Source: Deltaproteobacteria bacterium
GTDB lineage: Bacteria; Desulfobacterota; BSN033; WVXP01
Assembly: GCA_019308905.1 (NCBI GenBank)
Contig: JAFDHF010000007.1
Coordinates: forward strand, 6,533 to 70,532
DNA: 64,000 nucleotides
Reading direction: 5' to 3'
Shown: piece by piece, positions 1 through 64,000 of the stretch
How positions within the stretch are numbered: position 1 is the first letter of the stretch
How the letters are laid out: the number at the start of each line of letters is the position of its first letter
Position numbers and translations under genes: made by a program
The notes under the pieces: generated by a model
Told to the model about the DNA's origin: nothing
What the model saw: the letters and a program-made list of their open reading frames with translations, nothing else
Databases searched by the model: none

Positions 1-125
1 GCTCCTCCCCCTTGGAGTTTTCTCATATTTCGATCAGGTACTCCTGCACGCAGTCGACCCCGGTCTTCTCCACCCTGCCTTTCCGAGCCACACCCGGTCG
101 CGCTTCGCCAGGGGATAGGCCGTGG

Positions 126-1208
126 CTAGATCCTTCTGAGGCTCTCCTTGTGCCAGCTGATCCTGACTCTTTCCCCTTCCCCGCGGCCGCCCCCTGTCCT
201 GACGCTCATCTCCCTCACATTGAGGGTCTTGTCCTTGCTGATCCTGACCTTGTATCTCTTTGTCTCTCCCACGTAGATCGTCTCTTCGATAACGCCGCTG
301 AGGGAGAAACCGTTGAAATCCTCACCGACAAAGAAGATCTTTTCCGGCCTGATGCAGAAGGTCACCTCTTTTCCCGGTACCGCCTCGCCGGTCCAGGGGA
401 TTCGATGTTTTGATCCGTCGCTGATCTGGAGGGTCACCTTTCCGCCTTGGCTCTCAATGACCTTGCCCTTGAGAAAGTTGGACTCTCCTATGAAACTGGC
501 GACGAACTGGTTTGCGGGCTTCTCATAGAGTTCGTCCGGCGTGCCGATCTGTTCTATCCTGCCCCGATCCATCACTGCGATCCTGTTCGACATGACCAGT
601 GCCTCCTCCTGGTCATGGGTGACATAGATCATGGTTCTTTTCAGCCGCGTGTGGATGTGCTTCAGCTCGAGCTGCATATGTTCCCTGAGCTTCTTGTCCA
701 GAGCGCCCAGGGGTTCGTCGAGAAGGAGCAGCGGAGGATCGAACACCAGGGCCCGTGCCAGGGCTATGCGCTGCTGCTGGCCGCCGCTCAGCTGTTTGGG
801 AAAGCGTTTCTCATATCCCTGCAGGCGGACCAGATCGAGGGCAGCTGCGACCCTGTCACGGATCTCATCCTTCTGAAACCTCCGCATCTTCAAGGGAAAT
901 GCGATGTTGTCGTAGATCGTCATGTGGGGGAAGAGGGCGTAGTTCTGGAAGACCATGCCGATATTCCGCTTTTCCGGGGGAAGGACGCTGATAGGCCTGT
1001 CCTGGAGGACCACTTCCCCCCTGGTTGGGAACTCAAAGCCGGCGATCATCAGAAGGATGGTGGTCTTGCCAGACCCGCTCGGGCCGAGGAGGGTGAGGAA
1101 CTCACCGTCACCGATATCGAGGGATACGTCGTCGACAGCCAGAACCTCGCCGAACCGCTTGCTCAGGTTCCTTAGCCGGAGAATAGGTTTCGTCTTGGAT
1201 GGGTTCAT
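126..1208 (-). CDS. ABC transporter ATP-binding protein, PotA/spermidine-putrescine type with C-terminal TOBE-like domain
   Basis: Walker [10 protein letters not shown], signature [15 protein letters not shown] and Walker B LLLLDEP. ATG at 1208 preceded by AGGAG. Starts 5 nt after the upstream permease stop. Confidence 0.93.
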
Positions 1209-1212
1209 GAGC

Positions 1213-2025
1213 CTACTCCTGAAGCTCGACTGCTTTTTTCTCTTTGCCCATGAATGAGAGGGCGATGATGGTACCGACTGCGGCCACTATGAAAACCGTA
1301 GAGGCTGCAGCCACCACGGGGTTGATCCGGAACTGAATCTCTGAAAACATCCGCAGAGGAAGAGTCATCTTTGTCGTACCGATAAGAAACATGGCGAGGA
1401 GCAACTCGTCAAGGGACTCGATGAAGCAGAAGACACCCGAGGCGATGATGCCGGGTTTTATCAGGGGCAGGGTGATGTACATGAAGGTTCTGAAAGCATC
1501 GGCCCCGAGGTTCCTGGATGCCATTTCCAGCGAGATATCGAAGCGGTAGAGATTGGCGGTAACCACCAGGATCACGTAGGGGACACATATGATCGTGTGG
1601 GCTATAACCATTCCAACAAGCGTCCCTATGAGATGAAGCCTTGCAAAGATCCCGTATACTGCAAAGGCCGTGACGATGACGGGAATCATCAGAGGGGAGA
1701 TAAAAAAGAGGTGGAGCAGCCTCTTGCCGGGCAGGATGCCCCTTACCAGGGCCAGGGAGGCAAGGGTTCCTATGACAAGGGAGACCGCGGTCGCGATAAA
1801 CGCGAGTTTCAAGCTGAAAAGCGTCGCCGCGGTCCAGCGATGGTCGGTGAAGAATTTCTGGTGCCAGTAGAGGGTGAAACCCTTTGGTGGAAAGACCAGA
1901 TACTTGGTCGTGCTGAAGGACATGGGCACCGCGAGGATGGTGGGAATAACCAGGAAGACGAAGACAGCCGCCACAAAGCACCCCAGAATGATTCTCCCGT
2001 AGTCTGTTTCCGGCCGATTTTTCAT
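1213..2025 (-). CDS. ABC transporter permease (PotC-like)
   Basis: Multi-TM protein of the binding-protein-dependent permease type. The ORF extends to 2064, but the ATG at 2025 follows GGAAGCGAGGAG (RBS) and lies after the upstream stop at 2077. Confidence 0.88.
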   Translation of the reverse strand: MKNRPETDYGRIILGCFVAAVFVFLVIPTILAVPMSFSTTKYLVFPPKGFTLYWHQKFFTDHRWTAATLFSLKLAFIATAVSLVIGTLASLALVRGILPGKRLLHLFFISPLMIPVIVTAFAVYGIFARLHLIGTLVGMVIAHTIICVPYVILVVTANLYRFDISLEMASRNLGADAFRTFMYITLPLIKPGIIASGVFCFIESLDELLLAMFLIGTTKMTLPLRMFSEIQFRINPVVAAASTVFIVAAVGTIIALSFMGKEKKAVELQE

Positions 2026-2076
2026 CTCCTCGCTTCCCCCCGGATTTCCCAGGCCTGTTTGCACCTGGGGTCTCGA

Positions 2077-2952
2077 CTAGTCCCTGTAGATCTTGTCCAG
2101 GCCGACGATCTTGTCGAAAATCAGGATCATGAGGATTGTCGTCACAAGGAGGACCACCACGATGGCCCCGGCAAAGTCCCAATTGATCAGGCGGTTGATC
2201 TGTTGGTCGATGAGCGTAGTAATCATGAGTGTCTTGGGGCCGCCCAGCAGGGCAGGGGTGATATAGAACCCCAGGGAGAGAATGAACACGAACATCACCC
2301 CGGCCCCCACACCGGGCAGACTCAGCGGAAAGGTGACCAGGGCAAAGGCCTTTACGGCATTGGCGCCGAGGTTCCGGGCGGCCCTGAGCAGATTCCTGTC
2401 GATGTTCTTCAACACGCTGTAGACGGGCAGAATCATGAACGGCAGCAGAATGTGGACCATCCCGAGAAGAACCGCGAATTCGGTGTAGAGCAGGTTGAGG
2501 GGCCTCTCTATGAGCCCGATGGATATGAGAAACCGGTTGAGGATTCCCTTTGTCTGGAGCAGGACGATCCACGCGTAAGATCGAACCAGAATGCTGGTGA
2601 AGAAGGGGAGCAGCACGCAGATCATCATGAGATTGGCTGTCTTCTGGCTCTTCAGGCCGGCCAGAAAGTAGGCTATTGGATAGCCCAGAAGAAAGCAGAT
2701 GACGGTAACTACCACCGCGACCCTGACGGTTCTCAACAGAATGTAAGTGTAGAGGGGTTCCCTGAAGAAGTGCCTGTAATGCTCCCAGGTGATGTGGCCG
2801 TTTTTCAGGATGCTTTCGGGGAAGAGTGTGACGAGAGGGTAGAGGTAGAATACACCCAGAAGGATGAACAGCGGTCCGGTGAGAAGAATGGACTGAAAAA
2901 GGGAGTACCTCGTTATCGACTCTCTGCCTACGAATCTTGATCTTACAGACAA
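2077..2952 (-). CDS. ABC transporter permease (PotB-like)
   Basis: Multi-TM permease with no ATG in the N-terminal region. The TTG at 2952 has AGGAGG 5 nt upstream. The GTG at 2973 is the maximal start but has no RBS. Confidence 0.85.
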   Translation of the reverse strand: MSVRSRFVGRESITRYSLFQSILLTGPLFILLGVFYLYPLVTLFPESILKNGHITWEHYRHFFREPLYTYILLRTVRVAVVVTVICFLLGYPIAYFLAGLKSQKTANLMMICVLLPFFTSILVRSYAWIVLLQTKGILNRFLISIGLIERPLNLLYTEFAVLLGMVHILLPFMILPVYSVLKNIDRNLLRAARNLGANAVKAFALVTFPLSLPGVGAGVMFVFILSLGFYITPALLGGPKTLMITTLIDQQINRLINWDFAGAIVVVLLVTTILMILIFDKIVGLDKIYRD

Positions 2953-3081
2953 CGGAACCTCCTGATTCGGCACCGGTCCGCCCTGCCGGGACGGCTCATG
3001 CGAGTGCGGGAAGATTCGGCGGGGAAAGAGGGGCAGGATTCGCTGCCCTCCCTCTTCCCCGGGTGGAGCCAGCGGACCGAG

Positions 3082-4179
3082 CTACTTGGCGATCCAGGTG
3101 TTCCACCTTTCATCGATTTCATCCATGTGGGAAAGCTGCCACTTCCCGTTTTTGACGCCGTAAAGGTTGATGAGCTTGCCGAAGTTGGCAGGGTAGGTGG
3201 CCAGATCCTTCTGCATGGAGGGGTGTATGTATCGCACAGCCTTCTTGTTGGTCCCGCTGTACCCCATATAGTTCGTGAACACGGCCTGCTGCTCGGGCCG
3301 ATTGCAGAAATCGATCAACCGCATGGCAGCCTCTTTCATGGGGGAATTCTTGACCACACAGTTGTAAGCCAGGAAATACAGCGCCTGGTTCCATTCGATT
3401 GCAACGGGTGCCCCGAGGCGCTTTGCCGTTTTGGCACGACCGTCGGTCGATACGGCCATGACCACCTCTCCGTCTATCAGGGCCTGCATGAGCTGTTCAC
3501 CGCTAGTGTACCAGACCTTTATGTGGGGTTTGATCTTGTCCATGATCTTGAAGGCTCGATCGAAGTCGAGGGGGAAGAGGTCGTCGGGGCTGACCCCTTC
3601 TGACATGAGGGCGATGGAGAGGTTGTCCGATGGGCCTCCCCAGTTGTGCATGGCTCGGGGGCCAGGGAACCTCTTTACGTCGAAGAAATCCTTCCAGCTC
3701 TTGGGTCGCTTTCCTTCGGGGAAGACCTTGGTGTTGTATGCCAGTACCACACATTCGAGGTACTGGGCCACCCCCCACTTCTTGAGTGAACCGGGGACGA
3801 GGTCCTTTGTGTGGGTGACGATGCCGTAGTCGATATCTTCGAGGTAACCCTTGTCGTAGTACTTCTGGTTGTACCCTTCGTAATCAGCCGAAATCATATC
3901 CCACTCGATATTTCCGCTTCTCATCATGGCATCGAGTTTGCCTCCCACCGAAACCCCGGCTTCCACGGCGACTACCTTTATGCCGGTCTCCTCGGTAAAG
4001 GGCTCAAAGAAGGCCTTTTCCTGGGCTTCGGTGATGCTCCCCCCCCAGGTTTGGACCACGATATGGTTCCGCCCCGCATGAGCGCTCGGCACAAAGCACC
4101 CGCCGGCCAGGACCAGGAGAAGAACCAGACAGGATACAAAAACACTACCGGGTGATACTCTTGGCCAGATCTTTTTCAT
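3082..4179 (-). CDS. Periplasmic/extracytoplasmic substrate-binding protein of the ABC importer (PotD/PotF-like family)
   Basis: N-terminal signal peptide (VFVSCLVLLLVLAGGC), about 365 aa, SBP-like composition, AAGGAGGA RBS. First gene of the SBP-permease-permease-ATPase set. Confidence 0.85.
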   Translation of the reverse strand: MKKIWPRVSPGSVFVSCLVLLLVLAGGCFVPSAHAGRNHIVVQTWGGSITEAQEKAFFEPFTEETGIKVVAVEAGVSVGGKLDAMMRSGNIEWDMISADYEGYNQKYYDKGYLEDIDYGIVTHTKDLVPGSLKKWGVAQYLECVVLAYNTKVFPEGKRPKSWKDFFDVKRFPGPRAMHNWGGPSDNLSIALMSEGVSPDDLFPLDFDRAFKIMDKIKPHIKVWYTSGEQLMQALIDGEVVMAVSTDGRAKTAKRLGAPVAIEWNQALYFLAYNCVVKNSPMKEAAMRLIDFCNRPEQQAVFTNYMGYSGTNKKAVRYIHPSMQKDLATYPANFGKLINLYGVKNGKWQLSHMDEIDERWNTWIAK

Positions 4180-4344
4180 CCCAATCCTCCTTCATCATAG
4201 GGTCTTGATTCCAAAAGGTTTCTCTGGGCTCCTCACCTCCTTTTCGCGGGATTCCGCCCCCCCCGGCTCCGTCCGATTCTTTCTGCTTCAATCTCGGTTT
4301 TTCAGCAGCTTCACCGATTTCTCGCCGCGGGCCGGGTAATGAGC

Positions 4345-5802
4345 CTAAGCCATCCTTTGGGCCTCGCGGTCGGCGGCCGCCAGTATGCGATCGAGCTCTG
4401 CAAGAACCTCCCTGGGCAGAGGCTCGGGGTGGTGGTTCTCATCGATTCGCTTGAATTCCTCGAGGGCCAGGGTTCTCGGATCGAGTAGCCTGCCCTGTCC
4501 GTCCTTCCTTCCCAGCAAGCGAGAGAGGCGAAAATCCCGTACGTGGTCGCAGGTGTGGTCCTCCATCAGGAAGTGTCCCCTGGGACCCACTTTCTCGATC
4601 ACGTCGAGAGCCATGTCGTATCCCTCGAATTCGAATCCGCGGAACAGGTCGTAGGCGGCCCGGCAGACCTCGTGGTCGAGGATCACCTGCTCGGGGTAGA
4701 GAACCATGGACCCTCCGAGCAGCCCCAGGTATCCGCAGATCTCTCCACCGCACAGGGGGATGAGGGCCGCACCCATTCCCGCCTCCATGCCGGACTGCCA
4801 GCCTATGTCGAGGGCGTCGCTGCTCACCCCCCCTCCCCCCAGGCTGGGCACACCCCAGGCATGGGCGAGTTGGACGGAAATCATGTTGACAGGCAACGGC
4901 ACCTCGCTGACATAGTCTCCGGTCCTGGGGTCCATGAGCGACACGAGGACCGAGTGAAACACAGGTGCTCCGGGGTAGGCCAACTGGATCAGCACCATGG
5001 CGCTCACCACCTCTGCATCGCCCGTGACGAGGGCCCCGAGGGGAGTGGCCGGTGCTGTCGACCCCATGGTGGTCATGGCCATGAAGCTGACAGGGATGCC
5101 TGCCTCTGCATAGACCAGGGCCGACTCGATCCCATCGGCATCCTGGGCCAGAGGCGCGATGGTGCATATGTTGGCGTTGATAGGGGGACGCCGTCGCAGC
5201 TCCACGCCGCTGCCGGCCACGACGGTAGCCATCTCGACTATGTAACGTGCCAGAGGGGCGAAAACCGTCGTGCCGCCCCGCACGTGCTTGAGCGTGTTGA
5301 CCAGACCTGCGTGACACTCGTGGAGAGGTGCTGTACGCCCGTGATCCTGGGCACTGACCATGGGCCAGAAAAAGCTGATCATGGGCAGGGCGTCGCAGAC
5401 ACGGGCCATCCGGGCCACGTCGTCCTTTCTGGAAGGTCTCTGCTTTCGGGTCCACAGGTCGACCACGTGGACCCCGCACCCGTCCGTGCAGAGGTAGGAC
5501 CGGCTCCCATCGAGGACCAGGTCGAAGCGTTCGTGTCGTCCTGCCAGGACAAATGACCGGGGCGCCGTGGACATGGCCTTGGTCACAAGGCCGGGCGGGA
5601 TGCGAACGATCTGTCTATCCATATCCACCAGGGCCCCGTGGTCGGAAAAAAGCTCGAGGGCGGTCCGGGAGGGAAAGTGGACACCCACCTCTTCCAGCAG
5701 GCGGAGCGTTCCGCCACGAAGGGTTTCGACCTGGGACTGGGTGAGCAGTTCCTTTTTCAGGGCGGAGACGAAGGGAACTATCTCCGGGGTTTCCGAATCC
5801 AT
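4345..5802 (-). CDS. MttB-superfamily (trimethylamine methyltransferase family) protein, non-pyrrolysine type (copy B)
   Basis: Full-length 485 aa uninterrupted ORF with typical family N-terminus (LLTQSQVETLRGGTLRLLEEVGV...) and central GSTAPATPLGALV segment. GAGGAGG RBS before the ATG at 5802. Confidence 0.88.
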   Translation of the reverse strand: MDSETPEIVPFVSALKKELLTQSQVETLRGGTLRLLEEVGVHFPSRTALELFSDHGALVDMDRQIVRIPPGLVTKAMSTAPRSFVLAGRHERFDLVLDGSRSYLCTDGCGVHVVDLWTRKQRPSRKDDVARMARVCDALPMISFFWPMVSAQDHGRTAPLHECHAGLVNTLKHVRGGTTVFAPLARYIVEMATVVAGSGVELRRRPPINANICTIAPLAQDADGIESALVYAEAGIPVSFMAMTTMGSTAPATPLGALVTGDAEVVSAMVLIQLAYPGAPVFHSVLVSLMDPRTGDYVSEVPLPVNMISVQLAHAWGVPSLGGGGVSSDALDIGWQSGMEAGMGAALIPLCGGEICGYLGLLGGSMVLYPEQVILDHEVCRAAYDLFRGFEFEGYDMALDVIEKVGPRGHFLMEDHTCDHVRDFRLSRLLGRKDGQGRLLDPRTLALEEFKRIDENHHPEPLPREVLAELDRILAAADREAQRMA

Positions 5803-5894
5803 CTGCGCCTCCTCGGGAAGGCAAAGAGCGGTGTCGCCGGACCCGCTTCACAAGAGGCAAAGAGAACAAAGACCTTCTATTCGCAAAGTTTCCC

Positions 5895-5914
5895 CGAAAT
5901 ATTTCTATATTTCG
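5895..5914. promoter_or_regulatory. Inverted repeat CGAAATAT-N4-ATATTTCG, candidate operator just downstream of the -10 box of the MttB-B/ABC promoter
   Basis: Perfect 8-bp arms read directly. Lies in the only AT-rich patch of the 5803-6296 gap. Confidence 0.4.
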
Positions 5915-5924
5915 TAGCCTGTTC

Positions 5925-5953
5925 TTAATAATATATTTCTTTTCGAATGTCAA
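5925..5953 (-). promoter_or_regulatory. Sigma70-type promoter for MttB-B plus the ABC importer
   Basis: On the minus strand: TTGACA (5953-5948), 17-nt spacer, TATTAA (5930-5925). Confidence 0.5.
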
Positions 5954-6062
5954 GTAGATTGGCACAGACGTGAGAGGGGGGGCAGACGGGAGGATAGGGG
6001 ACGGGAGTCAAGGACGAGGGTCGAGTCTCGTTGTGAGTCATTCCGCCGATTTTTCCGGTAGA

Positions 6063-6086
6063 CCCCATGGGGTCCCCCATAGGGTC
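6063..6086. repeat. Tandem 12-mer CCCCATGGGGTC / CCCCATAGGGTC. The first copy sits inside the 14-bp palindrome GACCCCATGGGGTC (6061-6074).
   Basis: Read directly. About 110-135 nt upstream of the -35 box at 5948-5953. Confidence 0.5.
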
Positions 6087-6296
6087 AAATCTCGATTTGA
6101 GTCTTGTAACCGATTTATCTTGGACATTCGGTATGTTATGCTATTAGTAGTCCATCATGGGCAGGAAGGTCCTGCCTTGCCCATGTGGAACCCCTGTGAA
6201 CCTTTGGATTCCTGTCAGAAGAGGCTGAGCGGTTCTTTGACTGCCACCGGCCGACCCGGTGGATCGGAGAGAGGCAAGGGGCTGAACGTTCTCTTT

Positions 6297-8360
6297 CTAT
6301 TGTAGCTTTTCGATCCTCACCGGCACGGCCTTCAGAAGGGGGAAGCCCGTGACAGGATCGGTGACGCGATCATCTGTGAGAAGGTTTACATTGGCCTCGT
6401 CCCACCCGTGGGTGATCTGGAGGACACCCGGGAGGATGTCTTTTTCGCCCATAACCCTTGCCGGAATCTCAATGGAGCCCACCGTTGAGGTTACCTTTAC
6501 CCGTTGCCCTTCGGTGATTCCCATCCGGGCGGCATCGTCAGGATGGATCTCGACTTGCGGCACGGGGATGGATGCGCGAAACCGCGCAATATTACGGTAC
6601 CTCGAATGATAGTAGAGAGACTTCCTGGCTCCTGTGATAAGGATGAAGGGATAGTCGGGGTTCGAACGGCTCCGATAACGGGGGGGTCGGTATTCGGGTA
6701 GCTCAGGATGGCCCGATTCGCCTAAATACGCCGACGAGAACTCGAACTTTCCCGTGGGGGTTGGAAGAGGCCGATTTGTATACTTCCTGTATCTGAGGGG
6801 TCGATAGGTATATCCCTCTGGATGCCTTCTCAGTTCATCGAGGGATATGCCTGCCGGTTCCAGGATCCACTGGTTGACCTGCTCTTCGTTTTCCCAGGGA
6901 AAGTACCTCTCCCCGAAACCGAGCCGGCAGGCAAGATCCCGCCAGAAGGTGTACTCATCCCGGACACCGGGAATATCCAAAACCTTGGTCGTGAGGGTGA
7001 CAAGCTGGAGATGGGTATGGTAGTGAAGCTCAGATCTTTCGAGAAAGGATGCCGCAGGGAGGATGTAGTGGGCGAGCTTTGCACTCTCGGTCAGAAAGAG
7101 ATCTCTGAAAACCAGTAGATCCAACCGGGCAAATGCTCTTGCGACCTTTTGGGCATTCGGATTGGTGAGTACCGGGTTGGCTCCCGTTACGATCAGCCCC
7201 TTCAAAGGATAGCCGTCTGAGAAGAGAATCCGATCCATGGCAGTGAGGGAGTGACAGTCTTTGGTGTACCGGTAGAGAGTCGGATATTCTGCAGCACCTA
7301 TGGGCTCTTGCCCTTCCAGAGGGATCTCGTCGTAGAGTGTTAGGGTACGTCCTCCCATCGTCTCTGGCCAGGGGTCGCCCCCCTCGACATCGACCGCGCC
7401 GCAGAGTCCGCCCAGGCAGGCAACGGCTCTGACGGTGTCGAGCACATTGTCGTGGTGTTCCAGGCCGGTTCCGACATAACCGGCGACTCTCGGGCGGCTC
7501 GCAGCCAGCATTCCGCCGATCTGAAGGATTCTGGTCCGGTCGACTCCGGTCTGTCTCTCGACCCATTCGGGGGTACAGGTCCTGGCGTAACTTGCAAATC
7601 GATCAAATCCGACGGTATGGTTGTTTACGAAATGGCGATCGTAGTTTCCTGTTTCGATCAGATAGCGGGCTAGGCCCAGGGCGAGCGCGCCGTCCGTTCC
7701 TGGGAGGGGTTGAACAAAGATATCGGCCTTGCGGGCAATGGCGGTGCGGCGGGGATCGATGACCACGAGTTTTGCCCCTTTTTTCCTTCCCTCGGTGATC
7801 CTGCTCATAAAAGTGGGATGTGAGACAGGGGGATTCGATCCCCAGAGAATAATGAGGGCCGCCCTTTCGAAATCCGGGCACGGGTTCAGGTATCCCTGCA
7901 CCAGTCGGTAGGCGATGTAACGGGCGCTGAAGCAAACCGAGTCGGCGGAAAAGAAGTTCGGCGATCCAAAGGCATGGATAAAACGGCGGGCGTATTGCTC
8001 CTGCTGGAAGAAACCCACGGCCTCACCGGTCCAAACCCCCACTGATCTGGCCCCGTAATCTTCCTTGATGTCACGCATCCTGCCGGCGATCTCATCCATG
8101 GCCTGTTCGTATGAGATCTCCTCAAAGGTCCGGTCGGGTTTCCTCCTTAGAGGATTGAGGAGGCGGCGGGGATGGTAGACGAGATCTACCGCAGCACGCC
8201 CTTTGGCACAGATCAGTCCGCGGCTGGCCGGGTGGTCTTTGAACCCGCTGATTCTGTGTATCTTCCCGTGAGCGACATGGACATTGAGCCCGCAGCGCAT
8301 GTCACACTGGCGGCATAGGGTCTGAATCTCTCCGTTTGCGACAGCGGTCTTCGAGTTCAT
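6297..8360 (-). CDS. Molybdopterin (Mo/W-bis-PGD, MopB family) oxidoreductase, cytoplasmic, copy B
   Basis: N-terminal FS0 motif C16-x2-C19-x3-C23-x27-C51 and no twin-arginine leader. About 687 aa with a MopB C-terminal domain (ITHGW...PVTGFPLLKAVPVRIEK). ATG at 8360 with GAGAGG RBS; the ORF track begins at the TTG at 8366. Confidence 0.9.
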   Translation of the reverse strand: MNSKTAVANGEIQTLCRQCDMRCGLNVHVAHGKIHRISGFKDHPASRGLICAKGRAAVDLVYHPRRLLNPLRRKPDRTFEEISYEQAMDEIAGRMRDIKEDYGARSVGVWTGEAVGFFQQEQYARRFIHAFGSPNFFSADSVCFSARYIAYRLVQGYLNPCPDFERAALIILWGSNPPVSHPTFMSRITEGRKKGAKLVVIDPRRTAIARKADIFVQPLPGTDGALALGLARYLIETGNYDRHFVNNHTVGFDRFASYARTCTPEWVERQTGVDRTRILQIGGMLAASRPRVAGYVGTGLEHHDNVLDTVRAVACLGGLCGAVDVEGGDPWPETMGGRTLTLYDEIPLEGQEPIGAAEYPTLYRYTKDCHSLTAMDRILFSDGYPLKGLIVTGANPVLTNPNAQKVARAFARLDLLVFRDLFLTESAKLAHYILPAASFLERSELHYHTHLQLVTLTTKVLDIPGVRDEYTFWRDLACRLGFGERYFPWENEEQVNQWILEPAGISLDELRRHPEGYTYRPLRYRKYTNRPLPTPTGKFEFSSAYLGESGHPELPEYRPPRYRSRSNPDYPFILITGARKSLYYHSRYRNIARFRASIPVPQVEIHPDDAARMGITEGQRVKVTSTVGSIEIPARVMGEKDILPGVLQITHGWDEANVNLLTDDRVTDPVTGFPLLKAVPVRIEKLQ

Positions 8361-8576
8361 CGACAACCTCTCAATGATGGGTTTGGATCGTAGTAGCGGT
8401 TGATTCTCTTCGAAAAATTCCGCCCTGCTTTGACTCTCCGTGCTTCACGGCTCTGCAGTCACGGACTGCCGGGCGGTAGCGGGCTCGGTCGAGTTGCGTG
8501 GCCTAGGAATCTTCCTCGGCGGAGGGTACAGGGAGAAAACTCGGGCTTCCTGCAGGCCGGTTAGGCCGATTCGGTG

Positions 8577-9950
8577 TCATTCACCAAGCAGATCCCTCAG
8601 TTTTTCTCTTGTCCTCTCGTGCATCGTTTTTGAACCCGACTCGGTCCATTGGGCCAGAGGCACCCTGCATAGGAGCGAGGGTGTCCACATCTCCGTGCGG
8701 GCGTGCTCGAGAGTGTGGTTGCTGCTTATGAAAGCCCCCTTCTTTCCCGCATCCCTGATGACACGGTAGGCCAGCCTTTCCTCGTCCACGGCGATCCCTC
8801 CGGCGATCCTCGATACCATACCTGCCAATTCGTCGCACAGGACGAGCATCTCGAGGGACCCGGTCTTGCCCGAGGATAGAAAACCGAGGTTGTGGGTCAA
8901 ACCGGTTCCCATGAGGACAGACATCACCATGTTCATTCCCGCCTCTGCGGCCGCCTGGGAATCGACGGTGTGCGCATCGGAGCAGCCCGAGCCGGACCAA
9001 CTCGGGACGCCTATGTCGGAGAAATAGTCCGCCGTGGCAAGGCAGACCAGTCCGTATTCCGGGCTCCCGTAGCAGATGCTGCCCGTCCGCATGTCCATGG
9101 GGATAATCGCCGCTCCCGACATGACCGGTGCTCCGGGGCCCTCCATCTGGTGGACTACGATTCCTCCCAGGATTTCCGCTGCCGTCTGTGCCAGTGCTCC
9201 GGCAAGGGTCATTGGGGCAGTTGCTCCCGGCATGACTGCGGGGAAGCAGACCACGGGAAGAGACCGCTTTGCGGCGAAACGTAGCCGTCTGCATGCCTCC
9301 TCGCCGAGTCTCAGGGGAGAAGTGGGGCCGGTGAGGTCCATCCCGAAAGGCCTCTGGGAGAGAGCCTGCCAGCCACCGGCCACGTCGGCGAGAAACTGCC
9401 AGACCTGTCCGGTCTCCTTCTCGTTGTGGCCGAGAAAGGCCAGGGGTTTGCCCGTATGCTCGACCATTGCCCGGACAGTCCGTATGGCCTCTTGCTGGGG
9501 GGGGACGTCACTCGGAGCCCCAAGCGACAGGACGAGATCTATATTGGAAAGCCTGTCGCATACCCGGGCCGTCCTGACAATATCCTCGAGGAGGAAGGGC
9601 CGGTGGACTCCCGTTCTGTAGTCCAGAATGTTGAGGCACCCTGTACCCGGACTGAACCTGGGTCTGCCGTCACCGGTGTTTACGGCCACGTTGCCGTTTC
9701 GATCGTACAGTGTCAGGCTGGGGGGAACAGTGGCAAGAGACCGCGCGACCAGTTCTGGTCCAAAGAGGAGGTATCCGTCTCCCCCCTCTCGGCATCCCAT
9801 CTCCTTCAATCTCTTTCGCGTCTCTTCGTCCTGGACGTCCATGCCGATCTCGCCCAGGACCCGGAGGGCTGTCCGGTGTATCTGTTCCGTTTCTTCTTCG
9901 GAGAGGACCCGCAATCTAAGGGAATTTGATTTCTTCATCACGCTGGCCAT
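8577..9950 (-). CDS. Divergent MttB-superfamily protein, non-pyrrolysine type (copy A)
   Basis: 457 aa uninterrupted ORF. Family-like N-terminus (LSEEETEQIHRTALRVLGEIGMDV) and PGATAPMTLAGALAQ segment. Its start overlaps the stop of MopB copy A by 35 nt. Confidence 0.75.
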   Translation of the reverse strand: MASVMKKSNSLRLRVLSEEETEQIHRTALRVLGEIGMDVQDEETRKRLKEMGCREGGDGYLLFGPELVARSLATVPPSLTLYDRNGNVAVNTGDGRPRFSPGTGCLNILDYRTGVHRPFLLEDIVRTARVCDRLSNIDLVLSLGAPSDVPPQQEAIRTVRAMVEHTGKPLAFLGHNEKETGQVWQFLADVAGGWQALSQRPFGMDLTGPTSPLRLGEEACRRLRFAAKRSLPVVCFPAVMPGATAPMTLAGALAQTAAEILGGIVVHQMEGPGAPVMSGAAIIPMDMRTGSICYGSPEYGLVCLATADYFSDIGVPSWSGSGCSDAHTVDSQAAAEAGMNMVMSVLMGTGLTHNLGFLSSGKTGSLEMLVLCDELAGMVSRIAGGIAVDEERLAYRVIRDAGKKGAFISSNHTLEHARTEMWTPSLLCRVPLAQWTESGSKTMHERTREKLRDLLGE

Positions 9951-12006
9951 CCTTTTCGATCCTTACAGGCACGGCCTTGAGCAGGGGGAACCCGCTGATG
10001 GGATCGTTCACGGAATCGTAGGTTATCAGATTCACGTTGGCCTCCTCCCAGCCGTGGGTGATCTGGAGGACCCCTGGAAGGATCTGCCTTGTATGGACGA
10101 TCTTTGCCTGGATCTCCACGGCACCGATCTCCGATACTACCCGGACCCGTTCTTTGTCTCCGATGCCCAATTTCGCGGCATCATCGGGATGGATCTCCAC
10201 CTCGGGCGCAGGCACGGCGGTGCGGAAGCGGTGAATGTTACGGTATCTCGAATGATAGAAGAGATACTTCCTTGCACCGGTGATGAGGACAAGGGGATAC
10301 TCCCTGCTCGGGTGGCTCATGTAGCGAGGCGGCTCGTAGACGGGCAGTTCCGGATAGCCGAGTTCTTTCAAATAGCGGGAGGCGAATTCGAACTTTCCCG
10401 TAGGTGTCGGAAATGGTTGTTCCTTGTACTTATTGTATCTCAAGGGGCTGTATACATAGCCCTCAGGGTGTTTCTTCAGATCGTCCAGGGAGATGCCCGT
10501 CGGTTCAAGGATCCAGCGGTTGACCTGCTCCTCGTTCTCCCAGGGGAAGTACCTCTCGCCGAAACCGAGCCGGTGGGCCAGATCCCTCCAGAAGGTATAC
10601 TCGTCCGTGACGCCTGGAATATCGAGCACCTTGGTAGTAAGGGTTACGAGCTGCCGGTCCGTGTGGTAGTGGAGTTCGGACCTTTCGAGGAAGGACGCTG
10701 CAGGAAGAACGTAGTGGGCCAGTTTCGCGCTTTCGGTGAGGAAGAGTTCCCTCACGACCAGAAGCTCGAGACTCGCAAAGGCATCACGCACCTTTCTTGC
10801 ATTGGGGTTGGTGAGCACGGGGTTCGCCCCCGTCACGATGAGCCCGCGCAAGGGGTAGTCTCCCTTGCCGAGAATATAGTCCATGGCCGTCATGGTGTGG
10901 CATTCCCGGCGGAACCGGTAGAGGACGGGGTATCTGTCCGCCCCGATAGGGTTTTGATCGAGGAGGGGGAGCTCATCATAGAGTGTCAGGCTCCGCCCTC
11001 CCATCCCTTGCGGCCAGGTCTGTCCTCCCTTTACGTCGATGGCTCCGCAGAGACCGCCCAGACAGGCTACGACCCGTATGTTGTTTATCCCGTTCTCGTG
11101 GTGTTCCAGGCCGTTTCCCACGTAGTTGATGACTCTCGGCTTGTTTTGAACGATCATCTGGGCGATCTCCACGAGCCTCTGCCCCTCGATTCCTGTCTCT
11201 TTCTCGACGAACTCGGGGGTGAACCTCTCGGCGTATTCGGCAAATCCGTCAAAGCCTATCGAGTACTTCTCGACAAAGGGCCGGTCGTAGTTCCCGGTCT
11301 GGATGAGGTGGTTGGCCAGCCCCCAGGCCAGAGCGCCATCGGTGCCCGGAAAGGGCTGCACGAAGATATCCGCCTTATAAGCCACAGAGACCAGACGGGG
11401 GTCGATGACGACGAGCTTCGCCCCTCTGGCCCGGGCGTCGGCGATGAGCCTCATAAAAGGTGGATGCGAGAAGGGGAGGTTGGTTCCCCAGAGAACGATG
11501 AGGTCGGCGTTTTCAAAGTCGGGGCAGCCGTTCCAGTAACCCTGGACGAGTCCGTACCCGATGTAGCGGCCGTTGAAACACTCCGAGTCGTTCGAAAAGT
11601 AGTTGGGAGATCCAAAGGCATGGACGAACCGCCTGGCATATTCCTCCTGCTGAAAAAACCCGAGCGCTTCCCCCTTCCAAACCCCCATCGATCTCGCCCC
11701 ATAGGTCTTCTTGATGGCCTCCATTTTTGCGGCGATTTCATCGAGTGCCTGGTCGTAGGAGATCTCGCGGAAGGTTCCGTCCGGCTTTTTCTTTAGCGGC
11801 TTAAGGAGGCGGTCCTCTTTGTAGACCAGGTCCGCCGCGGCATGTCCCTTGTGGCAGATCCTGCCCCGGTTCTGTGGGTGATCTTTGAATCCCTTGATCT
11901 CCGCTATCCTGCCGTCCCTGATATGGACATCAACCCCGCAGCGCATGTCACATTGGCGGCAGAGGGTCTGGACCGTCCCGTTTCTCACGACTGTTTCTCC
12001 CGTCAT
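9916..12006 (-). CDS. Molybdopterin (Mo/W-bis-PGD, MopB family) oxidoreductase, cytoplasmic, copy A
   Basis: Close paralogue of 6297-8360 with the same CRQCDMRCG...C motif. The ATG at 12006 (MTGETVV...) follows GAGGAA and lies after the ferredoxin stop at 12018. The ORF track's start at 12135 would overlap the ferredoxin. Confidence 0.9.
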   Translation of the reverse strand: MTGETVVRNGTVQTLCRQCDMRCGVDVHIRDGRIAEIKGFKDHPQNRGRICHKGHAAADLVYKEDRLLKPLKKKPDGTFREISYDQALDEIAAKMEAIKKTYGARSMGVWKGEALGFFQQEEYARRFVHAFGSPNYFSNDSECFNGRYIGYGLVQGYWNGCPDFENADLIVLWGTNLPFSHPPFMRLIADARARGAKLVVIDPRLVSVAYKADIFVQPFPGTDGALAWGLANHLIQTGNYDRPFVEKYSIGFDGFAEYAERFTPEFVEKETGIEGQRLVEIAQMIVQNKPRVINYVGNGLEHHENGINNIRVVACLGGLCGAIDVKGGQTWPQGMGGRSLTLYDELPLLDQNPIGADRYPVLYRFRRECHTMTAMDYILGKGDYPLRGLIVTGANPVLTNPNARKVRDAFASLELLVVRELFLTESAKLAHYVLPAASFLERSELHYHTDRQLVTLTTKVLDIPGVTDEYTFWRDLAHRLGFGERYFPWENEEQVNRWILEPTGISLDDLKKHPEGYVYSPLRYNKYKEQPFPTPTGKFEFASRYLKELGYPELPVYEPPRYMSHPSREYPLVLITGARKYLFYHSRYRNIHRFRTAVPAPEVEIHPDDAAKLGIGDKERVRVVSEIGAVEIQAKIVHTRQILPGVLQITHGWEEANVNLITYDSVNDPISGFPLLKAVPVRIEKDGQRDEEIKFP

Positions 12007-12017
12007 CTTGGGATTCC

Positions 12018-12494
12018 TCACTGGTGGACCACAAGGCATCTCATCAAACGGTTGTCCACGATTCTCCTCCTCAGATCTGACAGATCCGCGGCCTCGATGT
12101 AGTTCAGGGCATGAGGCATGCAGAACATGATGCATCTCGGTTCGCCTTCACAGAGGTTGCACTTCTGGATCACATGCCTTTCTGTATTGAAATGGATATT
12201 CCCGAAGGGGCAGGCCATCATGCACATCTTGCATCCTACACAGCGGTCCTGGTCGACCACGATCGCCCCGGTGCGGGGGTCTCGGCTGAGGGCACCGCTG
12301 GGACAGATCTCCATGCAGGGTGGTGTTTCACACTGGGAGCAGGTCAGAGTCGAAATGAACCGTTCGCCGGGATAGAGGTTGACCCGAATGTTTGAATCCT
12401 CTCGCCTGAACCCCCCTGTTCCGTAAAGGGAACACGCCTGTTCGCAGTTCCGGCATCCGATGCAGCGGTCGAGGTCGATGTAGATTATTCTCAT
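12018..12494 (-). CDS. 4Fe-4S multi-cluster ferredoxin (DmsB/HybA-like electron-transfer subunit)
   Basis: Motifs CIGCRNCEQAC, CSQC..PPCMEICP, CVGCKMCMMACP and CNLC...C. ATG at 12494 preceded by AGGAGA. Confidence 0.9.
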   Translation of the reverse strand: MRIIYIDLDRCIGCRNCEQACSLYGTGGFRREDSNIRVNLYPGERFISTLTCSQCETPPCMEICPSGALSRDPRTGAIVVDQDRCVGCKMCMMACPFGNIHFNTERHVIQKCNLCEGEPRCIMFCMPHALNYIEAADLSDLRRRIVDNRLMRCLVVHQ

Positions 12495-12534
12495 GGGCTC
12501 TCCTGTTGAGACCGGGAATTCCCCGGACCCGGTT

Positions 12535-13776
12535 CTAGCTCCTGCCAACCAGAGGGCGGAGTAATCTCAGGGGGTGCACCCGCAGGTCCTCGGTCCGGGG
12601 TATCTCTCTCTTTCTGAGTATGCAGGATCTCAGGATGCCAAAAGAGGCGACGTCCTCGGCTCGGCCTATTAGGACTCCGCCCACAGGAACTCTACGGTGG
12701 AGCAGGAGCTTAACGTAGACCCCGCCTTCCCTATCGAGGTAGGCTTGTTCATCTATTTCGGGAGATTTCCTCACCATTCCCATGGATGCCACCGTCAAAT
12801 GGAAGAATTCGCTCACATTGCCGCTGAGGCTGCCCCGATAGTGAACCTCCCTCCCCGCCATATTGCTCCCGGCAATTGTGCCGTGCTCTACGGCAGTTGT
12901 CCAGAGAGCATGGGTTGCCCACCGATCTCCGAGAACAGAGGGCCCCTGGGCGACATCACCGGCTGCATAGATTCCCGGTACACTCGTCTCCATTGTGTCG
13001 CTCACCAGGATGCCCCTGTCGGTGCGAACCGAGTCGGTCTCCAGGAAAGCGATGTTGGGCCGCACCCCTGCTGCCACGACCACCATGTCCACATCGAAGG
13101 GACGCCGGTCCGCCGGGTAGACCCTGTACTGGCCCCTCGATCTCTTTTCCACCCTTTGGACAGCCGTTCCCGTCAGGACGCGGACTCTCTCGCGGCGCAT
13201 TGCCGTCTCCACCATTTCAGCCCCTGTTCTATCGAGACTCTGGGGCATGACATGGTCCATTATTTCAGTGATCGTCACCTCCAGATTCCTCTGCACCGCA
13301 ACCCATGCAAGCATGAGGGAGATAAAGCCTCCCCCCATGATCATGAGGCGCCTGTTCCCCTTGAAGCACCTGCCGACTCGGAGGGCATCTTCCATGGTCC
13401 AGAAATGCCCTATCTCCTCGCTGTCCAGGCCTCGGACAGTGGGCTTCACAGGTGAGGAACCCGAGGCGATCAGCAGCCTGTCAAAGGGGATCGTCTCGCC
13501 CGTATCGAGATAGAGCCTTTTTTGGGAAAGGTCCGTTCCTACAACCGACCGGCCCAACAGAGTCCTGACGTTGAACCGGTCATAGAAACGGGTGGACCGA
13601 TAGAAAAGACCCTGGATATCCGTCCTCCCCAAAACAAGATACGGGAGAAGAACACGGGAGTACGGCGGGTGCTTTTCAGAGGAGACCAGGAGAATCGCAC
13701 TTGTCCGGTCATGCTTGCGGAAGGCCTCGATGGCGCTCACCGCCGCGGCACCGCCTCCGATGATAACCACTCTCAT
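12535..13776 (-). CDS. FAD-dependent pyridine nucleotide-disulfide-family oxidoreductase (NAD(P)H-linked)
   Basis: N-terminal dinucleotide fold MRVVIIGGGAAAVSA, second Rossmann motif LMIMGGGFISL, and GIYAAGDVA near the C-terminal third. ATG at 13776. Confidence 0.88.
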   Translation of the reverse strand: MRVVIIGGGAAAVSAIEAFRKHDRTSAILLVSSEKHPPYSRVLLPYLVLGRTDIQGLFYRSTRFYDRFNVRTLLGRSVVGTDLSQKRLYLDTGETIPFDRLLIASGSSPVKPTVRGLDSEEIGHFWTMEDALRVGRCFKGNRRLMIMGGGFISLMLAWVAVQRNLEVTITEIMDHVMPQSLDRTGAEMVETAMRRERVRVLTGTAVQRVEKRSRGQYRVYPADRRPFDVDMVVVAAGVRPNIAFLETDSVRTDRGILVSDTMETSVPGIYAAGDVAQGPSVLGDRWATHALWTTAVEHGTIAGSNMAGREVHYRGSLSGNVSEFFHLTVASMGMVRKSPEIDEQAYLDREGGVYVKLLLHRRVPVGGVLIGRAEDVASFGILRSCILRKREIPRTEDLRVHPLRLLRPLVGRS

Positions 13777-14158
13777 CGTTCCTGCCACAGGACCCCTCAA
13801 CAAGAAGGAGCAGGCCCTTTGGGTTGTCTCCCTATGTGAAACGAGTTTCCTTTATGTTCTACCAGAAAGTACCAGCCCTCTCGGTGAGTTGTCAAGGCCG
13901 GCTCCAAGAATATCAACCCAGGAAGTGAGAATGGCATTCGGGGCCTCGCCCTAGGGGTAGCCAACCGCTCGTGCGATGTCGCCAGGGGATAGGGGCGTGA
14001 TACTGTCAGACAGAAGGGGTCTTGGACTCGAAGACTTCCACGGATGCTTGATTCAAAGCCGGGAGACCCCGGCGACAAGATTCACTTGACATCTCTGCAC
14101 GCCTGTGGAAATCTTTGAAGCACGTGACTCTGCAGTATACGGAGAGGGGTGCCAGGAG

Positions 14159-14593
14159 ATGGAGATCCTTTTGAAACCGATCGGTGTCATTCACTCCCCT
14201 TTCACGGACAAGACCGGTATCCCCGTCCAGTCTTTTCATTCGGATGAGTTGGGATGGGTCGAAGTCAACAAGGAATACGAGAGAGGGCTGAGAGATCTCG
14301 AAGGATTCTCCCACATTATCCTGCTGTATTACTACGAGACGGGAGAGACGCGCCTCGAAGTGAAGCCCGTGCTGGGGACCAGAACCCACGGTATCTTTGC
14401 CACAAGGGACCTCAGGCGGCCGAACAGGTTGGGATTCAGCGTGGTGCGTCTTCTGGAGAAGAAAGGGAACATTCTCAAGATCCGCGGTGTCGACGTGTTG
14501 GAGGGAAGCCCTCTGCTCGACATCAAGCCCTATGTGCCCGCCTTTGACGGGAGAAGCGGTTGCAGGATCGGGTGGCTTGAGGGAAAGGTGTGA
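14159..14593 (+). CDS. trmO: tRNA (N6-threonylcarbamoyladenosine(37)-N6)-methyltransferase TrmO (TsaA/YaeB family)
   Basis: Motifs PIGVIHSPF, SHIILLYYY, RRPNRLG and LEGSPLLDIKPYVP. The ORF track starts at the GTG at 14105; the ATG at 14159 is preferred. Confidence 0.85.
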   Translation: MEILLKPIGVIHSPFTDKTGIPVQSFHSDELGWVEVNKEYERGLRDLEGFSHIILLYYYETGETRLEVKPVLGTRTHGIFATRDLRRPNRLGFSVVRLLEKKGNILKIRGVDVLEGSPLLDIKPYVPAFDGRSGCRIGWLEGKV

Positions 14594-14608
14594 CGGGGGG
14601 AAGGGAGT

Positions 14609-16120
14609 ATGGGGGTTGAGAGACTCTGGGGAGCCAGGTTTGAAGATGAGATGCCCCGTCGGGTTCTCGATTTCCTCTCGGGCCGGGACCTTCGAGCAAG
14701 GCCGCCCTGTGACGAGATGCTCCTTCCCTATGACATCTGGGGAAGCAGGGCTCACACCATCATGCTCTGGAAGCAGGGAATAGTCTCGGAAAAGGACGCC
14801 CGGGAGATCCTGTCGGGTCTGAAGGAGCTCGAGAATCTGTACGTGTCCGGGCGGTTGAGACTGGAGGCTTCCCGGGAGGACGTTCATTCGAACGTCGAAA
14901 GCGAACTCACGGCACGGCGGGGGATCGAGTCGGCGGGCAAGATGCACACGGCTCGAAGCCGAAACGACCAGATCGCCCTGGACATGCGTCTCTACCTGAG
15001 AGATCAGGCATCGGGTTTCATCAGGGATTTGATAGATCTCCTCGAGAGGATCGCGACGCGGGCAGAGCGGCACGTCAGGACCGTCATGCCTGGTTTCACC
15101 CATCTCCAGCATGGAATGATGACCACCTTCGGTCACCTGCTGATGGGTCTTGCCATGCCCCTGGAGAGGGATCTTCTCCGTTTTGTGAATTGGTACGGCC
15201 TCTTCAACCGGAATCCCCTGGGTGGGGTGGCCGGGTACGGGACCTCCTTTGCCATCGACCGTCATCTTACCTCCAGACTCCTGGCCTTTGACGGACCCCA
15301 AGACCATTCGACCGATCCCATGACCAACCGTTGGGAGCCGGAAGCGGATCTGGCCTTTGCCATATCCATGGTCATGAACCACCTGAGCAGCGCTGCCCAG
15401 ACATTCATCCTGATGAGTACCACGGAGTTCGGCATGATTCGACTGGACGACAGGCACTCTGCCGGAAGTTCGATCATGCCCCAGAAAAGGAATCCGGACC
15501 TCCTCGAGGTGATCAAGGGCAAGGCCTCCTTGGCCCACGGCATGCTGGCCGGTCTCGTCTCCATGGGAAAGGGTAACATGGTAGGATACAACAGGGATTC
15601 CCAGTGGACGAAGTATCTGATTATGGATCTGATTGCGGAGTGTGCCCCAGCGGTTTCGATGATGGGAGAGGTTATAGAACTGCTCAGGGTCGATGAGGCG
15701 GTCATGGAAGCCCAGGCGCGCAGGGGGTTTCTCGGAGCCACCCATCTGCTCGAGTCGATCGTGAAACACTCGGGTCTCCCGTTCCGGCAGGCAAAGATTC
15801 TTGTGGAGAAGGCCGTGCGCCATGCGGAAGCGGCAGGAAGAGAAGAGGTGGATCTCGCCGATCTGGAGCATGCGGCGCGAGAGACCGGGGCTGAGCTGCG
15901 GCTGAGACCCGGTGATGTGGCCAAATGGCAGGATCCGACAAGGATCCTGGAGGGAGAGAGGCTTTTTGGAGGCCCCGGCCCTTCTGCTGCCAGGAGGAGC
16001 ATCTCTGCACTCAGGAAGAGACTCAAGGGATATGTCAAGTGGGAGGAGGATCGGGCCCTCCGCATCCGTCGTTCCAAGGAGGAGATCGAATCCCTTGAGA
16101 GGAGCCTGGGTGTTGAATAG
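14609..16120 (+). CDS. argH: Argininosuccinate lyase (fumarate-lyase superfamily), with about 40 aa C-terminal extension
   Basis: Motifs LWGARF, HTARSRNDQ and the lyase signature GSSIMPQKRNPD. GGGAAGGGAG RBS. Confidence 0.9.
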   Translation: MGVERLWGARFEDEMPRRVLDFLSGRDLRARPPCDEMLLPYDIWGSRAHTIMLWKQGIVSEKDAREILSGLKELENLYVSGRLRLEASREDVHSNVESELTARRGIESAGKMHTARSRNDQIALDMRLYLRDQASGFIRDLIDLLERIATRAERHVRTVMPGFTHLQHGMMTTFGHLLMGLAMPLERDLLRFVNWYGLFNRNPLGGVAGYGTSFAIDRHLTSRLLAFDGPQDHSTDPMTNRWEPEADLAFAISMVMNHLSSAAQTFILMSTTEFGMIRLDDRHSAGSSIMPQKRNPDLLEVIKGKASLAHGMLAGLVSMGKGNMVGYNRDSQWTKYLIMDLIAECAPAVSMMGEVIELLRVDEAVMEAQARRGFLGATHLLESIVKHSGLPFRQAKILVEKAVRHAEAAGREEVDLADLEHAARETGAELRLRPGDVAKWQDPTRILEGERLFGGPGPSAARRSISALRKRLKGYVKWEEDRALRIRRSKEEIESLERSLGVE

Positions 16121-16326
16121 GGGGGTGAGGGGGCGGAAGTCAGAGTTCGGGAGCGATGGGATCGGACGGGCATGCCTGCTTTCCGGATATGGGAGGATGA
16201 CGAGGTGGGGGCGCCCCGCCCATAACGTGCAGCGTTGGGCGTGAGAAGAGTAGGGGTGGGGTTTACCCCGCCCGTAGTGTTTAGGACCGGGAAACCATCG
16301 AGATGCCGTATCGGCGAGAACCGAAT

Positions 16327-16968
16327 ATGAAGGGGTTCAAGGTCGTTGTTTTCGACCTGGACGGGACGCTGACCACCGAGAGGAGCATCTGGCAGCATAT
16401 TCACAGGGTGCTGGGTACTTGGGAGGGTCACGCCGAGCATTTCCAGAGGCTTTTTCTTGCGGGGAGTATCTCTTACGAGGAGTTCTGCAGGCGGGACGCC
16501 ATGGTGTGGAAGGGCATGAGGGCCGATGACTTGAGGGCAATCGCAGACTCGGTTCCCTACCATGCGGGGGTGTTTGAGCTTCGGGACTTTCTCAGGGCCA
16601 AGGGGTTGCGGCTGGCAGGGATCTCGTCAGGCCTCTCGATACTTTCCACGAGGGTGGAGCGGGAACTGGGCCTCGATTTTTCGGTGGCCAACGACCTCCT
16701 CGTAGAGAAAGGGGTCCTAACAGGGGAGGTGAGGATCAAGGTCGCCCATGACGGCAAACGGACCTGGATGGAAGAGGTGATGAGGAGGTTCGGTGTCCAA
16801 GGCAGAGAGATTGTCGCCGTGGGGGACAGCCGGGGTGATCTCGGGATGTTTTCGCTGTCGGGCTTCCGGGTCTCCTTCAATTCCTCTTCTCCGGAGCTCG
16901 TAAGGGAGGCCGACCTGGTTGTGGAGAGTGCAGATCTGGCCGATCTTATCCCGAGGCTGCCGTTGTGA
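16327..16968 (+). CDS. HAD-IB family hydrolase (phosphoserine-phosphatase-like)
   Basis: Motif I FDLDGTLT and motif IV GDSRGDLGMF. An alternative ATG at 16303 would add 8 aa. Confidence 0.75.
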   Translation: MKGFKVVVFDLDGTLTTERSIWQHIHRVLGTWEGHAEHFQRLFLAGSISYEEFCRRDAMVWKGMRADDLRAIADSVPYHAGVFELRDFLRAKGLRLAGISSGLSILSTRVERELGLDFSVANDLLVEKGVLTGEVRIKVAHDGKRTWMEEVMRRFGVQGREIVAVGDSRGDLGMFSLSGFRVSFNSSSPELVREADLVVESADLADLIPRLPL

Positions 16969-17124
16969 CCGCTTCTGTGTGGCGTTTTGCCCGGCCGATT
17001 GGAGGATGCCGAGTTCCGCCTGCGCACGGGGGAATGGGGGAGAGATGCTGCTCCACCGTTTGCGCGACAACGCTCGTGGACAGGGGTGTCCTCGAAAAGT
17101 CAGGAAACTCCACCTGGTTTTTTC

Positions 17125-17153
17125 TTGACACATACTTCGATTTCTTCTATACT
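17125..17153 (+). promoter_or_regulatory. Sigma70-type promoter of the CUT1-like ABC operon
   Basis: TTGACA (17125-17130), 17 nt spacer, TATACT (17148-17153). Confidence 0.6.
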
Positions 17154-17334
17154 TGCTGCCTAATAAAGAGATCTCCCCGATGGGGCAGACGGTAAGGACT
17201 GGCACCCGATCTCTGCTGGAAATTCGGGATTTGTTTCAAGGTCTGGTATTCTGACGTCTTAACAGGGGAGAGATCCCTCTGCAAGGTTTGCTCGCGGTCA
17301 CTTTCGAGTTCCTTGGGAAAAGACTTTTCCTGCC

Positions 17335-18267
17335 ATGAATGTAGCCGATAGATCGCTTCGGAGACTGACCGAATGGAGGTCGGCAAAAGGGTTTCGTGTT
17401 CGGACGCAACTCAAGCCCTACCTGCTCCTGCTGCCCGCCTTTTTCTTCCTGACGATGTTTACCTACTATCCCATGGTCAAGGTTTTGCGGCAATCCATGT
17501 TCACCAAGCCCCATGGAGAAAGGGCTGAGATCTTCGTCGGTGCCGGCAACTATGCCCGAATGTTCCGTGATATGGCATTTCAAAAGGCCATGAAAAACAA
17601 TGGCCTTTACGCCCTTGGCACGGTCGTGCCCAGCATCGTCCTGGCCTTGGCATTGGCGCTGTTGTTGAACAGGTCGAACCGGTTCAACAACTTTATCCGT
17701 TCCCTCTTTTTCTTCCCAACCCTCATTCCGCTTGTTGCAGCGGCAGGCCTTTGGTGGTTTTTCTTTTTTCCCGGTTACGGCTTGCTGGACTATTATCTGG
17801 CCAAACTCGGCTTTAGCGAGACCCACTGGCTGGGTGATTCCGATATCGCCCTCTATTCGCTGATGCTCCTCACGGTGTGGAAGAACGCCGGGTACTACAT
17901 GGTGTTTTTTCTTGCCGGATTGCAGGGGATCCCGCAGGACGTGACCGAAGCGGCGGTGATCGAAGGGGCGAATTGGTGGCAGCAGCTCCGCTATGTCACT
18001 CTGCCCCTTCTCAGGCCGACCACCGCCTTTGTCCTGGTTATCGCCTTCATGCAGATGCTCAGTAACGTGGACCACGTGATCGTCATGACCAAAGGAGGGC
18101 CCCAGAACTCGACCAATCTCCTGCTCTTCTATATCTACCAGAATCTGAACGAGTTCTACGACGTAGGCAAAGCTTCTGCGGCCACGGTTTTGAACGTGGT
18201 GATCCTTCTGGCCGTCTCCATCGTGGGATTGCGTGTGCTCGAACGAGGGATCCATTATGAAATCTAG
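17335..18267 (+). CDS. Carbohydrate/glycerophosphate-type (CUT1, UgpA/MalF-like) ABC permease
   Basis: N-terminal YLLLLPAFFFLTMFTYYPM and six-TM layout with an EAA-loop region (EAAVIEGANWWQQLRYVTLPLL). Confidence 0.88.
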   Translation: MNVADRSLRRLTEWRSAKGFRVRTQLKPYLLLLPAFFFLTMFTYYPMVKVLRQSMFTKPHGERAEIFVGAGNYARMFRDMAFQKAMKNNGLYALGTVVPSIVLALALALLLNRSNRFNNFIRSLFFFPTLIPLVAAAGLWWFFFFPGYGLLDYYLAKLGFSETHWLGDSDIALYSLMLLTVWKNAGYYMVFFLAGLQGIPQDVTEAAVIEGANWWQQLRYVTLPLLRPTTAFVLVIAFMQMLSNVDHVIVMTKGGPQNSTNLLLFYIYQNLNEFYDVGKASAATVLNVVILLAVSIVGLRVLERGIHYEI

Positions 18268-19090
18268 AAAGCGGGTCCTGGCCTTTGTCTTCGTCATGGT
18301 GATGAGCGCGGTCGCCTTTTTCTGGTCCACTCCCTTTATCTGGATGATGATAACCTCGTTCCGGCCCAAGCTCTACGGCGGCCTGGACATGGCTTCGCTG
18401 TGGCCGGATTTTTCACCCTCTTTGATCAATTTCAAACTGGCCTGGGAGAGCGCGCCGTTTCTTATCTACTACATGAATACGGTCATCGTGGTTCTCGGCA
18501 TCCTGATTGTCCAGCTGGTTACGGTCTCGTTTTCAGGCTACGTATTCGCCCGCCTCACCTTTCCGTTCAAGAATACGCTTTTCTACCTTTTTCTCCTGCA
18601 ACTCATGATCGTTCCGCCGATCCTCATCGTCCCCAACCTGTCGACCCTTGTCAAATTGGGCCTGTATGATACCCTGCTGGGGATCATGGCCCCCTATTTT
18701 GCTTCTGCCTTCGGCACCTTTCTCATGCGGCAGACTTTCAAGACGATTCCCGCGGATTTCGAGGAAGCGGCGATAATCGACGGTGCCTCCTTCTTTCAGG
18801 TCCTGTGGCATGTTTTGCTGCCCCTTGCCAGGCCGGCCCTGACCGCATTTGGGATCGTCAGCGTTGTTTATCATTGGAATGAGTACCTTTGGCCTTTGAT
18901 GGTGACCAGTTCCCCCAGCACGCGGACGCTGACAATCGGCCTGGCCAGTTTCACCCAGGCCGCTGAGGGAGCATCTGAATGGGGCGTCATCGCAGCCGGC
19001 ACCGTGATCGTAATTCTTCCGCTGGGGGTCGCCTTTATCGCCTTCCAGAAGCAGTTCGTGAACAGCTTCATGTTCTCGGGGATCAAATAG
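18257..19090 (+). CDS. Carbohydrate/glycerophosphate-type (CUT1, UgpE/MalG-like) ABC permease
   Basis: EAA loop EAAIIDGASFFQVLWHVLLPLARPAL. ATG at 18257 with GAGGGA RBS. Overlaps the upstream stop by 11 nt. Confidence 0.88.
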   Translation: MKSRKRVLAFVFVMVMSAVAFFWSTPFIWMMITSFRPKLYGGLDMASLWPDFSPSLINFKLAWESAPFLIYYMNTVIVVLGILIVQLVTVSFSGYVFARLTFPFKNTLFYLFLLQLMIVPPILIVPNLSTLVKLGLYDTLLGIMAPYFASAFGTFLMRQTFKTIPADFEEAAIIDGASFFQVLWHVLLPLARPALTAFGIVSVVYHWNEYLWPLMVTSSPSTRTLTIGLASFTQAAEGASEWGVIAAGTVIVILPLGVAFIAFQKQFVNSFMFSGIK

Positions 19091-19250
19091 TTTCTTGCTT
19101 GGCCGTATCCTGAACAATCGAGAAAGGAGGTGAATCAAAGGGTTTGAGCGGATAGGCGTTACCCCGTGTGGATCGTGTATAGGGCGGAGCCGCCCTGGTG
19201 TCGACGGATCTCGTATTGTGATCTGATCATCTGGAAAGGAGGATGGATTG

Positions 19251-20576
19251 ATGAAGCTTTCAAGGCACGCAGTAGTGGCAGTTGTGGTCCTTGCAATCGT
19301 TGCAATGGTGTTGCCCCTGTCGGCATTTGCGAGAACCAAGATCGAGTATTTCTTCCCGACCATGGTGGAAGGACCGCTGGCTCGGGAGATGACCAAGATT
19401 GTCAACGAGTACAACAAGATGCAGGACCAGGTAAAGGTCATCGCCGCCTATACCGGCACCTACGACGAGACAAAGATCAAGGCCCAGGCGGCCTTCGAGG
19501 CCGGCAAACCCCCGGCGGTCGTGTTGATGTCGCCTTTCTCGATATTCGACTTCGTACTGAGCGACTATCTCGAGCCTCTCAACCCAATGATCAAGGCGGA
19601 CGGCATGGACCCCGAGGAGTTTTTCGCTGACTTCTGGGAGGCTGCCCACCCCAACGCGATTTTCGACGGCACGATCGTCGCCGTGCCGTTCCAGATGTCG
19701 ACTCCCCTGCTCTACGTCAACTGCGAGCATCTGGCAGAGGTCGGCCTCAGCTGCGAGAAGCCTCCGGCCACCTGGAAGGAGCTCGTTGCTGCGGCCAAGA
19801 AGCTGACCAAGAAACAGGGCAACAAGGTCATCCGCTGGGGCATCATGATGCCCTCGAACTACGACTACCTCGGCTGGCTTTTGGAGGCGCTGACCCTCAC
19901 GAACGGCGGCCGTTTCTTCAACACCGACTACCGTGGCGAGGTCTACTACGACACCCCTACAACCAAGGGGGCGCTTCAACTCTGGTACGATTTCGTCTAC
20001 AAACACGGCGTGATGCCTGCGGGTGTGACCGAAGGCAGGGAGGTCGGAGCCGCGTTCTTTGCTGGAAAGGCATCGATGGTCATGCTGAGTACGGGTTCCC
20101 TCACCGCCGTGCGGAAGAATGCGAAGTTCAAGTACAACGTCGCCTTCATTCCGAGGAACGTGCGCCACAAGGCGCCCCTCGGCGGCGCGTTCATGGTGAT
20201 AATGAAAGGGTTGAGCCCTGAGAAGAAGAAGGCTGCCTGGGATTTCCTGAAGTGGCTTACGAACGCCGAGAACCTCGCCCGCTGGAGCCGGTTTACGGGC
20301 TACTTTGCACCGCGTAAGAGCTCCTACGACCTCCCGGTGATGAAGGAATTCACCGCGGCCCACCCGGATGCCGTGGTGGGGTTGGACCAGCTCCGACTCT
20401 ACGGTTATCCGATCCTCCAGGTCTACAATTCGATCGCCGTCCGCAAGGCCCTCGAAGACGAGATGCACGCGCTCCTCAACAACAAGACGACCGTTGAGAA
20501 GGCCGCAGCAGAGGCGCAGAAGAAGGCCAACCAGATCATGGCTCCTTACAACAAGGATCACGCCTCGGCGCCTTAA
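19251..20576 (+). CDS. Extracellular solute-binding protein (family 1, UgpB/MalE-like)
   Basis: Signal peptide (VVAVVVLAIVAMVLPLSAFA), about 440 aa, AAAGGAGG RBS before the ATG at 19251. The track start at 19248 is a TTG one codon earlier. Confidence 0.88.
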   Translation: MKLSRHAVVAVVVLAIVAMVLPLSAFARTKIEYFFPTMVEGPLAREMTKIVNEYNKMQDQVKVIAAYTGTYDETKIKAQAAFEAGKPPAVVLMSPFSIFDFVLSDYLEPLNPMIKADGMDPEEFFADFWEAAHPNAIFDGTIVAVPFQMSTPLLYVNCEHLAEVGLSCEKPPATWKELVAAAKKLTKKQGNKVIRWGIMMPSNYDYLGWLLEALTLTNGGRFFNTDYRGEVYYDTPTTKGALQLWYDFVYKHGVMPAGVTEGREVGAAFFAGKASMVMLSTGSLTAVRKNAKFKYNVAFIPRNVRHKAPLGGAFMVIMKGLSPEKKKAAWDFLKWLTNAENLARWSRFTGYFAPRKSSYDLPVMKEFTAAHPDAVVGLDQLRLYGYPILQVYNSIAVRKALEDEMHALLNNKTTVEKAAAEAQKKANQIMAPYNKDHASAP

Positions 20577-20589
20577 GACCTACGCCGTT

Positions 20590-20624
20590 GGGGCGGCCGG
20601 GTAGACCGACCGCCCCTGTTTTTT
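20590..20624 (+). terminator. Rho-independent terminator after the SBP gene
   Basis: GGGGCGG (20590-20596) pairs with CCGCCCC (20610-20616), followed by TGTTTTTT. Confidence 0.7.
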
Positions 20625-20697
20625 GGGCCGGCAGAGGGAAGCCGTTCCCCACTTGCAGGGTGACACGTAGGGGGGTGTTGGGAGGCGGGTACTCGCA

Positions 20698-21486
20698 TCA
20701 CGGATACGAGAACGACATCGGCAGTTCTCCCCTCACTTCGACGCTGACCCGTACGCCTTCATCCAAGGTCACCTCGGCAAAAGCACTGGCCGGGCGTCCG
20801 TCGGTGAGGCCGCCGTCCACGAGGGATCCGATGGTGATATACGGAATTCCATCGATCACCTCCACGTTGTTCCAGTGCATATGCCCGTTGAAGACGGCCT
20901 TGACTTTGCCGGAACGCGCGAAGAGAGCCCGTGATCGCTCGCGGTTTACCGCCAGAGCGAAGTCCGGATGCTTCGCGAAAAACCAGTGAGAGTCGAATTT
21001 CTGTTCGTCAAGGGGGTGGTGGGAAAAAATCAAGACAGGACCAGTGCACCTGTCAAGGTCCTCGTCGAGCCACCTGAGCTGATCTTCTGAGATGGTGCCG
21101 CCCACTCCGCCGAATGTCGGATCCTGAGTGTTCAGAAGAACCAGGTGGTACCCCATAAAGTCCATCGATTCGTAATCGGATTTCTTGCCGAGAAGTTCCC
21201 GCATCTGTCGCTTGTCTATATTGATCAAATCGTGGTTCCCGTGAAGGAAGAGGACCGGAACGCCGACCGATTCCAGACGACTCTTCACCCTTCCGATTCT
21301 CTCCACATCCTCGCTTGCGCTGACGTCGTTGATACGGTCTCCAAGGTCGACGATCAGATCCGGCCGAAATCGCCGTGACATCTCCTTCACGAACCTATCC
21401 AAAAGAGGGAACGCAGCCGATCCGAGACGCGTATCCATATCCGGTCCACTGTGAATGTCGGTTATCAGTCCAATGCGAAGCCGCAC
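20698..21486 (-). CDS. Metallophosphoesterase (calcineurin-like)
   Basis: Motifs DIHSG, GDRIND, GNHD and GHMH in canonical order. GTG start preceded by AGGAGGGGAGGGAGGG. Confidence 0.88.
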   Translation of the reverse strand: MRLRIGLITDIHSGPDMDTRLGSAAFPLLDRFVKEMSRRFRPDLIVDLGDRINDVSASEDVERIGRVKSRLESVGVPVLFLHGNHDLINIDKRQMRELLGKKSDYESMDFMGYHLVLLNTQDPTFGGVGGTISEDQLRWLDEDLDRCTGPVLIFSHHPLDEQKFDSHWFFAKHPDFALAVNRERSRALFARSGKVKAVFNGHMHWNNVEVIDGIPYITIGSLVDGGLTDGRPASAFAEVTLDEGVRVSVEVRGELPMSFSYP

Positions 21487-21687
21487 TTAGCCCTCCCTCC
21501 CCTCCTGTTTGTCTGCCGACAAGGAGTAAGTCACTCGCACGAAGATCCTATGTACTCCATTTCAGTTACTTCCTTGCCACGGAGAGCAGTATAGGGAAAC
21601 CGGCCTTGTATGTCAATCAGAAATGGACCGGGGTCTTCCCGTATTTCCGGCGTTCGGCTCTCCTCCGCCGGGAGGAGCCCGTTGCTA

Positions 21688-21717
21688 TTGACCTGTACGG
21701 CTCGATAAGAGTATATA
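21688..21717 (+). promoter_or_regulatory. Sigma70-type promoter for the G1PDH-related gene
   Basis: TTGACC (21688-21693), 18 nt spacer, TATATA (21712-21717). Confidence 0.45.
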
Positions 21718-21771
21718 TAGTACCTGCAAGGTCTTCATAGGGCGGAGAAGGCCGCCGGGGAAGCGTCTGTG

Positions 21772-23199
21772 ATGGATAAAGCCAGGATCGAAAGACTTCT
21801 CCAGTCTGTTAGTTATACCCGCGAATTCCTGATGGGACCCGGGTTCGTCTCTGAAATCCCGGGGGCTGCCAAGAGGAGCTTTCCGGGTTCCAGAATCGCT
21901 GTTGTTGCAGATGACAATACCTTCAGGGCAGCCGGGGGAATGGTAATCGATGGGTTGTATGGCGCCGGGCTTGATGTTGCAGGAAAATTCGTTTTTCCAG
22001 GTACGCCGACGCTCCATGCCGACTACAGGCATGTGGAGGATCTGAGGCAATTCCTGGTCGAGTGCGATGCGATTCCGATCGCGGTGGGATCGGGGACCAT
22101 CAATGATATTACAAAGTTGGCCTCACACGAAAGCGGCCGTAAGTACATGGTTGTGCCTACGGCCGCCTCAGTCGATGGTTACTCCGCCTATGGCGCCGCG
22201 ATACTGGTGGATGGTTTCAAGCAGACAATCGATTCTCCGGCTCCCCTGGCGATTGTTGCGGATACACGCGTTTTGAAAGACGCCCCGCCGGAGATGACCG
22301 CCGCGGGTTACGGCGATCTCCTCGGAAAGATTACGGCCGGAGCCGATTGGATTATCGCCGACAGCGTCAATGTAGAGGCCGTCAACCCTTTCACTTGGGA
22401 AATGGTACAGAAGGATCTGCGCAAGTGGTTGGGCCAACCCGAGAGACTCCTGGAAGGGGACCTCCATGCCATTGAGCAGCTTTTTGAAGGTCTGACAGTA
22501 TCGGGTCTGGCCATGCAGGCTCAGAGGAGTTCCCGCCCGGCATCGGGAACGGAACACCATTTCAGCCACGTTTGGGAGATGCTGAATCTGGAGAAAGACG
22601 GGATTCCGGTTTCCCACGGTTTCAAGGTCGCCATTGGAACCCTTGCCGCCTCGGCCATGTTGGAGACGGTTTTTGCCAGAGAGATCGGGCGGCTCGATGT
22701 CGATGCCGCCTGCGATCGGTACCCCAGTCTGGAAGACCGGCAAAACCAGGTCCGAGGCGCTTTTTTCGGTAATCCGGCAGGCACGGGAGTGGGTCCTAGA
22801 GACAGTGAGAGCCTGTCGGCCGGCCAATCCCTGGGCAGGCGAATCGTCGATCAAGCGGGCAAAGGAGTCGTGGACCGGATCGTTGCGACGACTCTGGCGA
22901 AACATCTGACAAAGGACGAACTGCGGGAAAGGCTTGCACTGGTTCGATCCCGGTGGGACGTCCTGCGGTCGAGGGTGAAAGCTCAGTTGCTCCCCTATTC
23001 GGAATTGAGGGGGATGTTGGCCAGGGCAAAGTGCCCCACCTCACCGGATCAGATCAATCTCTCGCGCGGGCAGGTAAGGGAGACCTTCTTCCTGGCACAG
23101 ATGATCCGCGAACGGTACACCGTGCTCGATCTGGCCTATGAAATGGGTTGGCTCGAGGAGTGTGTCGAAGAAATCTTTTCATCGGGAGCTTTCCTCTAG
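21772..23199 (+). CDS. Iron-containing alcohol dehydrogenase-fold protein related to sn-glycerol-1-phosphate dehydrogenase (AraM/EgsA-like), long form
   Basis: Motifs AVGSGTINDITK, VVPTAASVDGY, and a GTEHHFSH metal-binding His cluster. 475 aa. Confidence 0.7.
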   Translation: MDKARIERLLQSVSYTREFLMGPGFVSEIPGAAKRSFPGSRIAVVADDNTFRAAGGMVIDGLYGAGLDVAGKFVFPGTPTLHADYRHVEDLRQFLVECDAIPIAVGSGTINDITKLASHESGRKYMVVPTAASVDGYSAYGAAILVDGFKQTIDSPAPLAIVADTRVLKDAPPEMTAAGYGDLLGKITAGADWIIADSVNVEAVNPFTWEMVQKDLRKWLGQPERLLEGDLHAIEQLFEGLTVSGLAMQAQRSSRPASGTEHHFSHVWEMLNLEKDGIPVSHGFKVAIGTLAASAMLETVFAREIGRLDVDAACDRYPSLEDRQNQVRGAFFGNPAGTGVGPRDSESLSAGQSLGRRIVDQAGKGVVDRIVATTLAKHLTKDELRERLALVRSRWDVLRSRVKAQLLPYSELRGMLARAKCPTSPDQINLSRGQVRETFFLAQMIRERYTVLDLAYEMGWLEECVEEIFSSGAFL

Positions 23200-23233
23200 G
23201 CCCACGGACCATGGAAATCCCTGAAGGCTCGTG

Positions 23234-24499
23234 TCATTTCTTGGTTTCCCATTCCGCCAGGGGGGTGAACGTCATCAGTTCCTTGGCGATCTCAGGATAC
23301 CGGGCGATGAAGAGCAATTCCCGCTTGGTAAGGGGCTTCTGGGTGTGGACGTTGGCATACCTGACCAGTTCGAGGATTCTCGTCGCCTCCTCGTCGTCAT
23401 TGAAGCGCACTTCGAGCTTTTCGTAGACATTGCGGAATCCTCTGATTCCACTGTACTCGCCTGCGGTTATCTTCCTCCCGGTTTCTATGATTTCCGGCTC
23501 CCCTCTGCCTAGCTCCTCGTAGTCATAGAGTTCGTAGTTGTGCCGGTCCTTGAGGGCACCGTCGGCGTGAATCCCTGATTCGTGGGCAAAGGCATTGGCC
23601 CCCACCCCTGGCTGGTTGATGGGGACGGCCACGTCGAAGGCATAGGAGGCGTAGGTGGCAATCTGCCAGGACTTAGAGAGGTCGACGCGCTCGTCGAGTT
23701 GGTACTTGTCGGCGAATCCGCTCGATTTCTGCACGGCCAGAATGACGGATACGAGATCGGCGTTGCCGGCTCTTTCACCCATTCCGTTTATGCAGGTATT
23801 GATATAGGCGTCCACGCCGGCATCGATTGCCCCTTTGGCTCCTGCCACCGAATTGGCGACGACCATGCCCAGATCGTTGTGGCAGTGGAGCTCTATGGGG
23901 ATCTCCACCTTCCGGGCGACTGTCTTGATCCTATCGTAGATGGTGAAGGGGTCCTCATAACCGAGGGTATCGCAGTATCGGAAACGGTCCGCCCCGTGGT
24001 CCTTGGCGGCCAGGGCGAACCGGATGAGAAAATCCAGATCTGTCCTCGATGCATCCTCGGCATTGACGCCCACGGTCTTGATCCCATGGGTCTTGGCATA
24101 GTCAAGGGCTTCGGTCATGTCCTTGATCACATCGTTGCCTGACCTTTTGCCCCTGTATTTTCCCCGGATCATCTGTTTTGAAGTGGAGGCCGAGATGTTG
24201 AGATGCTCCACCTCTGTGAGAGCCAGCGCCTGTTTGACGTCTCCCACGATGGCCCTTATCCATCCGCTGAGGATGATCGGTTTCAGAACCCCCATCTTGG
24301 CGAGCTTCAGGTTCGCGTTGAGGTAGTGGGTTTCGTGGCGTGTCACAGGGAATCCGAACTCACTCTGGTAGATTCCCATCTCGTTCAACATCAGGTTGAT
24401 GATGGTCTTCTGGAGTTTGGCCAGGCCCAACCGGGAGGTCTGGACGCCGTCCCGGTTCGTGACGTCGATAATGTAGATCTTATTCTCCTTCTTGCGCAT
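23234..24499 (-). CDS. HMGL-like carboxylic-acid synthase (homocitrate / isopropylmalate / citramalate / Re-citrate synthase family)
   Basis: N-terminal IIDVTNRDGVQ (DRE-TIM metallolyase motif), HCHNDLGM and HESGIH. 421 aa with no LeuA-type C-terminal regulatory domain. Confidence 0.82.
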   Translation of the reverse strand: MRKKENKIYIIDVTNRDGVQTSRLGLAKLQKTIINLMLNEMGIYQSEFGFPVTRHETHYLNANLKLAKMGVLKPIILSGWIRAIVGDVKQALALTEVEHLNISASTSKQMIRGKYRGKRSGNDVIKDMTEALDYAKTHGIKTVGVNAEDASRTDLDFLIRFALAAKDHGADRFRYCDTLGYEDPFTIYDRIKTVARKVEIPIELHCHNDLGMVVANSVAGAKGAIDAGVDAYINTCINGMGERAGNADLVSVILAVQKSSGFADKYQLDERVDLSKSWQIATYASYAFDVAVPINQPGVGANAFAHESGIHADGALKDRHNYELYDYEELGRGEPEIIETGRKITAGEYSGIRGFRNVYEKLEVRFNDDEEATRILELVRYANVHTQKPLTKRELLFIARYPEIAKELMTFTPLAEWETKK

Positions 24500-24707
24500 T
24501 CTCCTTGCTCCCGGAAAAACCGATATCTTGAAACACGTGTCAGTTTTGATCCCGAAGTATAACTATATATTGGCTTCTCGGCCGCAAGTCAATAGCCGGT
24601 CTCGCTGAGTTCCCCGATTCTTGGGCCAAAGGTCTCGCAGGTCGCAGACCTCACGATTCTCCGTCTCCCCGGGCCCGCCGGGGATGGATCGCCCGGCAAA
24701 GGCAGTC

Positions 24708-25364
24708 CTATGTCGTCTGGAAGAAGCGCCTTATTCCTTCGTGAAATAGATGGGGAGCGACCAGGTCCGCACCGGAGAAGTCCTGGTTGCGGGTGTAATC
24801 GTTGGGCACTACGATGCAGGAGCATCCTGCCCCTTTTGCGGATTTCAGACCCACGGCCGAATCCTCCAATACCACACACTGCCGCGGGCCGAGTCCGAGC
24901 CTGTGGAGAGCGAGTCGATAGATCTCAGGCGATGGCTTGCCTCTGGAGACGTCTTCTCCGGTCACGACCAGCTCGAACCGGTCGTGGAGGTGGAGGCGGT
25001 CGAAAATGATCTCTTTGAAGATCGGTTTCGAGGAGGTGGCCACGGCCTTACGAAAACCATGACTCTCAAGCCAGCAGAGAAGGTCGAAGAGCCCGTCCAT
25101 GGGTTTGACACCCTTCAGGAGGAGCTCCCTGTAAAGGTCGTCACGCAAGGTCTCGATCTCGTGGACGTCTCCTTGTATGAGAAGGGCTTCCATCATGATC
25201 TGTATCGACCGGGTGGCCTTGTAGCCCATCATCTTCTCCATGACTTCTCGGGTGAAAGTCTTCCCGTACCGCCTGGCGACCTCGGACTCGGCCTGGAAGT
25301 AGAGACTCTCGGTCTCCACCATGAGACCATCCATATCGAAGATCGCCGCCTTGATCCTTCCCAT
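24708..25364 (-). CDS. HAD-IA family hydrolase (beta-phosphoglucomutase/phosphatase-like)
   Basis: Motifs FDMDGLMV, ATSS, GKPSPE and LEDSAVGLKSAKGAG. Confidence 0.85.
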   Translation of the reverse strand: MGRIKAAIFDMDGLMVETESLYFQAESEVARRYGKTFTREVMEKMMGYKATRSIQIMMEALLIQGDVHEIETLRDDLYRELLLKGVKPMDGLFDLLCWLESHGFRKAVATSSKPIFKEIIFDRLHLHDRFELVVTGEDVSRGKPSPEIYRLALHRLGLGPRQCVVLEDSAVGLKSAKGAGCSCIVVPNDYTRNQDFSGADLVAPHLFHEGIRRFFQTT

Positions 25365-25399
25365 TGCTCGGACAGCCTCCCCTTGCCTGTGGGCAGACC

Positions 25400-26167
25400 C
25401 TAAAGGGCGACCATGGTGCCACCGTCTACGTAGATGGTTTGGCCTGTGATATAATCCGAGGCGTCGGAGGCCAGGAACAGAACCGCTCCGACCACCTCTT
25501 CCGGCTCCGCGATGCGACCTTTGGGGATTCTCTTGACAATCCGGTCCTGCACTTCAGGAGTGCTCCACACAGGCTCACTGAAGGCTGTTCTTGTGAATCC
25601 GGGCCCTACGGCGTTGACATTGATATTGTACTGTGCCCACTCAGCGGCCATACACATGGTGAGCATCTTGAGGGCCGCCTTGCTGGCGTGGTATGCACCC
25701 ATGCCGGCTCCGGCCCTTTCGGCTCCTATGGTGGTGATGTTTATGATTCTTCCGCCTCCCCCCTGTTGGATCATATGCCGAGCCACGGCGCGGCTGAGGA
25801 GAAAAGGGGCCTTGCAGTTGGTGTCGAAGATCTTGTTCCAGCCGTCCTCCCGCAATTCCATAAGGGACTTGAGGAAACTCCTGGCCGCATTGTTGACCAG
25901 AATGTCGATCCGCTTGAATTCACTCACCGTGGCCTCGACGAGGAGTTCCAACTGCCTGCTATCTGTAATGTCCGTCACCAGGGGGACCGCCTCACCTCCC
26001 CCCTTACGGATCTCCCCGGCCACGGATTCCAGTTCCTCCGGGGTTCTGCTGGCAATCGCCACCTTGACCCCGAAACGGGCAAGAGCCAGGGCGATGGCCC
26101 TGCCGATACCTCTGCCCCCACCTGTGACTATGGCGACCTTACCCTCGAGATCATAGCTGGTCTTCAT
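25400..26167 (-). CDS. Short-chain dehydrogenase/reductase (SDR)
   Basis: Motifs TGGGRGIGRAIA and YHASKAAL. The ATG at 26167 gives a typical 255 aa. The upstream part of the track ORF is Arg/Pro-rich junk. Confidence 0.9.
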   Translation of the reverse strand: MKTSYDLEGKVAIVTGGGRGIGRAIALALARFGVKVAIASRTPEELESVAGEIRKGGGEAVPLVTDITDSRQLELLVEATVSEFKRIDILVNNAARSFLKSLMELREDGWNKIFDTNCKAPFLLSRAVARHMIQQGGGGRIINITTIGAERAGAGMGAYHASKAALKMLTMCMAAEWAQYNINVNAVGPGFTRTAFSEPVWSTPEVQDRIVKRIPKGRIAEPEEVVGAVLFLASDASDYITGQTIYVDGGTMVAL

Positions 26168-26265
26168 GACTGTTCCTTTCTTGAAGATTTCGGGTTTCAG
26201 AAGAAACCCGGAAAGGCGATGCAGAGGAGCGCTTGGCGAGTGTATCCGGCCTATTTGAGGGATTT

Positions 26266-27414
26266 TCAATACCTGCCCAATAGATTCCGGGCGATGATGA
26301 TCTTCTCTATCTCCTTGGTTCCCTCGTATATCTCGACCACTTTTGAGTCTCGATAGAATCGCTCGATGTTGTAGTCGCCGATATATCCGTAGCCTCCGTG
26401 GAGTTGGAGGGCCTCGTCTGCGACGTGGACAGCGGTCTCCCCTGTGAACCATTTGGCCATGGAGATCAGGTGTGGGTCCACCTTGCCTTGGTCGACGAGC
26501 CAGGCGGCCTTCTGGTAAAGGGTACGTCCCGCCTCGATGCGGGTGGCCATCTCGGCGATCTTGAACTGAACCGCCTGAAAGGAGGCCAGAGCTTTACCGA
26601 ACTGTCTCCGTTGCCGCACGTGGTCGATCGCCTGCTCCATCGCTCCCTGGGCCAGACCGGTTGCCTGGGCGCATATGTGGAGGCGGGTATGATCGAAGAA
26701 GGTCATGAGCTGTTGGAATCCGCGGCCGGGGGTTCCCACCAGGTTTCCCCTCGGCACCCTGACATCACTGAAAGAGATCTCGGCCGTGTCCGAAGCCCGG
26801 ATCCCCAGTTTGTTGGTCAGCTTGTTGGCTTCAAAACCTTTTCGATCCGTCTCGACCGTGATCACGCTGAAACGGTCATGCCTGGAAGGAGCCTCTGGCT
26901 CTGTCAGGCAGAGGACCTGGAGGAAATCGGCGATCGTTCCATTGGTGATGAACATCTTGTTACCGTTGATGACATACTCGTCATTCTCCAGGGTGGCCGT
27001 GGTCTTGACCGAGGCCACATCGCTTCCTGCATCGGGTTCGGTGATGGCGGCTCCGGTGATGGCCTCTCCACGAACCAGAGGAGGGAGCCATCTGGTCTTC
27101 TGCTCCTCATTGCCGAAGAGTTGGATCATCTCCGAACCGAAAGTGGCTGACAGGACAGATCCGGCGATTCCGGGATCCACTCTCCAGAACTCCTCGTTTA
27201 TCAGACAGTGCTCCAGAAATCCAAGCCCGGCCCCTCCATAGGTTTCCTCGATAAAGACCCCGACAAAGCCAAGCTCGCAGGCCTTTTTCCAGACACCTTT
27301 GGGGAACTCTTCCGAGCGGTCGCACTCCTGGGCCAAATCCGGGAATTCCCCCTCGGCAAATTCCCGGGCAGCCTTGATGATGTCTCTCTGTTCTTCGCTC
27401 AATTCGAAGTCCAT
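26266..27414 (-). CDS. Acyl-CoA dehydrogenase (generic short/medium-chain type)
   Basis: Motifs MDFELSEEQ..., ITEPDAGSD, FQAVQFKIAEM and YEGT.EI. ATG at 27414 with AAGGGGGA RBS. Confidence 0.92.
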   Translation of the reverse strand: MDFELSEEQRDIIKAAREFAEGEFPDLAQECDRSEEFPKGVWKKACELGFVGVFIEETYGGAGLGFLEHCLINEEFWRVDPGIAGSVLSATFGSEMIQLFGNEEQKTRWLPPLVRGEAITGAAITEPDAGSDVASVKTTATLENDEYVINGNKMFITNGTIADFLQVLCLTEPEAPSRHDRFSVITVETDRKGFEANKLTNKLGIRASDTAEISFSDVRVPRGNLVGTPGRGFQQLMTFFDHTRLHICAQATGLAQGAMEQAIDHVRQRRQFGKALASFQAVQFKIAEMATRIEAGRTLYQKAAWLVDQGKVDPHLISMAKWFTGETAVHVADEALQLHGGYGYIGDYNIERFYRDSKVVEIYEGTKEIEKIIIARNLLGRY

Positions 27415-27599
27415 GGATCCCCCTTCACAATCCCCTTTCTCATGGGGTTCGCCCACTCTCACCTTCATGGCCCGTCAAAGGTGCCGGTGGAATTGCGAGG
27501 TTGAACAAGGCTTGGGGAAATGGCTGACAGGCGCCGCAGCACGGCACCCATTATAGATGGCAGGGAGAAATCTGTCAAGGTCAGGCGGCGGGCCCGTCG

Positions 27600-28736
27600 T
27601 TATGAGGCATGCCCCGAGACCGGGCAGGCCACTCCCAGTATCCTTGAGACCCTCTTCAGCTCCTTGGAGGCCTCAGTCGCCATGATGGAGATGAGAGGAT
27701 CGATCCAGAGGACCTGCCTTTGGTTATCTGTGGTCCCCCTTGCTCCGCCGTTTTCTTTGGGTCTTGCCGCCCGGGGATAGATCCTGAGCAGGGATCGCGC
27801 TGCATCGGCTTCTTGGGACAGGTAGGCGGCGCCGTTGTTGACCTTGTATCTCCAAAGCTCAGCCACGTTTTCGTAATGGATCAGGATATTCCCGATCGAG
27901 TGGGCCAGTGTGAGTCTCTTTCGTGCCTCATCGCTGTCCATGAAAGACTCGACTCTGGATTTGGCATTCTCCAATTCATCCACATAGGCCTGATATGAGA
28001 TCCCGCTCCGGTAGTCCGCATCGAGCACCAGCAGGGCCTCGACAGCCTCTCCGGCGAGTGCAAGATCCGCCTTCTTTTCCGGGCCATTCTCCTGGAGAGC
28101 CTCCTGTTTCCGTGAAGCGAACATGGCCTCGGTTTTCAGATTCTCTCTTCCATCCTGAGAACGATTCATCATGAGCAAGAAGAAAAGGGAGAGCAACACC
28201 AGGACGCCTGCTATCAGGACAGAGCTTGCCCGTTGGATCTGGGAAGCCCCCGGTGCCGGTGCCCTGTTCTCTGGCTTCGCCTGGATGATCAACACCTTCG
28301 ATCCCAGCTCTTCGAGATCTCCTCTGATTCTTACCGCCTCGTCGTAGCTGTATTGGCCGGGCACGAGAGCCGGGGTTCTTCTCAAGAGGTCATTCTTGAT
28401 AACGAGATAATCCAAGTTCAAGAGACCGTTGAGGTGGCTTGCTATTCTGTGTTTGGATTCCTCCGTATCGATCTGGTTTATGCAGAGGCTGAACCTACCC
28501 TTCCGGTCCTTGGACGGTCCGGTTCCCCGGTTTTGTGCGGCTCCCGATTCATCCGATTGAATGCCGATTCTTCCTCCCATCTGCTCGATTCTCTCTGGAG
28601 CGGATTCGGCCTCTTTTCTGCCTGCTTTTCTCCGGACAATTTCAGGTGGCCGAGCCGGTTGCCTGTCCACCTGTCCGGGGTCGATGGTGAAGATCCCTGA
28701 TAGATCCTCCTGCGATTTGTCTCCCCTTTGCTTCAT
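27600..28736 (-). CDS. Hypothetical single-pass membrane protein
   Basis: 378 aa with one clear TM segment (VLIAGVLVLLSLFFLLMM), a charged N-terminal part and a helical C-terminal part. I recognise no family. Confidence 0.55.
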   Translation of the reverse strand: MKQRGDKSQEDLSGIFTIDPGQVDRQPARPPEIVRRKAGRKEAESAPERIEQMGGRIGIQSDESGAAQNRGTGPSKDRKGRFSLCINQIDTEESKHRIASHLNGLLNLDYLVIKNDLLRRTPALVPGQYSYDEAVRIRGDLEELGSKVLIIQAKPENRAPAPGASQIQRASSVLIAGVLVLLSLFFLLMMNRSQDGRENLKTEAMFASRKQEALQENGPEKKADLALAGEAVEALLVLDADYRSGISYQAYVDELENAKSRVESFMDSDEARKRLTLAHSIGNILIHYENVAELWRYKVNNGAAYLSQEADAARSLLRIYPRAARPKENGGARGTTDNQRQVLWIDPLISIMATEASKELKRVSRILGVACPVSGHAS

Positions 28737-29069
28737 GTTGTCACGCCACCCTCGAAGACGACGTTTTGTCTCTGGTCCGAAAGGCTATCGGACGTCTTTT
28801 CCAGCGTCTTGTATCGCCGGCCGCTCACAGGGCCGAAGGCTGCCCCCTTGAGAAACAAAAAGACGACAGGCATCCTCTATCTTTATCGGCAGTCCGGGCC
28901 CGGAAGATGAATCGAATCTCTCGGAGCCTCACATCCTGTAGAAGGAAGAGGATGGCCGGCCCGGCCGGTCCGTTTCAAGCGTCCTGCCGGTCGATGAGGT
29001 TACAGGGCTTTCTTCTCTTTTTCCAGGTATCCGATCTAAGGATGGTGCGAGGGGGGGAGATACTCCGGC

Positions 29070-29345
29070 TCATCCGTACCGGTACTGTACGCCGAACTCG
29101 CCCCTGGGATATCTCCATGTGACGGCCCCGTAAATACACGCGATCAGGCAGGTTCCGCATTCGAGGCAGCCGGCGAATTCAACCTGCATTTTTCTGCTCT
29201 CCTCGTTCAGTTCGTAAAGATGGGCCGGACAGGCGTATATGCAGAACCGCTCCCTGCAGATCATGCATTTTTCCTGGTCGAGGGTGATGTGGCTTTCCGT
29301 ATCGTTCTTGAAGGCATCGACGGCCAGTTTTTCCTGGATTTCCAT
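29070..29345 (-). CDS. fixX: Ferredoxin-like protein FixX
   Basis: 91 aa. Motifs CMICRERFCIYACP and CLECGTCLIAC. Lies immediately after fixC. Confidence 0.9.
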   Translation of the reverse strand: MEIQEKLAVDAFKNDTESHITLDQEKCMICRERFCIYACPAHLYELNEESRKMQVEFAGCLECGTCLIACIYGAVTWRYPRGEFGVQYRYG

Positions 29346-29362
29346 GGCGATTCCTTCAGTGG

Positions 29363-30652
29363 CTAGATACCCCGTAGGCTCCAGAGATCCTTGATCCCCC
29401 GGAGGGTGAGGATATTTCTTCGAAGTTCCTTGAAAACGGTGGAGGAGAGCCTCTCTTTCGGTTTTTCGTCTATCTCCATCACCTTTTCTAAAAGGTCACA
29501 GACGGACTGGGGGTAGAGGGAAAAGAGTCTCGGGTTTTTCAGTATCTCGGCGGAACGTCTGAATGTCTCCATATCCCTGATGATCACACTCCGCTTCAAG
29601 AGGTATTCATAGTGGGAGAGGGTGGAAGCCGAGAAATCGTTCGACTGTGCGGCACGCTTGATCGTTTCTGCGGCCAGCACACCTGAGATCATGGCGTACT
29701 CCATGCCGCGGACCGTGACGAGCATGTTGAGGCCGAATCCGGCGGCATCGCCCACCACGAGCATTCCATCGCGCACAAGGCCTGCCAATCTGCGAATTCC
29801 GCCCTCCGGAATGAGATGAGCCGAGTACTCTACGGTCTCCCCTCCCTCGACAAGCCGTCTGATCTCGGGGCGTTCTTTGAATGCATCGAGGAGCCGGTAT
29901 GCTTCGATACCGTTCTGCAACCGGGTCAAGGGTGCGAGGCCGAGGACCATACCCAGGGAGATGGTCTCCTTGTTGGTGTATATGAAACCGCCGCCCATCA
30001 TACCTCCGGTGATAGCTCCCACAAAGAGTTGGGCCGCTCCCTGGCCCGGTTCCAGGTTGAAGCGGTCCTCGATCTTCCGGTCCCCCAGGTGGATGATCTC
30101 CTTGTACCCCACGGCGAGATCCTCAGGCTCGAAGTCCCTCCTAAGGCCGGCTCTCTCTGCCAGGAAGGAGAGCACGCCGTCGGCAGCCACAACGACCCGC
30201 GCAGGGATCTCTTCATCTCCTGCTGTTACTCCCACCACCCTCTTTCCATCCATGAGCAGGTCGTCTACCCGCTTCTGGGGGATAACGAAGCCCCCTCTCT
30301 CGGCCACCTTCTCGGAAAGCCACCGGTCGAACCTAGCCCGGAGGATGGTGTAGCTCGGATAGGGGCGCTGGTCGCGCCTGTCGCTGTAATGGTCGATGGA
30401 TGTTGAGTTCGTCCTGCCCAGCAGCGTGAGTCTTTCCCGTACCACGTGCCTTTCCAGGGGGGCCTCGTCCCACAGGTCGGGGAGAAGCCTCCGGACGGGT
30501 TCGAGATAGATTCTGCCGCCCGTGACGTTCTTGCTTCCAGAGAAGTCTCCCCTCTCGAGCACCAGCACCGTAAGTCCCGAGTCGGCCAATCCATAGGCAC
30601 AGGAGAGACCTGCCAGGCCTCCTCCCACGATTACTACATCGATTCTTTCCAC
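29363..30652 (-). CDS. fixC: FAD-dependent ETF-quinone-oxidoreductase-like protein FixC
   Basis: VVIVGGGLAGLSCAYGLA dinucleotide fold, 429 aa, located between etfA and fixX. GTG start. Confidence 0.9.
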   Translation of the reverse strand: MERIDVVIVGGGLAGLSCAYGLADSGLTVLVLERGDFSGSKNVTGGRIYLEPVRRLLPDLWDEAPLERHVVRERLTLLGRTNSTSIDHYSDRRDQRPYPSYTILRARFDRWLSEKVAERGGFVIPQKRVDDLLMDGKRVVGVTAGDEEIPARVVVAADGVLSFLAERAGLRRDFEPEDLAVGYKEIIHLGDRKIEDRFNLEPGQGAAQLFVGAITGGMMGGGFIYTNKETISLGMVLGLAPLTRLQNGIEAYRLLDAFKERPEIRRLVEGGETVEYSAHLIPEGGIRRLAGLVRDGMLVVGDAAGFGLNMLVTVRGMEYAMISGVLAAETIKRAAQSNDFSASTLSHYEYLLKRSVIIRDMETFRRSAEILKNPRLFSLYPQSVCDLLEKVMEIDEKPKERLSSTVFKELRRNILTLRGIKDLWSLRGI

Positions 30653-30718
30653 TTCGACCTCTGCTCTACCGGGGGGTGTCGCCTGACCGGTTCAGCGTTT
30701 CAGCCCCTGCGAGTCTAC

Positions 30719-31705
30719 TCAGACCTCGTCCTTCATCTTCGTGATCTCCTCCTTGAGGGCCGGGATCACCTCCATCATGTCTCCCACCAGGGCATAGTCC
30801 GCGTAGTTGAAGATCAAAGCGTTGGTATCGGTGTTGACGGCCACAACCGTCTTGCAGGTCTGGATCCCGAGGACGTGGTGGATGGCCCCTGACAGGCCGA
30901 AGGCAAAGTAGAGCCGCGCCGAGATGTTCTTGCCGCTCTTGCCGATCTGATCGTTGACATCCCACCACCCGTTGTCCACCACAGCCCGGGTGACACCGAT
31001 GGTGGCTCCCAGGGCATCTGCCAGGTCCTGAACGGCCTTGAAGTTGCCCGGGTCCCTGATGCCTCGACCCACGCCGACAACCACCTCGGCTTCAGCCACG
31101 TCGACTTTCTCCTGGGTGGTCTTCTCAACCCCCTCGACTTTCTGCCGGATCTCGCCCCCCTCGAGACCTGTGGTGTCCCGGATCACCTCAGCCCTCTTGT
31201 TCATCTTTTCCAAGGTGAACGTGTTGGGCCTTACCGTTGCCATCTGAGGGGAGGCCTCGGGGATTGAGACCTGGCAGAAGACCTTTCCTCCGTATATCGG
31301 GCGAGTGGCAAGGAGTCTCCCCTCGTCGCCGATTGCCAGACCAGTACAGTCGGGGATGAGACCGGTTTTCAGACGCACCGCGACCCGTGGAAAGAGGTCT
31401 CTGCCCGTGGAGGTGGAACCGGCCAGCAGGACAGCGGGACCGTGCTTCCTGACAAGGGAGGCGAGAGCGAGTGTGTAGCCGTCGCTGGTGTAGGCTGCGA
31501 GTCTCTCATCTTCGGCAAGGTAGACCCGGTCAGCGTAAGACCGGAGATTCTCCAGTGCCGAATCCGTGGGCCTTCCCAGGAGCACGGCTCCAACAGGTCC
31601 CCCGATCTCCTTTGAGAATCCATCAGCCGCGCATAACAGTTCGAGGCTGACCTTGCGGATGGCGCCCTCTACGCTCTCAACAAATACCCAAACCTCTCCG
31701 CCCAT
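30719..31705 (-). CDS. etfA: Electron transfer flavoprotein alpha subunit (EtfA/FixB)
   Basis: C-terminal ETF-alpha signature (AVNTDTNALIFNYADYALVGDMMEVIPAL). AAAAGGAGA RBS. Confidence 0.93.
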   Translation of the reverse strand: MGGEVWVFVESVEGAIRKVSLELLCAADGFSKEIGGPVGAVLLGRPTDSALENLRSYADRVYLAEDERLAAYTSDGYTLALASLVRKHGPAVLLAGSTSTGRDLFPRVAVRLKTGLIPDCTGLAIGDEGRLLATRPIYGGKVFCQVSIPEASPQMATVRPNTFTLEKMNKRAEVIRDTTGLEGGEIRQKVEGVEKTTQEKVDVAEAEVVVGVGRGIRDPGNFKAVQDLADALGATIGVTRAVVDNGWWDVNDQIGKSGKNISARLYFAFGLSGAIHHVLGIQTCKTVVAVNTDTNALIFNYADYALVGDMMEVIPALKEEITKMKDEV

Positions 31706-31754
31706 GGATATCTCCTTTTATAGGATACGGTCTTTCGGTTTGAAGACACCCCCT

Positions 31755-32537
31755 CTAGAGGGCCTTCGCCTCTTCCCTGAGGAGTCTCACAAGCCTTCTC
31801 ACGTTGTCCGGGAAATCCTCCTCGATTCTCATCGCCTTTGACCGCTTGGGTGGGGGGAGATACCTCAGAATCCTGACCTTCCGGCCTCGTTCACCCACCT
31901 CGGCAGGGTCGACGCCCAGGGCTCCGAGATCGAGCTTTCTGACCTGGACCTTCATCGCCTTCATCATGCCCATTACCTGGGGAATTCTCGGGGTGTTCAG
32001 GCCCTTTTGAGTCGTCAGCACGGCGGGAAGAGGACAGAGGAGGATCTCCCTGCCCCCCTCGACCTGGCGAGCCACCCGTGCAGACCTGCCGTCTTCAGCG
32101 ATTTCGAGTCCCAGGATCGAACTCACGTGGGGGAGATCGAGCAGTTCTGCCACGGCAGGGCCGACTATGGCGGCATCATCGTCCATGGCCTGGCGGCCAC
32201 AGAGGATGACATCCCACGGTTCCTTCTTGAGGAAGGCCGCCAGTACCCTTGCGATTCCAAATGAGTCGGACCCCTCCAGGGCCGCATCACTGATCTGGAC
32301 CGCATGGTCCGCCCCCATGGCTATCCCTCTTCTCAGGGCGTCGATTCTCCTGTTGTCCACGGTCACGACGGTAACCGTGCCGCCGAACTTCTCTTTCAAC
32401 TTCACGGCCTCTTCGATGGCTATCTCATCGAAAAAATTCGTGAAATACTTGTTCTCGATCTCCAGTTCCGAATCAGACCGGATCCTGACAATCGCTTCGG
32501 TATCGGGTACGTACTTGACAAGGACACAGATATTCAT
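31755..32537 (-). CDS. etfB: Electron transfer flavoprotein beta subunit (EtfB/FixA)
   Basis: N-terminal MNICVLVKYVPDTE and 260 aa. GGGAGGAAG RBS. Confidence 0.93.
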   Translation of the reverse strand: MNICVLVKYVPDTEAIVRIRSDSELEIENKYFTNFFDEIAIEEAVKLKEKFGGTVTVVTVDNRRIDALRRGIAMGADHAVQISDAALEGSDSFGIARVLAAFLKKEPWDVILCGRQAMDDDAAIVGPAVAELLDLPHVSSILGLEIAEDGRSARVARQVEGGREILLCPLPAVLTTQKGLNTPRIPQVMGMMKAMKVQVRKLDLGALGVDPAEVGERGRKVRILRYLPPPKRSKAMRIEEDFPDNVRRLVRLLREEAKAL

Positions 32538-32555
32538 CCAGTCTTCCTCCCGAGG

Positions 32556-33746
32556 TCAAACCGCCTGTTTTTTCAGGTACATTCGCCCGAGGTAATCCTT
32601 GATCACCTCGTGGGTTCCCCCTCCATAGAGGGCGTACATTGCGTTCTTCCAGTATCTCTGGACAGGGTATTCGGTGCAGAAGGCATTCCCACCATAGACC
32701 CGCATGGCCTCTTCCACGGTTGTTATGCACATCTCGGTGGCATGGAACTTTGCGGCCATACACAGTTCCACGAGCTCCCTGAAGCTGATACCGCAGGTGT
32801 CTGCGTTTTCGATCATCCAGGCGCACTTGTAACACTGTGTCCTGGCGGCTTCGTACCAGGCCCAGCACCTCGCGAATTTCTCCCGGATAAGCTGGTAGGT
32901 TCCGATGGGATTGCCGAAGGCGATCCTGTTGTTCGCGTATTCGCCCGTATCCTCGAGGGCGCACTTGGCGATGGCAAGAGCGCTCATCCCCGTCATGATC
33001 CTGACTTCATTGAGTATCTCGTTCGCATGACGGACGCCCTTGCCGAGTTCTTCACCCAGGAAGTTCTCATCAGGGATGAAAACGTCGTCGAAGACGAGTT
33101 CCCCTGTGATGGCACAACGGCCGCCCACCTTGTGAAGAATCTGGCCCGGCACAAAGCCGTCTCGATCTTCTGTCTTCTTCTCCACGAGGAAGAAGTCGAG
33201 TCCTTTGAGCCCCTTGGAAGGGTCGGTGGTGGCCAGCACGGTTGCCACGTCCGCCAGGGGCCCCTGGGTTACCCACTGCTTTGTTCCGTTGATCCTCCAT
33301 CCCCCGGGGACCTTGGTTGCCCGGGTCCGTGTGCCTGCCAGGTCAGATCCTGATTGGTCTTCCGTAAAGCAGATGACGCATTTCTTTTCCCCCTTGATGG
33401 CCGGAACAAGGATTCGTTGCTTTGTTTCTTCGGTGGCGAATCGTTTGATAAAATAGGTACCCATCAGGACCTGCATGGCCGTCGCCATGGCAAAACCCAG
33501 GGAGCCCCTGAAGAGCTCCTCATAGAAGATCATCTGGTTGATCACCGGCTGGTTCATGCCCCCGTATTTCTCCTCGTGACGAAGGCCGAGCCAACCGAGA
33601 GAGGCGAATTCCCTCCATATGTCCTCCGGCCACTCCTCGGTATCGTCGAGTTCCTGCGCCCTGGGGATGATCAGGCGTTCCACAGTGTCCCTGATGGTCT
33701 GTCTGAAAAACTCCTGCTCCTCTGTGAAACTGAAATCGAGGGCCAT
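32556..33746 (-). CDS. Acyl-CoA dehydrogenase, CaiA-like (the YQLIREKFA segment resembles E. coli crotonobetainyl-CoA reductase, from memory)
   Basis: ACAD fold with FTEEQE, TEDQSGSD and FGNPIGTYQLIREKFA. GGAAGGAGG RBS. Confidence 0.88.
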   Translation of the reverse strand: MALDFSFTEEQEFFRQTIRDTVERLIIPRAQELDDTEEWPEDIWREFASLGWLGLRHEEKYGGMNQPVINQMIFYEELFRGSLGFAMATAMQVLMGTYFIKRFATEETKQRILVPAIKGEKKCVICFTEDQSGSDLAGTRTRATKVPGGWRINGTKQWVTQGPLADVATVLATTDPSKGLKGLDFFLVEKKTEDRDGFVPGQILHKVGGRCAITGELVFDDVFIPDENFLGEELGKGVRHANEILNEVRIMTGMSALAIAKCALEDTGEYANNRIAFGNPIGTYQLIREKFARCWAWYEAARTQCYKCAWMIENADTCGISFRELVELCMAAKFHATEMCITTVEEAMRVYGGNAFCTEYPVQRYWKNAMYALYGGGTHEVIKDYLGRMYLKKQAV

Positions 33747-33940
33747 GAACTAAGCCTCCTTCCTGATCTCCATACCTCCGACACGGCCAGTCATCATCAT
33801 GGAGGCGCGGAACACCCTGAACACAGCCGGGCGGCCTCAGACAACAGGAACCGGCCTCTTCGGAGAGGCTTCTCGGCAGGAATGGCAGCCTCAGAAAATC
33901 CGTAATGCCGGCCCCACGGCCGTCTTTCAGTGATCATTAC

Positions 33941-35140
33941 CTAGATGATCTGGCGTTCCCTCAGGTTCCTGAGTTGTTCGGCACTGTAGCCCAGGACGCC
34001 CCCATAGATCTCCTCGTTATGGCCTCCGAAACGGGGAGGAAAGCTAAGGGTGAAATCGACTGATCTGAGGTAGTCTGTCGTCACAGGGGGCGGGGAAAGG
34101 GTGAGGCGTGTCCCTGTGACAGGGTCCTCGGACCGGATGAGAACGTCTCTTATGTGAGGGTCCTGGGTAACCTCGTCGATGTTGTTGACCTTGGCAACCG
34201 GAATCGTCGCCCTCACGAAGATATCGATCCACTCTCTCGTTGTCTTTGTCTTTGTCACCTTTTCGATCTCTCTGTTCAGCTCTTGGACATCCGCTATCCG
34301 TCCCGCGTTGGTCTGGTACTGCTCCCTTGCCAGATGTTTGAACTCGGCCATGGAGACCAGAGTGTTCCACTGCCTCTCGTTTCCGATGGCAAGATAGATA
34401 TACCCGTCTTTGGTGGCATAGACCGACACGGGTGCAAAGAATTCATGGGTATTGCCCCTTCTGGAGATCCTCTTGCCGAAGCTCCTGGTGAGGGTTATGG
34501 GCACCGTACACCACGAGACCGTGCTCTGGAACATGGAGACATCGATGCGGCTCCCCTCCCCGGTTACAGCACGCTTGTACAGGGCCTTCATCAGTTCCCC
34601 AAAGGCGTGTTCACTCGCTCCCATGTCTGCAAGAGGGATTCCCACCACCTGGGGCGGTCCTCCCTTTTCCCCGGTCAGTTCCATCAGCCCGCCTCTCGCC
34701 TGGAGGATTGGATCATAGGCCGCCTCATTGCTGGCAGGGCCGAAACCTGTCAGGCCGAGCCAGATTATGTCCTTCTTGACGGTCTTCAGGATCTCGTAGT
34801 CGATCCCGAGCTTGCCGTAGTTTCTGGGGAGTTGATTGGTGGTGAATATGTCCACATCGAGCTCGATGATGAGCTTTCTGAGAATCTCCTGTCCCTCGGG
34901 CTTGGAAAGATCGAGGGTGATCGCCTTCTTGCCGGAGTTTATGGCCAAGAAGTACGAGAGCATCCGGTCCTCCCCAAGCACGTTGTCACCGATTCGCCTG
35001 TTGGGGTCGCCGTGTACAGGGTGCTCCAATCTGATAACCGTGGTACCCTGGTGAACGAGTCTCCAGGTCAGATAGGGAAGGGTTGTGGCCTGCTCGAGGG
35101 AGAGGACCGTCAGGTTTTTGAAAAGGTCGATTCGGCTCAT
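33941..35140 (-). CDS. Family III CoA-transferase (CaiB/BaiF/Frc family)
   Basis: About 400 aa. N-terminal L..L.VL.L....PY pattern, central GIPLADMG (Asp region) and GGHNEEI near the C-terminus. Confidence 0.85.
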   Translation of the reverse strand: MSRIDLFKNLTVLSLEQATTLPYLTWRLVHQGTTVIRLEHPVHGDPNRRIGDNVLGEDRMLSYFLAINSGKKAITLDLSKPEGQEILRKLIIELDVDIFTTNQLPRNYGKLGIDYEILKTVKKDIIWLGLTGFGPASNEAAYDPILQARGGLMELTGEKGGPPQVVGIPLADMGASEHAFGELMKALYKRAVTGEGSRIDVSMFQSTVSWCTVPITLTRSFGKRISRRGNTHEFFAPVSVYATKDGYIYLAIGNERQWNTLVSMAEFKHLAREQYQTNAGRIADVQELNREIEKVTKTKTTREWIDIFVRATIPVAKVNNIDEVTQDPHIRDVLIRSEDPVTGTRLTLSPPPVTTDYLRSVDFTLSFPPRFGGHNEEIYGGVLGYSAEQLRNLRERQII

Positions 35141-35427
35141 GGAAGCGCCCCCATCGTCGTAGACATGGCTGGATCTAAACCCGGGAACCTTGGAAGAGGA
35201 TTCGACGTGGCTGTCATGGGCATGCGGTTCATCGGAAAAATTACGCTACAGAGATAACCCGATGGAAAGGGATTGTCAAGCATTTTTGCCTTTCCCCGGC
35301 CTCAGGGAGGCTGTGAAGAGGGCTTCAGGGGGGTAAAGGCCTTGAAAAGCCGGTCCGGATGCTTTAGGATTGATTCGTTTTTCGATTCTATCCGATCCTC
35401 GGCAGTGTTCTCTATTGGGCAGAGACG

Positions 35428-36720
35428 ATGTTCTACCCCTCTGTGACCGACCGCTTCGTGGAGATTCACCCCAAGATACGGCAGAGGTTTCCTCAGCTGG
35501 AACAGGACCTCTACGGGAATAGAAGAACCTACCTCAACAGCGGGGGCGGAACACTCATGGTCGATTCCGCGGTCCATGCCCTCGCCCAAACAGCCGGCTC
35601 AGCCAACCCCCAGCCCGGTGATGTCGACCCGGCCGAGATAGCCACGGATCAACTCCAGTGGCGAGTCCGGCAACTCGTCGCCGATTTCATCAACGCGAGC
35701 AGACCCGAGGAGATCAGTTTTCACTTCTCAACCACCCATGCCCTGTTCAATCTGGCCTATTCCCTTCGGGCCATTCTCAATAGTGAGAACAACCTCGTCG
35801 TCACCGACCTCGATCACATGGCCAACATATCCCCCTGGGAGGATGTCTGGGGAGAAGAGAGGGGATGTGAGATCCGGCGGGCGAGAGTCGACGGCGAAGG
35901 CCGCCTCGATGTGGACAGCTTGCTCTCCCTGGTCGACGGAAAGACCGGACTCGTCGCCCTTGCCATGGCCTCGAACGGGCTCGGCTCGGTGGTTCCACTG
36001 AGGGACGTTATCCCTCTTATCCGAGAAAAGTCGCCCACTTGTCTCATCTGTGTAGATGCCGTGCACCACGCCTTGCACGGGCCCGTCGACGTTCGAGAGA
36101 TGGACTGTGACTTTCTGGCCTTTTCGGGCTACAAGGTGTTCGGGCCCATGCTCGGCGTGCTCTGGGGGAGGGCGACTCTTCTCGATAGACTCGCCCCGTA
36201 CAGGGTCGAGACCGGCACGGATCGATCCCCTTACAAATTTGAACAGGGTACGCTTAACAGCGCCCTTCTGGCTTCTCTCGAAGGGGCACTCGGATATCTG
36301 CTTTGGCTGGGCGACGAGCTCGCGGTGGATGCCGGGAGTGAGAACCTCTCGAGGAAGGAGCGATTCAGCTCTGTGATGAAGGCGGTTACAGAGTACGAGG
36401 GCAAGCTCTCGCAGGTGGTCTTGGAAGGTTTTGAGGCGCTCGATGCAGAGAGGTTCCGGTGTTACGGGGTGACCGATCCACAAAGGGTTCTTGAGAGAGA
36501 CCCTACCTTCTCATTCGAGATAGAAGGGACAAGCCCGGAGCAGATCAAGAGATACCTGTGGGAAGAATACGGCTTTCAGATAGCCGACAGGAATCACTAT
36601 TCTGCTGCCGTATACAGACACCTAGGCCGCGACAGTATATGCCGCGCGAGTTTTGCTCACTATGACACCCTCCAGACCGCAAGATCCCTTGTCGAGGCCC
36701 TGGAAGGGCTTCTGGGCTAA
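35428..36720 (+). CDS. Class-V aminotransferase-fold PLP enzyme (cysteine desulfurase / selenocysteine lyase-like)
   Basis: VDAVHH and the PLP-lysine context FSGYKVFGP. 430 aa. Confidence 0.8.
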   Translation: MFYPSVTDRFVEIHPKIRQRFPQLEQDLYGNRRTYLNSGGGTLMVDSAVHALAQTAGSANPQPGDVDPAEIATDQLQWRVRQLVADFINASRPEEISFHFSTTHALFNLAYSLRAILNSENNLVVTDLDHMANISPWEDVWGEERGCEIRRARVDGEGRLDVDSLLSLVDGKTGLVALAMASNGLGSVVPLRDVIPLIREKSPTCLICVDAVHHALHGPVDVREMDCDFLAFSGYKVFGPMLGVLWGRATLLDRLAPYRVETGTDRSPYKFEQGTLNSALLASLEGALGYLLWLGDELAVDAGSENLSRKERFSSVMKAVTEYEGKLSQVVLEGFEALDAERFRCYGVTDPQRVLERDPTFSFEIEGTSPEQIKRYLWEEYGFQIADRNHYSAAVYRHLGRDSICRASFAHYDTLQTARSLVEALEGLLG

Positions 36721-36791
36721 GATAACCCCTTTTGACTGCCGATACCGACCACGTGACGGGGAATCCGGGGCGGCCGGGACCGATCTCCCGG

Positions 36792-37061
36792 TCACGCCTG
36801 TTTTTCGGCCTTGTTATCTCCACCTGGAGCCCCTGCCGGCTTTTCCGGATGTTTTTCCTTCGATTCGGCCTTCCGCCTGGTTTCCGAGGGGTAGTCGTTC
36901 ACGTAGAATCCGGCTCCCTTGAGAATGAAGTTTGAGGGTGACAGGATTCTCTTTACCCTGCCATGACAACTCGGGCAATCGGCTTTGTAGTCTTCATGGA
37001 TTCCATGGAGGACTTCGAAGATTTTTCCGCACACCACACACTGATACTCGTAGACCGGCAT
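36792..37061 (-). CDS. FmdB-family zinc-ribbon protein
   Basis: MPVYEYQCVVCG ... CPSCHG (two CxxC pairs) with a charged tail. AAGGGGAG RBS. Confidence 0.85.
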   Translation of the reverse strand: MPVYEYQCVVCGKIFEVLHGIHEDYKADCPSCHGRVKRILSPSNFILKGAGFYVNDYPSETRRKAESKEKHPEKPAGAPGGDNKAEKQA

Positions 37062-37088
37062 CTTTCTCCCCTTAGCTGTCCTGCCCCA

Positions 37089-37943
37089 TCAGGCCGTTGC
37101 CGCCTGAAGGCCGTATTCCAACTCGTTCCTCAGCTTCTTCAGAGCCTCGTTTTCGATCTGTCGAATCCTCTCGCGGGAGAGATTAAGGGAATCCCCGATC
37201 TCTTGGAGGGTCGCCGGATGATGAGACATGATTCTCTTTTCTATCACGTACTTTTCCTTGGAACTAAGACACCGGAGGGCTCGGCGGACTTGTCCTTTCC
37301 GTTCTCTCTCCTCCTCCATCTGGCCGACAAGCTCCTCTTGATTCGGCCTCTCGTCGGCAAGGAGATCCAGGTGGGTGACTTGAGAATCCTCATCCACAGC
37401 CGAATCCAGCGAGAAATCCCTGAGACTCATCCGTTGTTCCATCTCGACTATGTCGTGGTCTTTCACATCCAGAGCCTCTGCGAGAGCGTGGATATTCTTT
37501 TCGTCCCCTTTCGACGAGCCGAGGAGCCTCTTGGTCTTTCCGAGACTGTAGAAGAGCTTCTTCTGGGTCTGAGTGGTACCTATTTTGACCAGACTCCAAG
37601 TCTTGATAATGAAATTCTGGATATATGCGCGGATCCACCAGATCGCGTAGGAGATCAACCGGTACCCCCGCCTGGGATCGAACTTCTTAACCGCCATCAT
37701 GAGTCCGATGTTGCCTTCCTGGATGAGGTCGAGAAGCTTCACGCCGTATGATCTATACTCCAAAGCCACCTTCACCACGAATCGGAGATTGGAGGTAATC
37801 AACCTGTGGGCAGCCTCGATGTCGCCCTTCTCCCTGAACCGTGTGGCCAGCTCGAACTCCTCATCCGCACTGAGCAATGGGAACTGGTTGATCTGTGTCA
37901 GATAGAGCTCCAGGGAGCTTGTGGTAACAGGCAGATTGTGCAT
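37089..37943 (-). CDS. rpoH: RNA polymerase sigma-32 factor RpoH
   Basis: Sigma70 regions 2-4 with an RpoH-box-like segment (TTQTQKKLFYSLGKTKR). ATG at 37943 after GGAGGAG. Confidence 0.88.
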   Translation of the reverse strand: MHNLPVTTSSLELYLTQINQFPLLSADEEFELATRFREKGDIEAAHRLITSNLRFVVKVALEYRSYGVKLLDLIQEGNIGLMMAVKKFDPRRGYRLISYAIWWIRAYIQNFIIKTWSLVKIGTTQTQKKLFYSLGKTKRLLGSSKGDEKNIHALAEALDVKDHDIVEMEQRMSLRDFSLDSAVDEDSQVTHLDLLADERPNQEELVGQMEEERERKGQVRRALRCLSSKEKYVIEKRIMSHHPATLQEIGDSLNLSRERIRQIENEALKKLRNELEYGLQAATA

Positions 37944-37990
37944 GGCTTTTCCGTCTCCTCCAGGCATCGGGATAGATGAGACCCAAAAGA

Positions 37991-38017
37991 TTAGCACTCA
38001 GTTAATATGAGTGCTAA
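37991..38017. promoter_or_regulatory. CIRCE element (HrcA operator) TTAGCACTC-N9-GAGTGCTAA
   Basis: Perfect match to the CIRCE consensus. Lies 48 nt upstream of the rpoH ATG and directly abuts the -10 box. Confidence 0.9.
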
Positions 38018-38021
38018 TAAT

Positions 38022-38050
38022 AGTATAGCAGTCTATTGCATCTCTTTCAA
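38022..38050 (-). promoter_or_regulatory. Sigma70-type promoter of rpoH
   Basis: On the minus strand: TTGAAA (38050-38045), 17 nt spacer, TATACT (38027-38022). Confidence 0.65.
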
Positions 38051-38278
38051 GGTAGAATTTGCGATTTGTCGGAATGCCCCAATCATCCTCTCAAGGTCTC
38101 CGGTGGGTGCCTTGAGAGGAGATTGCATCTTGGTTACGACCGCACAGCCCGGGGATGTCGGGGGGCGGCGAAGGGCTTGACAGGCGGGGAGTCAGGAATT
38201 AACCTTTTGTGTATGGAACTGGCATAATTTTTGATACATTGTGAAGACAAAAACCGGCATTCTCAAAAGGAGAGGGCG

Positions 38279-39088
38279 ATGAACAAGGGGATTCGATTTT
38301 TCTCGGTGCTGATCTTTCTTTTGGTGATAACGGCTCTTCCCGGTTACGGCCAGGAGACGAAAGAAGACGTCTACGTGATCAAGAAAGGGGACACCCTCTG
38401 GGACGTGTCGGGCAAGTATCTGGGCAGTCCGTATCAGTGGCCTGAGCTGTGGGAGAGGAATCAGTACATTACGAATCCCCATCTTATCTATCCGGGCAAT
38501 CCCCTGCGCCTTCACGGGGAACCGGCAGAGATCCGAACGGGGGCGAGAAAAGGCGCCGAAACGGTGGGTGAGGCGGCAGGCGGGACGGCGACAGAAGCGC
38601 AGAGCGTCTCAAAGCCCGAGGGTCCGGCAGAGATTGTGGAACAACCAAAGGAATCCGAGGAGGCTGTTGCGGTAGAGGAGAAAGGGGAGGTTTCACCTTC
38701 CATGGAGGTGACAGAGACCGGTCCTGTGGGTGAAACAGAAGTGGCCCAGGTTCTCCGCAAGGGGAATGTGGAGTACCTGGTTCTTGAGGAGGAGTCCCTG
38801 GGGACCATCGTTGATGCAAGGTATGAGAAGAAGCTTCTTGCACAGGGAGATTTTGTCTATTTGGCTCTAAAGGAGCGCCCCGCACGGGTGGGAGAGAGGT
38901 TTCTCATCTTCAGAACCAAGAAGATGCTCAAGAACCCTTACAGCAAGAAGACAACAAAGAAGATCTACGTGGTGGGTGCACTGAGGGTCACAGCCGTCAA
39001 GGGGGTCCTTTATCAGGCTGAGATCACCGATTCGATGGATGCAGTCCTGAGGGGGGACGAGGTGATGACATACAGGGCCCTCGAGTGA
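38279..39088 (+). CDS. Secreted LysM domain-containing protein
   Basis: Signal peptide followed by a LysM motif (YVIKKGDTLWDVSGKYLGSPYQWPELWERN...NPHLIYPGNPLRL). AAAGGAGAGGG RBS before the ATG at 38279. Confidence 0.85.
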   Translation: MNKGIRFFSVLIFLLVITALPGYGQETKEDVYVIKKGDTLWDVSGKYLGSPYQWPELWERNQYITNPHLIYPGNPLRLHGEPAEIRTGARKGAETVGEAAGGTATEAQSVSKPEGPAEIVEQPKESEEAVAVEEKGEVSPSMEVTETGPVGETEVAQVLRKGNVEYLVLEEESLGTIVDARYEKKLLAQGDFVYLALKERPARVGERFLIFRTKKMLKNPYSKKTTKKIYVVGALRVTAVKGVLYQAEITDSMDAVLRGDEVMTYRALE

Positions 39089-39110
39089 GATCAGTTTCGC
39101 TTCGTCTAGC

Positions 39111-39150
39111 AAGGCCTTCCTCAGCAACGGAGGGCCTTTCTGTTTTGTCT
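39111..39150 (+). terminator. Rho-independent terminator after the LysM gene
   Basis: 10-bp stem AAGGCCTTCC/GGAGGGCCTT (one G-U pair), 8-nt loop, then TCTGTTTTGTCT. Confidence 0.65.
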
Positions 39151-39497
39151 GTGGAAAAGGTAGTACCTCAAGGGGTCGGGCTCAGGTGAATATGGCGATG
39201 GATCCGGTCTCCTTTTTCCCGGCGGCCGATCTGTTTGTCTCCCCTCTGTTTCAAGACCGGGGCGGTCTACTCCTTGGATCGGTGTTTCGAGGCCTCTGCC
39301 GGACGGTTTTCGGCCAGCAGATGGAAAGATATGTGTCACACTGAGCACCCGGTCGGCTCTTGTCTTTATCCCACCCATGAGATATTTTTTGGTTTCGCCC
39401 TAAGGTCTTGCCTCTGGATTTCCATCCGGGACTCTCACCTGTGCCGACTCGGAGAATCACTTTCGGTTGATAGTCTCCGGGTGAACGAGCCGTCCAG

Positions 39498-39526
39498 TTG
39501 AAAAGGACGCCCGTATAGAATAGGAT
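39498..39526 (+). promoter_or_regulatory. Candidate sigma70 promoter for dprA-topA-trmFO
   Basis: TTGAAA (39498-39503), 17 nt spacer, TAGGAT (39521-39526). Confidence 0.4.
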
Positions 39527-39542
39527 AGATGAGCTACGGGGG

Positions 39543-40646
39543 ATGGCCGTGGAGGACAACCGCTACTGGATCGCCTTGAATCTTGTGCCCGGCATAGGGA
39601 GCGTCTCTTACAGGAATCTCATCGGGGTTTTTCATGGTCCCAGGCAGGTCTTCAAGGCTTCTCCAAAGGGGCTGGGGAAGGTCGAGGGGATAGGTCCCAA
39701 GCTTGCGGAGGCGATCCTGAGCTTTCCCCTGGAAAAGCGATTGAGAGATGAACTGAGACTCATGGACAGATACGGTGTGTCTGCCGTGACGTACCGGGAA
39801 CCAGGGTACCCGAGGATTCTCCTTGAGATCTTCGATCCTCCGCCGGTCCTCTATGTTCGGGGAAGTCTCGAGGCGGCGGGGTCTACGGCAGTCGCGATTG
39901 TAGGGTCGCGGAGGGCCACCGCCCAAGGCAGGGCCTTTACCGAGCAGCTCGCACGGGACTTGGCCGCCCAAGGGGTCACGGTGGTGAGCGGTATGGCAAG
40001 GGGTATCGATTCTGCTGCTCACCGGGGAGCACTGCTCGGCGGGGGGAAGACCCTGGCGGTCCTCGGATGCGGGGTGGATGTGGTCTACCCGGCCGAGAAC
40101 AGGGGGCTCATGAGGGAGATCGTGGAGCGCGGGGGAGTGATCTCGGAATTTCCGATGGGGACCGGACCCCTGCCCGGCAACTTTCCCCGTCGTAATCGGA
40201 TCATCAGCGGTCTGGTGGCAGGAGTGGTCGTTGTGGAAGCGAACTTCAGGAGCGGATCCTTGATTACGGCCGACTACGCCCTGGAACAGGGAAGGGAGGT
40301 TTTTGCCGTTCCGGGAAGCGTTCGACTTCCCCATAGCCGGGGGACCCACCGGCTCATCAAGCAAGGGGCTAAGCTGGTGGAGAGGGCCGAGGACGTTCTC
40401 GAAGAGATCCTTCCTCGGTGGCAGCACCGGGATAGGAAAGAGGGGAATGAGGAGATCGGGCCCGTAAGTACATTGACCGATGAGGAGCGATTCGTGTACG
40501 GCCTTTTGGGAGACGAGCCGCTTCATATCGACCACTTAGTCATCCGGACCGGGTGGCAGGCGAACCGGGTCTCACGGGTCCTGCTGGATCTCGAGTTGAC
40601 CGGTCTGATCAGCCAACTGCCTGGCAAGCGGTTTGTACGGGTTTAG
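39543..40646 (+). CDS. dprA: DNA-processing protein DprA (Smf)
   Basis: Motifs VVSGMARGIDSAAHRGAL and GSLITA..ALEQGREVFAVPG. Confidence 0.92.
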   Translation: MAVEDNRYWIALNLVPGIGSVSYRNLIGVFHGPRQVFKASPKGLGKVEGIGPKLAEAILSFPLEKRLRDELRLMDRYGVSAVTYREPGYPRILLEIFDPPPVLYVRGSLEAAGSTAVAIVGSRRATAQGRAFTEQLARDLAAQGVTVVSGMARGIDSAAHRGALLGGGKTLAVLGCGVDVVYPAENRGLMREIVERGGVISEFPMGTGPLPGNFPRRNRIISGLVAGVVVVEANFRSGSLITADYALEQGREVFAVPGSVRLPHSRGTHRLIKQGAKLVERAEDVLEEILPRWQHRDRKEGNEEIGPVSTLTDEERFVYGLLGDEPLHIDHLVIRTGWQANRVSRVLLDLELTGLISQLPGKRFVRV

Positions 40647-40684
40647 GCGAAGACCGGCTCAAACCCGATTGGTGAGGAGCGTTC

Positions 40685-42922
40685 ATGTCCAAATCTCTCG
40701 TCGTTGTGGAATCCCCTACAAAGGCCAGGACACTGAGCAAGTTTCTCGGGCATGACTTTGTCGTGAAGGCCACGGTCGGGCATGTCAAGGATTTGCCGGA
40801 GAACGATTTGGGTATCGATGTGGAGCACGGCTTTAGGCCCAGGTATGGGGTGATCCATGGCAAGAACAAGATCATTCAGGAGCTGAGGAGAGCCAGCCGG
40901 GGAGCTTCCAGAGTCTACCTGGCTCCGGATCCGGACAGGGAGGGAGAGGCTATTGCCTGGCACATAAAGGAGGAACTCAACGGGGATAGCCGTCGCTTCT
41001 ACCGGGTCTTAATCAATGAGATCACAAAGCGGGGGGTTCTCGAAGCGATCCGGAACGCCGGAGAACTCCGGCGCGGTCTGTATGAGGCCCAGCAGGCTCG
41101 GAGGGTTTTGGACCGTCTGGTGGGATACAAGATCAGCCCGCTGCTATGGCAGGAGATCAGGAGGGGGTTGAGTGCAGGCCGCGTGCAGTCCGTGGCCGTG
41201 CGTCTCATCTGTGACCGGGAGAGGGAGATCTGGGCTTTCACACCCGAGGAATACTGGACGATCGAAGCCCTACTCAAGAGCCGAGCCCATCCCGAGCCTT
41301 TCAAGGCGAAACTGTCGAGGTTTGGGGGTGAGAAGCCGAAGATCTCCAATAAAAAAGAAGCGGAGGAGATCGTTGCGGCTTTGGAAGGAGCCGGATTCAC
41401 GGTGAAGAGGGTAGAGGAGAAGGAGAGCCTTCGAAATCCTCCGCCCCCTTTTATTACCAGCAAGCTCCAGCAGGAGGCTTCCCGGAGGCTCCGGTTCTCG
41501 CCCAAGAAGACCATGCGGATAGCCCAGGACCTTTACGAGGGGATCGAGCTCGGCGACGAGGGGCCTGTAGGACTGATAACCTATATGCGTACAGACTCTC
41601 CCCGGGTGTCGAATGAGGCGCTGGAGGCGGTGCGCCGCTTGATTGCCGACCAGTACGGGGATGCCTATCTGCCGGCAAGGCCCCGTGTCTACAAGAGCAA
41701 GAAGGGGGCCCAGGAGGCCCACGAGGCGATCCGTCCGACCGACCTCCGGTACGAACCGAAAAAGGTGAGCCCCTACCTGACCAGTGACCAGGAGAGGCTC
41801 TATCGGCTCATCTGGAACCGCTTTGTCGCCAGTCAGATGAGTCCGGCCGTGTTCCAACGCAGGGTGGTTGACATCGAGGCCGGTGAGGCGATCTTCAGCG
41901 TGACCGGGTCTACCATGAAGTTCCCGGGTTTCATGGCTGTTCAGGGGACGGAAGAGCTGTCAGGAGAAGAGAAGGTCCATGTTCCGCCCCTCACCGAGGG
42001 CGAGGTTCTGGAACTCTTGCCTCCCCTTGAGCGGGAACAGCACTTCACCCAACCGCCGCCGCGGTTTTCCGAAAGCACTCTCGTCAAGGAACTCGAGGAC
42101 AAAGGGATCGGGCGGCCCTCAACCTATGCCACCATTCTTACGACCATCCAGGAGAGGGGCTATGTTCGCCTCGATCAGGGGAAATTCCGTCCTACGGAGC
42201 TTGGTCTTCTGGTGAACGATCTCCTTGTCAGGAGTTTTCCGGGCATCCTCAGTGTGGAATTCACGGCCAGGATGGAGGATGTACTGGATGCGATCGAGGA
42301 AGAGAAAATCGAGTGGGCCAAGGCCATGGAGGATTTCTACGGCAGGTTCAGCAGGAGCCTGAAAAGAGCCGAGAGTCTCATCCCGCAGTTGAAGAAGGAG
42401 GTGACTGCCACTCCCCTTGTATGTGATCAGTGCGGGAGCCCCATGGTGATCCGGTGGGGCCGGAAGGGTTTTTTCCTGGCCTGTGCCGCATATCCCAAGT
42501 GCCGGAACAGCTACGACTTCGAGCGGAATGAACGGGGTGAGGTGGTGGTCCGGCAGGCCGAGGAGGGGAGCCACGGTACTTGCCCGACCTGCGGGAGTCC
42601 CATGCTCCTCAAGCGGGGTCCCTTCGGAGAGTTCTACGCGTGTTCGAGATATCCCCAGTGTAAGACGACGAGACCGAAACATCTCGATATTCCATGTCCC
42701 CGGGAGGGGTGTGACGGCTTCATCATCGAGAGGAGGTCCCGCAAGGGGAAGAGATTCTATGGATGCACCCGCTGGCCTCAATGTGATTTTGTCATCTGGG
42801 ACCCCCCGGTGGGCCGGCCCTGCCCCCAGTGTGGGGCTCCCTTCATGACCGAGAAACGTACCCGGAAGGGGAATGTCATCCTTTGCAAAAAATGCGGGTA
42901 CAAGGCAGAAGGGGATTCATGA
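40685..42922 (+). CDS. topA: DNA topoisomerase I with C-terminal zinc-ribbon repeats
   Basis: TOPRIM N-terminus [13 protein letters not shown], active-site region YMRTDS, and four Cys4 ribbons at the C-terminus. Confidence 0.95.
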
Positions 42923-44265
42923 CCCCAAGTGGGAGGTTCTATTTGGCAGGAGAGGAAAGGCTTCTGATCATAGGAGGAGGGCTCGCCGGATGTGAGGCTG
43001 CATGGCAGGCTTCTCGGCGGGGGATTAGGACGGTATTGTACGAGATGAAGCCCCACAGGTTTTCACCGGCTCACAAGTCGCCTCTCCTTTCAGAGTTGGT
43101 CTGCAGTAACTCCCTGAAGTCCGAATCCCTGGATAAGGCGGTGGGGCTCCTCAAGGAGGAGATGCGGAGGCTTGGATCCCTCATCATCCGAGCGGCGGAC
43201 CAGACTCGAGTGCCCGCGGGTGTATCTCTGGCAGTCGATAGGGAGGAATTCTCACGGTTTGTGACGGAGAGCCTCGAGAGAGAGGGGCAGGTTGAGATCA
43301 TCCGCCGGGAGATTACGGAAATGCCGGCCGGAGGTGCCGTTATTGTCGCCACAGGGCCGCTGACCTCGGAGCCTTTTGGCCGGAGCCTCTCAGAGATGAC
43401 CGGACGAAAGGCACTCTATTTCTACGATGCGGTCTCTCCTATCGTGCTCGGTGACTCCATTGATTTCGCCGTCGCTTTCAAAGCGTCCCGGTACGGTCGG
43501 GGAGGGGACGATTATGTCAACTGCCCCATGACCCGGCAGCAGTACTACGATTTCGTGGATGCCCTGGTTCGGGCGGAAAGGGTTCCGCTGAGGGAGTTTG
43601 AAAAGGAGGCGTACTTCGAGGGATGCATGCCCGTTGAAGAGCTGGCCCGCCGCGGGCGGGAGACCCTGGCCTTTGGATCGCTCAAGCCGGTGGGTCTCGT
43701 CGATCCGAGGACAGGAGAGAGACCCTTTGCCGTGGTTCAGCTGAGACAGGATAATCGAGAAGGCACCCTTTACAGTATGGTCGGATTCCAGACCAAGCTC
43801 AAATGGGAGGAGCAGAAGCGCGTTTTTCGCATGATTCCGGGCCTTCAAGACGCGGAGTTTGTCCGGCTTGGAAGCGTCCATCGAAACACCTTCGTTAACT
43901 CCCCTCTGCTCCTCAGGGAGAGTCTTCAGCTCAAGGGTCATCCCCGGATATTCCTGGCCGGCCAGATTACCGGGGTTGAAGGGTACGTGGAATCTGCTGC
44001 CATGGGACTTCTGGCTGGGATCAGTGCTTCTTTGTGGATGAAAGGGGAGCCCATGGTCACTCCTTCACCCGCCACGGCCATAGGATCTCTGCTGCGATAC
44101 GTAACTCATGCGAATCCTGCCACGTTTCAGCCCATGAACGCCAATTTCGGGCTGTTCCCCCCGCTGGAAACGGGGGAGAAAGGGAGGCAGAGGCGGAGGC
44201 TGCTGGCCTTGAGAGGGCTCGAAGAGATCGACCGGTGGAAGGCCTCGGTTGACAGACACCCGTAG
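42919..44265 (+). CDS. trmFO: Methylenetetrahydrofolate--tRNA-(uracil54-C5)-methyltransferase TrmFO (Gid)
   Basis: Motifs [24 protein letters not shown] and [12 protein letters not shown]. Its ATG overlaps the topA TGA (ATGA). Confidence 0.92.
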
Positions 44266-44331
44266 CCGGGTGCCCGTTGAGGAAGTGCGGGAAGGGGAGC
44301 CCCGTGGAATCCTCTGCGATTGCCGTGAGAT

Positions 44332-44583
44332 ATGGGAGATAGGGGAAAGGGAAAGGAAGGGGCCGTGGAAGGACAGAGCTGCTTCAAATGCGGGCGGTAC
44401 CTGCCGCCTGGAAGCCTCAAGTACGTGGTCCAGATAAAGGTCTATGCCGATTTTGATGGGTTCCTTTCTGTCGCCGATGAGGACCTGGACGGGGAGATGG
44501 ATCGGATCCTCCAAGAGATCGAGTGGGCCAATCCCGAGGATCTGGAACGAGAGGTGTACGAGGAGATGGGATTTCTCCTCTGA
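44332..44583 (+). CDS. Small acidic CxxC protein. The conservative call ends at the in-frame TGA at 44581; a possible Sec-recoded form extends to 44661 (see findings).
   Basis: 83 aa with CFKCG followed by an acidic helical region. The frame stays open for 25 more codons after the TGA and begins there with KGC. Confidence 0.5.
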   Translation: MGDRGKGKEGAVEGQSCFKCGRYLPPGSLKYVVQIKVYADFDGFLSVADEDLDGEMDRILQEIEWANPEDLEREVYEEMGFLL

Positions 44584-44657
44584 AAGGGATGCCGTGACAG
44601 GTTTGTCCGTGAGACAAACGAGAGAAGGATCCCGAACGGGAAGGGGATGATGATCCA

Positions 44658-45329
44658 ATGACCCCTTCGGACCTCGCCGGCGGAGCCTGCAAGACCAACA
44701 GGAAAAGATTCGCCGAGCCTCCTGCGGTCCGGATTCCTTCCGTGGCTGAGTGTGGCCGGATCATGAAGAGTAGCGGAATGATGCCCAATATCAGGCGTCA
44801 TTCCTTTCTGGTCGCCAGGGTGGCCAAGGCCCTTGCGGAGGCCTTGAATGAGAAAGGGGCCTGTCTCAGTATTCCCCTGGTTGTTGCAGGAGCCCTGCTT
44901 CACGATATTGCCAAGACCCGTTCCCTTCGCGAGGGGGGGGACCATGTTGAGATGGGCCGAAGAATGGTCCTGGAAATGGGCTATCCAGAAGTGGCATGGA
45001 TCGTGGGACACCACGTCGATTCGGGTCCGGAAATCGCCGGTTCCATCGACGAGGCAAGGGTCGTCAACTACAGTGACAAGCGGGTTCAACACGACAGGGT
45101 CGTTCCCTTGGAGGACAGGCTTGCCGATCTCATGGTCAGGTACGGTAAGACCCCCGAGAAAAGAGCCCGCCTGGAGGAGATGGCAAGAAACATTAAGAGC
45201 CTCGAGAGGGAGATATTCTCGAGGATCCGCCTCTCTCCGGGAGACCTGGAATCGATGATTCGGAACTCACGGCCTCTTTTTCTTGACCGGGTAAAGGGGC
45301 CTCCTGCAAGAAGAAGAAGAGGGAGGTGA
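44658..45329 (+). CDS. HD/HDIG-domain phosphohydrolase
   Basis: Motifs HSFLVARVA, LLHDIAK and GHHVD. Confidence 0.82.
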   Translation: MTPSDLAGGACKTNRKRFAEPPAVRIPSVAECGRIMKSSGMMPNIRRHSFLVARVAKALAEALNEKGACLSIPLVVAGALLHDIAKTRSLREGGDHVEMGRRMVLEMGYPEVAWIVGHHVDSGPEIAGSIDEARVVNYSDKRVQHDRVVPLEDRLADLMVRYGKTPEKRARLEEMARNIKSLEREIFSRIRLSPGDLESMIRNSRPLFLDRVKGPPARRRRGR

Positions 45330-45386
45330 CCACGGGAAAGGGGCAGGAAGGGTGGAGGGGGATTTTCGGGCCTGTACGGGGAGCCT

Positions 45387-45677
45387 ATGGAGGAGCAGGA
45401 AGCAGTTGATCTTCTCAATCAGTGCCATTCATTTCCCGGTCTCTACGTTTTCAAGGTGATCGGTGAGAACACGTCTCTCTTCTATGAGGGCGTTCTGGAG
45501 GAGATCCGCCGGGAGCTTGGGCAGGAGGTGGAGGAGGGGCGCTGCCTCTCCGTACGGGAGAGCTCAGGGCGGAGGTATCTCTCCATGACCCTGAGGCTGG
45601 AGATGGAGTCTGCAGAGCAGGTCCTGAGGCTCTACGGTCGGTTTTCCAAACTGGAGGGTCTCAAGACCGTCTTATGA
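45387..45677 (+). CDS. DUF493/YbeD-family small protein
   Basis: 96 aa with FPGLYVFKVIG and a ferredoxin-like repeat pattern typical of YbeD. Confidence 0.7.
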   Translation: MEEQEAVDLLNQCHSFPGLYVFKVIGENTSLFYEGVLEEIRRELGQEVEEGRCLSVRESSGRRYLSMTLRLEMESAEQVLRLYGRFSKLEGLKTVL

Positions 45678-45759
45678 GTCCTTGGCAGGCGGTTATCTCC
45701 GACCGAAAGGAGGATTCCGTGGACACTGGAAACCCATCGATTCTCCTGTTCCTTTCATA

Positions 45760-46311
45760 TCAGTAATAGCGGCAGGGGCCGTAGTACCAGTGGTAGGGCC
45801 ACGGGTAGTAAGGGTACGGCCAGGGGTGGTACGGATACCAGTAAGAAGGGGGGATCTCTTCCCTCTCAGGCCAGAGATGGGTCTCCCTGTTTTCCAGAAC
45901 CGGATACGTGTAGCTCTTGTGGTCGATCTTTGAGGTCTTGGTTTCCACGACGATGCCCGCGACGGTGAGCTCTCTTCCCTGGCTGAAAACATACGGATCC
46001 TTGAAGGTTTTGTACCTTACCAGAAATCGACCATCCCCTTCCTTGTCTTCGCGAGGGCGATCCGTACCCCGGCTCAGGGGTCTCTGGAGGACTTCTATGA
46101 TGGTTTCATCTTCGAGATTCTGGGTCTGGATCACCTCTCCACCCATGATGACAAGCCTCCCCCTGTAGGTTTCAAAGTCCCGGAGAATCGATTGCGGCGT
46201 GAGGCCCTTGAGAGCCGTCTCTCTGGCCTGACGGGAGATGACGTGTGTGCACCCCGCAACGCCGACCAGAGCCAGGCCCGCCGTGGCGAGAAGGAGAGAG
46301 GTTCTGTTCAC
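45760..46311 (-). CDS. Slp-family outer-membrane lipoprotein with W/Y/P-rich C-terminal tail
   Basis: Lipobox LVGVAGC, Slp-like core (YRGRLVIMGGEVI...ELTVAGIV), and an unusual tail. Confidence 0.75.
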   Translation of the reverse strand: MNRTSLLLATAGLALVGVAGCTHVISRQARETALKGLTPQSILRDFETYRGRLVIMGGEVIQTQNLEDETIIEVLQRPLSRGTDRPREDKEGDGRFLVRYKTFKDPYVFSQGRELTVAGIVVETKTSKIDHKSYTYPVLENRETHLWPEREEIPPSYWYPYHPWPYPYYPWPYHWYYGPCRYY

Positions 46312-46549
46312 CTGAGGATCGCCCCCGTGTTGCTCGGTTTCAACCCTGTCCTAATTCTTGCACGATTCAGCGGGCAGGACAACCCTTTTTCTGCAGTGCC
46401 CCCGCCTTTGAAGACCCCCCTCGTTCCCATGGGCATCGATTGCTGCGGCGGTGAGGTACTCATAGAGGGCAGCGAAGCCGGAGGGAGGGACAGAACAGAG
46501 CCGGGCCCCCTTTCGGTGTTGATCCGGACCGCTCTGGCCTGTCCAAGGG

Positions 46550-47020
46550 TCACGGTTCTTCGATGAACTTGGGGGGCGGTGAGACGCCGAGAGCCAGGGC
46601 CGGTCCCGGTATGACCATCAAGGTCGAGGTCCCGTGAGCGAGTATTCTGTTCTCCTCGTCGACCACCTCCGCGTCGGCCAGTGCGAGAGTCTTGCCGAGC
46701 TTGATCCGTCGGCCCCGGGCGATGAGTTTGCCGGCCCGGGCAGGAGCGAGAAAGTTGACCTTCAGGTCTACCGAGGTCATGGCCGTGTCCTCGTCAACCT
46801 CTGAAAAAACTGCCCAGAAAGCGGCGGCATCGACGATAGAAGCAAAGACTCCTCCGTGGACGACTCCAAAGGGTTGAAGGTGCTTGTTTTGAACCTCGAT
46901 ATCGAGAAGGGCGTATCCCGTGCCGATCTCACGGATCGACATGGAAAGGAGGGCAAAGTAGGGAGAACGGTTCACCACAAGGGTCGCTGCCTGGACATAG
47001 GCGGGGTTGAGCTTTCGCAT
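46550..47020 (-). CDS. PaaI/hotdog-fold thioesterase
   Basis: Motifs GVVHGGVFASIVDAA and DLKVNFLAPA. ATG at 47020 after AAGGAG. Confidence 0.85.
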   Translation of the reverse strand: MRKLNPAYVQAATLVVNRSPYFALLSMSIREIGTGYALLDIEVQNKHLQPFGVVHGGVFASIVDAAAFWAVFSEVDEDTAMTSVDLKVNFLAPARAGKLIARGRRIKLGKTLALADAEVVDEENRILAHGTSTLMVIPGPALALGVSPPPKFIEEP

Positions 47021-47087
47021 GGCCGCTCCTTCTTGGAGATCTCGCGATCCTGTTATGGACCCGGCTGGTCCTGATGGGAGTCGCTTT

Positions 47088-47525
47088 TCAATCCGCCCTT
47101 CCCGGCAGACCAAAGGACTCGATCTTCTTTTCCATGACGTAGGCGTCTTCCGTACCGTAGTAGAAGGGGATTCTGGACTTCAGCTGGAATCCCAGGCTCT
47201 TATAGAAGCTCTGAGCTCCCGTGTTGCCTTCCCTCACCTCGACCCGGAGCCTCCCGGTCCGACACACGGACCCGCATGCCTCCATGAGCCTCCTTCCCAC
47301 CCCCCTTCTCCGGCTAGGCGGGGCCACGGCCAGAGAGATCACATGACCGTCGGGCTTGAAGATGATATAGCCCCACACTCGGTCTTCCTCGAAGACGAGA
47401 AAGGTCTCTGGATGGACACGGTAGTAATGGAGGAACATTTCCCGTGTGTAGGAGGATTTCGGAAAGGCCTGGGCCTCGATCTGGAGCACCTCCTCCAAGT
47501 CTCTAAGCTCGAACCTTCTGATCAT
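47088..47525 (-). CDS. rimI: GNAT N-acetyltransferase, RimI-like
   Basis: IRRFELRDLEEVLQIE..AFP and the acetyl-CoA motif RRRGVGRRLM. About 145 aa from the ATG at 47525. Confidence 0.75.
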   Translation of the reverse strand: MIRRFELRDLEEVLQIEAQAFPKSSYTREMFLHYYRVHPETFLVFEEDRVWGYIIFKPDGHVISLAVAPPSRRRGVGRRLMEACGSVCRTGRLRVEVREGNTGAQSFYKSLGFQLKSRIPFYYGTEDAYVMEKKIESFGLPGRAD

Positions 47526-47571
47526 GATGGGTTCACACCCGTTGTTAGCCAGCCCGGCCCCTTTCCAGGGG

Positions 47572-48288
47572 TTAGGACGTTTCGTGCCTTCTATGCGGGA
47601 TTCCAAGACCCTTCCTTATTCCCCTATAGGCCCGCTTCACGCGGCGTGCCACCTTCTCGACCAGGGTCCTGCGGTAGTAATCCCGGTCCTCCCTGCTCAT
47701 CGCCTCCAACCTTCTGCCGTACTTCAACTTCGCCCAGGCATTGAAATCGAACCTTCTCGCCAGGTTGAAGAGGTAACCGTTCAGGGGCGAGAAACCCGGC
47801 TTCTTTATGACGGCCACGCCGAAATCGACCAAGCAGGGCCTTCGGCCGTCGATGACAAGGAGATTGTCCTTCTTCTTCAGATCGCCATGGGCCACCCCTG
47901 CCCGGTGGAGCCTTTTGATAAGGTCGAGGAGGGTCCTGAAGAAGATCTCTGGATCGACGATCCGAGCCCTCCGAAAGGGAATTCCGTCGACCCATTGTAG
48001 TACCAGATACCGTCCCCGGAGAAGGCCGTAACACCGGGGCACGCCTTCCATGCCGGAGAGCCTCGAGTAGACCCTGTACTCGTTACGGAGCATGGCCTGG
48101 CGAATGAGTCGGCCGACTCCCCAGCCCGTGGGCGCCTTGAGGATGAGGCGCTCCCCCTTGTGTTCGTAAAGATACACATGACCCTGATAGCCGTGGCTGA
48201 AGATATGCGACCCGCTCTTGGCGCTGCTCCTCAGCCAGTGGAGCAGCTCTTCTTCTGTGAGGTTTTCCATACACTCCAACATGGCCAT
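47572..48288 (-). CDS. Small atypical protein-kinase-fold protein (RIO/Kdo-kinase-like)
   Basis: Catalytic loop HGDLKKKDN, LVDFG, and an upstream ILKAP lysine. Confidence 0.7.
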   Translation of the reverse strand: MAMLECMENLTEEELLHWLRSSAKSGSHIFSHGYQGHVYLYEHKGERLILKAPTGWGVGRLIRQAMLRNEYRVYSRLSGMEGVPRCYGLLRGRYLVLQWVDGIPFRRARIVDPEIFFRTLLDLIKRLHRAGVAHGDLKKKDNLLVIDGRRPCLVDFGVAVIKKPGFSPLNGYLFNLARRFDFNAWAKLKYGRRLEAMSREDRDYYRRTLVEKVARRVKRAYRGIRKGLGIPHRRHETS

Positions 48289-48297
48289 TACCGGGGG

Positions 48298-48882
48298 TCA
48301 GTAGAGATTGAGGTAGAGAAAGTAAAGGCAAGACAGCAGGAAAAGAGCAATAAGGGGTTCGCCGTTCTGCCGCAGGCTCTGCCAGAACGACCAGTTGCCC
48401 TGCTGGTCCTGGCGATAAGGGGTGAGACGTGGAAGCAAGGCACGGGTCTCTCTACACCACTCCTCCCAGGCTTCCCCGAATCTGCGGTGGAGTTTCCGAT
48501 CCTCCCGGCGGATGGCAGGAGGATAGAAGGCCAGGAGAATGCCGAGGAGCAGGGGGAAGCTCCACCACAGGCCTGAGGCCAAGGCAAAGCCAAACCCCAT
48601 CGTGATGTTGCCCACGTAAAGGGGGTGTCTCACATAGGCGTAAGGTCCGTCGGTGGCAAGGGCCTGGTTCTTCTTGATATAACCCGAGGCCCAGAGGCGG
48701 GTTGCCACTCCCAGTACGACAAGGATGGCCCCGGGGATAAAGACAGCCCTGTCCGGTCGGCCTGCCGCACTGACCAGGACCACAAAGGCTACACCGACGA
48801 ATTGACGATAACGCTCCCTCCGGTATCGAATGTCGTGAAAAAACCGCTCCAGTCCGAGGTCCATTGCCCTTGTTCCCCCCAC
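48298..48882 (-). CDS. ICMT/PEMT-family membrane methyltransferase
   Basis: Multi-TM protein of 194 aa with the RHPLYVG motif. Confidence 0.75.
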   Translation of the reverse strand: MGGTRAMDLGLERFFHDIRYRRERYRQFVGVAFVVLVSAAGRPDRAVFIPGAILVVLGVATRLWASGYIKKNQALATDGPYAYVRHPLYVGNITMGFGFALASGLWWSFPLLLGILLAFYPPAIRREDRKLHRRFGEAWEEWCRETRALLPRLTPYRQDQQGNWSFWQSLRQNGEPLIALFLLSCLYFLYLNLY

Positions 48883-49086
48883 CTGGGTCTTCTACTCAGT
48901 TCCGGATGAAATCTCCCTGTCGCCCCGCGAATCGACCCCAAGCCCGTGTATCCGTCGATTCGAGGGGAGTATAGCGAGACGGATCTGGGGTGTCAAGGGA
49001 CAAGACCGTAAAGCTTCAAAAAGGACCAGAGGGAAGAGGGCGAGTACGCCGGAGCTCTCCGAACGAGCAGGATAGAGTTTTCCCGT

Positions 49087-49704
49087 TCAGAACGACGGCC
49101 TGCGGTAGGCCGAGGCCTGTTCTACTCTCTGCACGACTTGGCCGATGCATTGCTGCAAGGCCGCGCCCACGGCCAGAATGGCCGCTTCTCGGCCGCGGTC
49201 CCTCGCCTTTTTCCGTGCCTGGATCCGGGCCGACCAGAGGATCTCACGGTTCCTCATGTCGACGAACTCCACCTGAAGTTCGACCTCTCCGTAGAGGCCG
49301 TGTGCGGTTTGCAGCCTGTTGAACCGGAGAATCTTACCCCGGATCAGATAGGTCGCCGGAGGAGTGCTCGGGCGACTGTCAACGCGACTGAACAATCGGA
49401 CTGCCCAAAAGGCCTGCGTGAGTTTCCGGGTCACCATATCCGGAGGGGAGCTTTCCCAGCACTCGGAAGGCGAGAAGGAGACAAGGGGGGAGCCCTCCTG
49501 ATAGGTCACCACACTGTCCTGTCTCAAGGGGGCGACTGCATGGAAACGGGCAATCCGCAGCGACTCCCGGCAGGGCCGGAGAGAGGCATCGGAGGCCGGA
49601 GGGGTATCCAAGGGGATTCGGTAGTACTTCGGCGTAGGTACCGTGGTGCATCCACAGATGAAGGCCAGCAGGGCGATCGATAGCCTGGAATACGGTTTGA
49701 TCAT
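49087..49704 (-). CDS. ABC-type transport auxiliary lipoprotein (PqiC/YmbA-like, DUF330)
   Basis: Lipobox LLAFICGC. Follows mlaD with an ATGA overlap at 49701-49704. Confidence 0.7.
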   Translation of the reverse strand: MIKPYSRLSIALLAFICGCTTVPTPKYYRIPLDTPPASDASLRPCRESLRIARFHAVAPLRQDSVVTYQEGSPLVSFSPSECWESSPPDMVTRKLTQAFWAVRLFSRVDSRPSTPPATYLIRGKILRFNRLQTAHGLYGEVELQVEFVDMRNREILWSARIQARKKARDRGREAAILAVGAALQQCIGQVVQRVEQASAYRRPSF

Positions 49705-50672
49705 CTTTTTGCCTTTTCGCGGTAGATCAGTCGCCACGGCTGCCTTTTGAGTTGACTCGAGAGGAGCCTCAACTGCTCGGAGACCTCCAGGAGATTGGCC
49801 ATGGTGTCCTCGAGATAGTCACCGGTGATAGAGATGCGGCCGTTGAGGTTGTCGATGAGATCTCCTGCTTTCCGAGAGTCCTCCTTGACAGTGGCGAGAG
49901 TGGACCGCAGATCCTCTCGATTCTCTGCCACGGTCTGAGCGAGAGTGCGTGAAAGGGCATCGAGGCGTTCCGCAGACCTCCTGACAGCCAGAAGGGTCCG
50001 CCGGACGGTGCGGCTGTTCTTGACAACGAGCCCGTCTACATGGCCCACCGCCGTGTTGAGACCCTTTAGAAGGTTCTCCACCTCAAGGGTCAGGGTTGAG
50101 AGGCTCTTCTCTCCCTCAACCGCCAGCCTGTTGACCGAGTGGAGGGTCTGCTGCACGGCCATGAGATTCTCTTCGTTCAAAATCCGGTTGACCGCATGGA
50201 TGACCCGTTGGATGGAGGTGTTGAGCGTCTGGGAGAGCTCGGCCGCCTGGGCCAGCAGGTCTCCCATCTCCACCATATCCCGGGAGGGAATCATACTGCG
50301 AGGAGGAAGGGGATCGGTGGCTCCGGGCTCCTGGGTAAGAAGAACATAGTAATCACCTACGAGGCCGAGGGTCTGCACCCTTGCCACGGCGCCTCGATAG
50401 ATGGGAGTTCCGGGCTTCACCCCTATGGTAACTTCGATCTTGGAGGCGTCTTCACCACTCACGGCTATGGACAGTACCCGGCCCACCCGAAGCCCACCCA
50501 GGCGGACAGAGCCTCCCTTTTCCAGACCGCCGACTGCGGAAAACCGGATACGATAGGTGTCGAGGCTCTCCCAGAATCCCGATCCACCGATGAAGACGAC
50601 CATGGCACCGAATATCAGGAGCGCAGCGACAACGACAAGTCCGGCCTTTATCTCCTCTTTCCTGTGGTTCAT
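49701..50672 (-). CDS. mlaD: MCE-domain protein MlaD-like
   Basis: N-terminal TM, MCE core (F..VGGL..G..V...G..VG.V), and a long helical C-terminal region. Confidence 0.85.
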   Translation of the reverse strand: MNHRKEEIKAGLVVVAALLIFGAMVVFIGGSGFWESLDTYRIRFSAVGGLEKGGSVRLGGLRVGRVLSIAVSGEDASKIEVTIGVKPGTPIYRGAVARVQTLGLVGDYYVLLTQEPGATDPLPPRSMIPSRDMVEMGDLLAQAAELSQTLNTSIQRVIHAVNRILNEENLMAVQQTLHSVNRLAVEGEKSLSTLTLEVENLLKGLNTAVGHVDGLVVKNSRTVRRTLLAVRRSAERLDALSRTLAQTVAENREDLRSTLATVKEDSRKAGDLIDNLNGRISITGDYLEDTMANLLEVSEQLRLLSSQLKRQPWRLIYREKAKR

Positions 50673-50691
50673 AGGTTCCCCTTTGGAGGAT

Positions 50692-51486
50692 TCAGATATC
50701 GACTCCTGCTATGGCATCAAGGTAGCTTTCGCTGTCATAGACCCCGTGCACCGGCTTCCTGTCGAGGAATCGACGCACAGTGGGGTCGGCGGAGGCCAGG
50801 ATCTCCTGGAGGGTTCCGCAAAAGATCACCCTGCCCTGGTCCAGCATGATCACTCTGTCCGCAATGGTCTTGATGCTGGGAAGTTCATGGGTCACTGCCA
50901 CGATGGTCATTCTGAACGTCTTTTTGAGTTTCAGAATCAGTTCGTCCATTTCCGCGGAGGTTCCCGGGTCGAGACCCGCGGTGGGCTCATCAAAATAGAG
51001 AATCTCCGGGTCCATCGAGATGGCCCTGGCAAGCCCTGCCCGTTTCTTCATCCCGCCACTGATTTGAGACGGGAGAAAACCGTCAAAACCCAGGAGACCG
51101 ACCAGTTCCAGTTTCATCCGGGTCATGATCCGGATGGTGCTTTCCTCCAGTGATGTGTGTTCCCTGAGGGGAAGGGCCACATTGTCGGCCAGAGTCATTG
51201 AATTCAGCAAGCCTCCTCCCTGGAAAAGCACGCCCTGGCGAGTCCTTACCCGGTTGAGCTCGTTTTCGGACATTGCCACGATATCTTCTCCCCTGACAAG
51301 GATCCGGCCCGACTCGGGTTTGAGGAGGCCCACCATGTGGCGCAGGAGGGTGGTCTTGCCACAGCCGCTGCTCCCCGCTATGACGGTGATCTCTCCTCTG
51401 GGGATGTGGAAGGAGACCCCCTCTAGAACCCTCCGTTCCCCGTAAGAGGCTACAAGGTCTATCACCTGGACGATCGGATCCGGCAC
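50692..51486 (-). CDS. mlaF: ABC ATPase MlaF-like
   Basis: Motifs GSSGCGKTT, ISGGMKKRAGLARA and ILYFDEPTAGLD. The GTG at 51486 follows GGGGAGGAAG and avoids overlapping mlaE. The maximal ORF reaches 51555. Confidence 0.88.
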   Translation of the reverse strand: MPDPIVQVIDLVASYGERRVLEGVSFHIPRGEITVIAGSSGCGKTTLLRHMVGLLKPESGRILVRGEDIVAMSENELNRVRTRQGVLFQGGGLLNSMTLADNVALPLREHTSLEESTIRIMTRMKLELVGLLGFDGFLPSQISGGMKKRAGLARAISMDPEILYFDEPTAGLDPGTSAEMDELILKLKKTFRMTIVAVTHELPSIKTIADRVIMLDQGRVIFCGTLQEILASADPTVRRFLDRKPVHGVYDSESYLDAIAGVDI

Positions 51487-51511
51487 GTTCTTCCTCCCCG
51501 GCGGGGCGACC

Positions 51512-52309
51512 CTAACCGAAAAGATAGAAGAGAACCGTGAAAAAGCAATCCGCAAGGATGATCAGGAAAATGCATGTCACCACGGACCGTGTTGTCCGCA
51601 AGCCCACGCCCTCGGCTCCACCGTCGACGCTGAACCCCTGGTGGCAGCCGACAAACCCGATGATCAGCGAGAAGACCAGTCCCTTTATCAAACCGCTCAG
51701 CACATCGCTGAGAACGAGAGCATTCGCTGTCTGGTTGAAATACCTCTCGAAATTCAGGTTGAGGCTTCCCACGGCGACGAGAAACCCGCCCGCGATTCCG
51801 ACGAAGTCCGAGATGAGAACCAATCCGGGGAGCATGACCATGATCGCCGTTATCTTCGGGACGACCATGAACTTTATCGGACTGAGTCCCATGGCCACGA
51901 GGGCGTCTATCTCTTCGGCGACCTTCATGGAACCGATCTCGGCGGCGAAAGCCGAACCGCTTCTCCCGGCGACTATGATCGCGGTCAGGAGGGGACCCAG
52001 CTCTCGGGTCATGGAAATGCCGACGAGATCGGCTACATAGATGAGGGCTCCTACCCTTCTCAGCTGGTAGGCCGCCTGGAGGGCCATGATGACGCCGACC
52101 GCCAGGGAGATGAGGCTGACGATGGGGACGGCCTCATAGCCGATCAAGACCATCTGGTCCACGGTGCTCGTCCAGCGGAAGCCTTTTTTCTTGAGAGGAC
52201 CGGCGAAAAGCCAATAGATCGTTTCGTTTATGAGCCTGGAAGCGTGGCTCAGGCCCGCCATGGCGGTCAGAGTCCTGTTGCCCACATTGCCGAGGAATCC
52301 GTATATCAT
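51512..52309 (-). CDS. mlaE: ABC permease MlaE-like
   Basis: Multi-TM protein of 265 aa. Its ATG at 52309 overlaps the STAS gene stop (ATGA). Confidence 0.85.
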   Translation of the reverse strand: MIYGFLGNVGNRTLTAMAGLSHASRLINETIYWLFAGPLKKKGFRWTSTVDQMVLIGYEAVPIVSLISLAVGVIMALQAAYQLRRVGALIYVADLVGISMTRELGPLLTAIIVAGRSGSAFAAEIGSMKVAEEIDALVAMGLSPIKFMVVPKITAIMVMLPGLVLISDFVGIAGGFLVAVGSLNLNFERYFNQTANALVLSDVLSGLIKGLVFSLIIGFVGCHQGFSVDGGAEGVGLRTTRSVVTCIFLIILADCFFTVLFYLFG

Positions 52310-52638
52310 GGTCTCTTCAAGGCCTCTTCCACGGTACCGAAAATATGGAAGATTCTGTCCAGATGGGCGAATCTCAGTACTTCCTGGATCGCAGGGCCCG
52401 GACTGGCGATGCTGAACCTTCCCCCGTAGGTCTTGGTGAGCTGGAACCCTTCCACAAGGGTGGCGATCCCGGAACTGTCCATATAGGTGACGCCGCCGAG
52501 ATCGACGATGAGGGAGCGGATCCTTTTCTGGGCCCACTGAACGATCTCCTGGCGGAGCCCAGGGGATGAGTAGAGATCCACTTCACCGTGGACCGAGACA
52601 ATAGCGGCTCCATCGGTCAAGACCGTGCTGACTTTCAT
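52306..52638 (-). CDS. STAS-domain protein (anti-sigma-factor antagonist / MlaB-like)
   Basis: 110 aa with the SpoIIAA-type motif VTYMDSSGIATLV, which contains the phosphorylatable Ser. Confidence 0.88.
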   Translation of the reverse strand: MKVSTVLTDGAAIVSVHGEVDLYSSPGLRQEIVQWAQKRIRSLIVDLGGVTYMDSSGIATLVEGFQLTKTYGGRFSIASPGPAIQEVLRFAHLDRIFHIFGTVEEALKRP

Positions 52639-53057
52639 AAGTCCTCCTCATCTCCCCTGTACTTTACGAGTCTGTAGCGATTTCCCACGGGTGAGGGCAA
52701 GCCGAATTCGAATTCGTCCAGGGCCGACCGTACCAGGGAGAGCCCGAGGCCTCCCGGTTTGAGCCCGCTGGGTCTCGGCCTTTCCAGGAGACGGGGGTCA
52801 ACCTTCTGGCCGAAGTCCTGAATATGAATCTCGAGCCCGTTTTCGATGAGTCTATAGTCGAGGATCATCTCCTGCCCGGGATCGGCCCTGTAGGTATGGC
52901 GGATGATATTCGTACAGATCTCGTCCACCGCCAACTTGATCTGTTCTATCTGTTTGGATTCAAATCCAGCGACAAGAGCGATCCGACCCGTGGCTGACCG
53001 TACCGCGCTTAGAAGCCGAGGGTCGCTCAAGGTTCGTATCTCGAAGATCCCATTCAT
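52635..53057 (-). CDS. Anti-sigma-regulatory-factor-type Ser/Thr kinase (RsbW/SpoIIAB-like HATPase_c)
   Basis: N-box EICTNIIRH, G1 box IQDFGQ and G2 box PGGLGLSLV. About 140 aa. Overlaps the STAS start by 4 nt. Confidence 0.85.
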   Translation of the reverse strand: MNGIFEIRTLSDPRLLSAVRSATGRIALVAGFESKQIEQIKLAVDEICTNIIRHTYRADPGQEMILDYRLIENGLEIHIQDFGQKVDPRLLERPRPSGLKPGGLGLSLVRSALDEFEFGLPSPVGNRYRLVKYRGDEEDL

Positions 53058-53411
53058 CGGTTCTCCAAGAGGCAAAGACTGCCCTTTGACAGGAGGCACA
53101 GGGTCCTCTGTTTCCCCTTTCTTGCCAATCGGCCAGACTTTCCTGATACTTTAGATGGAACTCGGACGATCTCGAACAGGGGCCTCGCTTTCAGACCCCC
53201 TGTGGGCGGTTTCTTGAAATCCCGAGGTCCCTGTGATAGGGTGTTTTTGAGAGGGCGATAAAGCTAATCAGGGTCAGTCTTTTGGCAGGAGGGAGAGGAC
53301 ACCGGGAGACCCGCCGGGGGAAGATGTCTGCTGACCCGGGGTAGTCCGGCCTGTCGGCTCTCCGGGGGCCGCCGGGTCCGCGATCCTGTCGGTGGAGGAA
53401 AATCGTCGGCA

Positions 53412-54320
53412 GTGGGGGCAGTTGAGGCTTATCTGAGGAGACGGTCTCGGCTGAGTAGTCAGGATACACGGTTCGTGTGCCCGGAGTGGTGTCCCCGGTA
53501 TGGATGCAGAGATCCGAATCTTCAGGTGCCTGTTACCTTGGTGGACCTGATTTTCCAGGCAGAGGCACTTGAAAGAGAGCCCGATGAACTCTACCGCCTT
53601 TTCTACAAGATCGGCTGGTCACCGGAGGATGAGACGTCTTGGGTGGGACGGCTCAGTCTGGAACTTAGGAAACCATGCGGGTTTCTGGAAGGGCTGTGGT
53701 GCCGGGTTTACCCTGTCCGGCCCATCGGCTGTGCAGAATTCCCGGAGGCATGGCACCTGTGGTCCCGGCAGGGCTCGATAACGGCGGAGAGGGACCGGTT
53801 CCGTCATTACCCATGCCTGGATCGCCCCCCCGCGATCTCCAAGGAGAGAGAGGACCATCTCGCCGCTTTGGCTGAAATGGCTGTCTGGGAACAGTGGGCT
53901 TCGGATTTCTATCTCTTTGGCTTTTCCCCTTTCTATGTGGATTTGAGAAATCTCGTGGGAGAACTGGTGGATATGGCGCGGGGGCTGGGATTGCAAATGG
54001 AAGAGAGAGCGGCGACGGAACCCCAAACGATTCCTTACAGCCTCATCGAATCGCTCTTCCAAAGGAAACTGGAAGAGGCGGGGATCGTGGGTGAGATCTC
54101 CGAAAAGGTGGCTCGGCTGAATAGCCGGGAGCAGAGGCGCTCCCTGTTCTCCTTGATCGAGGTGGCCGGAGAGGTCGTGCAAACGCCTGGAACCGAAAAA
54201 CCTGTGATGTACCATCGCTTTGAGGGAAAAGCCCTTCGGAGTTACAGGAGGTCTAGATACCTCCCTCCTGGAAGGGGATTCGAGGTGTCCAGGGAGGGAA
54301 AGGCCAGTGGATATCCATGA
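53412..54320 (+). CDS. YkgJ-like cysteine-cluster (putative Zn/Fe-chelating) protein
   Basis: CPEWCPRYGC and CGFLEGLWCRVYPVRPIGCAEFP. GTG start, position uncertain. Confidence 0.55.
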   Translation: MGAVEAYLRRRSRLSSQDTRFVCPEWCPRYGCRDPNLQVPVTLVDLIFQAEALEREPDELYRLFYKIGWSPEDETSWVGRLSLELRKPCGFLEGLWCRVYPVRPIGCAEFPEAWHLWSRQGSITAERDRFRHYPCLDRPPAISKEREDHLAALAEMAVWEQWASDFYLFGFSPFYVDLRNLVGELVDMARGLGLQMEERAATEPQTIPYSLIESLFQRKLEEAGIVGEISEKVARLNSREQRRSLFSLIEVAGEVVQTPGTEKPVMYHRFEGKALRSYRRSRYLPPGRGFEVSREGKASGYP

Positions 54321-54669
54321 GAGGAGAAAAGGACCACGGTTCAACGTTCACCATCCCGTCCATTTCACAAAGAAGAATTCAAGAAAGGAGTGCCGCTCTC
54401 TCAACATCAGTCTGGATGGGATCAAGATCGAGACCGACGGTGAAGTCCGTCCACATGAGATCCTCGACATGACCCTTCTGGTGGGAGAATCGATCGTGAA
54501 AGCAAGTGGTCGGGTGATCTATGTTGAAGAGTTGCCTGACGGGACATTCCACGCCGGCCTGGTCTTTCAGAGTATCTCTCAGGAGGGCCGAAAGGCGCTG
54601 ACAAGATACTTCTCCGAGATCATGGCCCACGGTGCCGAGCGGCGGGGAATACTGAAAAAAGGCGAGTAA
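54307..54669 (+). CDS. Single-domain PilZ protein (c-di-GMP receptor type)
   Basis: RKGPR (RxxxR) and NISLDG (D/NxSxxG). The GTG at 54307 follows GGGAGGGAAAGG. The maximal ORF starts at 54220. Confidence 0.75.
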   Translation: MDIHERRKGPRFNVHHPVHFTKKNSRKECRSLNISLDGIKIETDGEVRPHEILDMTLLVGESIVKASGRVIYVEELPDGTFHAGLVFQSISQEGRKALTRYFSEIMAHGAERRGILKKGE

Positions 54670-54720
54670 CTCTGCCCTCTGACCCCTAGTCCGAGCCGGA
54701 GAGGTCCACTGCCAATCCTG

Positions 54721-55089
54721 ATGAAGCCCGTATCCATTGAGGTCATCTCCAAGGTTCTTACCAGCTACTCTCAGTGCGGGGGCTGCGGTCTGATTTTTGA
54801 TAGGACGGGTCTCCGGGAAAAGGTCCGGATCATGGACGCGGAGGGATACCCCGAGGAGCTCAGGGAAGAACTGTGCAGACTCTCAGATTGGCTCGGGGAG
54901 CTTCTCTACCTCTACAGGCACCGGATTTCCATACGCATCATCGATGCCCAGTCTCTTGTCGGGATCTACAAGTGCCTTCGGTACGGAATCCGGGGCTACC
55001 CCGGCTTCATCGTGGACCGTCGCCACGCTTACGCCGGATGGGACAGGAAGAGGCTGGAGGGAATCATCGATTGCCTTATCAGGGCTTGA
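54721..55089 (+). CDS. Hypothetical small protein with a CGGCG motif (possibly thioredoxin-like fold)
   Basis: 122 aa ORF with protein-like composition. I recognise no family. Confidence 0.45.
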   Translation: MKPVSIEVISKVLTSYSQCGGCGLIFDRTGLREKVRIMDAEGYPEELREELCRLSDWLGELLYLYRHRISIRIIDAQSLVGIYKCLRYGIRGYPGFIVDRRHAYAGWDRKRLEGIIDCLIRA

Positions 55090-56134
55090 GAGCGACCGTG
55101 GTGAGAACTCCGTAATGATCCGAGGCATGGACACCGTCGACGGGACGGTCCAAGACGACCCTGCTTTCAAGGATCTGTTCGCTGTCAAAGGCAGAGTTCA
55201 GAAGGATATAGTCGATTCTCCGTGATTTTCTATCGTACTCTGCCCGCAAGCGGTCGTACACGGCTCTGGTTCCTCTACGAGACCGGCCTGAGATCTCCCA
55301 AAACCTGGTGTTCTCGTTGTTTTCACCATCCCAGGTAATCCCTGCCTTTTCCGGGTTGGCCACACGGTAGGTGTCCCAGAATCTTCCTTCCTCGAGGAGG
55401 CGGACCATGGGAGAGCTCTCCTCGGTCATGTTGAAGTCGCCGAGTAGGACAGTCGGCGCCGTGCCTGAGACGGTCTTCACAAAGTCGAGAATCCGCTCTA
55501 TCTCCATCTCCCGGCGCCGGAAGACCCGGCGCAGCGTGCGCAGACGTTTCTCGTAATCCCTCTTGGAGATCCTCTTTTCGTCACGCCAGCGTTCCATAAG
55601 GTCGAGGATCTCCCTTCCCTCTGGAGGTCCTGGATAGGTATGGGTATGGACGAGATACAGGGGGCTGCCCCGCACCAGTGCGACTCCGGCCATTACATGG
55701 CGGGAGTCGGTAAAGTGGAAGCAGAAGAGGTCTCCGTAGATTCCAAAGGGATCACCCGAGATCTGCCTAGCCCCGGCCCGTCGGAGACGGAACTCCCTTT
55801 TGGCAAGGATTACCAGGCCCATCTTGAGGTTGACGGGAATCCCCAGGCCTCCGATCTTAATACCCCCATTGTAGACCTTATGGATCTCGTCGTAGCCCAG
55901 ATCCCTGGCGAGCCTCCTGCCGTAGCCGGGGATGGGGTTTGCCTCCTGGACGGCGATGAAATCGGGCCGCAGCCCGGTGAGTTCCGAGAGGAGGATCTGG
56001 TAACGTTTTTCCCTTCTGCCGGAGGGTTCGAGAGGTCTCATCCACAGGATACCCCTCTCTTCGAGACCGAACCAGACGTTGAAAGTGAGGATCGAAAGGG
56101 TGTGGGAAGAGGAAGCGAGGGGCGAAGCTTTCAT
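55079..56134 (-). CDS. Endonuclease/exonuclease/phosphatase (EEP) family protein
   Basis: Motifs LTFNVW, DFIAVQEAN, LLGDFN and SDHYGV. Confidence 0.85.
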   Translation of the reverse strand: MKASPLASSSHTLSILTFNVWFGLEERGILWMRPLEPSGRREKRYQILLSELTGLRPDFIAVQEANPIPGYGRRLARDLGYDEIHKVYNGGIKIGGLGIPVNLKMGLVILAKREFRLRRAGARQISGDPFGIYGDLFCFHFTDSRHVMAGVALVRGSPLYLVHTHTYPGPPEGREILDLMERWRDEKRISKRDYEKRLRTLRRVFRRREMEIERILDFVKTVSGTAPTVLLGDFNMTEESSPMVRLLEEGRFWDTYRVANPEKAGITWDGENNENTRFWEISGRSRRGTRAVYDRLRAEYDRKSRRIDYILLNSAFDSEQILESRVVLDRPVDGVHASDHYGVLTTVALKP

Positions 56135-56182
56135 AATCCAGCGAAGAGTCGCGAGATGGAGTCGCGGATCTTAAGGGGAGCC

Positions 56183-57160
56183 TTACACGAAGAGGGCATC
56201 GGCCACCCTCTCCACCATGGGTAGTCCCTTGACCTCCTTCTCGAAGAGCGGTGCCTCCCCGCAGAAGTTGTCAAAGGAGCGGGTAATCTCTTCTCTGTAT
56301 CTCTCCTGCATGGCGATCCGATTACGAATGAACTCGGCCGTATTTTCGTCTATTTCGGATTTATCGATCACCTCATTGACGATGACCCCTCCGATGGGGA
56401 TGCCGAAATCCTTGAACCATCCGATGAAACGTTTGATCACGGCTATGGGGAGGCTTTCGAGGAGGGTCACGAAGAAGAAGGCGGTCTTTTCCTGGTCGGT
56501 GAGGAGTCCCCTCATCTTCTCGATTCTGTCCCGGAAGGTGATCAGATAGTCGAGCAGGGGATCCCGTTCATCCTCCGGTTTCTTCTTTCGGAAAGAGAGG
56601 CTGAGTCTCATCTGCCGGGCTTCTTCGCGGCTCTTGTACATCTTGTTCACCCAGAGGGCGTAGACCTTTGACATCCCGAGGAGCCTCCTGGCGTTGGCCG
56701 TTGGGGCCGTATCGAAGATGTACACCTCGTATTCGTCCTCAAAGATGATATTGATCATATTCTCGAACATGGCTGATTCTTCAAAGGCGGGATTCATGGT
56801 GGCTGACTCCACGAAATCCTCGGCCTTGGTGGGTATATCGGCGAATTTCAGAAACCAGGCAATCTTGTCCTTGATGTCGTTCTTGGATCTCTGAATGGTT
56901 TCCGACGTGTCGATTTCACTCGCATACAGGTTGGGCGCCCCTTTCACGGCGACCGGTTTGCCGAATACGTTCTGCTCGAGGAGGTTTGACAGGCTGTGTA
57001 CCGGGTTGGTGGAGGCGAGGAGTGTCTTCTTCCCCTGTCGAGAAAACCACAGCGCCGTCGCACCTGCGACTACGGTCTTGCCTACCCCCCCCTTGCCGCC
57101 GAAATACAGATACCGGAGATTTGGGTGGTCGTGGAAGAACTCTTTCATGGTGAAGTTCAT
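56183..57160 (-). CDS. ArsA/GET3-family P-loop ATPase, half-size (copy 1)
   Basis: Deviant Walker A GGKGGVGKT, STNPVHSLS (DPAHS-like) and FDTAPTANARRLL (DTAPTGH-like). Its ATG at 57160 overlaps the stop of copy 2 (ATGA). Confidence 0.88.
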   Translation of the reverse strand: MNFTMKEFFHDHPNLRYLYFGGKGGVGKTVVAGATALWFSRQGKKTLLASTNPVHSLSNLLEQNVFGKPVAVKGAPNLYASEIDTSETIQRSKNDIKDKIAWFLKFADIPTKAEDFVESATMNPAFEESAMFENMINIIFEDEYEVYIFDTAPTANARRLLGMSKVYALWVNKMYKSREEARQMRLSLSFRKKKPEDERDPLLDYLITFRDRIEKMRGLLTDQEKTAFFFVTLLESLPIAVIKRFIGWFKDFGIPIGGVIVNEVIDKSEIDENTAEFIRNRIAMQERYREEITRSFDNFCGEAPLFEKEVKGLPMVERVADALFV

Positions 57161-58140
57161 GTCCTCTCCTCCCCGAACATGACCCTGGCCATCCGTTCTA
57201 TGGTCTCGAGGCCTTTGATCTCGTTGTCGAACTCCGGGACCATGGCGAGAACCCTGCCGCCAAACCTCTCTCTTATGGTGTTCAGACACGTCCTCTGCAT
57301 CTCGATCCTGTTTCTCAGGTACTCCGGAATTCTCTCCTTCTCCAGGTCCTGGGAGATGACTCGATTGACAAGATAGCCGGTCAGAGGAACGTTGAATTTT
57401 GCAAAGAGCCCAGCCGCTTTGATCGTATCATCGATCACCATGTCTTCTGGGGTGAGAACAAAATAGAAGGCCGTCTTCTCCGTATCGGTCATGATTCTGG
57501 AGGAGGCGCCGATCCTGTTCTTGATGTAGAGAAGCTCTTCATAGATTGCGTCTTCCTCGGTCTGTTTTTCCCGCCGCATGGTTGCTATGACCGAGTCATA
57601 CTCTCTCATCTGTTCTCTCAGGCCGGTGATCTTCTGTAGCCATGCGTCGTAGATCGACCCCATGCTGAGGTAGTAGAGGGCGTGGCCCAGGGGGACCAGA
57701 TCATAGATATAGTAGTCATACCCTCCCTGGATCACGATATCGACTACGGCGTCGAATATGGCGCTCTCCTCCATGGCAGGTTCGGCAGAGGCAGCCTCTA
57801 TGTAATGTTCGATCTCCTCTGGAATCTTCTCCATTCCGTACATGTCGATGATTTTCTGGCGGATTTCTTTCTGATAGTCCTTGATCCGGCGGTCCGCGTC
57901 GATCTCCTGTGCATAGAGGTTCGGGATGATCTCGACGGCTCCCTTGCCGAAAATGTCTCTTTCGAAGATATCGCTCAGCGAAGCCTGGGGATCCACTGAG
58001 AATACGAGAACCCTCTTGCCCTGTTTTGCCAGCCAATAGGCCGTGGCCGCCGAGAACGTGGTCTTGCCCAGCCCTCCCTTCCCGCCGTACATTACATACC
58101 TGCGATTGGGATATTTCTGAAACATCTCAGCCAGAGACAT
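57157..58140 (-). CDS. ArsA/GET3-family P-loop ATPase, half-size (copy 2)
   Basis: Motifs GGKGGLGKTT, SVDPQASLS and YDLVPLGHALYYL. AAAGGAGG RBS. Confidence 0.88.
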   Translation of the reverse strand: MSLAEMFQKYPNRRYVMYGGKGGLGKTTFSAATAYWLAKQGKRVLVFSVDPQASLSDIFERDIFGKGAVEIIPNLYAQEIDADRRIKDYQKEIRQKIIDMYGMEKIPEEIEHYIEAASAEPAMEESAIFDAVVDIVIQGGYDYYIYDLVPLGHALYYLSMGSIYDAWLQKITGLREQMREYDSVIATMRREKQTEEDAIYEELLYIKNRIGASSRIMTDTEKTAFYFVLTPEDMVIDDTIKAAGLFAKFNVPLTGYLVNRVISQDLEKERIPEYLRNRIEMQRTCLNTIRERFGGRVLAMVPEFDNEIKGLETIERMARVMFGEERT

Positions 58141-58294
58141 GCCAACCTCCTTTGAACCTCATCGGAGAGACGGGAAACCCTCCGAGTGGGCTGGAAGCCC
58201 GTGCGGAATCTCCCGGGCCTCTCTCTGCTGATGGGGGAACCGTCGTGGGCAAGCCGATTCACACGGGCAGGAAGACGGTCCTTGTCTTCCGCTT

Positions 58295-58588
58295 CTAGTA
58301 CATAGAATCCATCAGATCCTTTTCCCTGAGCATCCGCCGTTTCCAGGTGGAGATCTGGGGAACAACATAAGGCAGGAGCCGAAGGGAGTAATAGGGCGGC
58401 AGCACGGGAACTCCGAGCATGTCACCCATGGTGATGAGGATGAAGAGGTGCTCCATGCTGGACCGCGTCTTAAGAGCCTGACGGGCCATACCGTGGGTTG
58501 CCATGCCGTAAGTGAAATCCCTGAAAAATCCAACAAACTTGCTACCCAAGCTCTCCTTTTCCTTTTCAGGAGGTGCCTTTTCCGCCAT
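58295..58588 (-). CDS. Small hypothetical protein, paralogue of 58637-58897
   Basis: 97 aa. Shares DF.YG...HGM ... LF.L...G...G.P..P..Y.LRL.PY ... WKRR.L with its neighbour. Confidence 0.6.
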   Translation of the reverse strand: MAEKAPPEKEKESLGSKFVGFFRDFTYGMATHGMARQALKTRSSMEHLFILITMGDMLGVPVLPPYYSLRLLPYVVPQISTWKRRMLREKDLMDSMY

Positions 58589-58636
58589 CTCAGCTTTTCC
58601 CCCTCATCGTCAGAGTATGCCGACACGATCGAGTGA

Positions 58637-58897
58637 TCAATCCCGCACCATGTCGAAGATATCCCTCGGCTTGAGAACTCTCCTCTTCCACCGGGGGAAC
58701 CGCCCAGCACAGTATGGTACGAGTCTCAAATGGTAGATCCCGGGAAAGAGTGGCAGACCGACTGTTTCCCCGAGTACGAGGAGCGTGAAAAGGTCCTCCG
58801 CGTCGGCCTTCTCTTCGTGGACTTCCTGTACCATACCGTGAAGAAGGAAGCCGTATAGAAAATCCTTGACCCCTTGAAGCAGTTCGTGCCTCTTCAT
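58637..58897 (-). CDS. Small hypothetical protein, paralogue of 58295-58588
   Basis: 86 aa with the same conserved pattern as its neighbour. Confidence 0.6.
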   Translation of the reverse strand: MKRHELLQGVKDFLYGFLLHGMVQEVHEEKADAEDLFTLLVLGETVGLPLFPGIYHLRLVPYCAGRFPRWKRRVLKPRDIFDMVRD

Positions 58898-58988
58898 CCG
58901 GCTTTTTCCATGCCCCCTCAGGTAGCCGCTGGAACGCTCTCCGTCAATAGAATAAAACTTATTGAAATCAAATGCAAGATTGAGGCAA

Positions 58989-59006
58989 GGGGGGGTGTCC
59001 CCCCCC
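58989..59006 (-). terminator. G7/C8 hairpin downstream of cstA
   Basis: GGGGGGG-TGT-CCCCCCCC, 28 nt after the cstA stop. On the minus strand it is followed by TTGCCTCAATCTT, a weak T tract. Confidence 0.45.
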
Positions 59007-59033
59007 TTTCAGGTCCCTTTGATCCAGCCGTCC

Positions 59034-60707
59034 TCAGGCCTTCGCTTCTGCCGCTTCGGCCGGGGTCTTGCCGTATTCGGCCTTATACTTCTGGAAGGCC
59101 TTGTACCCGTCCCAGGCGAGGATTACGGCAAGGATGATGAGCAGGATGCCGCAGCCGCCGGACAGCAGATTCCCGAAGATCTTTCCCCCCGTGACCTTGC
59201 CCGTGAAAACCGCAGGAAGGAGCTTGAAGAAGGATGTGTAGAACAGGGCTGCCACGGTGGTCGCGTACATGAAGAACATGGGGTAGATGGCGATCCTGTA
59301 GTTCTTCCCCTTGGAGACCAGGTAAAGAGTGACCAGAAGCAGGGCCAGGGATGCCATCATCTGATTGGCTCCTCCGAAAAGAACCCAGATGTAGAGCCAA
59401 GTGCCGGTCTTGATCAGGACGAAAGCGATGATCAGCGCGGCGACCGTCGCCACGTGGTGGTTCTTGGCAATGCCGATCTTGTCTCCCAGCAGTTCGATGG
59501 TGGCAACCTTCATGAATCGGAAAACCAGGTTGACGATGGTGAGTGCGAGGATGAGGATCATTGCCCCGGAGACCGACTTTGCATAGGAGGCGGGTATTCC
59601 GATGGCCCCCATGGCCCCCCCCAGGCCTGCCGTAAAGATGCCCACGGGGTTCTTGAGTGCTGCCAGGTACCCGGCCTTATCGGCAAATGCCGTGGCACAC
59701 ACGATCATGGCGATAATTGCGATGGTAAACTCCGCGAACATGGCACCGGCCGTTACGGGCCTCACGTCCATTTCGTTCTCTATCTGACGGGATGTGGCCG
59801 TACTCGAGACGAGACTGTGCCACCCGGAGATAGATCCGCACGCTATGGTGACGAAAAGAAGCGGCCAGAGGGGGCCTATGCCGATGCTCCAGTTGGTAAA
59901 GGCTGGAAGGGTCATCGGCTTGGCGCCCACGAGGATGCCGAGAACACCGGCGATGATGCCGAAATAGACGACATAGACCGAGGAGTAGTTGTATGGCTGG
60001 ATGAACATCCAGACCGGGAGGATGGCGCTGAAGTATGCGAAGATGCAGATGCACACGAGAAACGTCGTGTAGGAGGCTTTGATGGGCAGGTAGTTCCCGA
60101 TCCAGATCGATGCAAAAATCAGGACAATCGCTAGAATCGTCGTGGCGATGATATTGACCTTTGCCCGATATATCATCTGGCCCACCAGAAAACTGACCCC
60201 CACCACCACGAGCAGTGGAAATGGAAGGGCTGGATTGCCCACGAGGCCCTTTGTGATGACATGGCCAAAGGCGGCGGCCACGAGCAACAGATAGAAATAG
60301 ATAAAGGTCAGAAGAATGCCCCTGGCCCGGGGAGATATCAGCTTGTAGCTGATTGCGCCGAAGGTCTCCCCATCGTGCCGGATCGACACCATGGCACTGG
60401 AATAGTCGTGGATCCATCCGATGAAGAGGACCCCTAATCCCAGCCAGAGCATAGTGGGCAGCCATCCCCATTGGAGGGCCACGATGGGACCGATAATAGG
60501 AGCCGCACCTGCGATTGAATTGAGCTGAAATCCGAAAAGGACGTTCTTGTTGGCCGGCATGAAGTCGACACCGTCCATATACATCTTGGCAGGTGTGGCC
60601 TTGTTGGGATCCGCCTTGTAGACGTTGCGGCTCACCCATCGCGCATACACCCAATAGCCGACGATGACGATGACAGCCCAGAAAACGAGTACCCACAGAG
60701 AGTTCAT
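59034..60707 (-). CDS. cstA: Carbon starvation protein A (CstA-family peptide/pyruvate transporter)
   Basis: 557 aa polytopic membrane protein with a CstA-type N-terminus (VIVIVGYWVYARWVSRNVY). AAGGAAAGGAGGA RBS. Confidence 0.9.
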   Translation of the reverse strand: MNSLWVLVFWAVIVIVGYWVYARWVSRNVYKADPNKATPAKMYMDGVDFMPANKNVLFGFQLNSIAGAAPIIGPIVALQWGWLPTMLWLGLGVLFIGWIHDYSSAMVSIRHDGETFGAISYKLISPRARGILLTFIYFYLLLVAAAFGHVITKGLVGNPALPFPLLVVVGVSFLVGQMIYRAKVNIIATTILAIVLIFASIWIGNYLPIKASYTTFLVCICIFAYFSAILPVWMFIQPYNYSSVYVVYFGIIAGVLGILVGAKPMTLPAFTNWSIGIGPLWPLLFVTIACGSISGWHSLVSSTATSRQIENEMDVRPVTAGAMFAEFTIAIIAMIVCATAFADKAGYLAALKNPVGIFTAGLGGAMGAIGIPASYAKSVSGAMILILALTIVNLVFRFMKVATIELLGDKIGIAKNHHVATVAALIIAFVLIKTGTWLYIWVLFGGANQMMASLALLLVTLYLVSKGKNYRIAIYPMFFMYATTVAALFYTSFFKLLPAVFTGKVTGGKIFGNLLSGGCGILLIILAVILAWDGYKAFQKYKAEYGKTPAEAAEAKA

Positions 60708-60913
60708 CTTTCAATCCTCCTTTCCTTCGACGCCTTGCAACAAAGCTCGGTAAAGGGAAACCAGATTGAACCCGCCGGGGAATTACTCCCCTTTCTTTAC
60801 GGAACCCTGCTTCAGGGCGAGAGCCAACCAAAGGGAGACCCATCACCTCCTTCTTCCTGATTTTACCGAGACAACCGGCCTTTCCCCGCCCCCACAGGGA
60901 ACAACAAAAGGTA

Positions 60914-60942
60914 TCGTAAAGCAGAATTTGAAAGTTGTCAAT
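60914..60942 (-). promoter_or_regulatory. Sigma70-type promoter of cstA
   Basis: On the minus strand: TTGACA (60942-60937), 17 nt spacer, TACGAT (60919-60914). Implies a leader of about 200 nt. Confidence 0.5.
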
Positions 60943-61141
60943 GATTGTGTTACCTTATGGCTCGATCATCCGTCCATGGGGGTCGATCCAGGGGAACGTC
61001 TTCGGGTCATGGGATCCATCGCCCGTCTGACGGGCAAAAGGTGGCCTGGGACGCCTCTTCCGTTGGCTTCCACGGGTGGTCGTCATGGGGAAGCCGCAAT
61101 CAGGATTTGTTCCATGCCAAGTAGATGCGGAGGAAGGATGG

Positions 61142-61660
61142 ATGGAAGGTCTAAAGACCGTTGCAGAGTTGATGGCCGTCGCGGCTCGGACCGCTCCAAA
61201 AAGTGCCGGCCAGGATTTTGTGGAGATCAGGATTCTTACGGGTGATGAGCTTCTGAAGCTGGCAGAAGGGATGGTCCGTTTCGGTGAGGAGAGGGGGAAA
61301 CGGAACTTCGACCGCGACGCAAGAAACGTTCGGGACAGTGAGGTTGTGGTTCTCATCGGCCTTAAAGACGCCAGGGTACCCGGTCTCGACTGTGGTGCGT
61401 GTGGCTATCCCACATGCAAGGCCTTTGAGAAAGCCGAGGTGGTGGACGTGGAGTTCAAAGGCCCGCTGTGTGCTTTCCGTCTGCTGGATATGGGGATTGC
61501 TCTTGGATCTGCCGTCAAGACGGCAGGGCTCCTCAACGCGGACAACCGGATCATGTATCGCATCGGGACCGTGGCTCGCAGCATGGGCCTTTGCGACTGG
61601 GACTACGTGATGGGTATCCCCCTGTCGGCCACGGGCAAAAGCATCTACTTCGATCGGTAA
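61142..61660 (+). CDS. DUF2148-type ferredoxin-domain protein
   Basis: GLDCGACGYPTCKAF cluster motif. The ATG at 61142 follows GGAGGAAGG. The maximal ORF starts at the GTG at 61076. Confidence 0.7.
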   Translation: MEGLKTVAELMAVAARTAPKSAGQDFVEIRILTGDELLKLAEGMVRFGEERGKRNFDRDARNVRDSEVVVLIGLKDARVPGLDCGACGYPTCKAFEKAEVVDVEFKGPLCAFRLLDMGIALGSAVKTAGLLNADNRIMYRIGTVARSMGLCDWDYVMGIPLSATGKSIYFDR

Positions 61661-61711
61661 GTGAGGCTGCAGACCCGCCGCCCCTGGAAAAGAGGCAACT
61701 CGAGGGGCGGG

Positions 61712-64000
61712 TCAGGTCCTCTTCTTAGAGATGCCGTTCAGGACCTTTACCGGGGCTATCCACCTCCGCTTGCTCTTGACCATCATTATGGGAGTTTCGC
61801 AGTTCTTGGCCACCTCTTCCACCAGGTTGCCGAAAACCATCTGCTTGAAGAAGCGGTACGGACTGGCCCCGATTACAACGAGCTCATGGCGGGCGGCCTC
61901 CTGGGAGATAGTGGCCAGTACGCTTTCGGATTCGACGATCTTAACGTCTATTCTTCCTCTCGGAAGCTTCTCCGAGGCGATCATGGCCTCGATTGTCTTC
62001 TCTATCTTCTGCTTCGGATTGCCCGGTCTCAGTACATGAAAAGCCGTAATCCTCGAATCCGGATGTTCGAGGAACATGTTGGCTACCCTGAGGGCCATGT
62101 GGCCGTGATAGCCTCCTGCAACGGGCACCAGAATGCGGCTCACCGGGCGGTACCGTCCGAGTCGAATAACGATGGAGTCACAGGGGGCCTTTTCGAGGAT
62201 CGGGTCGATGGTACTGCCGAGAACATAATCCTGGAGAAGGGACCTGCCCCGCCAGCCGAGTATGATCAAGTCGGATTTTTGTTCGTGTATGGCGTTCACA
62301 ATCCCCCTGGGGATGCTTCTGCAGTATTGAATGGACGTGCTCACGGGGACATCCGGCGGCACGTAAAGAGAGGCTTCGACAAAGGCCTCGTGTCCCACAT
62401 CGAGGTATCTCTCAGCATCCGAAAGGGGTGTCTGCTCCGGGATAGGCACCATGTGTAGAAGGCTGATTTCGCCGTAGTGATACCGGGCGATTTTCACCGC
62501 ATAGGTGACAAGCTGAATGGCGTTTTCCGGGTTGGCTATGGGCAGCACGATCCTGTAAGGCCGCCTGGCCTCGGCCTTTTCCTCCTCCAGCACTACGATT
62601 CTGAAGACGGTGTCCTCACACCGTGTCTTGGAGTAGAGATTGAAGATCAGGAAGGATGCTGTGAGCCATACACCGGAAACGACCCATGCAACCACACTCA
62701 TGTGGATGAGCCAGACCGCCAGAAATATCTGCATGGCAATGGCGAACATGGGAAGGACTGGGAAGAGGGGCATGACGAACCCGTAGGTGAGTTCGTCGCC
62801 GTACTCGTTCCTTATCTTGATGACCGCTATGTTTACCAGAAAGAAGAGGAGGAGGAACATGATGTCGGCACTGGCTGCCACGTCTTCGGCAGGCAGAGCG
62901 ACTACGATGCCGATGACCAGGACGGCGGTGGCCAAGAGGGCGATGTTGGGGATCTTCCTTTTTGGATGAATCCGGGAAAAGACCGCCGGCAGCATTCTGT
63001 CCCTCCCCAGGGCGTAGGAGACCCTCGTGGCGGAGTAGATCGTTGCGTTGAGAGCAGAGGTGCTTGAAAACACAACGGCGACGATGACCAGGATCCCTCC
63101 ATAGGGAAGGAGCCTCGCAATGGCTTCGCCGAAGCCGGTCGGTCCGTACCTGCCTATCCATTGCCATGCTTCCACCCCCACGCCCCTTACCGCCACCACC
63201 GTGGCAAAAGAGACCGCGAGGTACGTGGAAACGACAATGAGGAGAGAAAAGAGGATAGCCTTGGGAAGATTCTGCCTGGGATCGATGGCTTCGTCGCCGG
63301 TCTGGACGATCACCTCGAACCCCTCGAAGGCCACGTAAGTGAACCCCATCATCACCAGGACCTTACCCCAGCCATTGGGTAGAAACGGGTGGAAGTTGTT
63401 CAACCGCGAGGGGTCTTGATAGACAATCCAGAATCCCGCAAGGCCGATAAAGCCCATGGTGAGGGTCTGGCCCAGGGTCATGATACTCCCCGCAAGCCCT
63501 GTCTCGGAGGCCCCCCGATAGTTGATGTAGACGAAAGTGAGTGCAACGGCCACGGCGACCATCTTTGTGAGAAGAGAGAGGGGGATCGGCACCTCCCCCA
63601 GGATTCCCATCCCCTGCAGAAAATGGACGGTGTAAGTTGCAAAGGCAACCGAATAGATGCCGCCGGCCACGGAAGAGGCGAACCATTCGATCCACCCCGC
63701 CAAGAAGCTGACCCCCTTGCCGTAGGAGATCCTCGCGTAGTTATATGCCCCCCCGGCCCTGGGGATGGCGGAGGAAAGCTCTGCATAGGAGAGAGCCGTG
63801 ATCAGGGCGATCAGTCCGTTGAGGGCGAAAGTCACCAGTACCCCCCCTGGTCCGGCCTCACCGATGGCTATCCCGGTCCCGACGAAAATCCCCCATCCGA
63901 TCATCATACCGACGCCCATCATGGTGATGTGGAAAAGGGAGAGTTCGCGGGAAAGCTCGGTCTTGACAGGATGGGAGGTCTGGTCCGAAGTCTCATCCAT
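61712..64000 (-). CDS. APC-superfamily amino-acid permease fused to two C-terminal universal stress protein (USP) domains. The start coincides with the window edge and may extend beyond it.
   Basis: About 440 aa of 12-TM APC-like sequence (GVGMMIGWGIF..., YAELSSAIPRAGGAY) followed by two USP-like alpha/beta units (ILLPIANPEN..., ILVPVAGGYH...). Confidence 0.85.
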   Translation of the reverse strand: MDETSDQTSHPVKTELSRELSLFHITMMGVGMMIGWGIFVGTGIAIGEAGPGGVLVTFALNGLIALITALSYAELSSAIPRAGGAYNYARISYGKGVSFLAGWIEWFASSVAGGIYSVAFATYTVHFLQGMGILGEVPIPLSLLTKMVAVAVALTFVYINYRGASETGLAGSIMTLGQTLTMGFIGLAGFWIVYQDPSRLNNFHPFLPNGWGKVLVMMGFTYVAFEGFEVIVQTGDEAIDPRQNLPKAILFSLLIVVSTYLAVSFATVVAVRGVGVEAWQWIGRYGPTGFGEAIARLLPYGGILVIVAVVFSSTSALNATIYSATRVSYALGRDRMLPAVFSRIHPKRKIPNIALLATAVLVIGIVVALPAEDVAASADIMFLLLFFLVNIAVIKIRNEYGDELTYGFVMPLFPVLPMFAIAMQIFLAVWLIHMSVVAWVVSGVWLTASFLIFNLYSKTRCEDTVFRIVVLEEEKAEARRPYRIVLPIANPENAIQLVTYAVKIARYHYGEISLLHMVPIPEQTPLSDAERYLDVGHEAFVEASLYVPPDVPVSTSIQYCRSIPRGIVNAIHEQKSDLIILGWRGRSLLQDYVLGSTIDPILEKAPCDSIVIRLGRYRPVSRILVPVAGGYHGHMALRVANMFLEHPDSRITAFHVLRPGNPKQKIEKTIEAMIASEKLPRGRIDVKIVESESVLATISQEAARHELVVIGASPYRFFKQMVFGNLVEEVAKNCETPIMMVKSKRRWIAPVKVLNGISKKRT

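Follow-up and report, generated by a model that had tools for sequence, protein, structure and literature searches.

The window analysed in this work is the whole 64-kb stretch of DNA, and the gene of interest lies in it on the + strand between trmFO (GIDA family; 42829..44265, +; PF01134 at 2.3e-99) and an HD-domain gene (PF01966; 44658-45329, +). Inspection of the sequence showed that the ORF opened by ATG 44332 terminates at the TGA at 44581-44583, and that the frame past this codon stays open for 25 further codons (KGCRDRFVRETNERRIPNGKGMMIQ, 44584..44658, +) until it is closed by a TGA at 44659-44661 that overlaps the ATG 44658 of the HD-domain gene. These elements were all present as the first-pass annotation had described them, and so was the motif CFKCG, found at 44380-44394. 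With the internal TGA read as selenocysteine (Sec), the coding sequence of the predicted selenoprotein would occupy 44365..44661 (+), comprising 98 codons and a stop, with Sec as residue 73. The first knuckle, C-F-K-C, contains Cys6 and Cys9 (44380..44391, +) and is followed by Gly to give CxxCG, and the TGA (44581..44583, +) stands at the first residue of the second knuckle, U-K-G-C (44581-44592). A bSECIS-type hairpin with the stem GUUUGUC/GACAAAC lies at 44601..44619 (+), inside the coding sequence, and the terminal stop of the predicted selenoprotein is the TGA at 44659..44661 (+).

The start of the gene had been taken as ATG 44332, but GTG 44365 is likelier, since an ATG or GTG five codons ahead of the first Cys is conserved in 17 of 18 relatives, a purine-rich Shine-Dalgarno region can be read from the sequence ahead of the GTG (GGAAAGGAAGGG, 44350..44361, +), and some relatives (e.g., L003) carry an in-frame stop at the position of ATG 44332. 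The start of the relatives is likewise preceded by a conserved purine stretch (GGAAAGGA / GAAAAGG). Gene callers also begin the truncated product of this gene (P0001) at GTG 44365, and the read-through translation from this codon aligned end to end with Cys homologues of 98 aa. The protein therefore probably starts at GTG 44365 and has 98 aa, with Cys6, Cys9, Sec73 and Cys76 as its paired residues. ATG 44332 was set aside as an unconserved start and is kept as a less likely alternative.

The read-through product, with U written as C, was used as the query for the homologue search, and 25 clusters were returned. In 22 of these closest clusters the annotated protein breaks off at ...LL, directly ahead of the TGA. 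The proteins P0002 and P0003 run on past the TGA position, as ...LF-C-KECRDRFVRETT... and ...YL-C-KGCRDRFVRDTT..., respectively. Homologous DNA was then taken from GTDB genomes, JGI metagenomes and individual contigs. The codon aligned with the TGA was a Cys codon (TGC or TGT) in 60 distinct homologous genes, and it was TGA in a further 15 distinct sequences, namely the window (identical to L082), L001, L012, L013, L015, L018, L020, L022, L023 and L083-L088, and among these 15 TGA forms and 60 Cys homologues it was never TAA or TAG. The earlier claim that the TGA sits where the first Cys of a second CxxC pair would be was thus borne out by the homologues, which have either Cys or TGA at this position.

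The extension past the TGA was found to be conserved as well. Every TGA form stays in frame after the TGA with the pattern [KQ]-x-C-[RK]-[DE]-[RG]-F-[VA]-R-E, the same K-x-C-R-D-R-F-V being found in the Cys homologues, and all of them except the contig-truncated L018 reach a stop after 23-25 codons. Frame-breaking indels were absent in the 15 TGA sequences, and all three stop codons (TGA, TAA and TAG) occur at the end of these genes. Across the family, the Cys column at the Sec position is invariant, and the second Cys, the R and the D of the extension and the position of the terminal stop are also aligned. The 25-codon extension of the window gene, which evolves in the manner of coding sequence, aligns with the C-termini of the Cys forms. 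The TGA-form genes were supplied by JGI, ENA, Logan and GTDB genomes and are strongly diverged from each other. L082 comes from an independent NCBI assembly (GCA_019309355.1), in which a near-identical contig carries the identical TGA.

Nei-Gojobori proportions were computed for 14 TGA forms. The 66 codons upstream of the TGA gave a pN/pS of 0.35, and codons +1 to +6 after the TGA gave a pS of 0.71, a pN of 0.16 and a pN/pS of 0.23. A pN/pS of 0.23 at such a high pS among the TGA forms indicates that codons +1 to +6 are translated and under purifying selection. Codons +7 to +12, which contain the hairpin, had a pS of only 0.06 in the same 14 sequences, as against 0.70 in all 60 Cys forms and 0.41 in the six closest ones. 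Synonymous change in the hairpin codons is thus cut about ten-fold, and in the TGA forms only. In the hairpin of the TGA forms Arg is always encoded by CGU and Glu always by GAG, and third positions within the stem-loop are fixed save two TTC variants of the TTT/TTC Phe codon. In the Cys forms the Arg of the loop is swapped for Cys, His, Asp, Glu or Lys. This apparent RNA-level constraint, confined to the TGA forms, is the signature expected of a SECIS embedded in coding sequence.

The hairpin itself consists of GTTTGTC (44601-07), the loop CGTGA (44608-12) and GACAAAC (44613-19), which form a perfect 7-bp stem. Its loop has 5 nt, begins 24 nt after the TGA and has G as the second base, with G-U at positions 2-3, and the calculated MFE was -7.6 kcal/mol for a 35-nt core and -18.5 kcal/mol for 60 nt. 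The bSECIS criteria summarised in the 2026 review PMC13188914 comprise an apical loop of 3-9 nt, an upper stem of 4-16 bp and a distance of 16-37 nt from the UGA to the loop (Fig. 2 legend), a G at loop position 1 or 2, or at both (in most cases a G with G or U after it), and an MFE of -7.5 kcal/mol or lower; the consensus model is that of Zhang and Gladyshev as summarised there. With a loop of 5 nt, a stem of 7 bp, a spacing of 24 nt and an MFE of -7.6 kcal/mol, the window hairpin lies within these published limits for loop, stem, spacing, G and MFE. The hairpin was therefore present as the first-pass annotation had drawn it, and its remark that such a structure suits bacterial SECIS searches agrees with the limits given in PMC13188914.

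Taken by themselves, the features of this single sequence exceed chance weakly, and it is the comparison with relatives that decides the case. Of the 2019 TGA triplets in the window, 15 (0.74%) are followed by a 7-bp Watson-Crick hairpin of bSECIS geometry, and the share rises to 7.3% if G-U pairs are allowed. The 91-nt region folded no better than 19 of 200 shuffles (z = -1.39) and is thermodynamically unexceptional, and a stretch of at least 20 open codons after a TGA stop was seen for many genes of this G+C-rich window. No Rfam family matched at its gathering score over the whole window, and around the site only chance-level hits to DUF3800-X, fluoride and snoR79 were obtained, all far below their cut-offs.

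In the 15 TGA forms the loop is invariant and four of the seven stem pairs never vary. One stem pair occurs as U-A (5), U-G (6) and C-G (4), with amino-acid-changing substitutions in either arm (Val to Ala and Thr to Ala), and some of the hairpins shift register with a bulged U or C. The covariation is weak: measured against the most frequent pair, none scores as altered in both of its bases, and the observed score was also attained in 80 of 500 column shuffles. RNAalifold keeps 5 pairs at -3.8 kcal/mol, and neither RNAalifold nor pair counting over the TGA forms found a conserved lower stem. Since classical covariation is weak, the structural case is built on the synonymous-site result. Close Cys forms retain a similar, decaying hairpin, with loops of UGUGA or CAUGA and one G-C to C-G swap, and for this reason the hairpin sequence by itself is no proof of function; the hairpin of these forms could have existed before the TGA or could mark reversions from Sec. 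We also considered that the hairpin might serve the downstream HD gene. This was rejected, because the hairpin is unchanged in L083 and L086, where the downstream gene is a Peptidase_M54 gene located 100-180 nt away. Its conservation despite the differing downstream gene ties it to the TGA and not to the neighbour gene.

A neighbour-joining tree (Sec column masked, no bootstrap) was built with the 14 distinct full-length Sec forms. The Sec forms made up one clade within a subfamily of 98 residues, nested among Cys forms, and the nearest relatives of this clade were the Cys forms L016 and then L002, L003, L004, L014 and L017. The remaining subfamilies, of 103 residues, have Cys throughout. This topology suggests a single Cys-to-Sec change followed by long maintenance of the TGA, the latter because synonymous divergence within the Sec clade is near saturation.

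The decoding machinery was also searched for. Neither the motifs nor the ORFs of the 64-kb window pointed to selA, selB or selD, ARAGORN detected no tRNA, tRNA(Sec) included, in the window or the 15 Sec-form loci, and the related loci contained no selA, selB, selD or tRNA(Sec). When the long genes of the window were scanned for frames split by TGA, no second convincing selenoprotein was found. Other genes of the window use TGA as an ordinary stop, among them the DUF493 gene, whose TGA coincides with the last position of its Pfam profile. A reassigned code is therefore not the explanation for the internal TGA. The lineage is that of the Thermodesulfobacteriota, which are described as being among the most selenoprotein-rich bacteria (PMC13188914).

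On these grounds, 44365-44661 is very probably one gene for a 98-residue selenoprotein, in which the UGA at 44581-83 is decoded as Sec. The reading proposed by the first-pass annotation is thus upheld by the alignment of Cys with TGA, the conserved extension, the constraint on the hairpin in the TGA forms only and the bSECIS geometry. The UGA would be decoded by the ordinary bacterial route: the hairpin at 44601-44619, inside the CDS, would be bound by SelB carrying Sec-tRNA(Sec) (a role we infer for both SelB and tRNA(Sec)), and SelB would bring Sec-tRNA(Sec) to the ribosome, competing there with release factor 2. Another 25 codons would then be translated, up to the TGA overlapping the HD gene start, and Sec would take the place of the first Cys of the second knuckle.

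Three other explanations of the TGA were weighed against Sec insertion. The TGA could be a genuine stop that yields a product of 72 aa (or 83 aa) with a single CxxC, the downstream similarity then being due to a leader or regulatory RNA or to something else. Gene callers annotate the gene in this way in 22 clusters, and in the window a TGA is often followed by an open stretch as long as these 25 codons. Moreover, Sec insertion is never fully efficient, so that a truncated product probably also exists. As the sole reading of the gene, however, termination is very improbable, because it does not account for the pN/pS of 0.23 in codons +1 to +6 at near-saturated synonymous change in the frame of the upstream ORF, nor for an extension that matches the C-termini of the 60 Cys forms residue for residue. 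It is further opposed by the lack of frame-breaking indels in 15 sequences, by a site that is never TAA or TAG, and by a hairpin that is kept when the downstream gene changes.

What the comparative data establish is continued translation, not the identity of the inserted residue, and a read-through of the UGA as another amino acid (Trp, Cys or Arg by a near-cognate or suppressor tRNA, or a SelB-independent read-through stimulated by the hairpin) would also give a translated extension. We give this possibility equally little credence, since the aligned residue in all homologues is Cys, the classic partner of Sec, and the hairpin has the geometry of a SelB-type bSECIS, its small apical loop carrying G-U at a distance of 24 nt from the UGA. 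TGA being a normal stop for other genes of the window and the large selenoproteomes of the lineage (PMC13188914) argue in the same direction. A one-base change is enough to turn TGC or TGT into TGA, so an error of sequencing or assembly, or a recent inactivating mutation that left a pseudogene, was weighed as well. The probability of this is close to nil. Sequencing error is ruled out by the identical TGA in the independent assembly L082 (GCA_019309355.1), the TGA recurs in 14 other distinct and diverged sequences, the frame downstream is under purifying selection, and error or recent mutation is excluded by the TGA forms being one clade nested among Cys forms.

The predicted selenoprotein belongs to a large family. 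A profile search returned at least 541 clusters at E <= 0.001. Among the 120 clusters listed, all those with a source name are hypothetical proteins and none has a Pfam domain (0/120), and the source names among them are Thermodesulfobacteriota or deltaproteobacterial MAGs. The members, of about 100 residues, share two conserved knuckles: CxxCG in the N-terminal part and [C/U]-K-x-C-R-D where a C-terminal helix begins. In 122 members the residues C6, C9, G10, Y20, F30, P57, E61, E67, C73, C76, R77 and D78 are invariant. A C-terminal His is nearly invariant; the window protein and several Sec forms end in Gln instead. Scans of the window protein (U to C) and of distant Cys forms against Pfam and NCBIfam, including the selenoprotein models of the 2026 catalogue, returned no family, and the family was not found in the selenoprotein literature or in the table of the 2026 catalogue. 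The assembly accession likewise yielded no papers. Judged by these comparisons, the family matches none of the catalogued selenoprotein families and the protein is otherwise uncharacterised.

The ORF had been called zinc-ribbon-like. This is plausible, and both CxxC knuckles are invariant, but no significant Pfam match was obtained: the zinc-ribbon and zinc-finger matches were below threshold, with E 0.04-0.13 for the zinc ribbon. Cys homologues were modelled twice with AlphaFold, at low confidence (pLDDT 57.7 and 65.8), and both models show a knuckle, a strand, a helix, a strand and then the second CxxC at the N-terminus of a helix. The modelled topology resembles a treble clef or a zinc ribbon and is treated here, together with the Foldseek matches, as a lead, not as evidence. 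A Foldseek search against the PDB gave ribosomal protein eS26 as the best match, which is non-significant (E 0.3-3, TM ~0.37), and a sequence-profile search of the PDB returned nothing with an E below 0.19. In eS26, zinc is bound via four cysteines of similar spacing.

The gene was compared with known systems. It resembles genes of the E. coli fdhF/fdnG type in having an in-frame UGA aligned with the Cys of homologues, a UxxC motif, a Sec-rich lineage, and a stem-loop within the ORF just downstream of the UGA (24 nt in this case) with a small apical loop containing G-U. It differs from them in that the protein family is unrelated to the listed selenoprotein families and the 7-bp hairpin has no conserved lower stem. 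NF041197 (dual CXXC motif small selenoprotein) is similar in being small, in having two CxxC-type motifs with one residue replaced by Sec in some members, and in coming from deltaproteobacteria/Thermodesulfobacteriota. However, it is listed with the Sec motif RxU / GxU, in place of which the present family has L-U-K-x-C, and its model matched neither the window protein (U to C) at E <= 1 nor the 15 family members at E <= 10. The FmdB zinc ribbon (TIGR02605 / Zn_ribbon_8, PF09723), which is listed with UxxU forms, is also small and has two CxxC knuckles in which Sec can replace a knuckle Cys. Its knuckles are adjacent, whereas those of the present family are about 63 residues apart, with a strand, a helix and a strand between them, and the TIGR02605 and PF09723 models did not match the window protein. 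As a positive control, a separate FmdB-like ORF of the window in Cys form, 36792-37061 (-), scored 5.3e-15. The arrangement CxxCG ... CxxC, whose second pair opens a helix in the models, may also be likened to Cys4 sites such as those of zinc ribbons, treble clefs (e.g., eS26) and rubredoxin. All these similarities are below significance (Foldseek E 0.3-3; Pfam E 0.04-0.13; pLDDT 58-66). The mechanism proposed here is that of an ordinary bacterial Sec-UGA/SECIS gene.

Together, the four Cys/Sec residues probably make up a single centre for metal binding or redox chemistry, with knuckles of the zinc-ribbon, treble-clef or rubredoxin-like type. Chemical activity is likelier for such a centre than a purely structural role, since Sec generally replaces redox-active Cys; it is at redox-active cysteines that Sec typically arises (PMC1794560; PMC13188914). 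A more specific proposal, which we regard as rather unlikely, is that in this unrecognised selenoprotein family Sec is a ligand in a split four-Cys redox site (a selenylsulfide/dithiol or a rubredoxin-like Fe site, not structural zinc) that serves TrmFO as a physiological reductant or protective partner in anaerobes. The neighbourhood is what brings TrmFO into consideration. Among 78 related loci, trmFO immediately precedes the gene in the same orientation in 63, and the remaining 15 have at most 610 nt of upstream sequence, so that all loci with more than about 610 nt have trmFO. The HD gene follows downstream in the same order in L082, L084, L085, L012 and L001, and the recurrent order, with X as the present gene, is dprA-topA-trmFO-X-(HD or M54 peptidase)-HAD-DUF493. 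A functional link to TrmFO drawn from this synteny is speculation.

Selenoprotein genes are routinely mis-annotated as truncated ORFs. In the present family, truncation at the UGA affects at least 22 database clusters, which thereby lack the latter half of the conserved motif. Recognition of the family would correct the annotation in Thermodesulfobacteriota MAGs and would add to the bacterial selenoproteome catalogue, which held about 111 families and subfamilies in 2026. In this widespread protein, with its 541 clusters or more, the Sec residue would also point to the Cys that matters chemically, and the strict linkage to trmFO offers a functional starting point. The roughly ten-fold synonymous suppression seen only in the Sec clade makes the locus a clean natural case of a SECIS embedded in coding sequence and could serve as a detection criterion for such elements. 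As to trmFO itself, its true start in the window probably lies about 30 codons downstream of the listed GTG, and a 448-aa gene call for trmFO in the near-identical contig L082 agrees with this later start.

The Cys forms most closely related to the Sec clade (L002, L003, L014 and L016) still have a SECIS-like hairpin. It occupies codons +7 to +12 counted from the Cys codon, as the hairpin of the window gene does counted from the in-frame TGA. One example among these loci reads GGTTTGTC-TGTGA-GACAACC, and the hairpin of L016 carries a compensatory swap (GTG...CAC). Either the hairpin in these forms is older than the Cys-to-Sec change, or the forms themselves are Sec-to-Cys revertants. At the C-terminus, a final His (...I/L-H-stop) is nearly invariant, being found in more than 90% of the 122 family members, and this residue could serve as an additional metal ligand. 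Gln is the last residue of the window protein (codon 44656-44658) and of several other Sec forms (L001, L012, L085, L087 and L088).

Upstream of the small gene, the first 94 nt of the longest trmFO reading frame, which starts with the GTG at 42829, are shared with the end of topA (42829-42922). The true trmFO start is probably about 30 codons after this GTG, because the gene was called as 448 aa in the near-identical NCBI contig. The gap between trmFO and the small gene is about 550 nt in the 'EDPLSRGEGPYPAG' subfamily of Cys forms (L005, L006 and L028-L037), whereas it is 50-150 nt elsewhere; the longer gap leaves enough room for an additional small gene or a regulatory region.

The window also encodes an FmdB-type zinc-ribbon protein of 89 aa (36792-37061, minus strand; Pfam Zn_ribbon_8, 5.3e-15), with a sigma-factor-like gene (37089-37997) immediately upstream. 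Both of its knuckles are of the Cys type (CVVC and CPSC); UxxU selenoprotein forms were listed for the FmdB family in a 2026 catalogue.

The minus strand carries two genes for MttB-family methyltransferases (4345-5802 and 8577-9950) and two for molybdopterin oxidoreductases (6297-8366 and 9916-12135); downstream of each MttB-family gene, after a gap of about 130-210 nt, comes one of the oxidoreductase genes. The long ORFs of this region (4345-12135) showed neither TGA nor TAG in frame. Genes for a 4Fe-4S protein and a pyridine-nucleotide-disulfide oxidoreductase (12018-13803) adjoin the methyltransferase and molybdopterin oxidoreductase genes, and the presence of the MttB and Mo-enzyme pairing twice in the window is unusual. 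A further run of minus-strand ORFs (29070-35140) looked like an electron-bifurcation-type cluster when the N-terminal ends of the translations were judged by eye, with putative assignments to a FixX-like ferredoxin, a FixC-like flavoprotein, EtfA, EtfB, an acyl-CoA dehydrogenase and a family III CoA-transferase.

Follow-up and report, generated by a model that had tools for sequence, protein, structure and literature searches.

What do two adjacent genes for half-size ArsA/Get3-like ATPases do together with two small related genes that precede them on the same strand? This question is raised by a locus in the window, a stretch of 64,000 nucleotides from a Deltaproteobacteria bacterium (contig JAFDHF010000007.1). 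In a sequence-only reading, the locus had been described as an unrecognised four-gene module, possibly a GET3-like targeting or assembly ATPase with the small proteins as its clients or adaptors.

Layout and identity of the operon

The described arrangement, two paralogous small ORFs followed by an ATPase pair, was found on the minus strand at the positions listed in Table 1. The stop codon of ars1 (TGA) and the start codon of ars2 (ATG) overlap as ATGA. One database record places the start of cstX2 at a TTG at codon 14. The module, however, comprises five genes and not four: cstA, on the same strand, immediately precedes cstX1 at a distance of 136 nt and is the conserved partner, being found there in 53 of the 64 related loci whose upstream DNA is long enough. 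Since the genes beyond ars2 vary among related loci, the operon appears to end at ars2, and we consider positions 56183-60707 of the minus strand a single operon, cstA-cstX1-cstX2-ars1-ars2.

Table 1. Positions of the operon genes and associated signals in the window.
Feature	Positions	Strand	Description
Candidate operon promoter	60913-60941	-	sigma-70-like TTGACA-17-TACGAT, about 200 nt upstream of cstA; from a consensus scan
cstA	59034-60707	-	557 aa, CstA-family permease, first gene of the operon; PF02554 E 7.8e-116, two matched stretches
cstX1 (small ORF A)	58637-58897	-	86 aa, divergent DUF7990 paralogue
cstX2 (small ORF B)	58295-58588	-	97 aa, highly conserved DUF7990/CstX protein
Hairpin GGAAGAC-N7-GTCTTCC	58270-58290	-	7-bp stem, 4 nt past the cstX2 stop codon
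Shine-Dalgarno AGGAGGTT	58144-58151	-	precedes the ars1 ATG
ars1	57157-58140	-	327 aa, Get3/ArsA-like ATPase, likely the catalytic subunit
ars2	56183-57160	-	325 aa, Get3/ArsA-like ATPase, likely the hydrolysis-impaired subunit

The operon almost certainly belongs to the class of cstA-cstX-(cstY)-arsA-homologue operons that Castillo and Saier 2010 (Int J Microbiol 2010:187373; PMC2963123) describe from genome comparisons. The module is thus a known one and its small proteins belong, by the precomputed annotation of their homologues, to a catalogued family (DUF7990/PF25952); the locus in the window is an ordinary new instance. The 2010 operons likewise lack ars genes and combine a CstA permease with a CstX of about 90 aa and with neighbouring single-domain ArsA homologues, which are about 330 aa long, and the 'Sth' pair of Symbiobacterium thermophilum corresponds in kind to one of our related loci (L035, cstA-CstX-ars1-ars2). 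The window differs from the operons described there in having two tandem CstX paralogues. No ars genes were detected among the nine neighbouring ORFs scanned, and the earlier statement that none lies nearby is good for these nine and no further. The domain scan of neighbouring ORFs also revealed no metal-related gene in the operon.

The hairpin in the cstX2-ars1 spacer is present and is not followed by a T-run. It had been suggested to set differential stoichiometry, a role for which we found neither statistical nor comparative support. Folding the initial 50 nt of the spacer gives -13.8 kcal/mol (z = -0.6 against shuffles), and the 160-nt stretch 58141-58300 (z = -0.73) has a minimum-energy fold that omits the GGAAGAC/GTCTTCC stem. 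The hairpin was not called by the terminator scan, and L011 and L012, which are the two closest relatives, do not share its sequence. When spacers of 40-400 nt were compared (the window's own and 41 related ones), a stem-loop at the spacer start with z < -2 was seen in 8/42; a stem after cstX2 recurs in some relatives and is not general. The Shine-Dalgarno AGGAGGTT is identical in the window and in both of these relatives, in an otherwise variable spacer. The sigma-70-like sequence upstream of cstA, with 10 of 12 consensus matches, is a weak candidate for the operon promoter, as the scanned region contained three sites against 2.2 expected from shuffles.

The CstX proteins and the DUF7990 family

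CstX1 and CstX2 are indeed paralogues, as had been noticed, with 39% identity over 72 residues (E 2e-22). CstX2 has more than 5,400 homologues; among the matches listed, 120/120 carry a precomputed PF25952 assignment, as does a cluster representative that is 100% identical to CstX2. The nearest Atlas clusters of CstX2 are named DUF7990 and consist of 99-100% DUF7990. Across phyla, CstX2 retains 65-94% identity, and an alignment of 16 rows has 22 invariant columns. His32 and Glu46 are invariant, and His47, Met29 and Met45 nearly so. A tandem second small gene occurs in 55 of 80 related loci. We estimate the prevalence of the small protein at about 1,100 stored stretches for about 185,000 species genomes.

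Among the libraries searched, the sole curated model that detected the small proteins was NF041419 (cory-CC-star protein), which matched CstX1 and CstX2 over about 57 core residues with E values of 1.3e-8 and 1e-9 and with 34.7-38.3 bits; neither reached the cut-off of 80 bits. Membership in the cory-CC-star family was rejected because of these scores and because the C-termini, MVRD and DSMY, lack the Cys-Cys; the proteins are distant relatives.

Castillo and Saier 2010 (PMC2963123) describe CstX as a protein with a single transmembrane segment. In our proteins, there is one borderline-hydrophobic stretch near the C-terminal half, with 19-residue Kyte-Doolittle maxima of 1.48 (CstX2) and 1.68 (CstX1). 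These values do not exceed the usual threshold for a transmembrane segment. The stretch is short and is interrupted by an acidic residue, which is Glu in CstX1 and Asp in at least 90% of the alignment, as well as by the invariant P61 in a G-x-P turn. The predicted structure of CstX alone is helical and of low confidence (pLDDT 54.5), and in the predicted structure of a natural CstX-Ars1 fusion the CstX portion stays below pLDDT 50. We favour a role of CstX as an adaptor over that of a client.

The Ars1/Ars2 ATPase pair

Ars1 and Ars2 share 36% identity (E 7e-69) and are two distinct paralogues. Each contains one PF02374 domain (E about 1e-66; Ars1 2e-66), and both exceed the cut-off of 135 bits for TIGR00345 (GET3/ArsA/TRC40), with 218.5 bits for Ars1 and 217.1 bits for Ars2, a match that does not establish a Get3 function as the model also covers ArsA. 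The closest solved structures are the archaeal Get3 proteins 3ug6 and 3zq6 (E 1e-51 to 1e-58; Ars1 1e-58 and 3e-57), well ahead of ArsA 1f48 (E 1e-27 to 1e-32).

The metal and client-site motifs had been called degenerated. The quoted letters, YDLVPLGHALYYL in Ars1 and DTAPTANARRLL in Ars2, are correct, yet each motif is practically invariant within its subunit, so the term itself does not hold. Ars1 has the P-loop GGKGGLGKTT, switch I SVDPQAS and switch II DLVPLGH, and among its homologues SVDPQAS with the switch I Asp is found in 72/74 and DLVPLGH in 74/74. The corresponding motifs of Ars2 are GGKGGVGKTV, STNPVHS, in which Asn stands for Asp, and DTAPTAN; both STNPVHS with its Asn and DTAPTAN are found in 69/69 homologues. 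The asymmetry is fixed and subunit-specific across phyla, which points to specialisation and not to decay. With these tallies of switch I (D/N) and switch II, our description of the operon differs from that of the 2010 paper.

The switch I Asn of Ars2 aligns with the position at which two deposited sequences of the same Get3 homologue differ, 7spy (STNPAHN) and 7spz (STDPAHN). An exchange of Asp for Asn at this position is the standard hydrolysis-dead Get3 mutation, and the Asn of 7spy is engineered. In Ars1 of 12 proteobacterial loci, the first Lys of the KGGxGK P-loop is lost (GGGGGVGKTT or GGAGGVGKTT), while Ars2 keeps it in 69/69. In this class of NTPases, that Lys acts in trans on the nucleotide of the partner; its loss from Ars1 would therefore fit an Ars2 site that has no need to hydrolyse.

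Several known systems resemble the pair. Like ArsA of E. coli R773 (1f48) in ArsAB, it consists of PF02374 P-loop ATPases with two homologous nucleotide-binding units, and for both it is proposed that the ATPase docks on a secondary carrier, which thereby becomes ATP-driven. In ArsA, too, the two sites are functionally unequal. Unlike in ArsA, however, the halves are separate genes for 325-327 aa and not a fused protein of about 580 aa; the Cys triad is missing; DTAPTGHT is altered in both (DLVPLGHA, DTAPTANA); and the permease is CstA, not ArsB or Acr3, accompanied by an extra small family of putative adaptors. With 90.0 and 93.1 bits, the ATPases do not reach the equivalog cut-off of 650 for TIGR04291 (ArsA). 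An assignment as an arsenical pump ATPase was rejected on account of these scores, the split genes, the absence of metalloid-binding Cys and the altered DTAPTGHT.

Get3/TRC40 proteins (archaeal 3ug6/3ug7 and 3zq6) are the best solved relatives over the full length and agree with the pair in size, in the layout of P-loop, switch I and switch II, and in exceeding the TIGR00345 cut-off. Unlike the Get3 homodimer, the pair consists of two fixed, unequal paralogues, a predicted heterodimer, in which the switch I Asp is not present in both subunits and Ars2 naturally carries the Asn seen in 7spy. There is one Cys in each ATPase and not a single conserved Cys column among the 74 Ars1 and 69 Ars2 homologues; hence there is no CxxC zinc bridge of the Get3 type. 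To our knowledge, archaeal Get3 lacks the CxxC as well. The genes are moreover encoded with a permease and DUF7990 proteins and not with receptors of the Get1/2 type. Two adjacent genes for ATPases of the Get3/ArsA fold are also known as bagA and bagB in Mycobacterium tuberculosis, and their products are thought to work as a pair. Both window ATPases match these models weakly and far below the cut-offs (NF053622, 48-52 bits against 400; NF053621, 27-33 bits against 521), and we know of no link between BagAB and cstA or DUF7990.

Linkage to CstA and possible functions

To analyse gene order, we used 80 related loci, the best-scoring of 575 confirmed stretches, a set that is biased to close relatives of the query. 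These loci span at least seven phyla; judged from record titles, the taxa comprise Desulfobacterota, Chloroflexota, Methylomirabilota, Bacillota, Actinomycetota and alpha-, beta- and gamma-proteobacteria. The same small-protein family occupies the position between cstA and the ATPases across them, including the locus of Symbiobacterium thermophilum. ars1 follows cstX in 76/76 loci with at least 400 nt of downstream sequence, and both ATPases are present in 67/67 with at least 2.2 kb. The idea of a conserved functional module without a link to arsenic, which depended on such neighbours elsewhere, is thus borne out. Identity to the window proteins is 63-87% for Ars1, 61-90% for Ars2 and 39-86% for CstA, which has 11 hydropathy peaks above 1.6. 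Constraint is strong on the soluble parts, CstX and the ATPases, which are unusually conserved across phyla. Four of four distant loci have cstA, then a divergent CstX and then a single ATPase (26-31% identity) with SIDPAHN; the distant CstX has about 32-42% identity in three of them (BLAST) and was detected by HMM only in the fourth. Rare natural fusions were also found, CstX-Ars1 (P0133, P0142) and CstX-CstX (P0121, P0122). All are singletons and, since the genes are adjacent, could be read-through or assembly artefacts.

Co-occurrence was assessed in a phylum sample of 401 evenly drawn genomes, of which 63 contain CstX and 212 CstA. Reading the two tables against each other, CstA is present in 60/63 genomes with CstX and in 152/338 (45%) without it. 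For the main CstX type, defined by E <= 1e-42, CstA was found in 50/50 genomes, in at least 27 of them on the same contig within about 2 kb.

The explanation that we favour, tentatively and with close to even confidence, is that an asymmetric Ars1/Ars2 heterodimer, tethered by CstX, drives or gates CstA. Ars1 and Ars2 would form an obligate heterodimer of the Get3/ArsA type, in which the catalytic site of Ars1, with its switch I Asp, would be complete and Ars2 would bind nucleotide and hydrolyse it poorly because of its Asn. The two CstX proteins would act as helical adaptors that tether the dimer to CstA or the adjacent membrane by means of a near-invariant core (hydrophobic helix, Pro-rich loop, helix) and a basic WKRR segment. 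ATP binding and hydrolysis would then drive or gate transport through CstA, much as ArsA makes the secondary carrier ArsB an ATP-driven pump. What we observed is which genes are present, their order, their co-occurrence and the asymmetry of the motifs; what we infer are all physical contacts, the substrate and direction of transport, and the part played by ATP, which may energise transport or have a regulatory role only. Castillo and Saier 2010 (PMC2963123) arrive at the same proposal from tree congruence, with the ATPase energising CstA and CstX as linker.

The adjacency of cstA could instead be incidental, the other four genes being a self-contained module. Linkage is not absolute: in 11/64 loci, cstA is missing from the nearest 6 kb and the upstream genes are unrelated. 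CstA is also less conserved than CstX and the ATPases. Nevertheless, the position of cstA in the other 53, its presence in every main-type genome against 45% of those without CstX, and the order of genes in the distant single-ATPase loci make this highly improbable. In 5/5 genomes whose cstX-ars cluster has no adjacent cstA, the gene was found elsewhere, which adds little because CstA is common anyway (212/401; 7/14 control genomes). DUF7990 paralogues without a nearby CstA or ATPase do exist. In 25 loci of such orphans, a CstA or ArsA-like gene within about 4.5 kb was found in none, and no CstA match was obtained in 3/63 DUF7990-carrying genomes, all three of them 97% complete. The statement in the 2010 paper that cstX never occurs without cstA is therefore contradicted, and DUF7990 is not restricted to the CstA system, which leaves room for a more general role of the fold. 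Orphans are located directly after feoB (3/25), directly before nikR (6/25), beside metal ABC (ABC-3) genes or near NifU or MoCF_biosynth genes. Such neighbours, together with the conserved His, Glu and Met residues of CstX as speculative ligands, would suit a metal-handling or transporter accessory role of DUF7990, with the ATPases as a SIMIBI-class pair like CooC/HypB/UreG that loads or regulates a metal-dependent step coupled to a CstA-type permease. We consider this very unlikely. The orphan contexts are heterogeneous and each confined to one lineage (feoB to family f3, nikR to family f35), so that a small number of local events may account for them; the other neighbours (glycosyltransferases, acyl-CoA dehydrogenase, PhoU, toxin-antitoxin genes) are unrelated; and the operon offers neither a conserved ATPase Cys nor a metal-related gene.

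A stronger competitor, although still an unlikely one, is a Get3-type chaperone, formed by Ars1 and Ars2, that captures the hydrophobic stretch of CstX, or parts of CstA, for delivery to or assembly in the membrane, with CstX as client or, via its basic WKRR helix, as a Get1/Get2-like receptor. As the nearest solved structures come from archaeal Get3 and not from ArsA, a chaperone role fits equally well from this angle, and the TIGR00345 scores agree with it. CstX has its one borderline stretch, the single transmembrane segment of the 2010 paper (PMC2963123), and the low pLDDT of the lone model is as expected if a partner is needed. A hydrolysis-impaired subunit could also hold a client longer. 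However, the stretch is short, broken and no more than borderline in hydropathy for a transmembrane segment, the CxxC is missing, and the 19-residue hydropathy maxima of the ATPases are only 1.03 (Ars1) and 1.65 (Ars2, at residue 228 in a core strand region). A two-gene chaperone for one client of 90 aa, kept with one permease in many phyla, would also be less economical than a subunit role.

Extending the favoured reading, in which the heterodimer acts on CstA, the operon might represent an uncharacterised class of primary-active or ATP-gated transporters, with a CstA carrier, DUF7990 adaptors and an obligately asymmetric Get3-like heterodimer with one live and one naturally dead (Asp-to-Asn) ATP site, and DUF7990 might be a general module that couples permeases to P-loop NTPases. 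We regard this as possible but doubtful. It would explain the paralogues directly downstream of feoB, whose product is a permease fused to a GTPase domain of its own.

In the literature searched, we found no paper reporting an experimental test of the operon; among the literature matches listed for CstX, only the 2010 paper concerns the protein. Searches for DUF7990 or PF25952, and for Get3 and CstA together in bacteria, yielded no paper, and those for carbon starvation protein and ArsA operons from 2011 onward yielded a single paper, on comparative Pseudomonas genomics, which we judged unrelated from its title and abstract. The cluster is widespread. Substrates of the CstA family are peptides or pyruvate. 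If the ATPase pair drives or gates CstA, an ATPase of the ArsA/Get3 fold would have taken over a secondary carrier for a second time, independently, and this would bear on how substrates of the CstA family are taken up under starvation.

Gene order and conservation of the cstA-cstX-ars1-ars2 operon

Genes of this kind have been described before. Castillo & Saier (2010; PMC2963123) report 26 cases of cstA occurring with arsA homologues, in 24 of which cstX was present. In their account, each ArsA homologue linked to CstA has one domain and a length of about 330 aa; some are encoded as adjacent pairs, for example in Symbiobacterium thermophilum. CstX, at about 90 aa, is described as having a single TMS. 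They proposed that CstA is energised by the ArsA homologue, to which CstX links it (PMC2963123). The S. thermophilum locus in our set (L035) has exactly the order cstA-CstX-ars1-ars2, like the pair named in that text. The module that the sequence-only reading did not recognise was already known in 2010, and the window holds a further instance of a known, uncharacterised operon type. Our literature searches found no experimental work on this operon later than 2010.

Positions of the operon genes and of nearby features in the window, and of genes in three related loci (numbered within each locus)
Feature	Position	Strand	Remarks
762-aa open frame, upstream	61712-64000	minus	runs off the window
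DUF2148 ferredoxin-domain protein, upstream	61076-61660	plus	PF09918, E 7e-31
cstA	59034-60707	minus	557 aa; PF02554, E 7.8e-116
Spacer cstA to cstX1			136 nt
G8-ACA-C7 stem-loop	58989-59006	minus	28 nt past the cstA stop, inside the spacer before cstX1
cstX1 (small ORF A)	58637-58897	minus	86 aa
Spacer cstX1 to cstX2			48 nt
cstX2 (small ORF B)	58295-58588	minus	97 aa
Hairpin	58270-58290
Spacer cstX2 to ars1			154 nt; strong AGGAGG ribosome-binding site at its end
ars1	57157-58140	minus	327 aa
ars2	56183-57160	minus	325 aa; ATG shared with the ars1 TGA as ATGA
Endonuclease/exonuclease/phosphatase (EEP)-family gene	55079-56134	minus	48 nt 3' of ars2; PF03372, E 3.7e-16
L100, feoB	548-2476
L100, small gene	2480-2788
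L114, small gene	4439-4786
L114, nikR	4839-5258
L125, cstA	238-1947
L125, small gene	1944-2222
L125, ATPase	2198-3127

A scan with the small protein, using one genome per species, gave 575 confirmed stretches among 600 scanned (about 1,100 are estimated overall). We analysed the best 80 of these 575, the closest relatives of the query, and the resulting counts describe this subfamily, not all DUF7990 proteins. Gene content was assessed by BLAST of every stop-to-stop frame against the window's six proteins. Record titles place the loci in Desulfobacterota, Chloroflexota, Methylomirabilota/NC10, Bacillota (including Symbiobacterium and Aneurinibacillus), Actinomycetota, and alpha-, beta- and gamma-proteobacteria. 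Homologues of the small proteins do lie beside ArsA-like genes elsewhere: ars1 was found in all 76 loci with at least 400 nt downstream, and ars1 together with ars2 in all 67 with at least 2.2 kb. Two tandem small genes occur in 55 of the 80 loci, and 7 more carry an additional copy at another position in the locus. The suggestion of a conserved four-gene module, unrelated to arsenic and with the small proteins as partners of the ATPases, was borne out in these respects; it gave too little weight to cstA, which lies on the same strand in 53 of the 64 loci with at least 3.5 kb upstream. The 11 loci lacking a nearby cstA belong to Thermoflexus, NC10 and some Chloroflexota, and all five such genomes that were checked encode CstA elsewhere.

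Among 40 downstream ORFs from 23 loci there was no shared sixth gene 3' of ars2, and no common gene was found upstream of cstX in loci without cstA (16 ORFs, 8 loci). Since the flanking genes are mutually unrelated, the unit is cstA-cstX(1-2)-ars1-ars2. The EEP-family gene, found again only in L012, the closest relative, and absent from the other related loci, is probably outside the module. Upstream of the operon, the 762-aa frame resembles an amino-acid permease to which a cytoplasmic C-terminal extension has been fused.

The quoted motifs and the hairpin between cstX2 and ars1 are present as the sequence-only reading described them. Its proposal that this hairpin could set differential stoichiometry found no support. 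The first 50 nt 3' of the cstX2 stop fold with -13.8 kcal/mol (z = -0.6 against shuffles), and the minimum-energy fold of the 160-nt stretch 58141-58300 (z = -0.73) does not contain the stem. No T-run follows it, a terminator scan made no call there, and its sequence is not kept in the two closest relatives, each of which has another stem nearby. A stem at z < -2 opens 8 of 42 post-stop spacers of 40-400 nt (one in the window, 41 in related loci). The hairpin is real but unremarkable. The stem-loop after cstA has a stronger stem and is followed by a moderately T-rich stretch; the terminator scan made no call at this position either. No RNA data set is listed for 56000-60900; those listed for it are DNA sets with small shares.

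Two specialised Get3/ArsA-like ATPases

Ars1 and Ars2, the products of ars1 and ars2, are paralogues (36% identity, E 7e-69). Both match PF02374 and, above its cut-off, TIGR00345 (GET3/ArsA/TRC40), and their scores against TIGR04291 (true ArsA), at 90-93 bits, are far below the cut-off of 650. The best PDB matches of both subunits are the archaeal Get3 structures 3ug6/3ug7 and 3zq6 (full length, E 1e-51 to 1e-58), which outrank Chlamydomonas ARSA1, E. coli ArsA and eukaryotic Get3/TRC40 in the sequence search. Neither subunit has a conserved Cys, which rules out the metalloid site of ArsA as well as the CxxC bridge of Get3.

Motifs of the two ATPases had been read as degenerated. We tallied them in aligned sequences from the window and the related loci, using matches longer than 250 residues, and found them to be near-fixed and subunit-specific. 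Judged by this alignment, they are specialised, not degenerate.

Motifs of the two ATPase subunits, with the number of aligned sequences that carry them
Motif	Ars1-type (n = 74)	Ars2-type (n = 69)
P-loop	GGKGGLGKTT, 59/74	GGKGGVGKTV, 69/69
Switch I	SVDPQAS, 72/74 (other two: a gap and a garbled fragment)	STNPVHS, 69/69
Switch II	YDLVPLGHALYYL, 74/74	FDTAPTAN(A/T)RRLL, 69/69

The switch I Asn of Ars2 aligns with the sole difference between two deposited sequences of one Get3 homologue, 7spy (STNPAHN) and 7spz (STDPAHN). Asp-to-Asn at this position is the standard hydrolysis-deficient Get3 mutant. In this class of NTPases, the first Lys of the P-loop reaches into the site of the partner subunit. 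In 12 proteobacterial loci (L048, L050, L056, L061, L069, L072, L075, L078, L079, L081, L082 and L088), Ars1 has lost this Lys (GGGGGVGKTT or GGAGGVGKTT) and Ars2 retains KGGVGKT. As the Lys of Ars1 acts on the site of its partner, its loss would be expected if hydrolysis at the Ars2 site is dispensable. The 2010 paper gives N as the only substitute for the Asp of SxD in single-domain homologues (PMC2963123).

A simpler form of the operon occurs in four distant members of the same phylum (L124-L127), where cstA is joined by genes for a CstX-like protein (90-100 aa, divergent in sequence) and for one ArsA/Get3-like ATPase (300-309 aa), the genes overlapping by a few bases. This ATPase carries DTPPTG and, in 4 of 4 loci, SIDPAHN. 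The retention of SIDPAHN suggests that the two-ATPase form, which looks like a duplicated, asymmetric derivative, arose from a simpler homodimeric system.

CstX proteins and their co-occurrence with CstA

CstX1 and CstX2 are likewise paralogues of each other (39% identity, E 2e-22). With CstX2 as query, 5,462 proteins were retrieved at E <= 0.01 from a collection of 5.8 billion; all 120 among the matches listed carry precomputed PF25952. The nearest protein-atlas clusters are named 'DUF7990 domain-containing protein', and 99-100% of their members carry PF25952. The only curated model in the libraries searched that matches both small proteins is NF041419 (cory-CC-star), with scores below its cut-off. 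Across 16 aligned sequences from several phyla, 22 columns are invariant and the core is near-identical throughout, YGMAxH ... SMEHLFILITMGDLLGVPILPPYYSLRLLPYVVPQISTWKRRMLREKDL. The start of CstX2 is uncertain, since orthologues have a charged, variable N-terminal extension and one public record begins at the TTG of codon 14 (58550), giving 84 aa versus 97 aa from the ATG.

As a membrane span, CstX is borderline: the 19-residue hydropathy maximum is 1.48 for CstX2 and 1.68 for CstX1. The hydrophobic stretch holds an invariant Pro within a G-x-P turn, as well as an acidic residue, which is Glu in CstX1 and Asp in at least 90% of aligned sequences. Sequence searches detected no solved structure that matches CstX (best E 0.72) or the window's CstA. 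AlphaFold2 modelled CstX2 alone (16-row alignment) as all-helical (15-40, 42-57, 65-86 and 89-96), and at a mean pLDDT of 54.5 and a pTM of 0.27 this low-confidence model is too weak for a fold search.

Fused forms were also seen, namely CstX-Ars1 in P0133 (414 aa), P0142 (421 aa) and three shorter or garbled proteins, and CstX-CstX in P0121 and P0122; no CstA-CstX fusion was among the 35 matches in the search for longer relatives. All fusions are singletons and could be read-through artefacts. In an AlphaFold2 model of P0133 (40 rows, 5 covering CstX), the ATPase domain is confident and the CstX part (residues 19-93) has pLDDT <50, so the model does not inform docking.

For co-occurrence we used an even sample of 401 genomes of the window's phylum, all with a completeness of at least 90%. 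The CstX profile matches 63 of them and CstA (PF02554) 212; CstA is present in 60/63 genomes with CstX versus 152/338 without it. Every one of the 50 genomes with main-type CstX (profile match at E <= 1e-42) has CstA, and in at least 27 of these the two lie no more than about 2 kb apart on one contig. The three CstX genomes without a CstA match (G179, G304 and G248, each 97% complete) have lower-scoring paralogues only. Among the control genomes, Haloferax volcanii alone was matched by the CstX-related model as well as by CstA. The split Pfam pattern of the linked CstA (1-355 and about 405-560) was considered as a marker and rejected, as it also occurs in genomes without CstX.

The best-supported reading of these sequence comparisons is that an asymmetric Get3/ArsA-type heterodimer would act on the CstA permease through CstX adaptors. 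Its main rival is that the ATPase pair may have a Get3-like assembly or targeting role. The ranking of archaeal Get3 in the PDB search speaks for this rival, and the absence of the Get3 CxxC bridge against it.

DUF7990 paralogues away from the operon

The lower-scoring CstX matches in the phylum sample lie away from the operon. At all 25 such orphan loci that we analysed, CstA and ArsA-like genes are both lacking within about 4.5 kb. These loci contradict the statement in the 2010 paper that cstX was never found without cstA (PMC2963123). At three loci from one family of genomes (L099 in G304, L100 in G179 and L103 in G281), the paralogue lies directly 3' of a full-length feoB, with gaps of 3, 3 and 187 nt, and shares 53-56% identity with the window's CstX2. 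This feoB encodes a GTPase-permease fusion, and a gene with a MoCF_biosynth domain comes after the paralogue. At six loci from one other family (L101, L112, L114, L120, L122 and L123), a paralogue with 43-47% identity lies directly 5' of nikR. Two loci adjoin a gene for a DUF169-CoaE fusion, two adjoin genes for a hexapeptide transferase and a radical-SAM protein, to which L118 adds a neighbouring NifU-like gene, and the remaining loci have varied neighbours. An apparent conserved partner ORF of 335 aa ('unk335') next to the nikR-linked paralogues was discarded, being the antisense frame of an SIS+CBS gene on the opposite strand.

Each of these contexts is confined to one lineage, so they provide a lead only. 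Still, the orphan DUF7990 paralogues leave room for a broader role of the fold.
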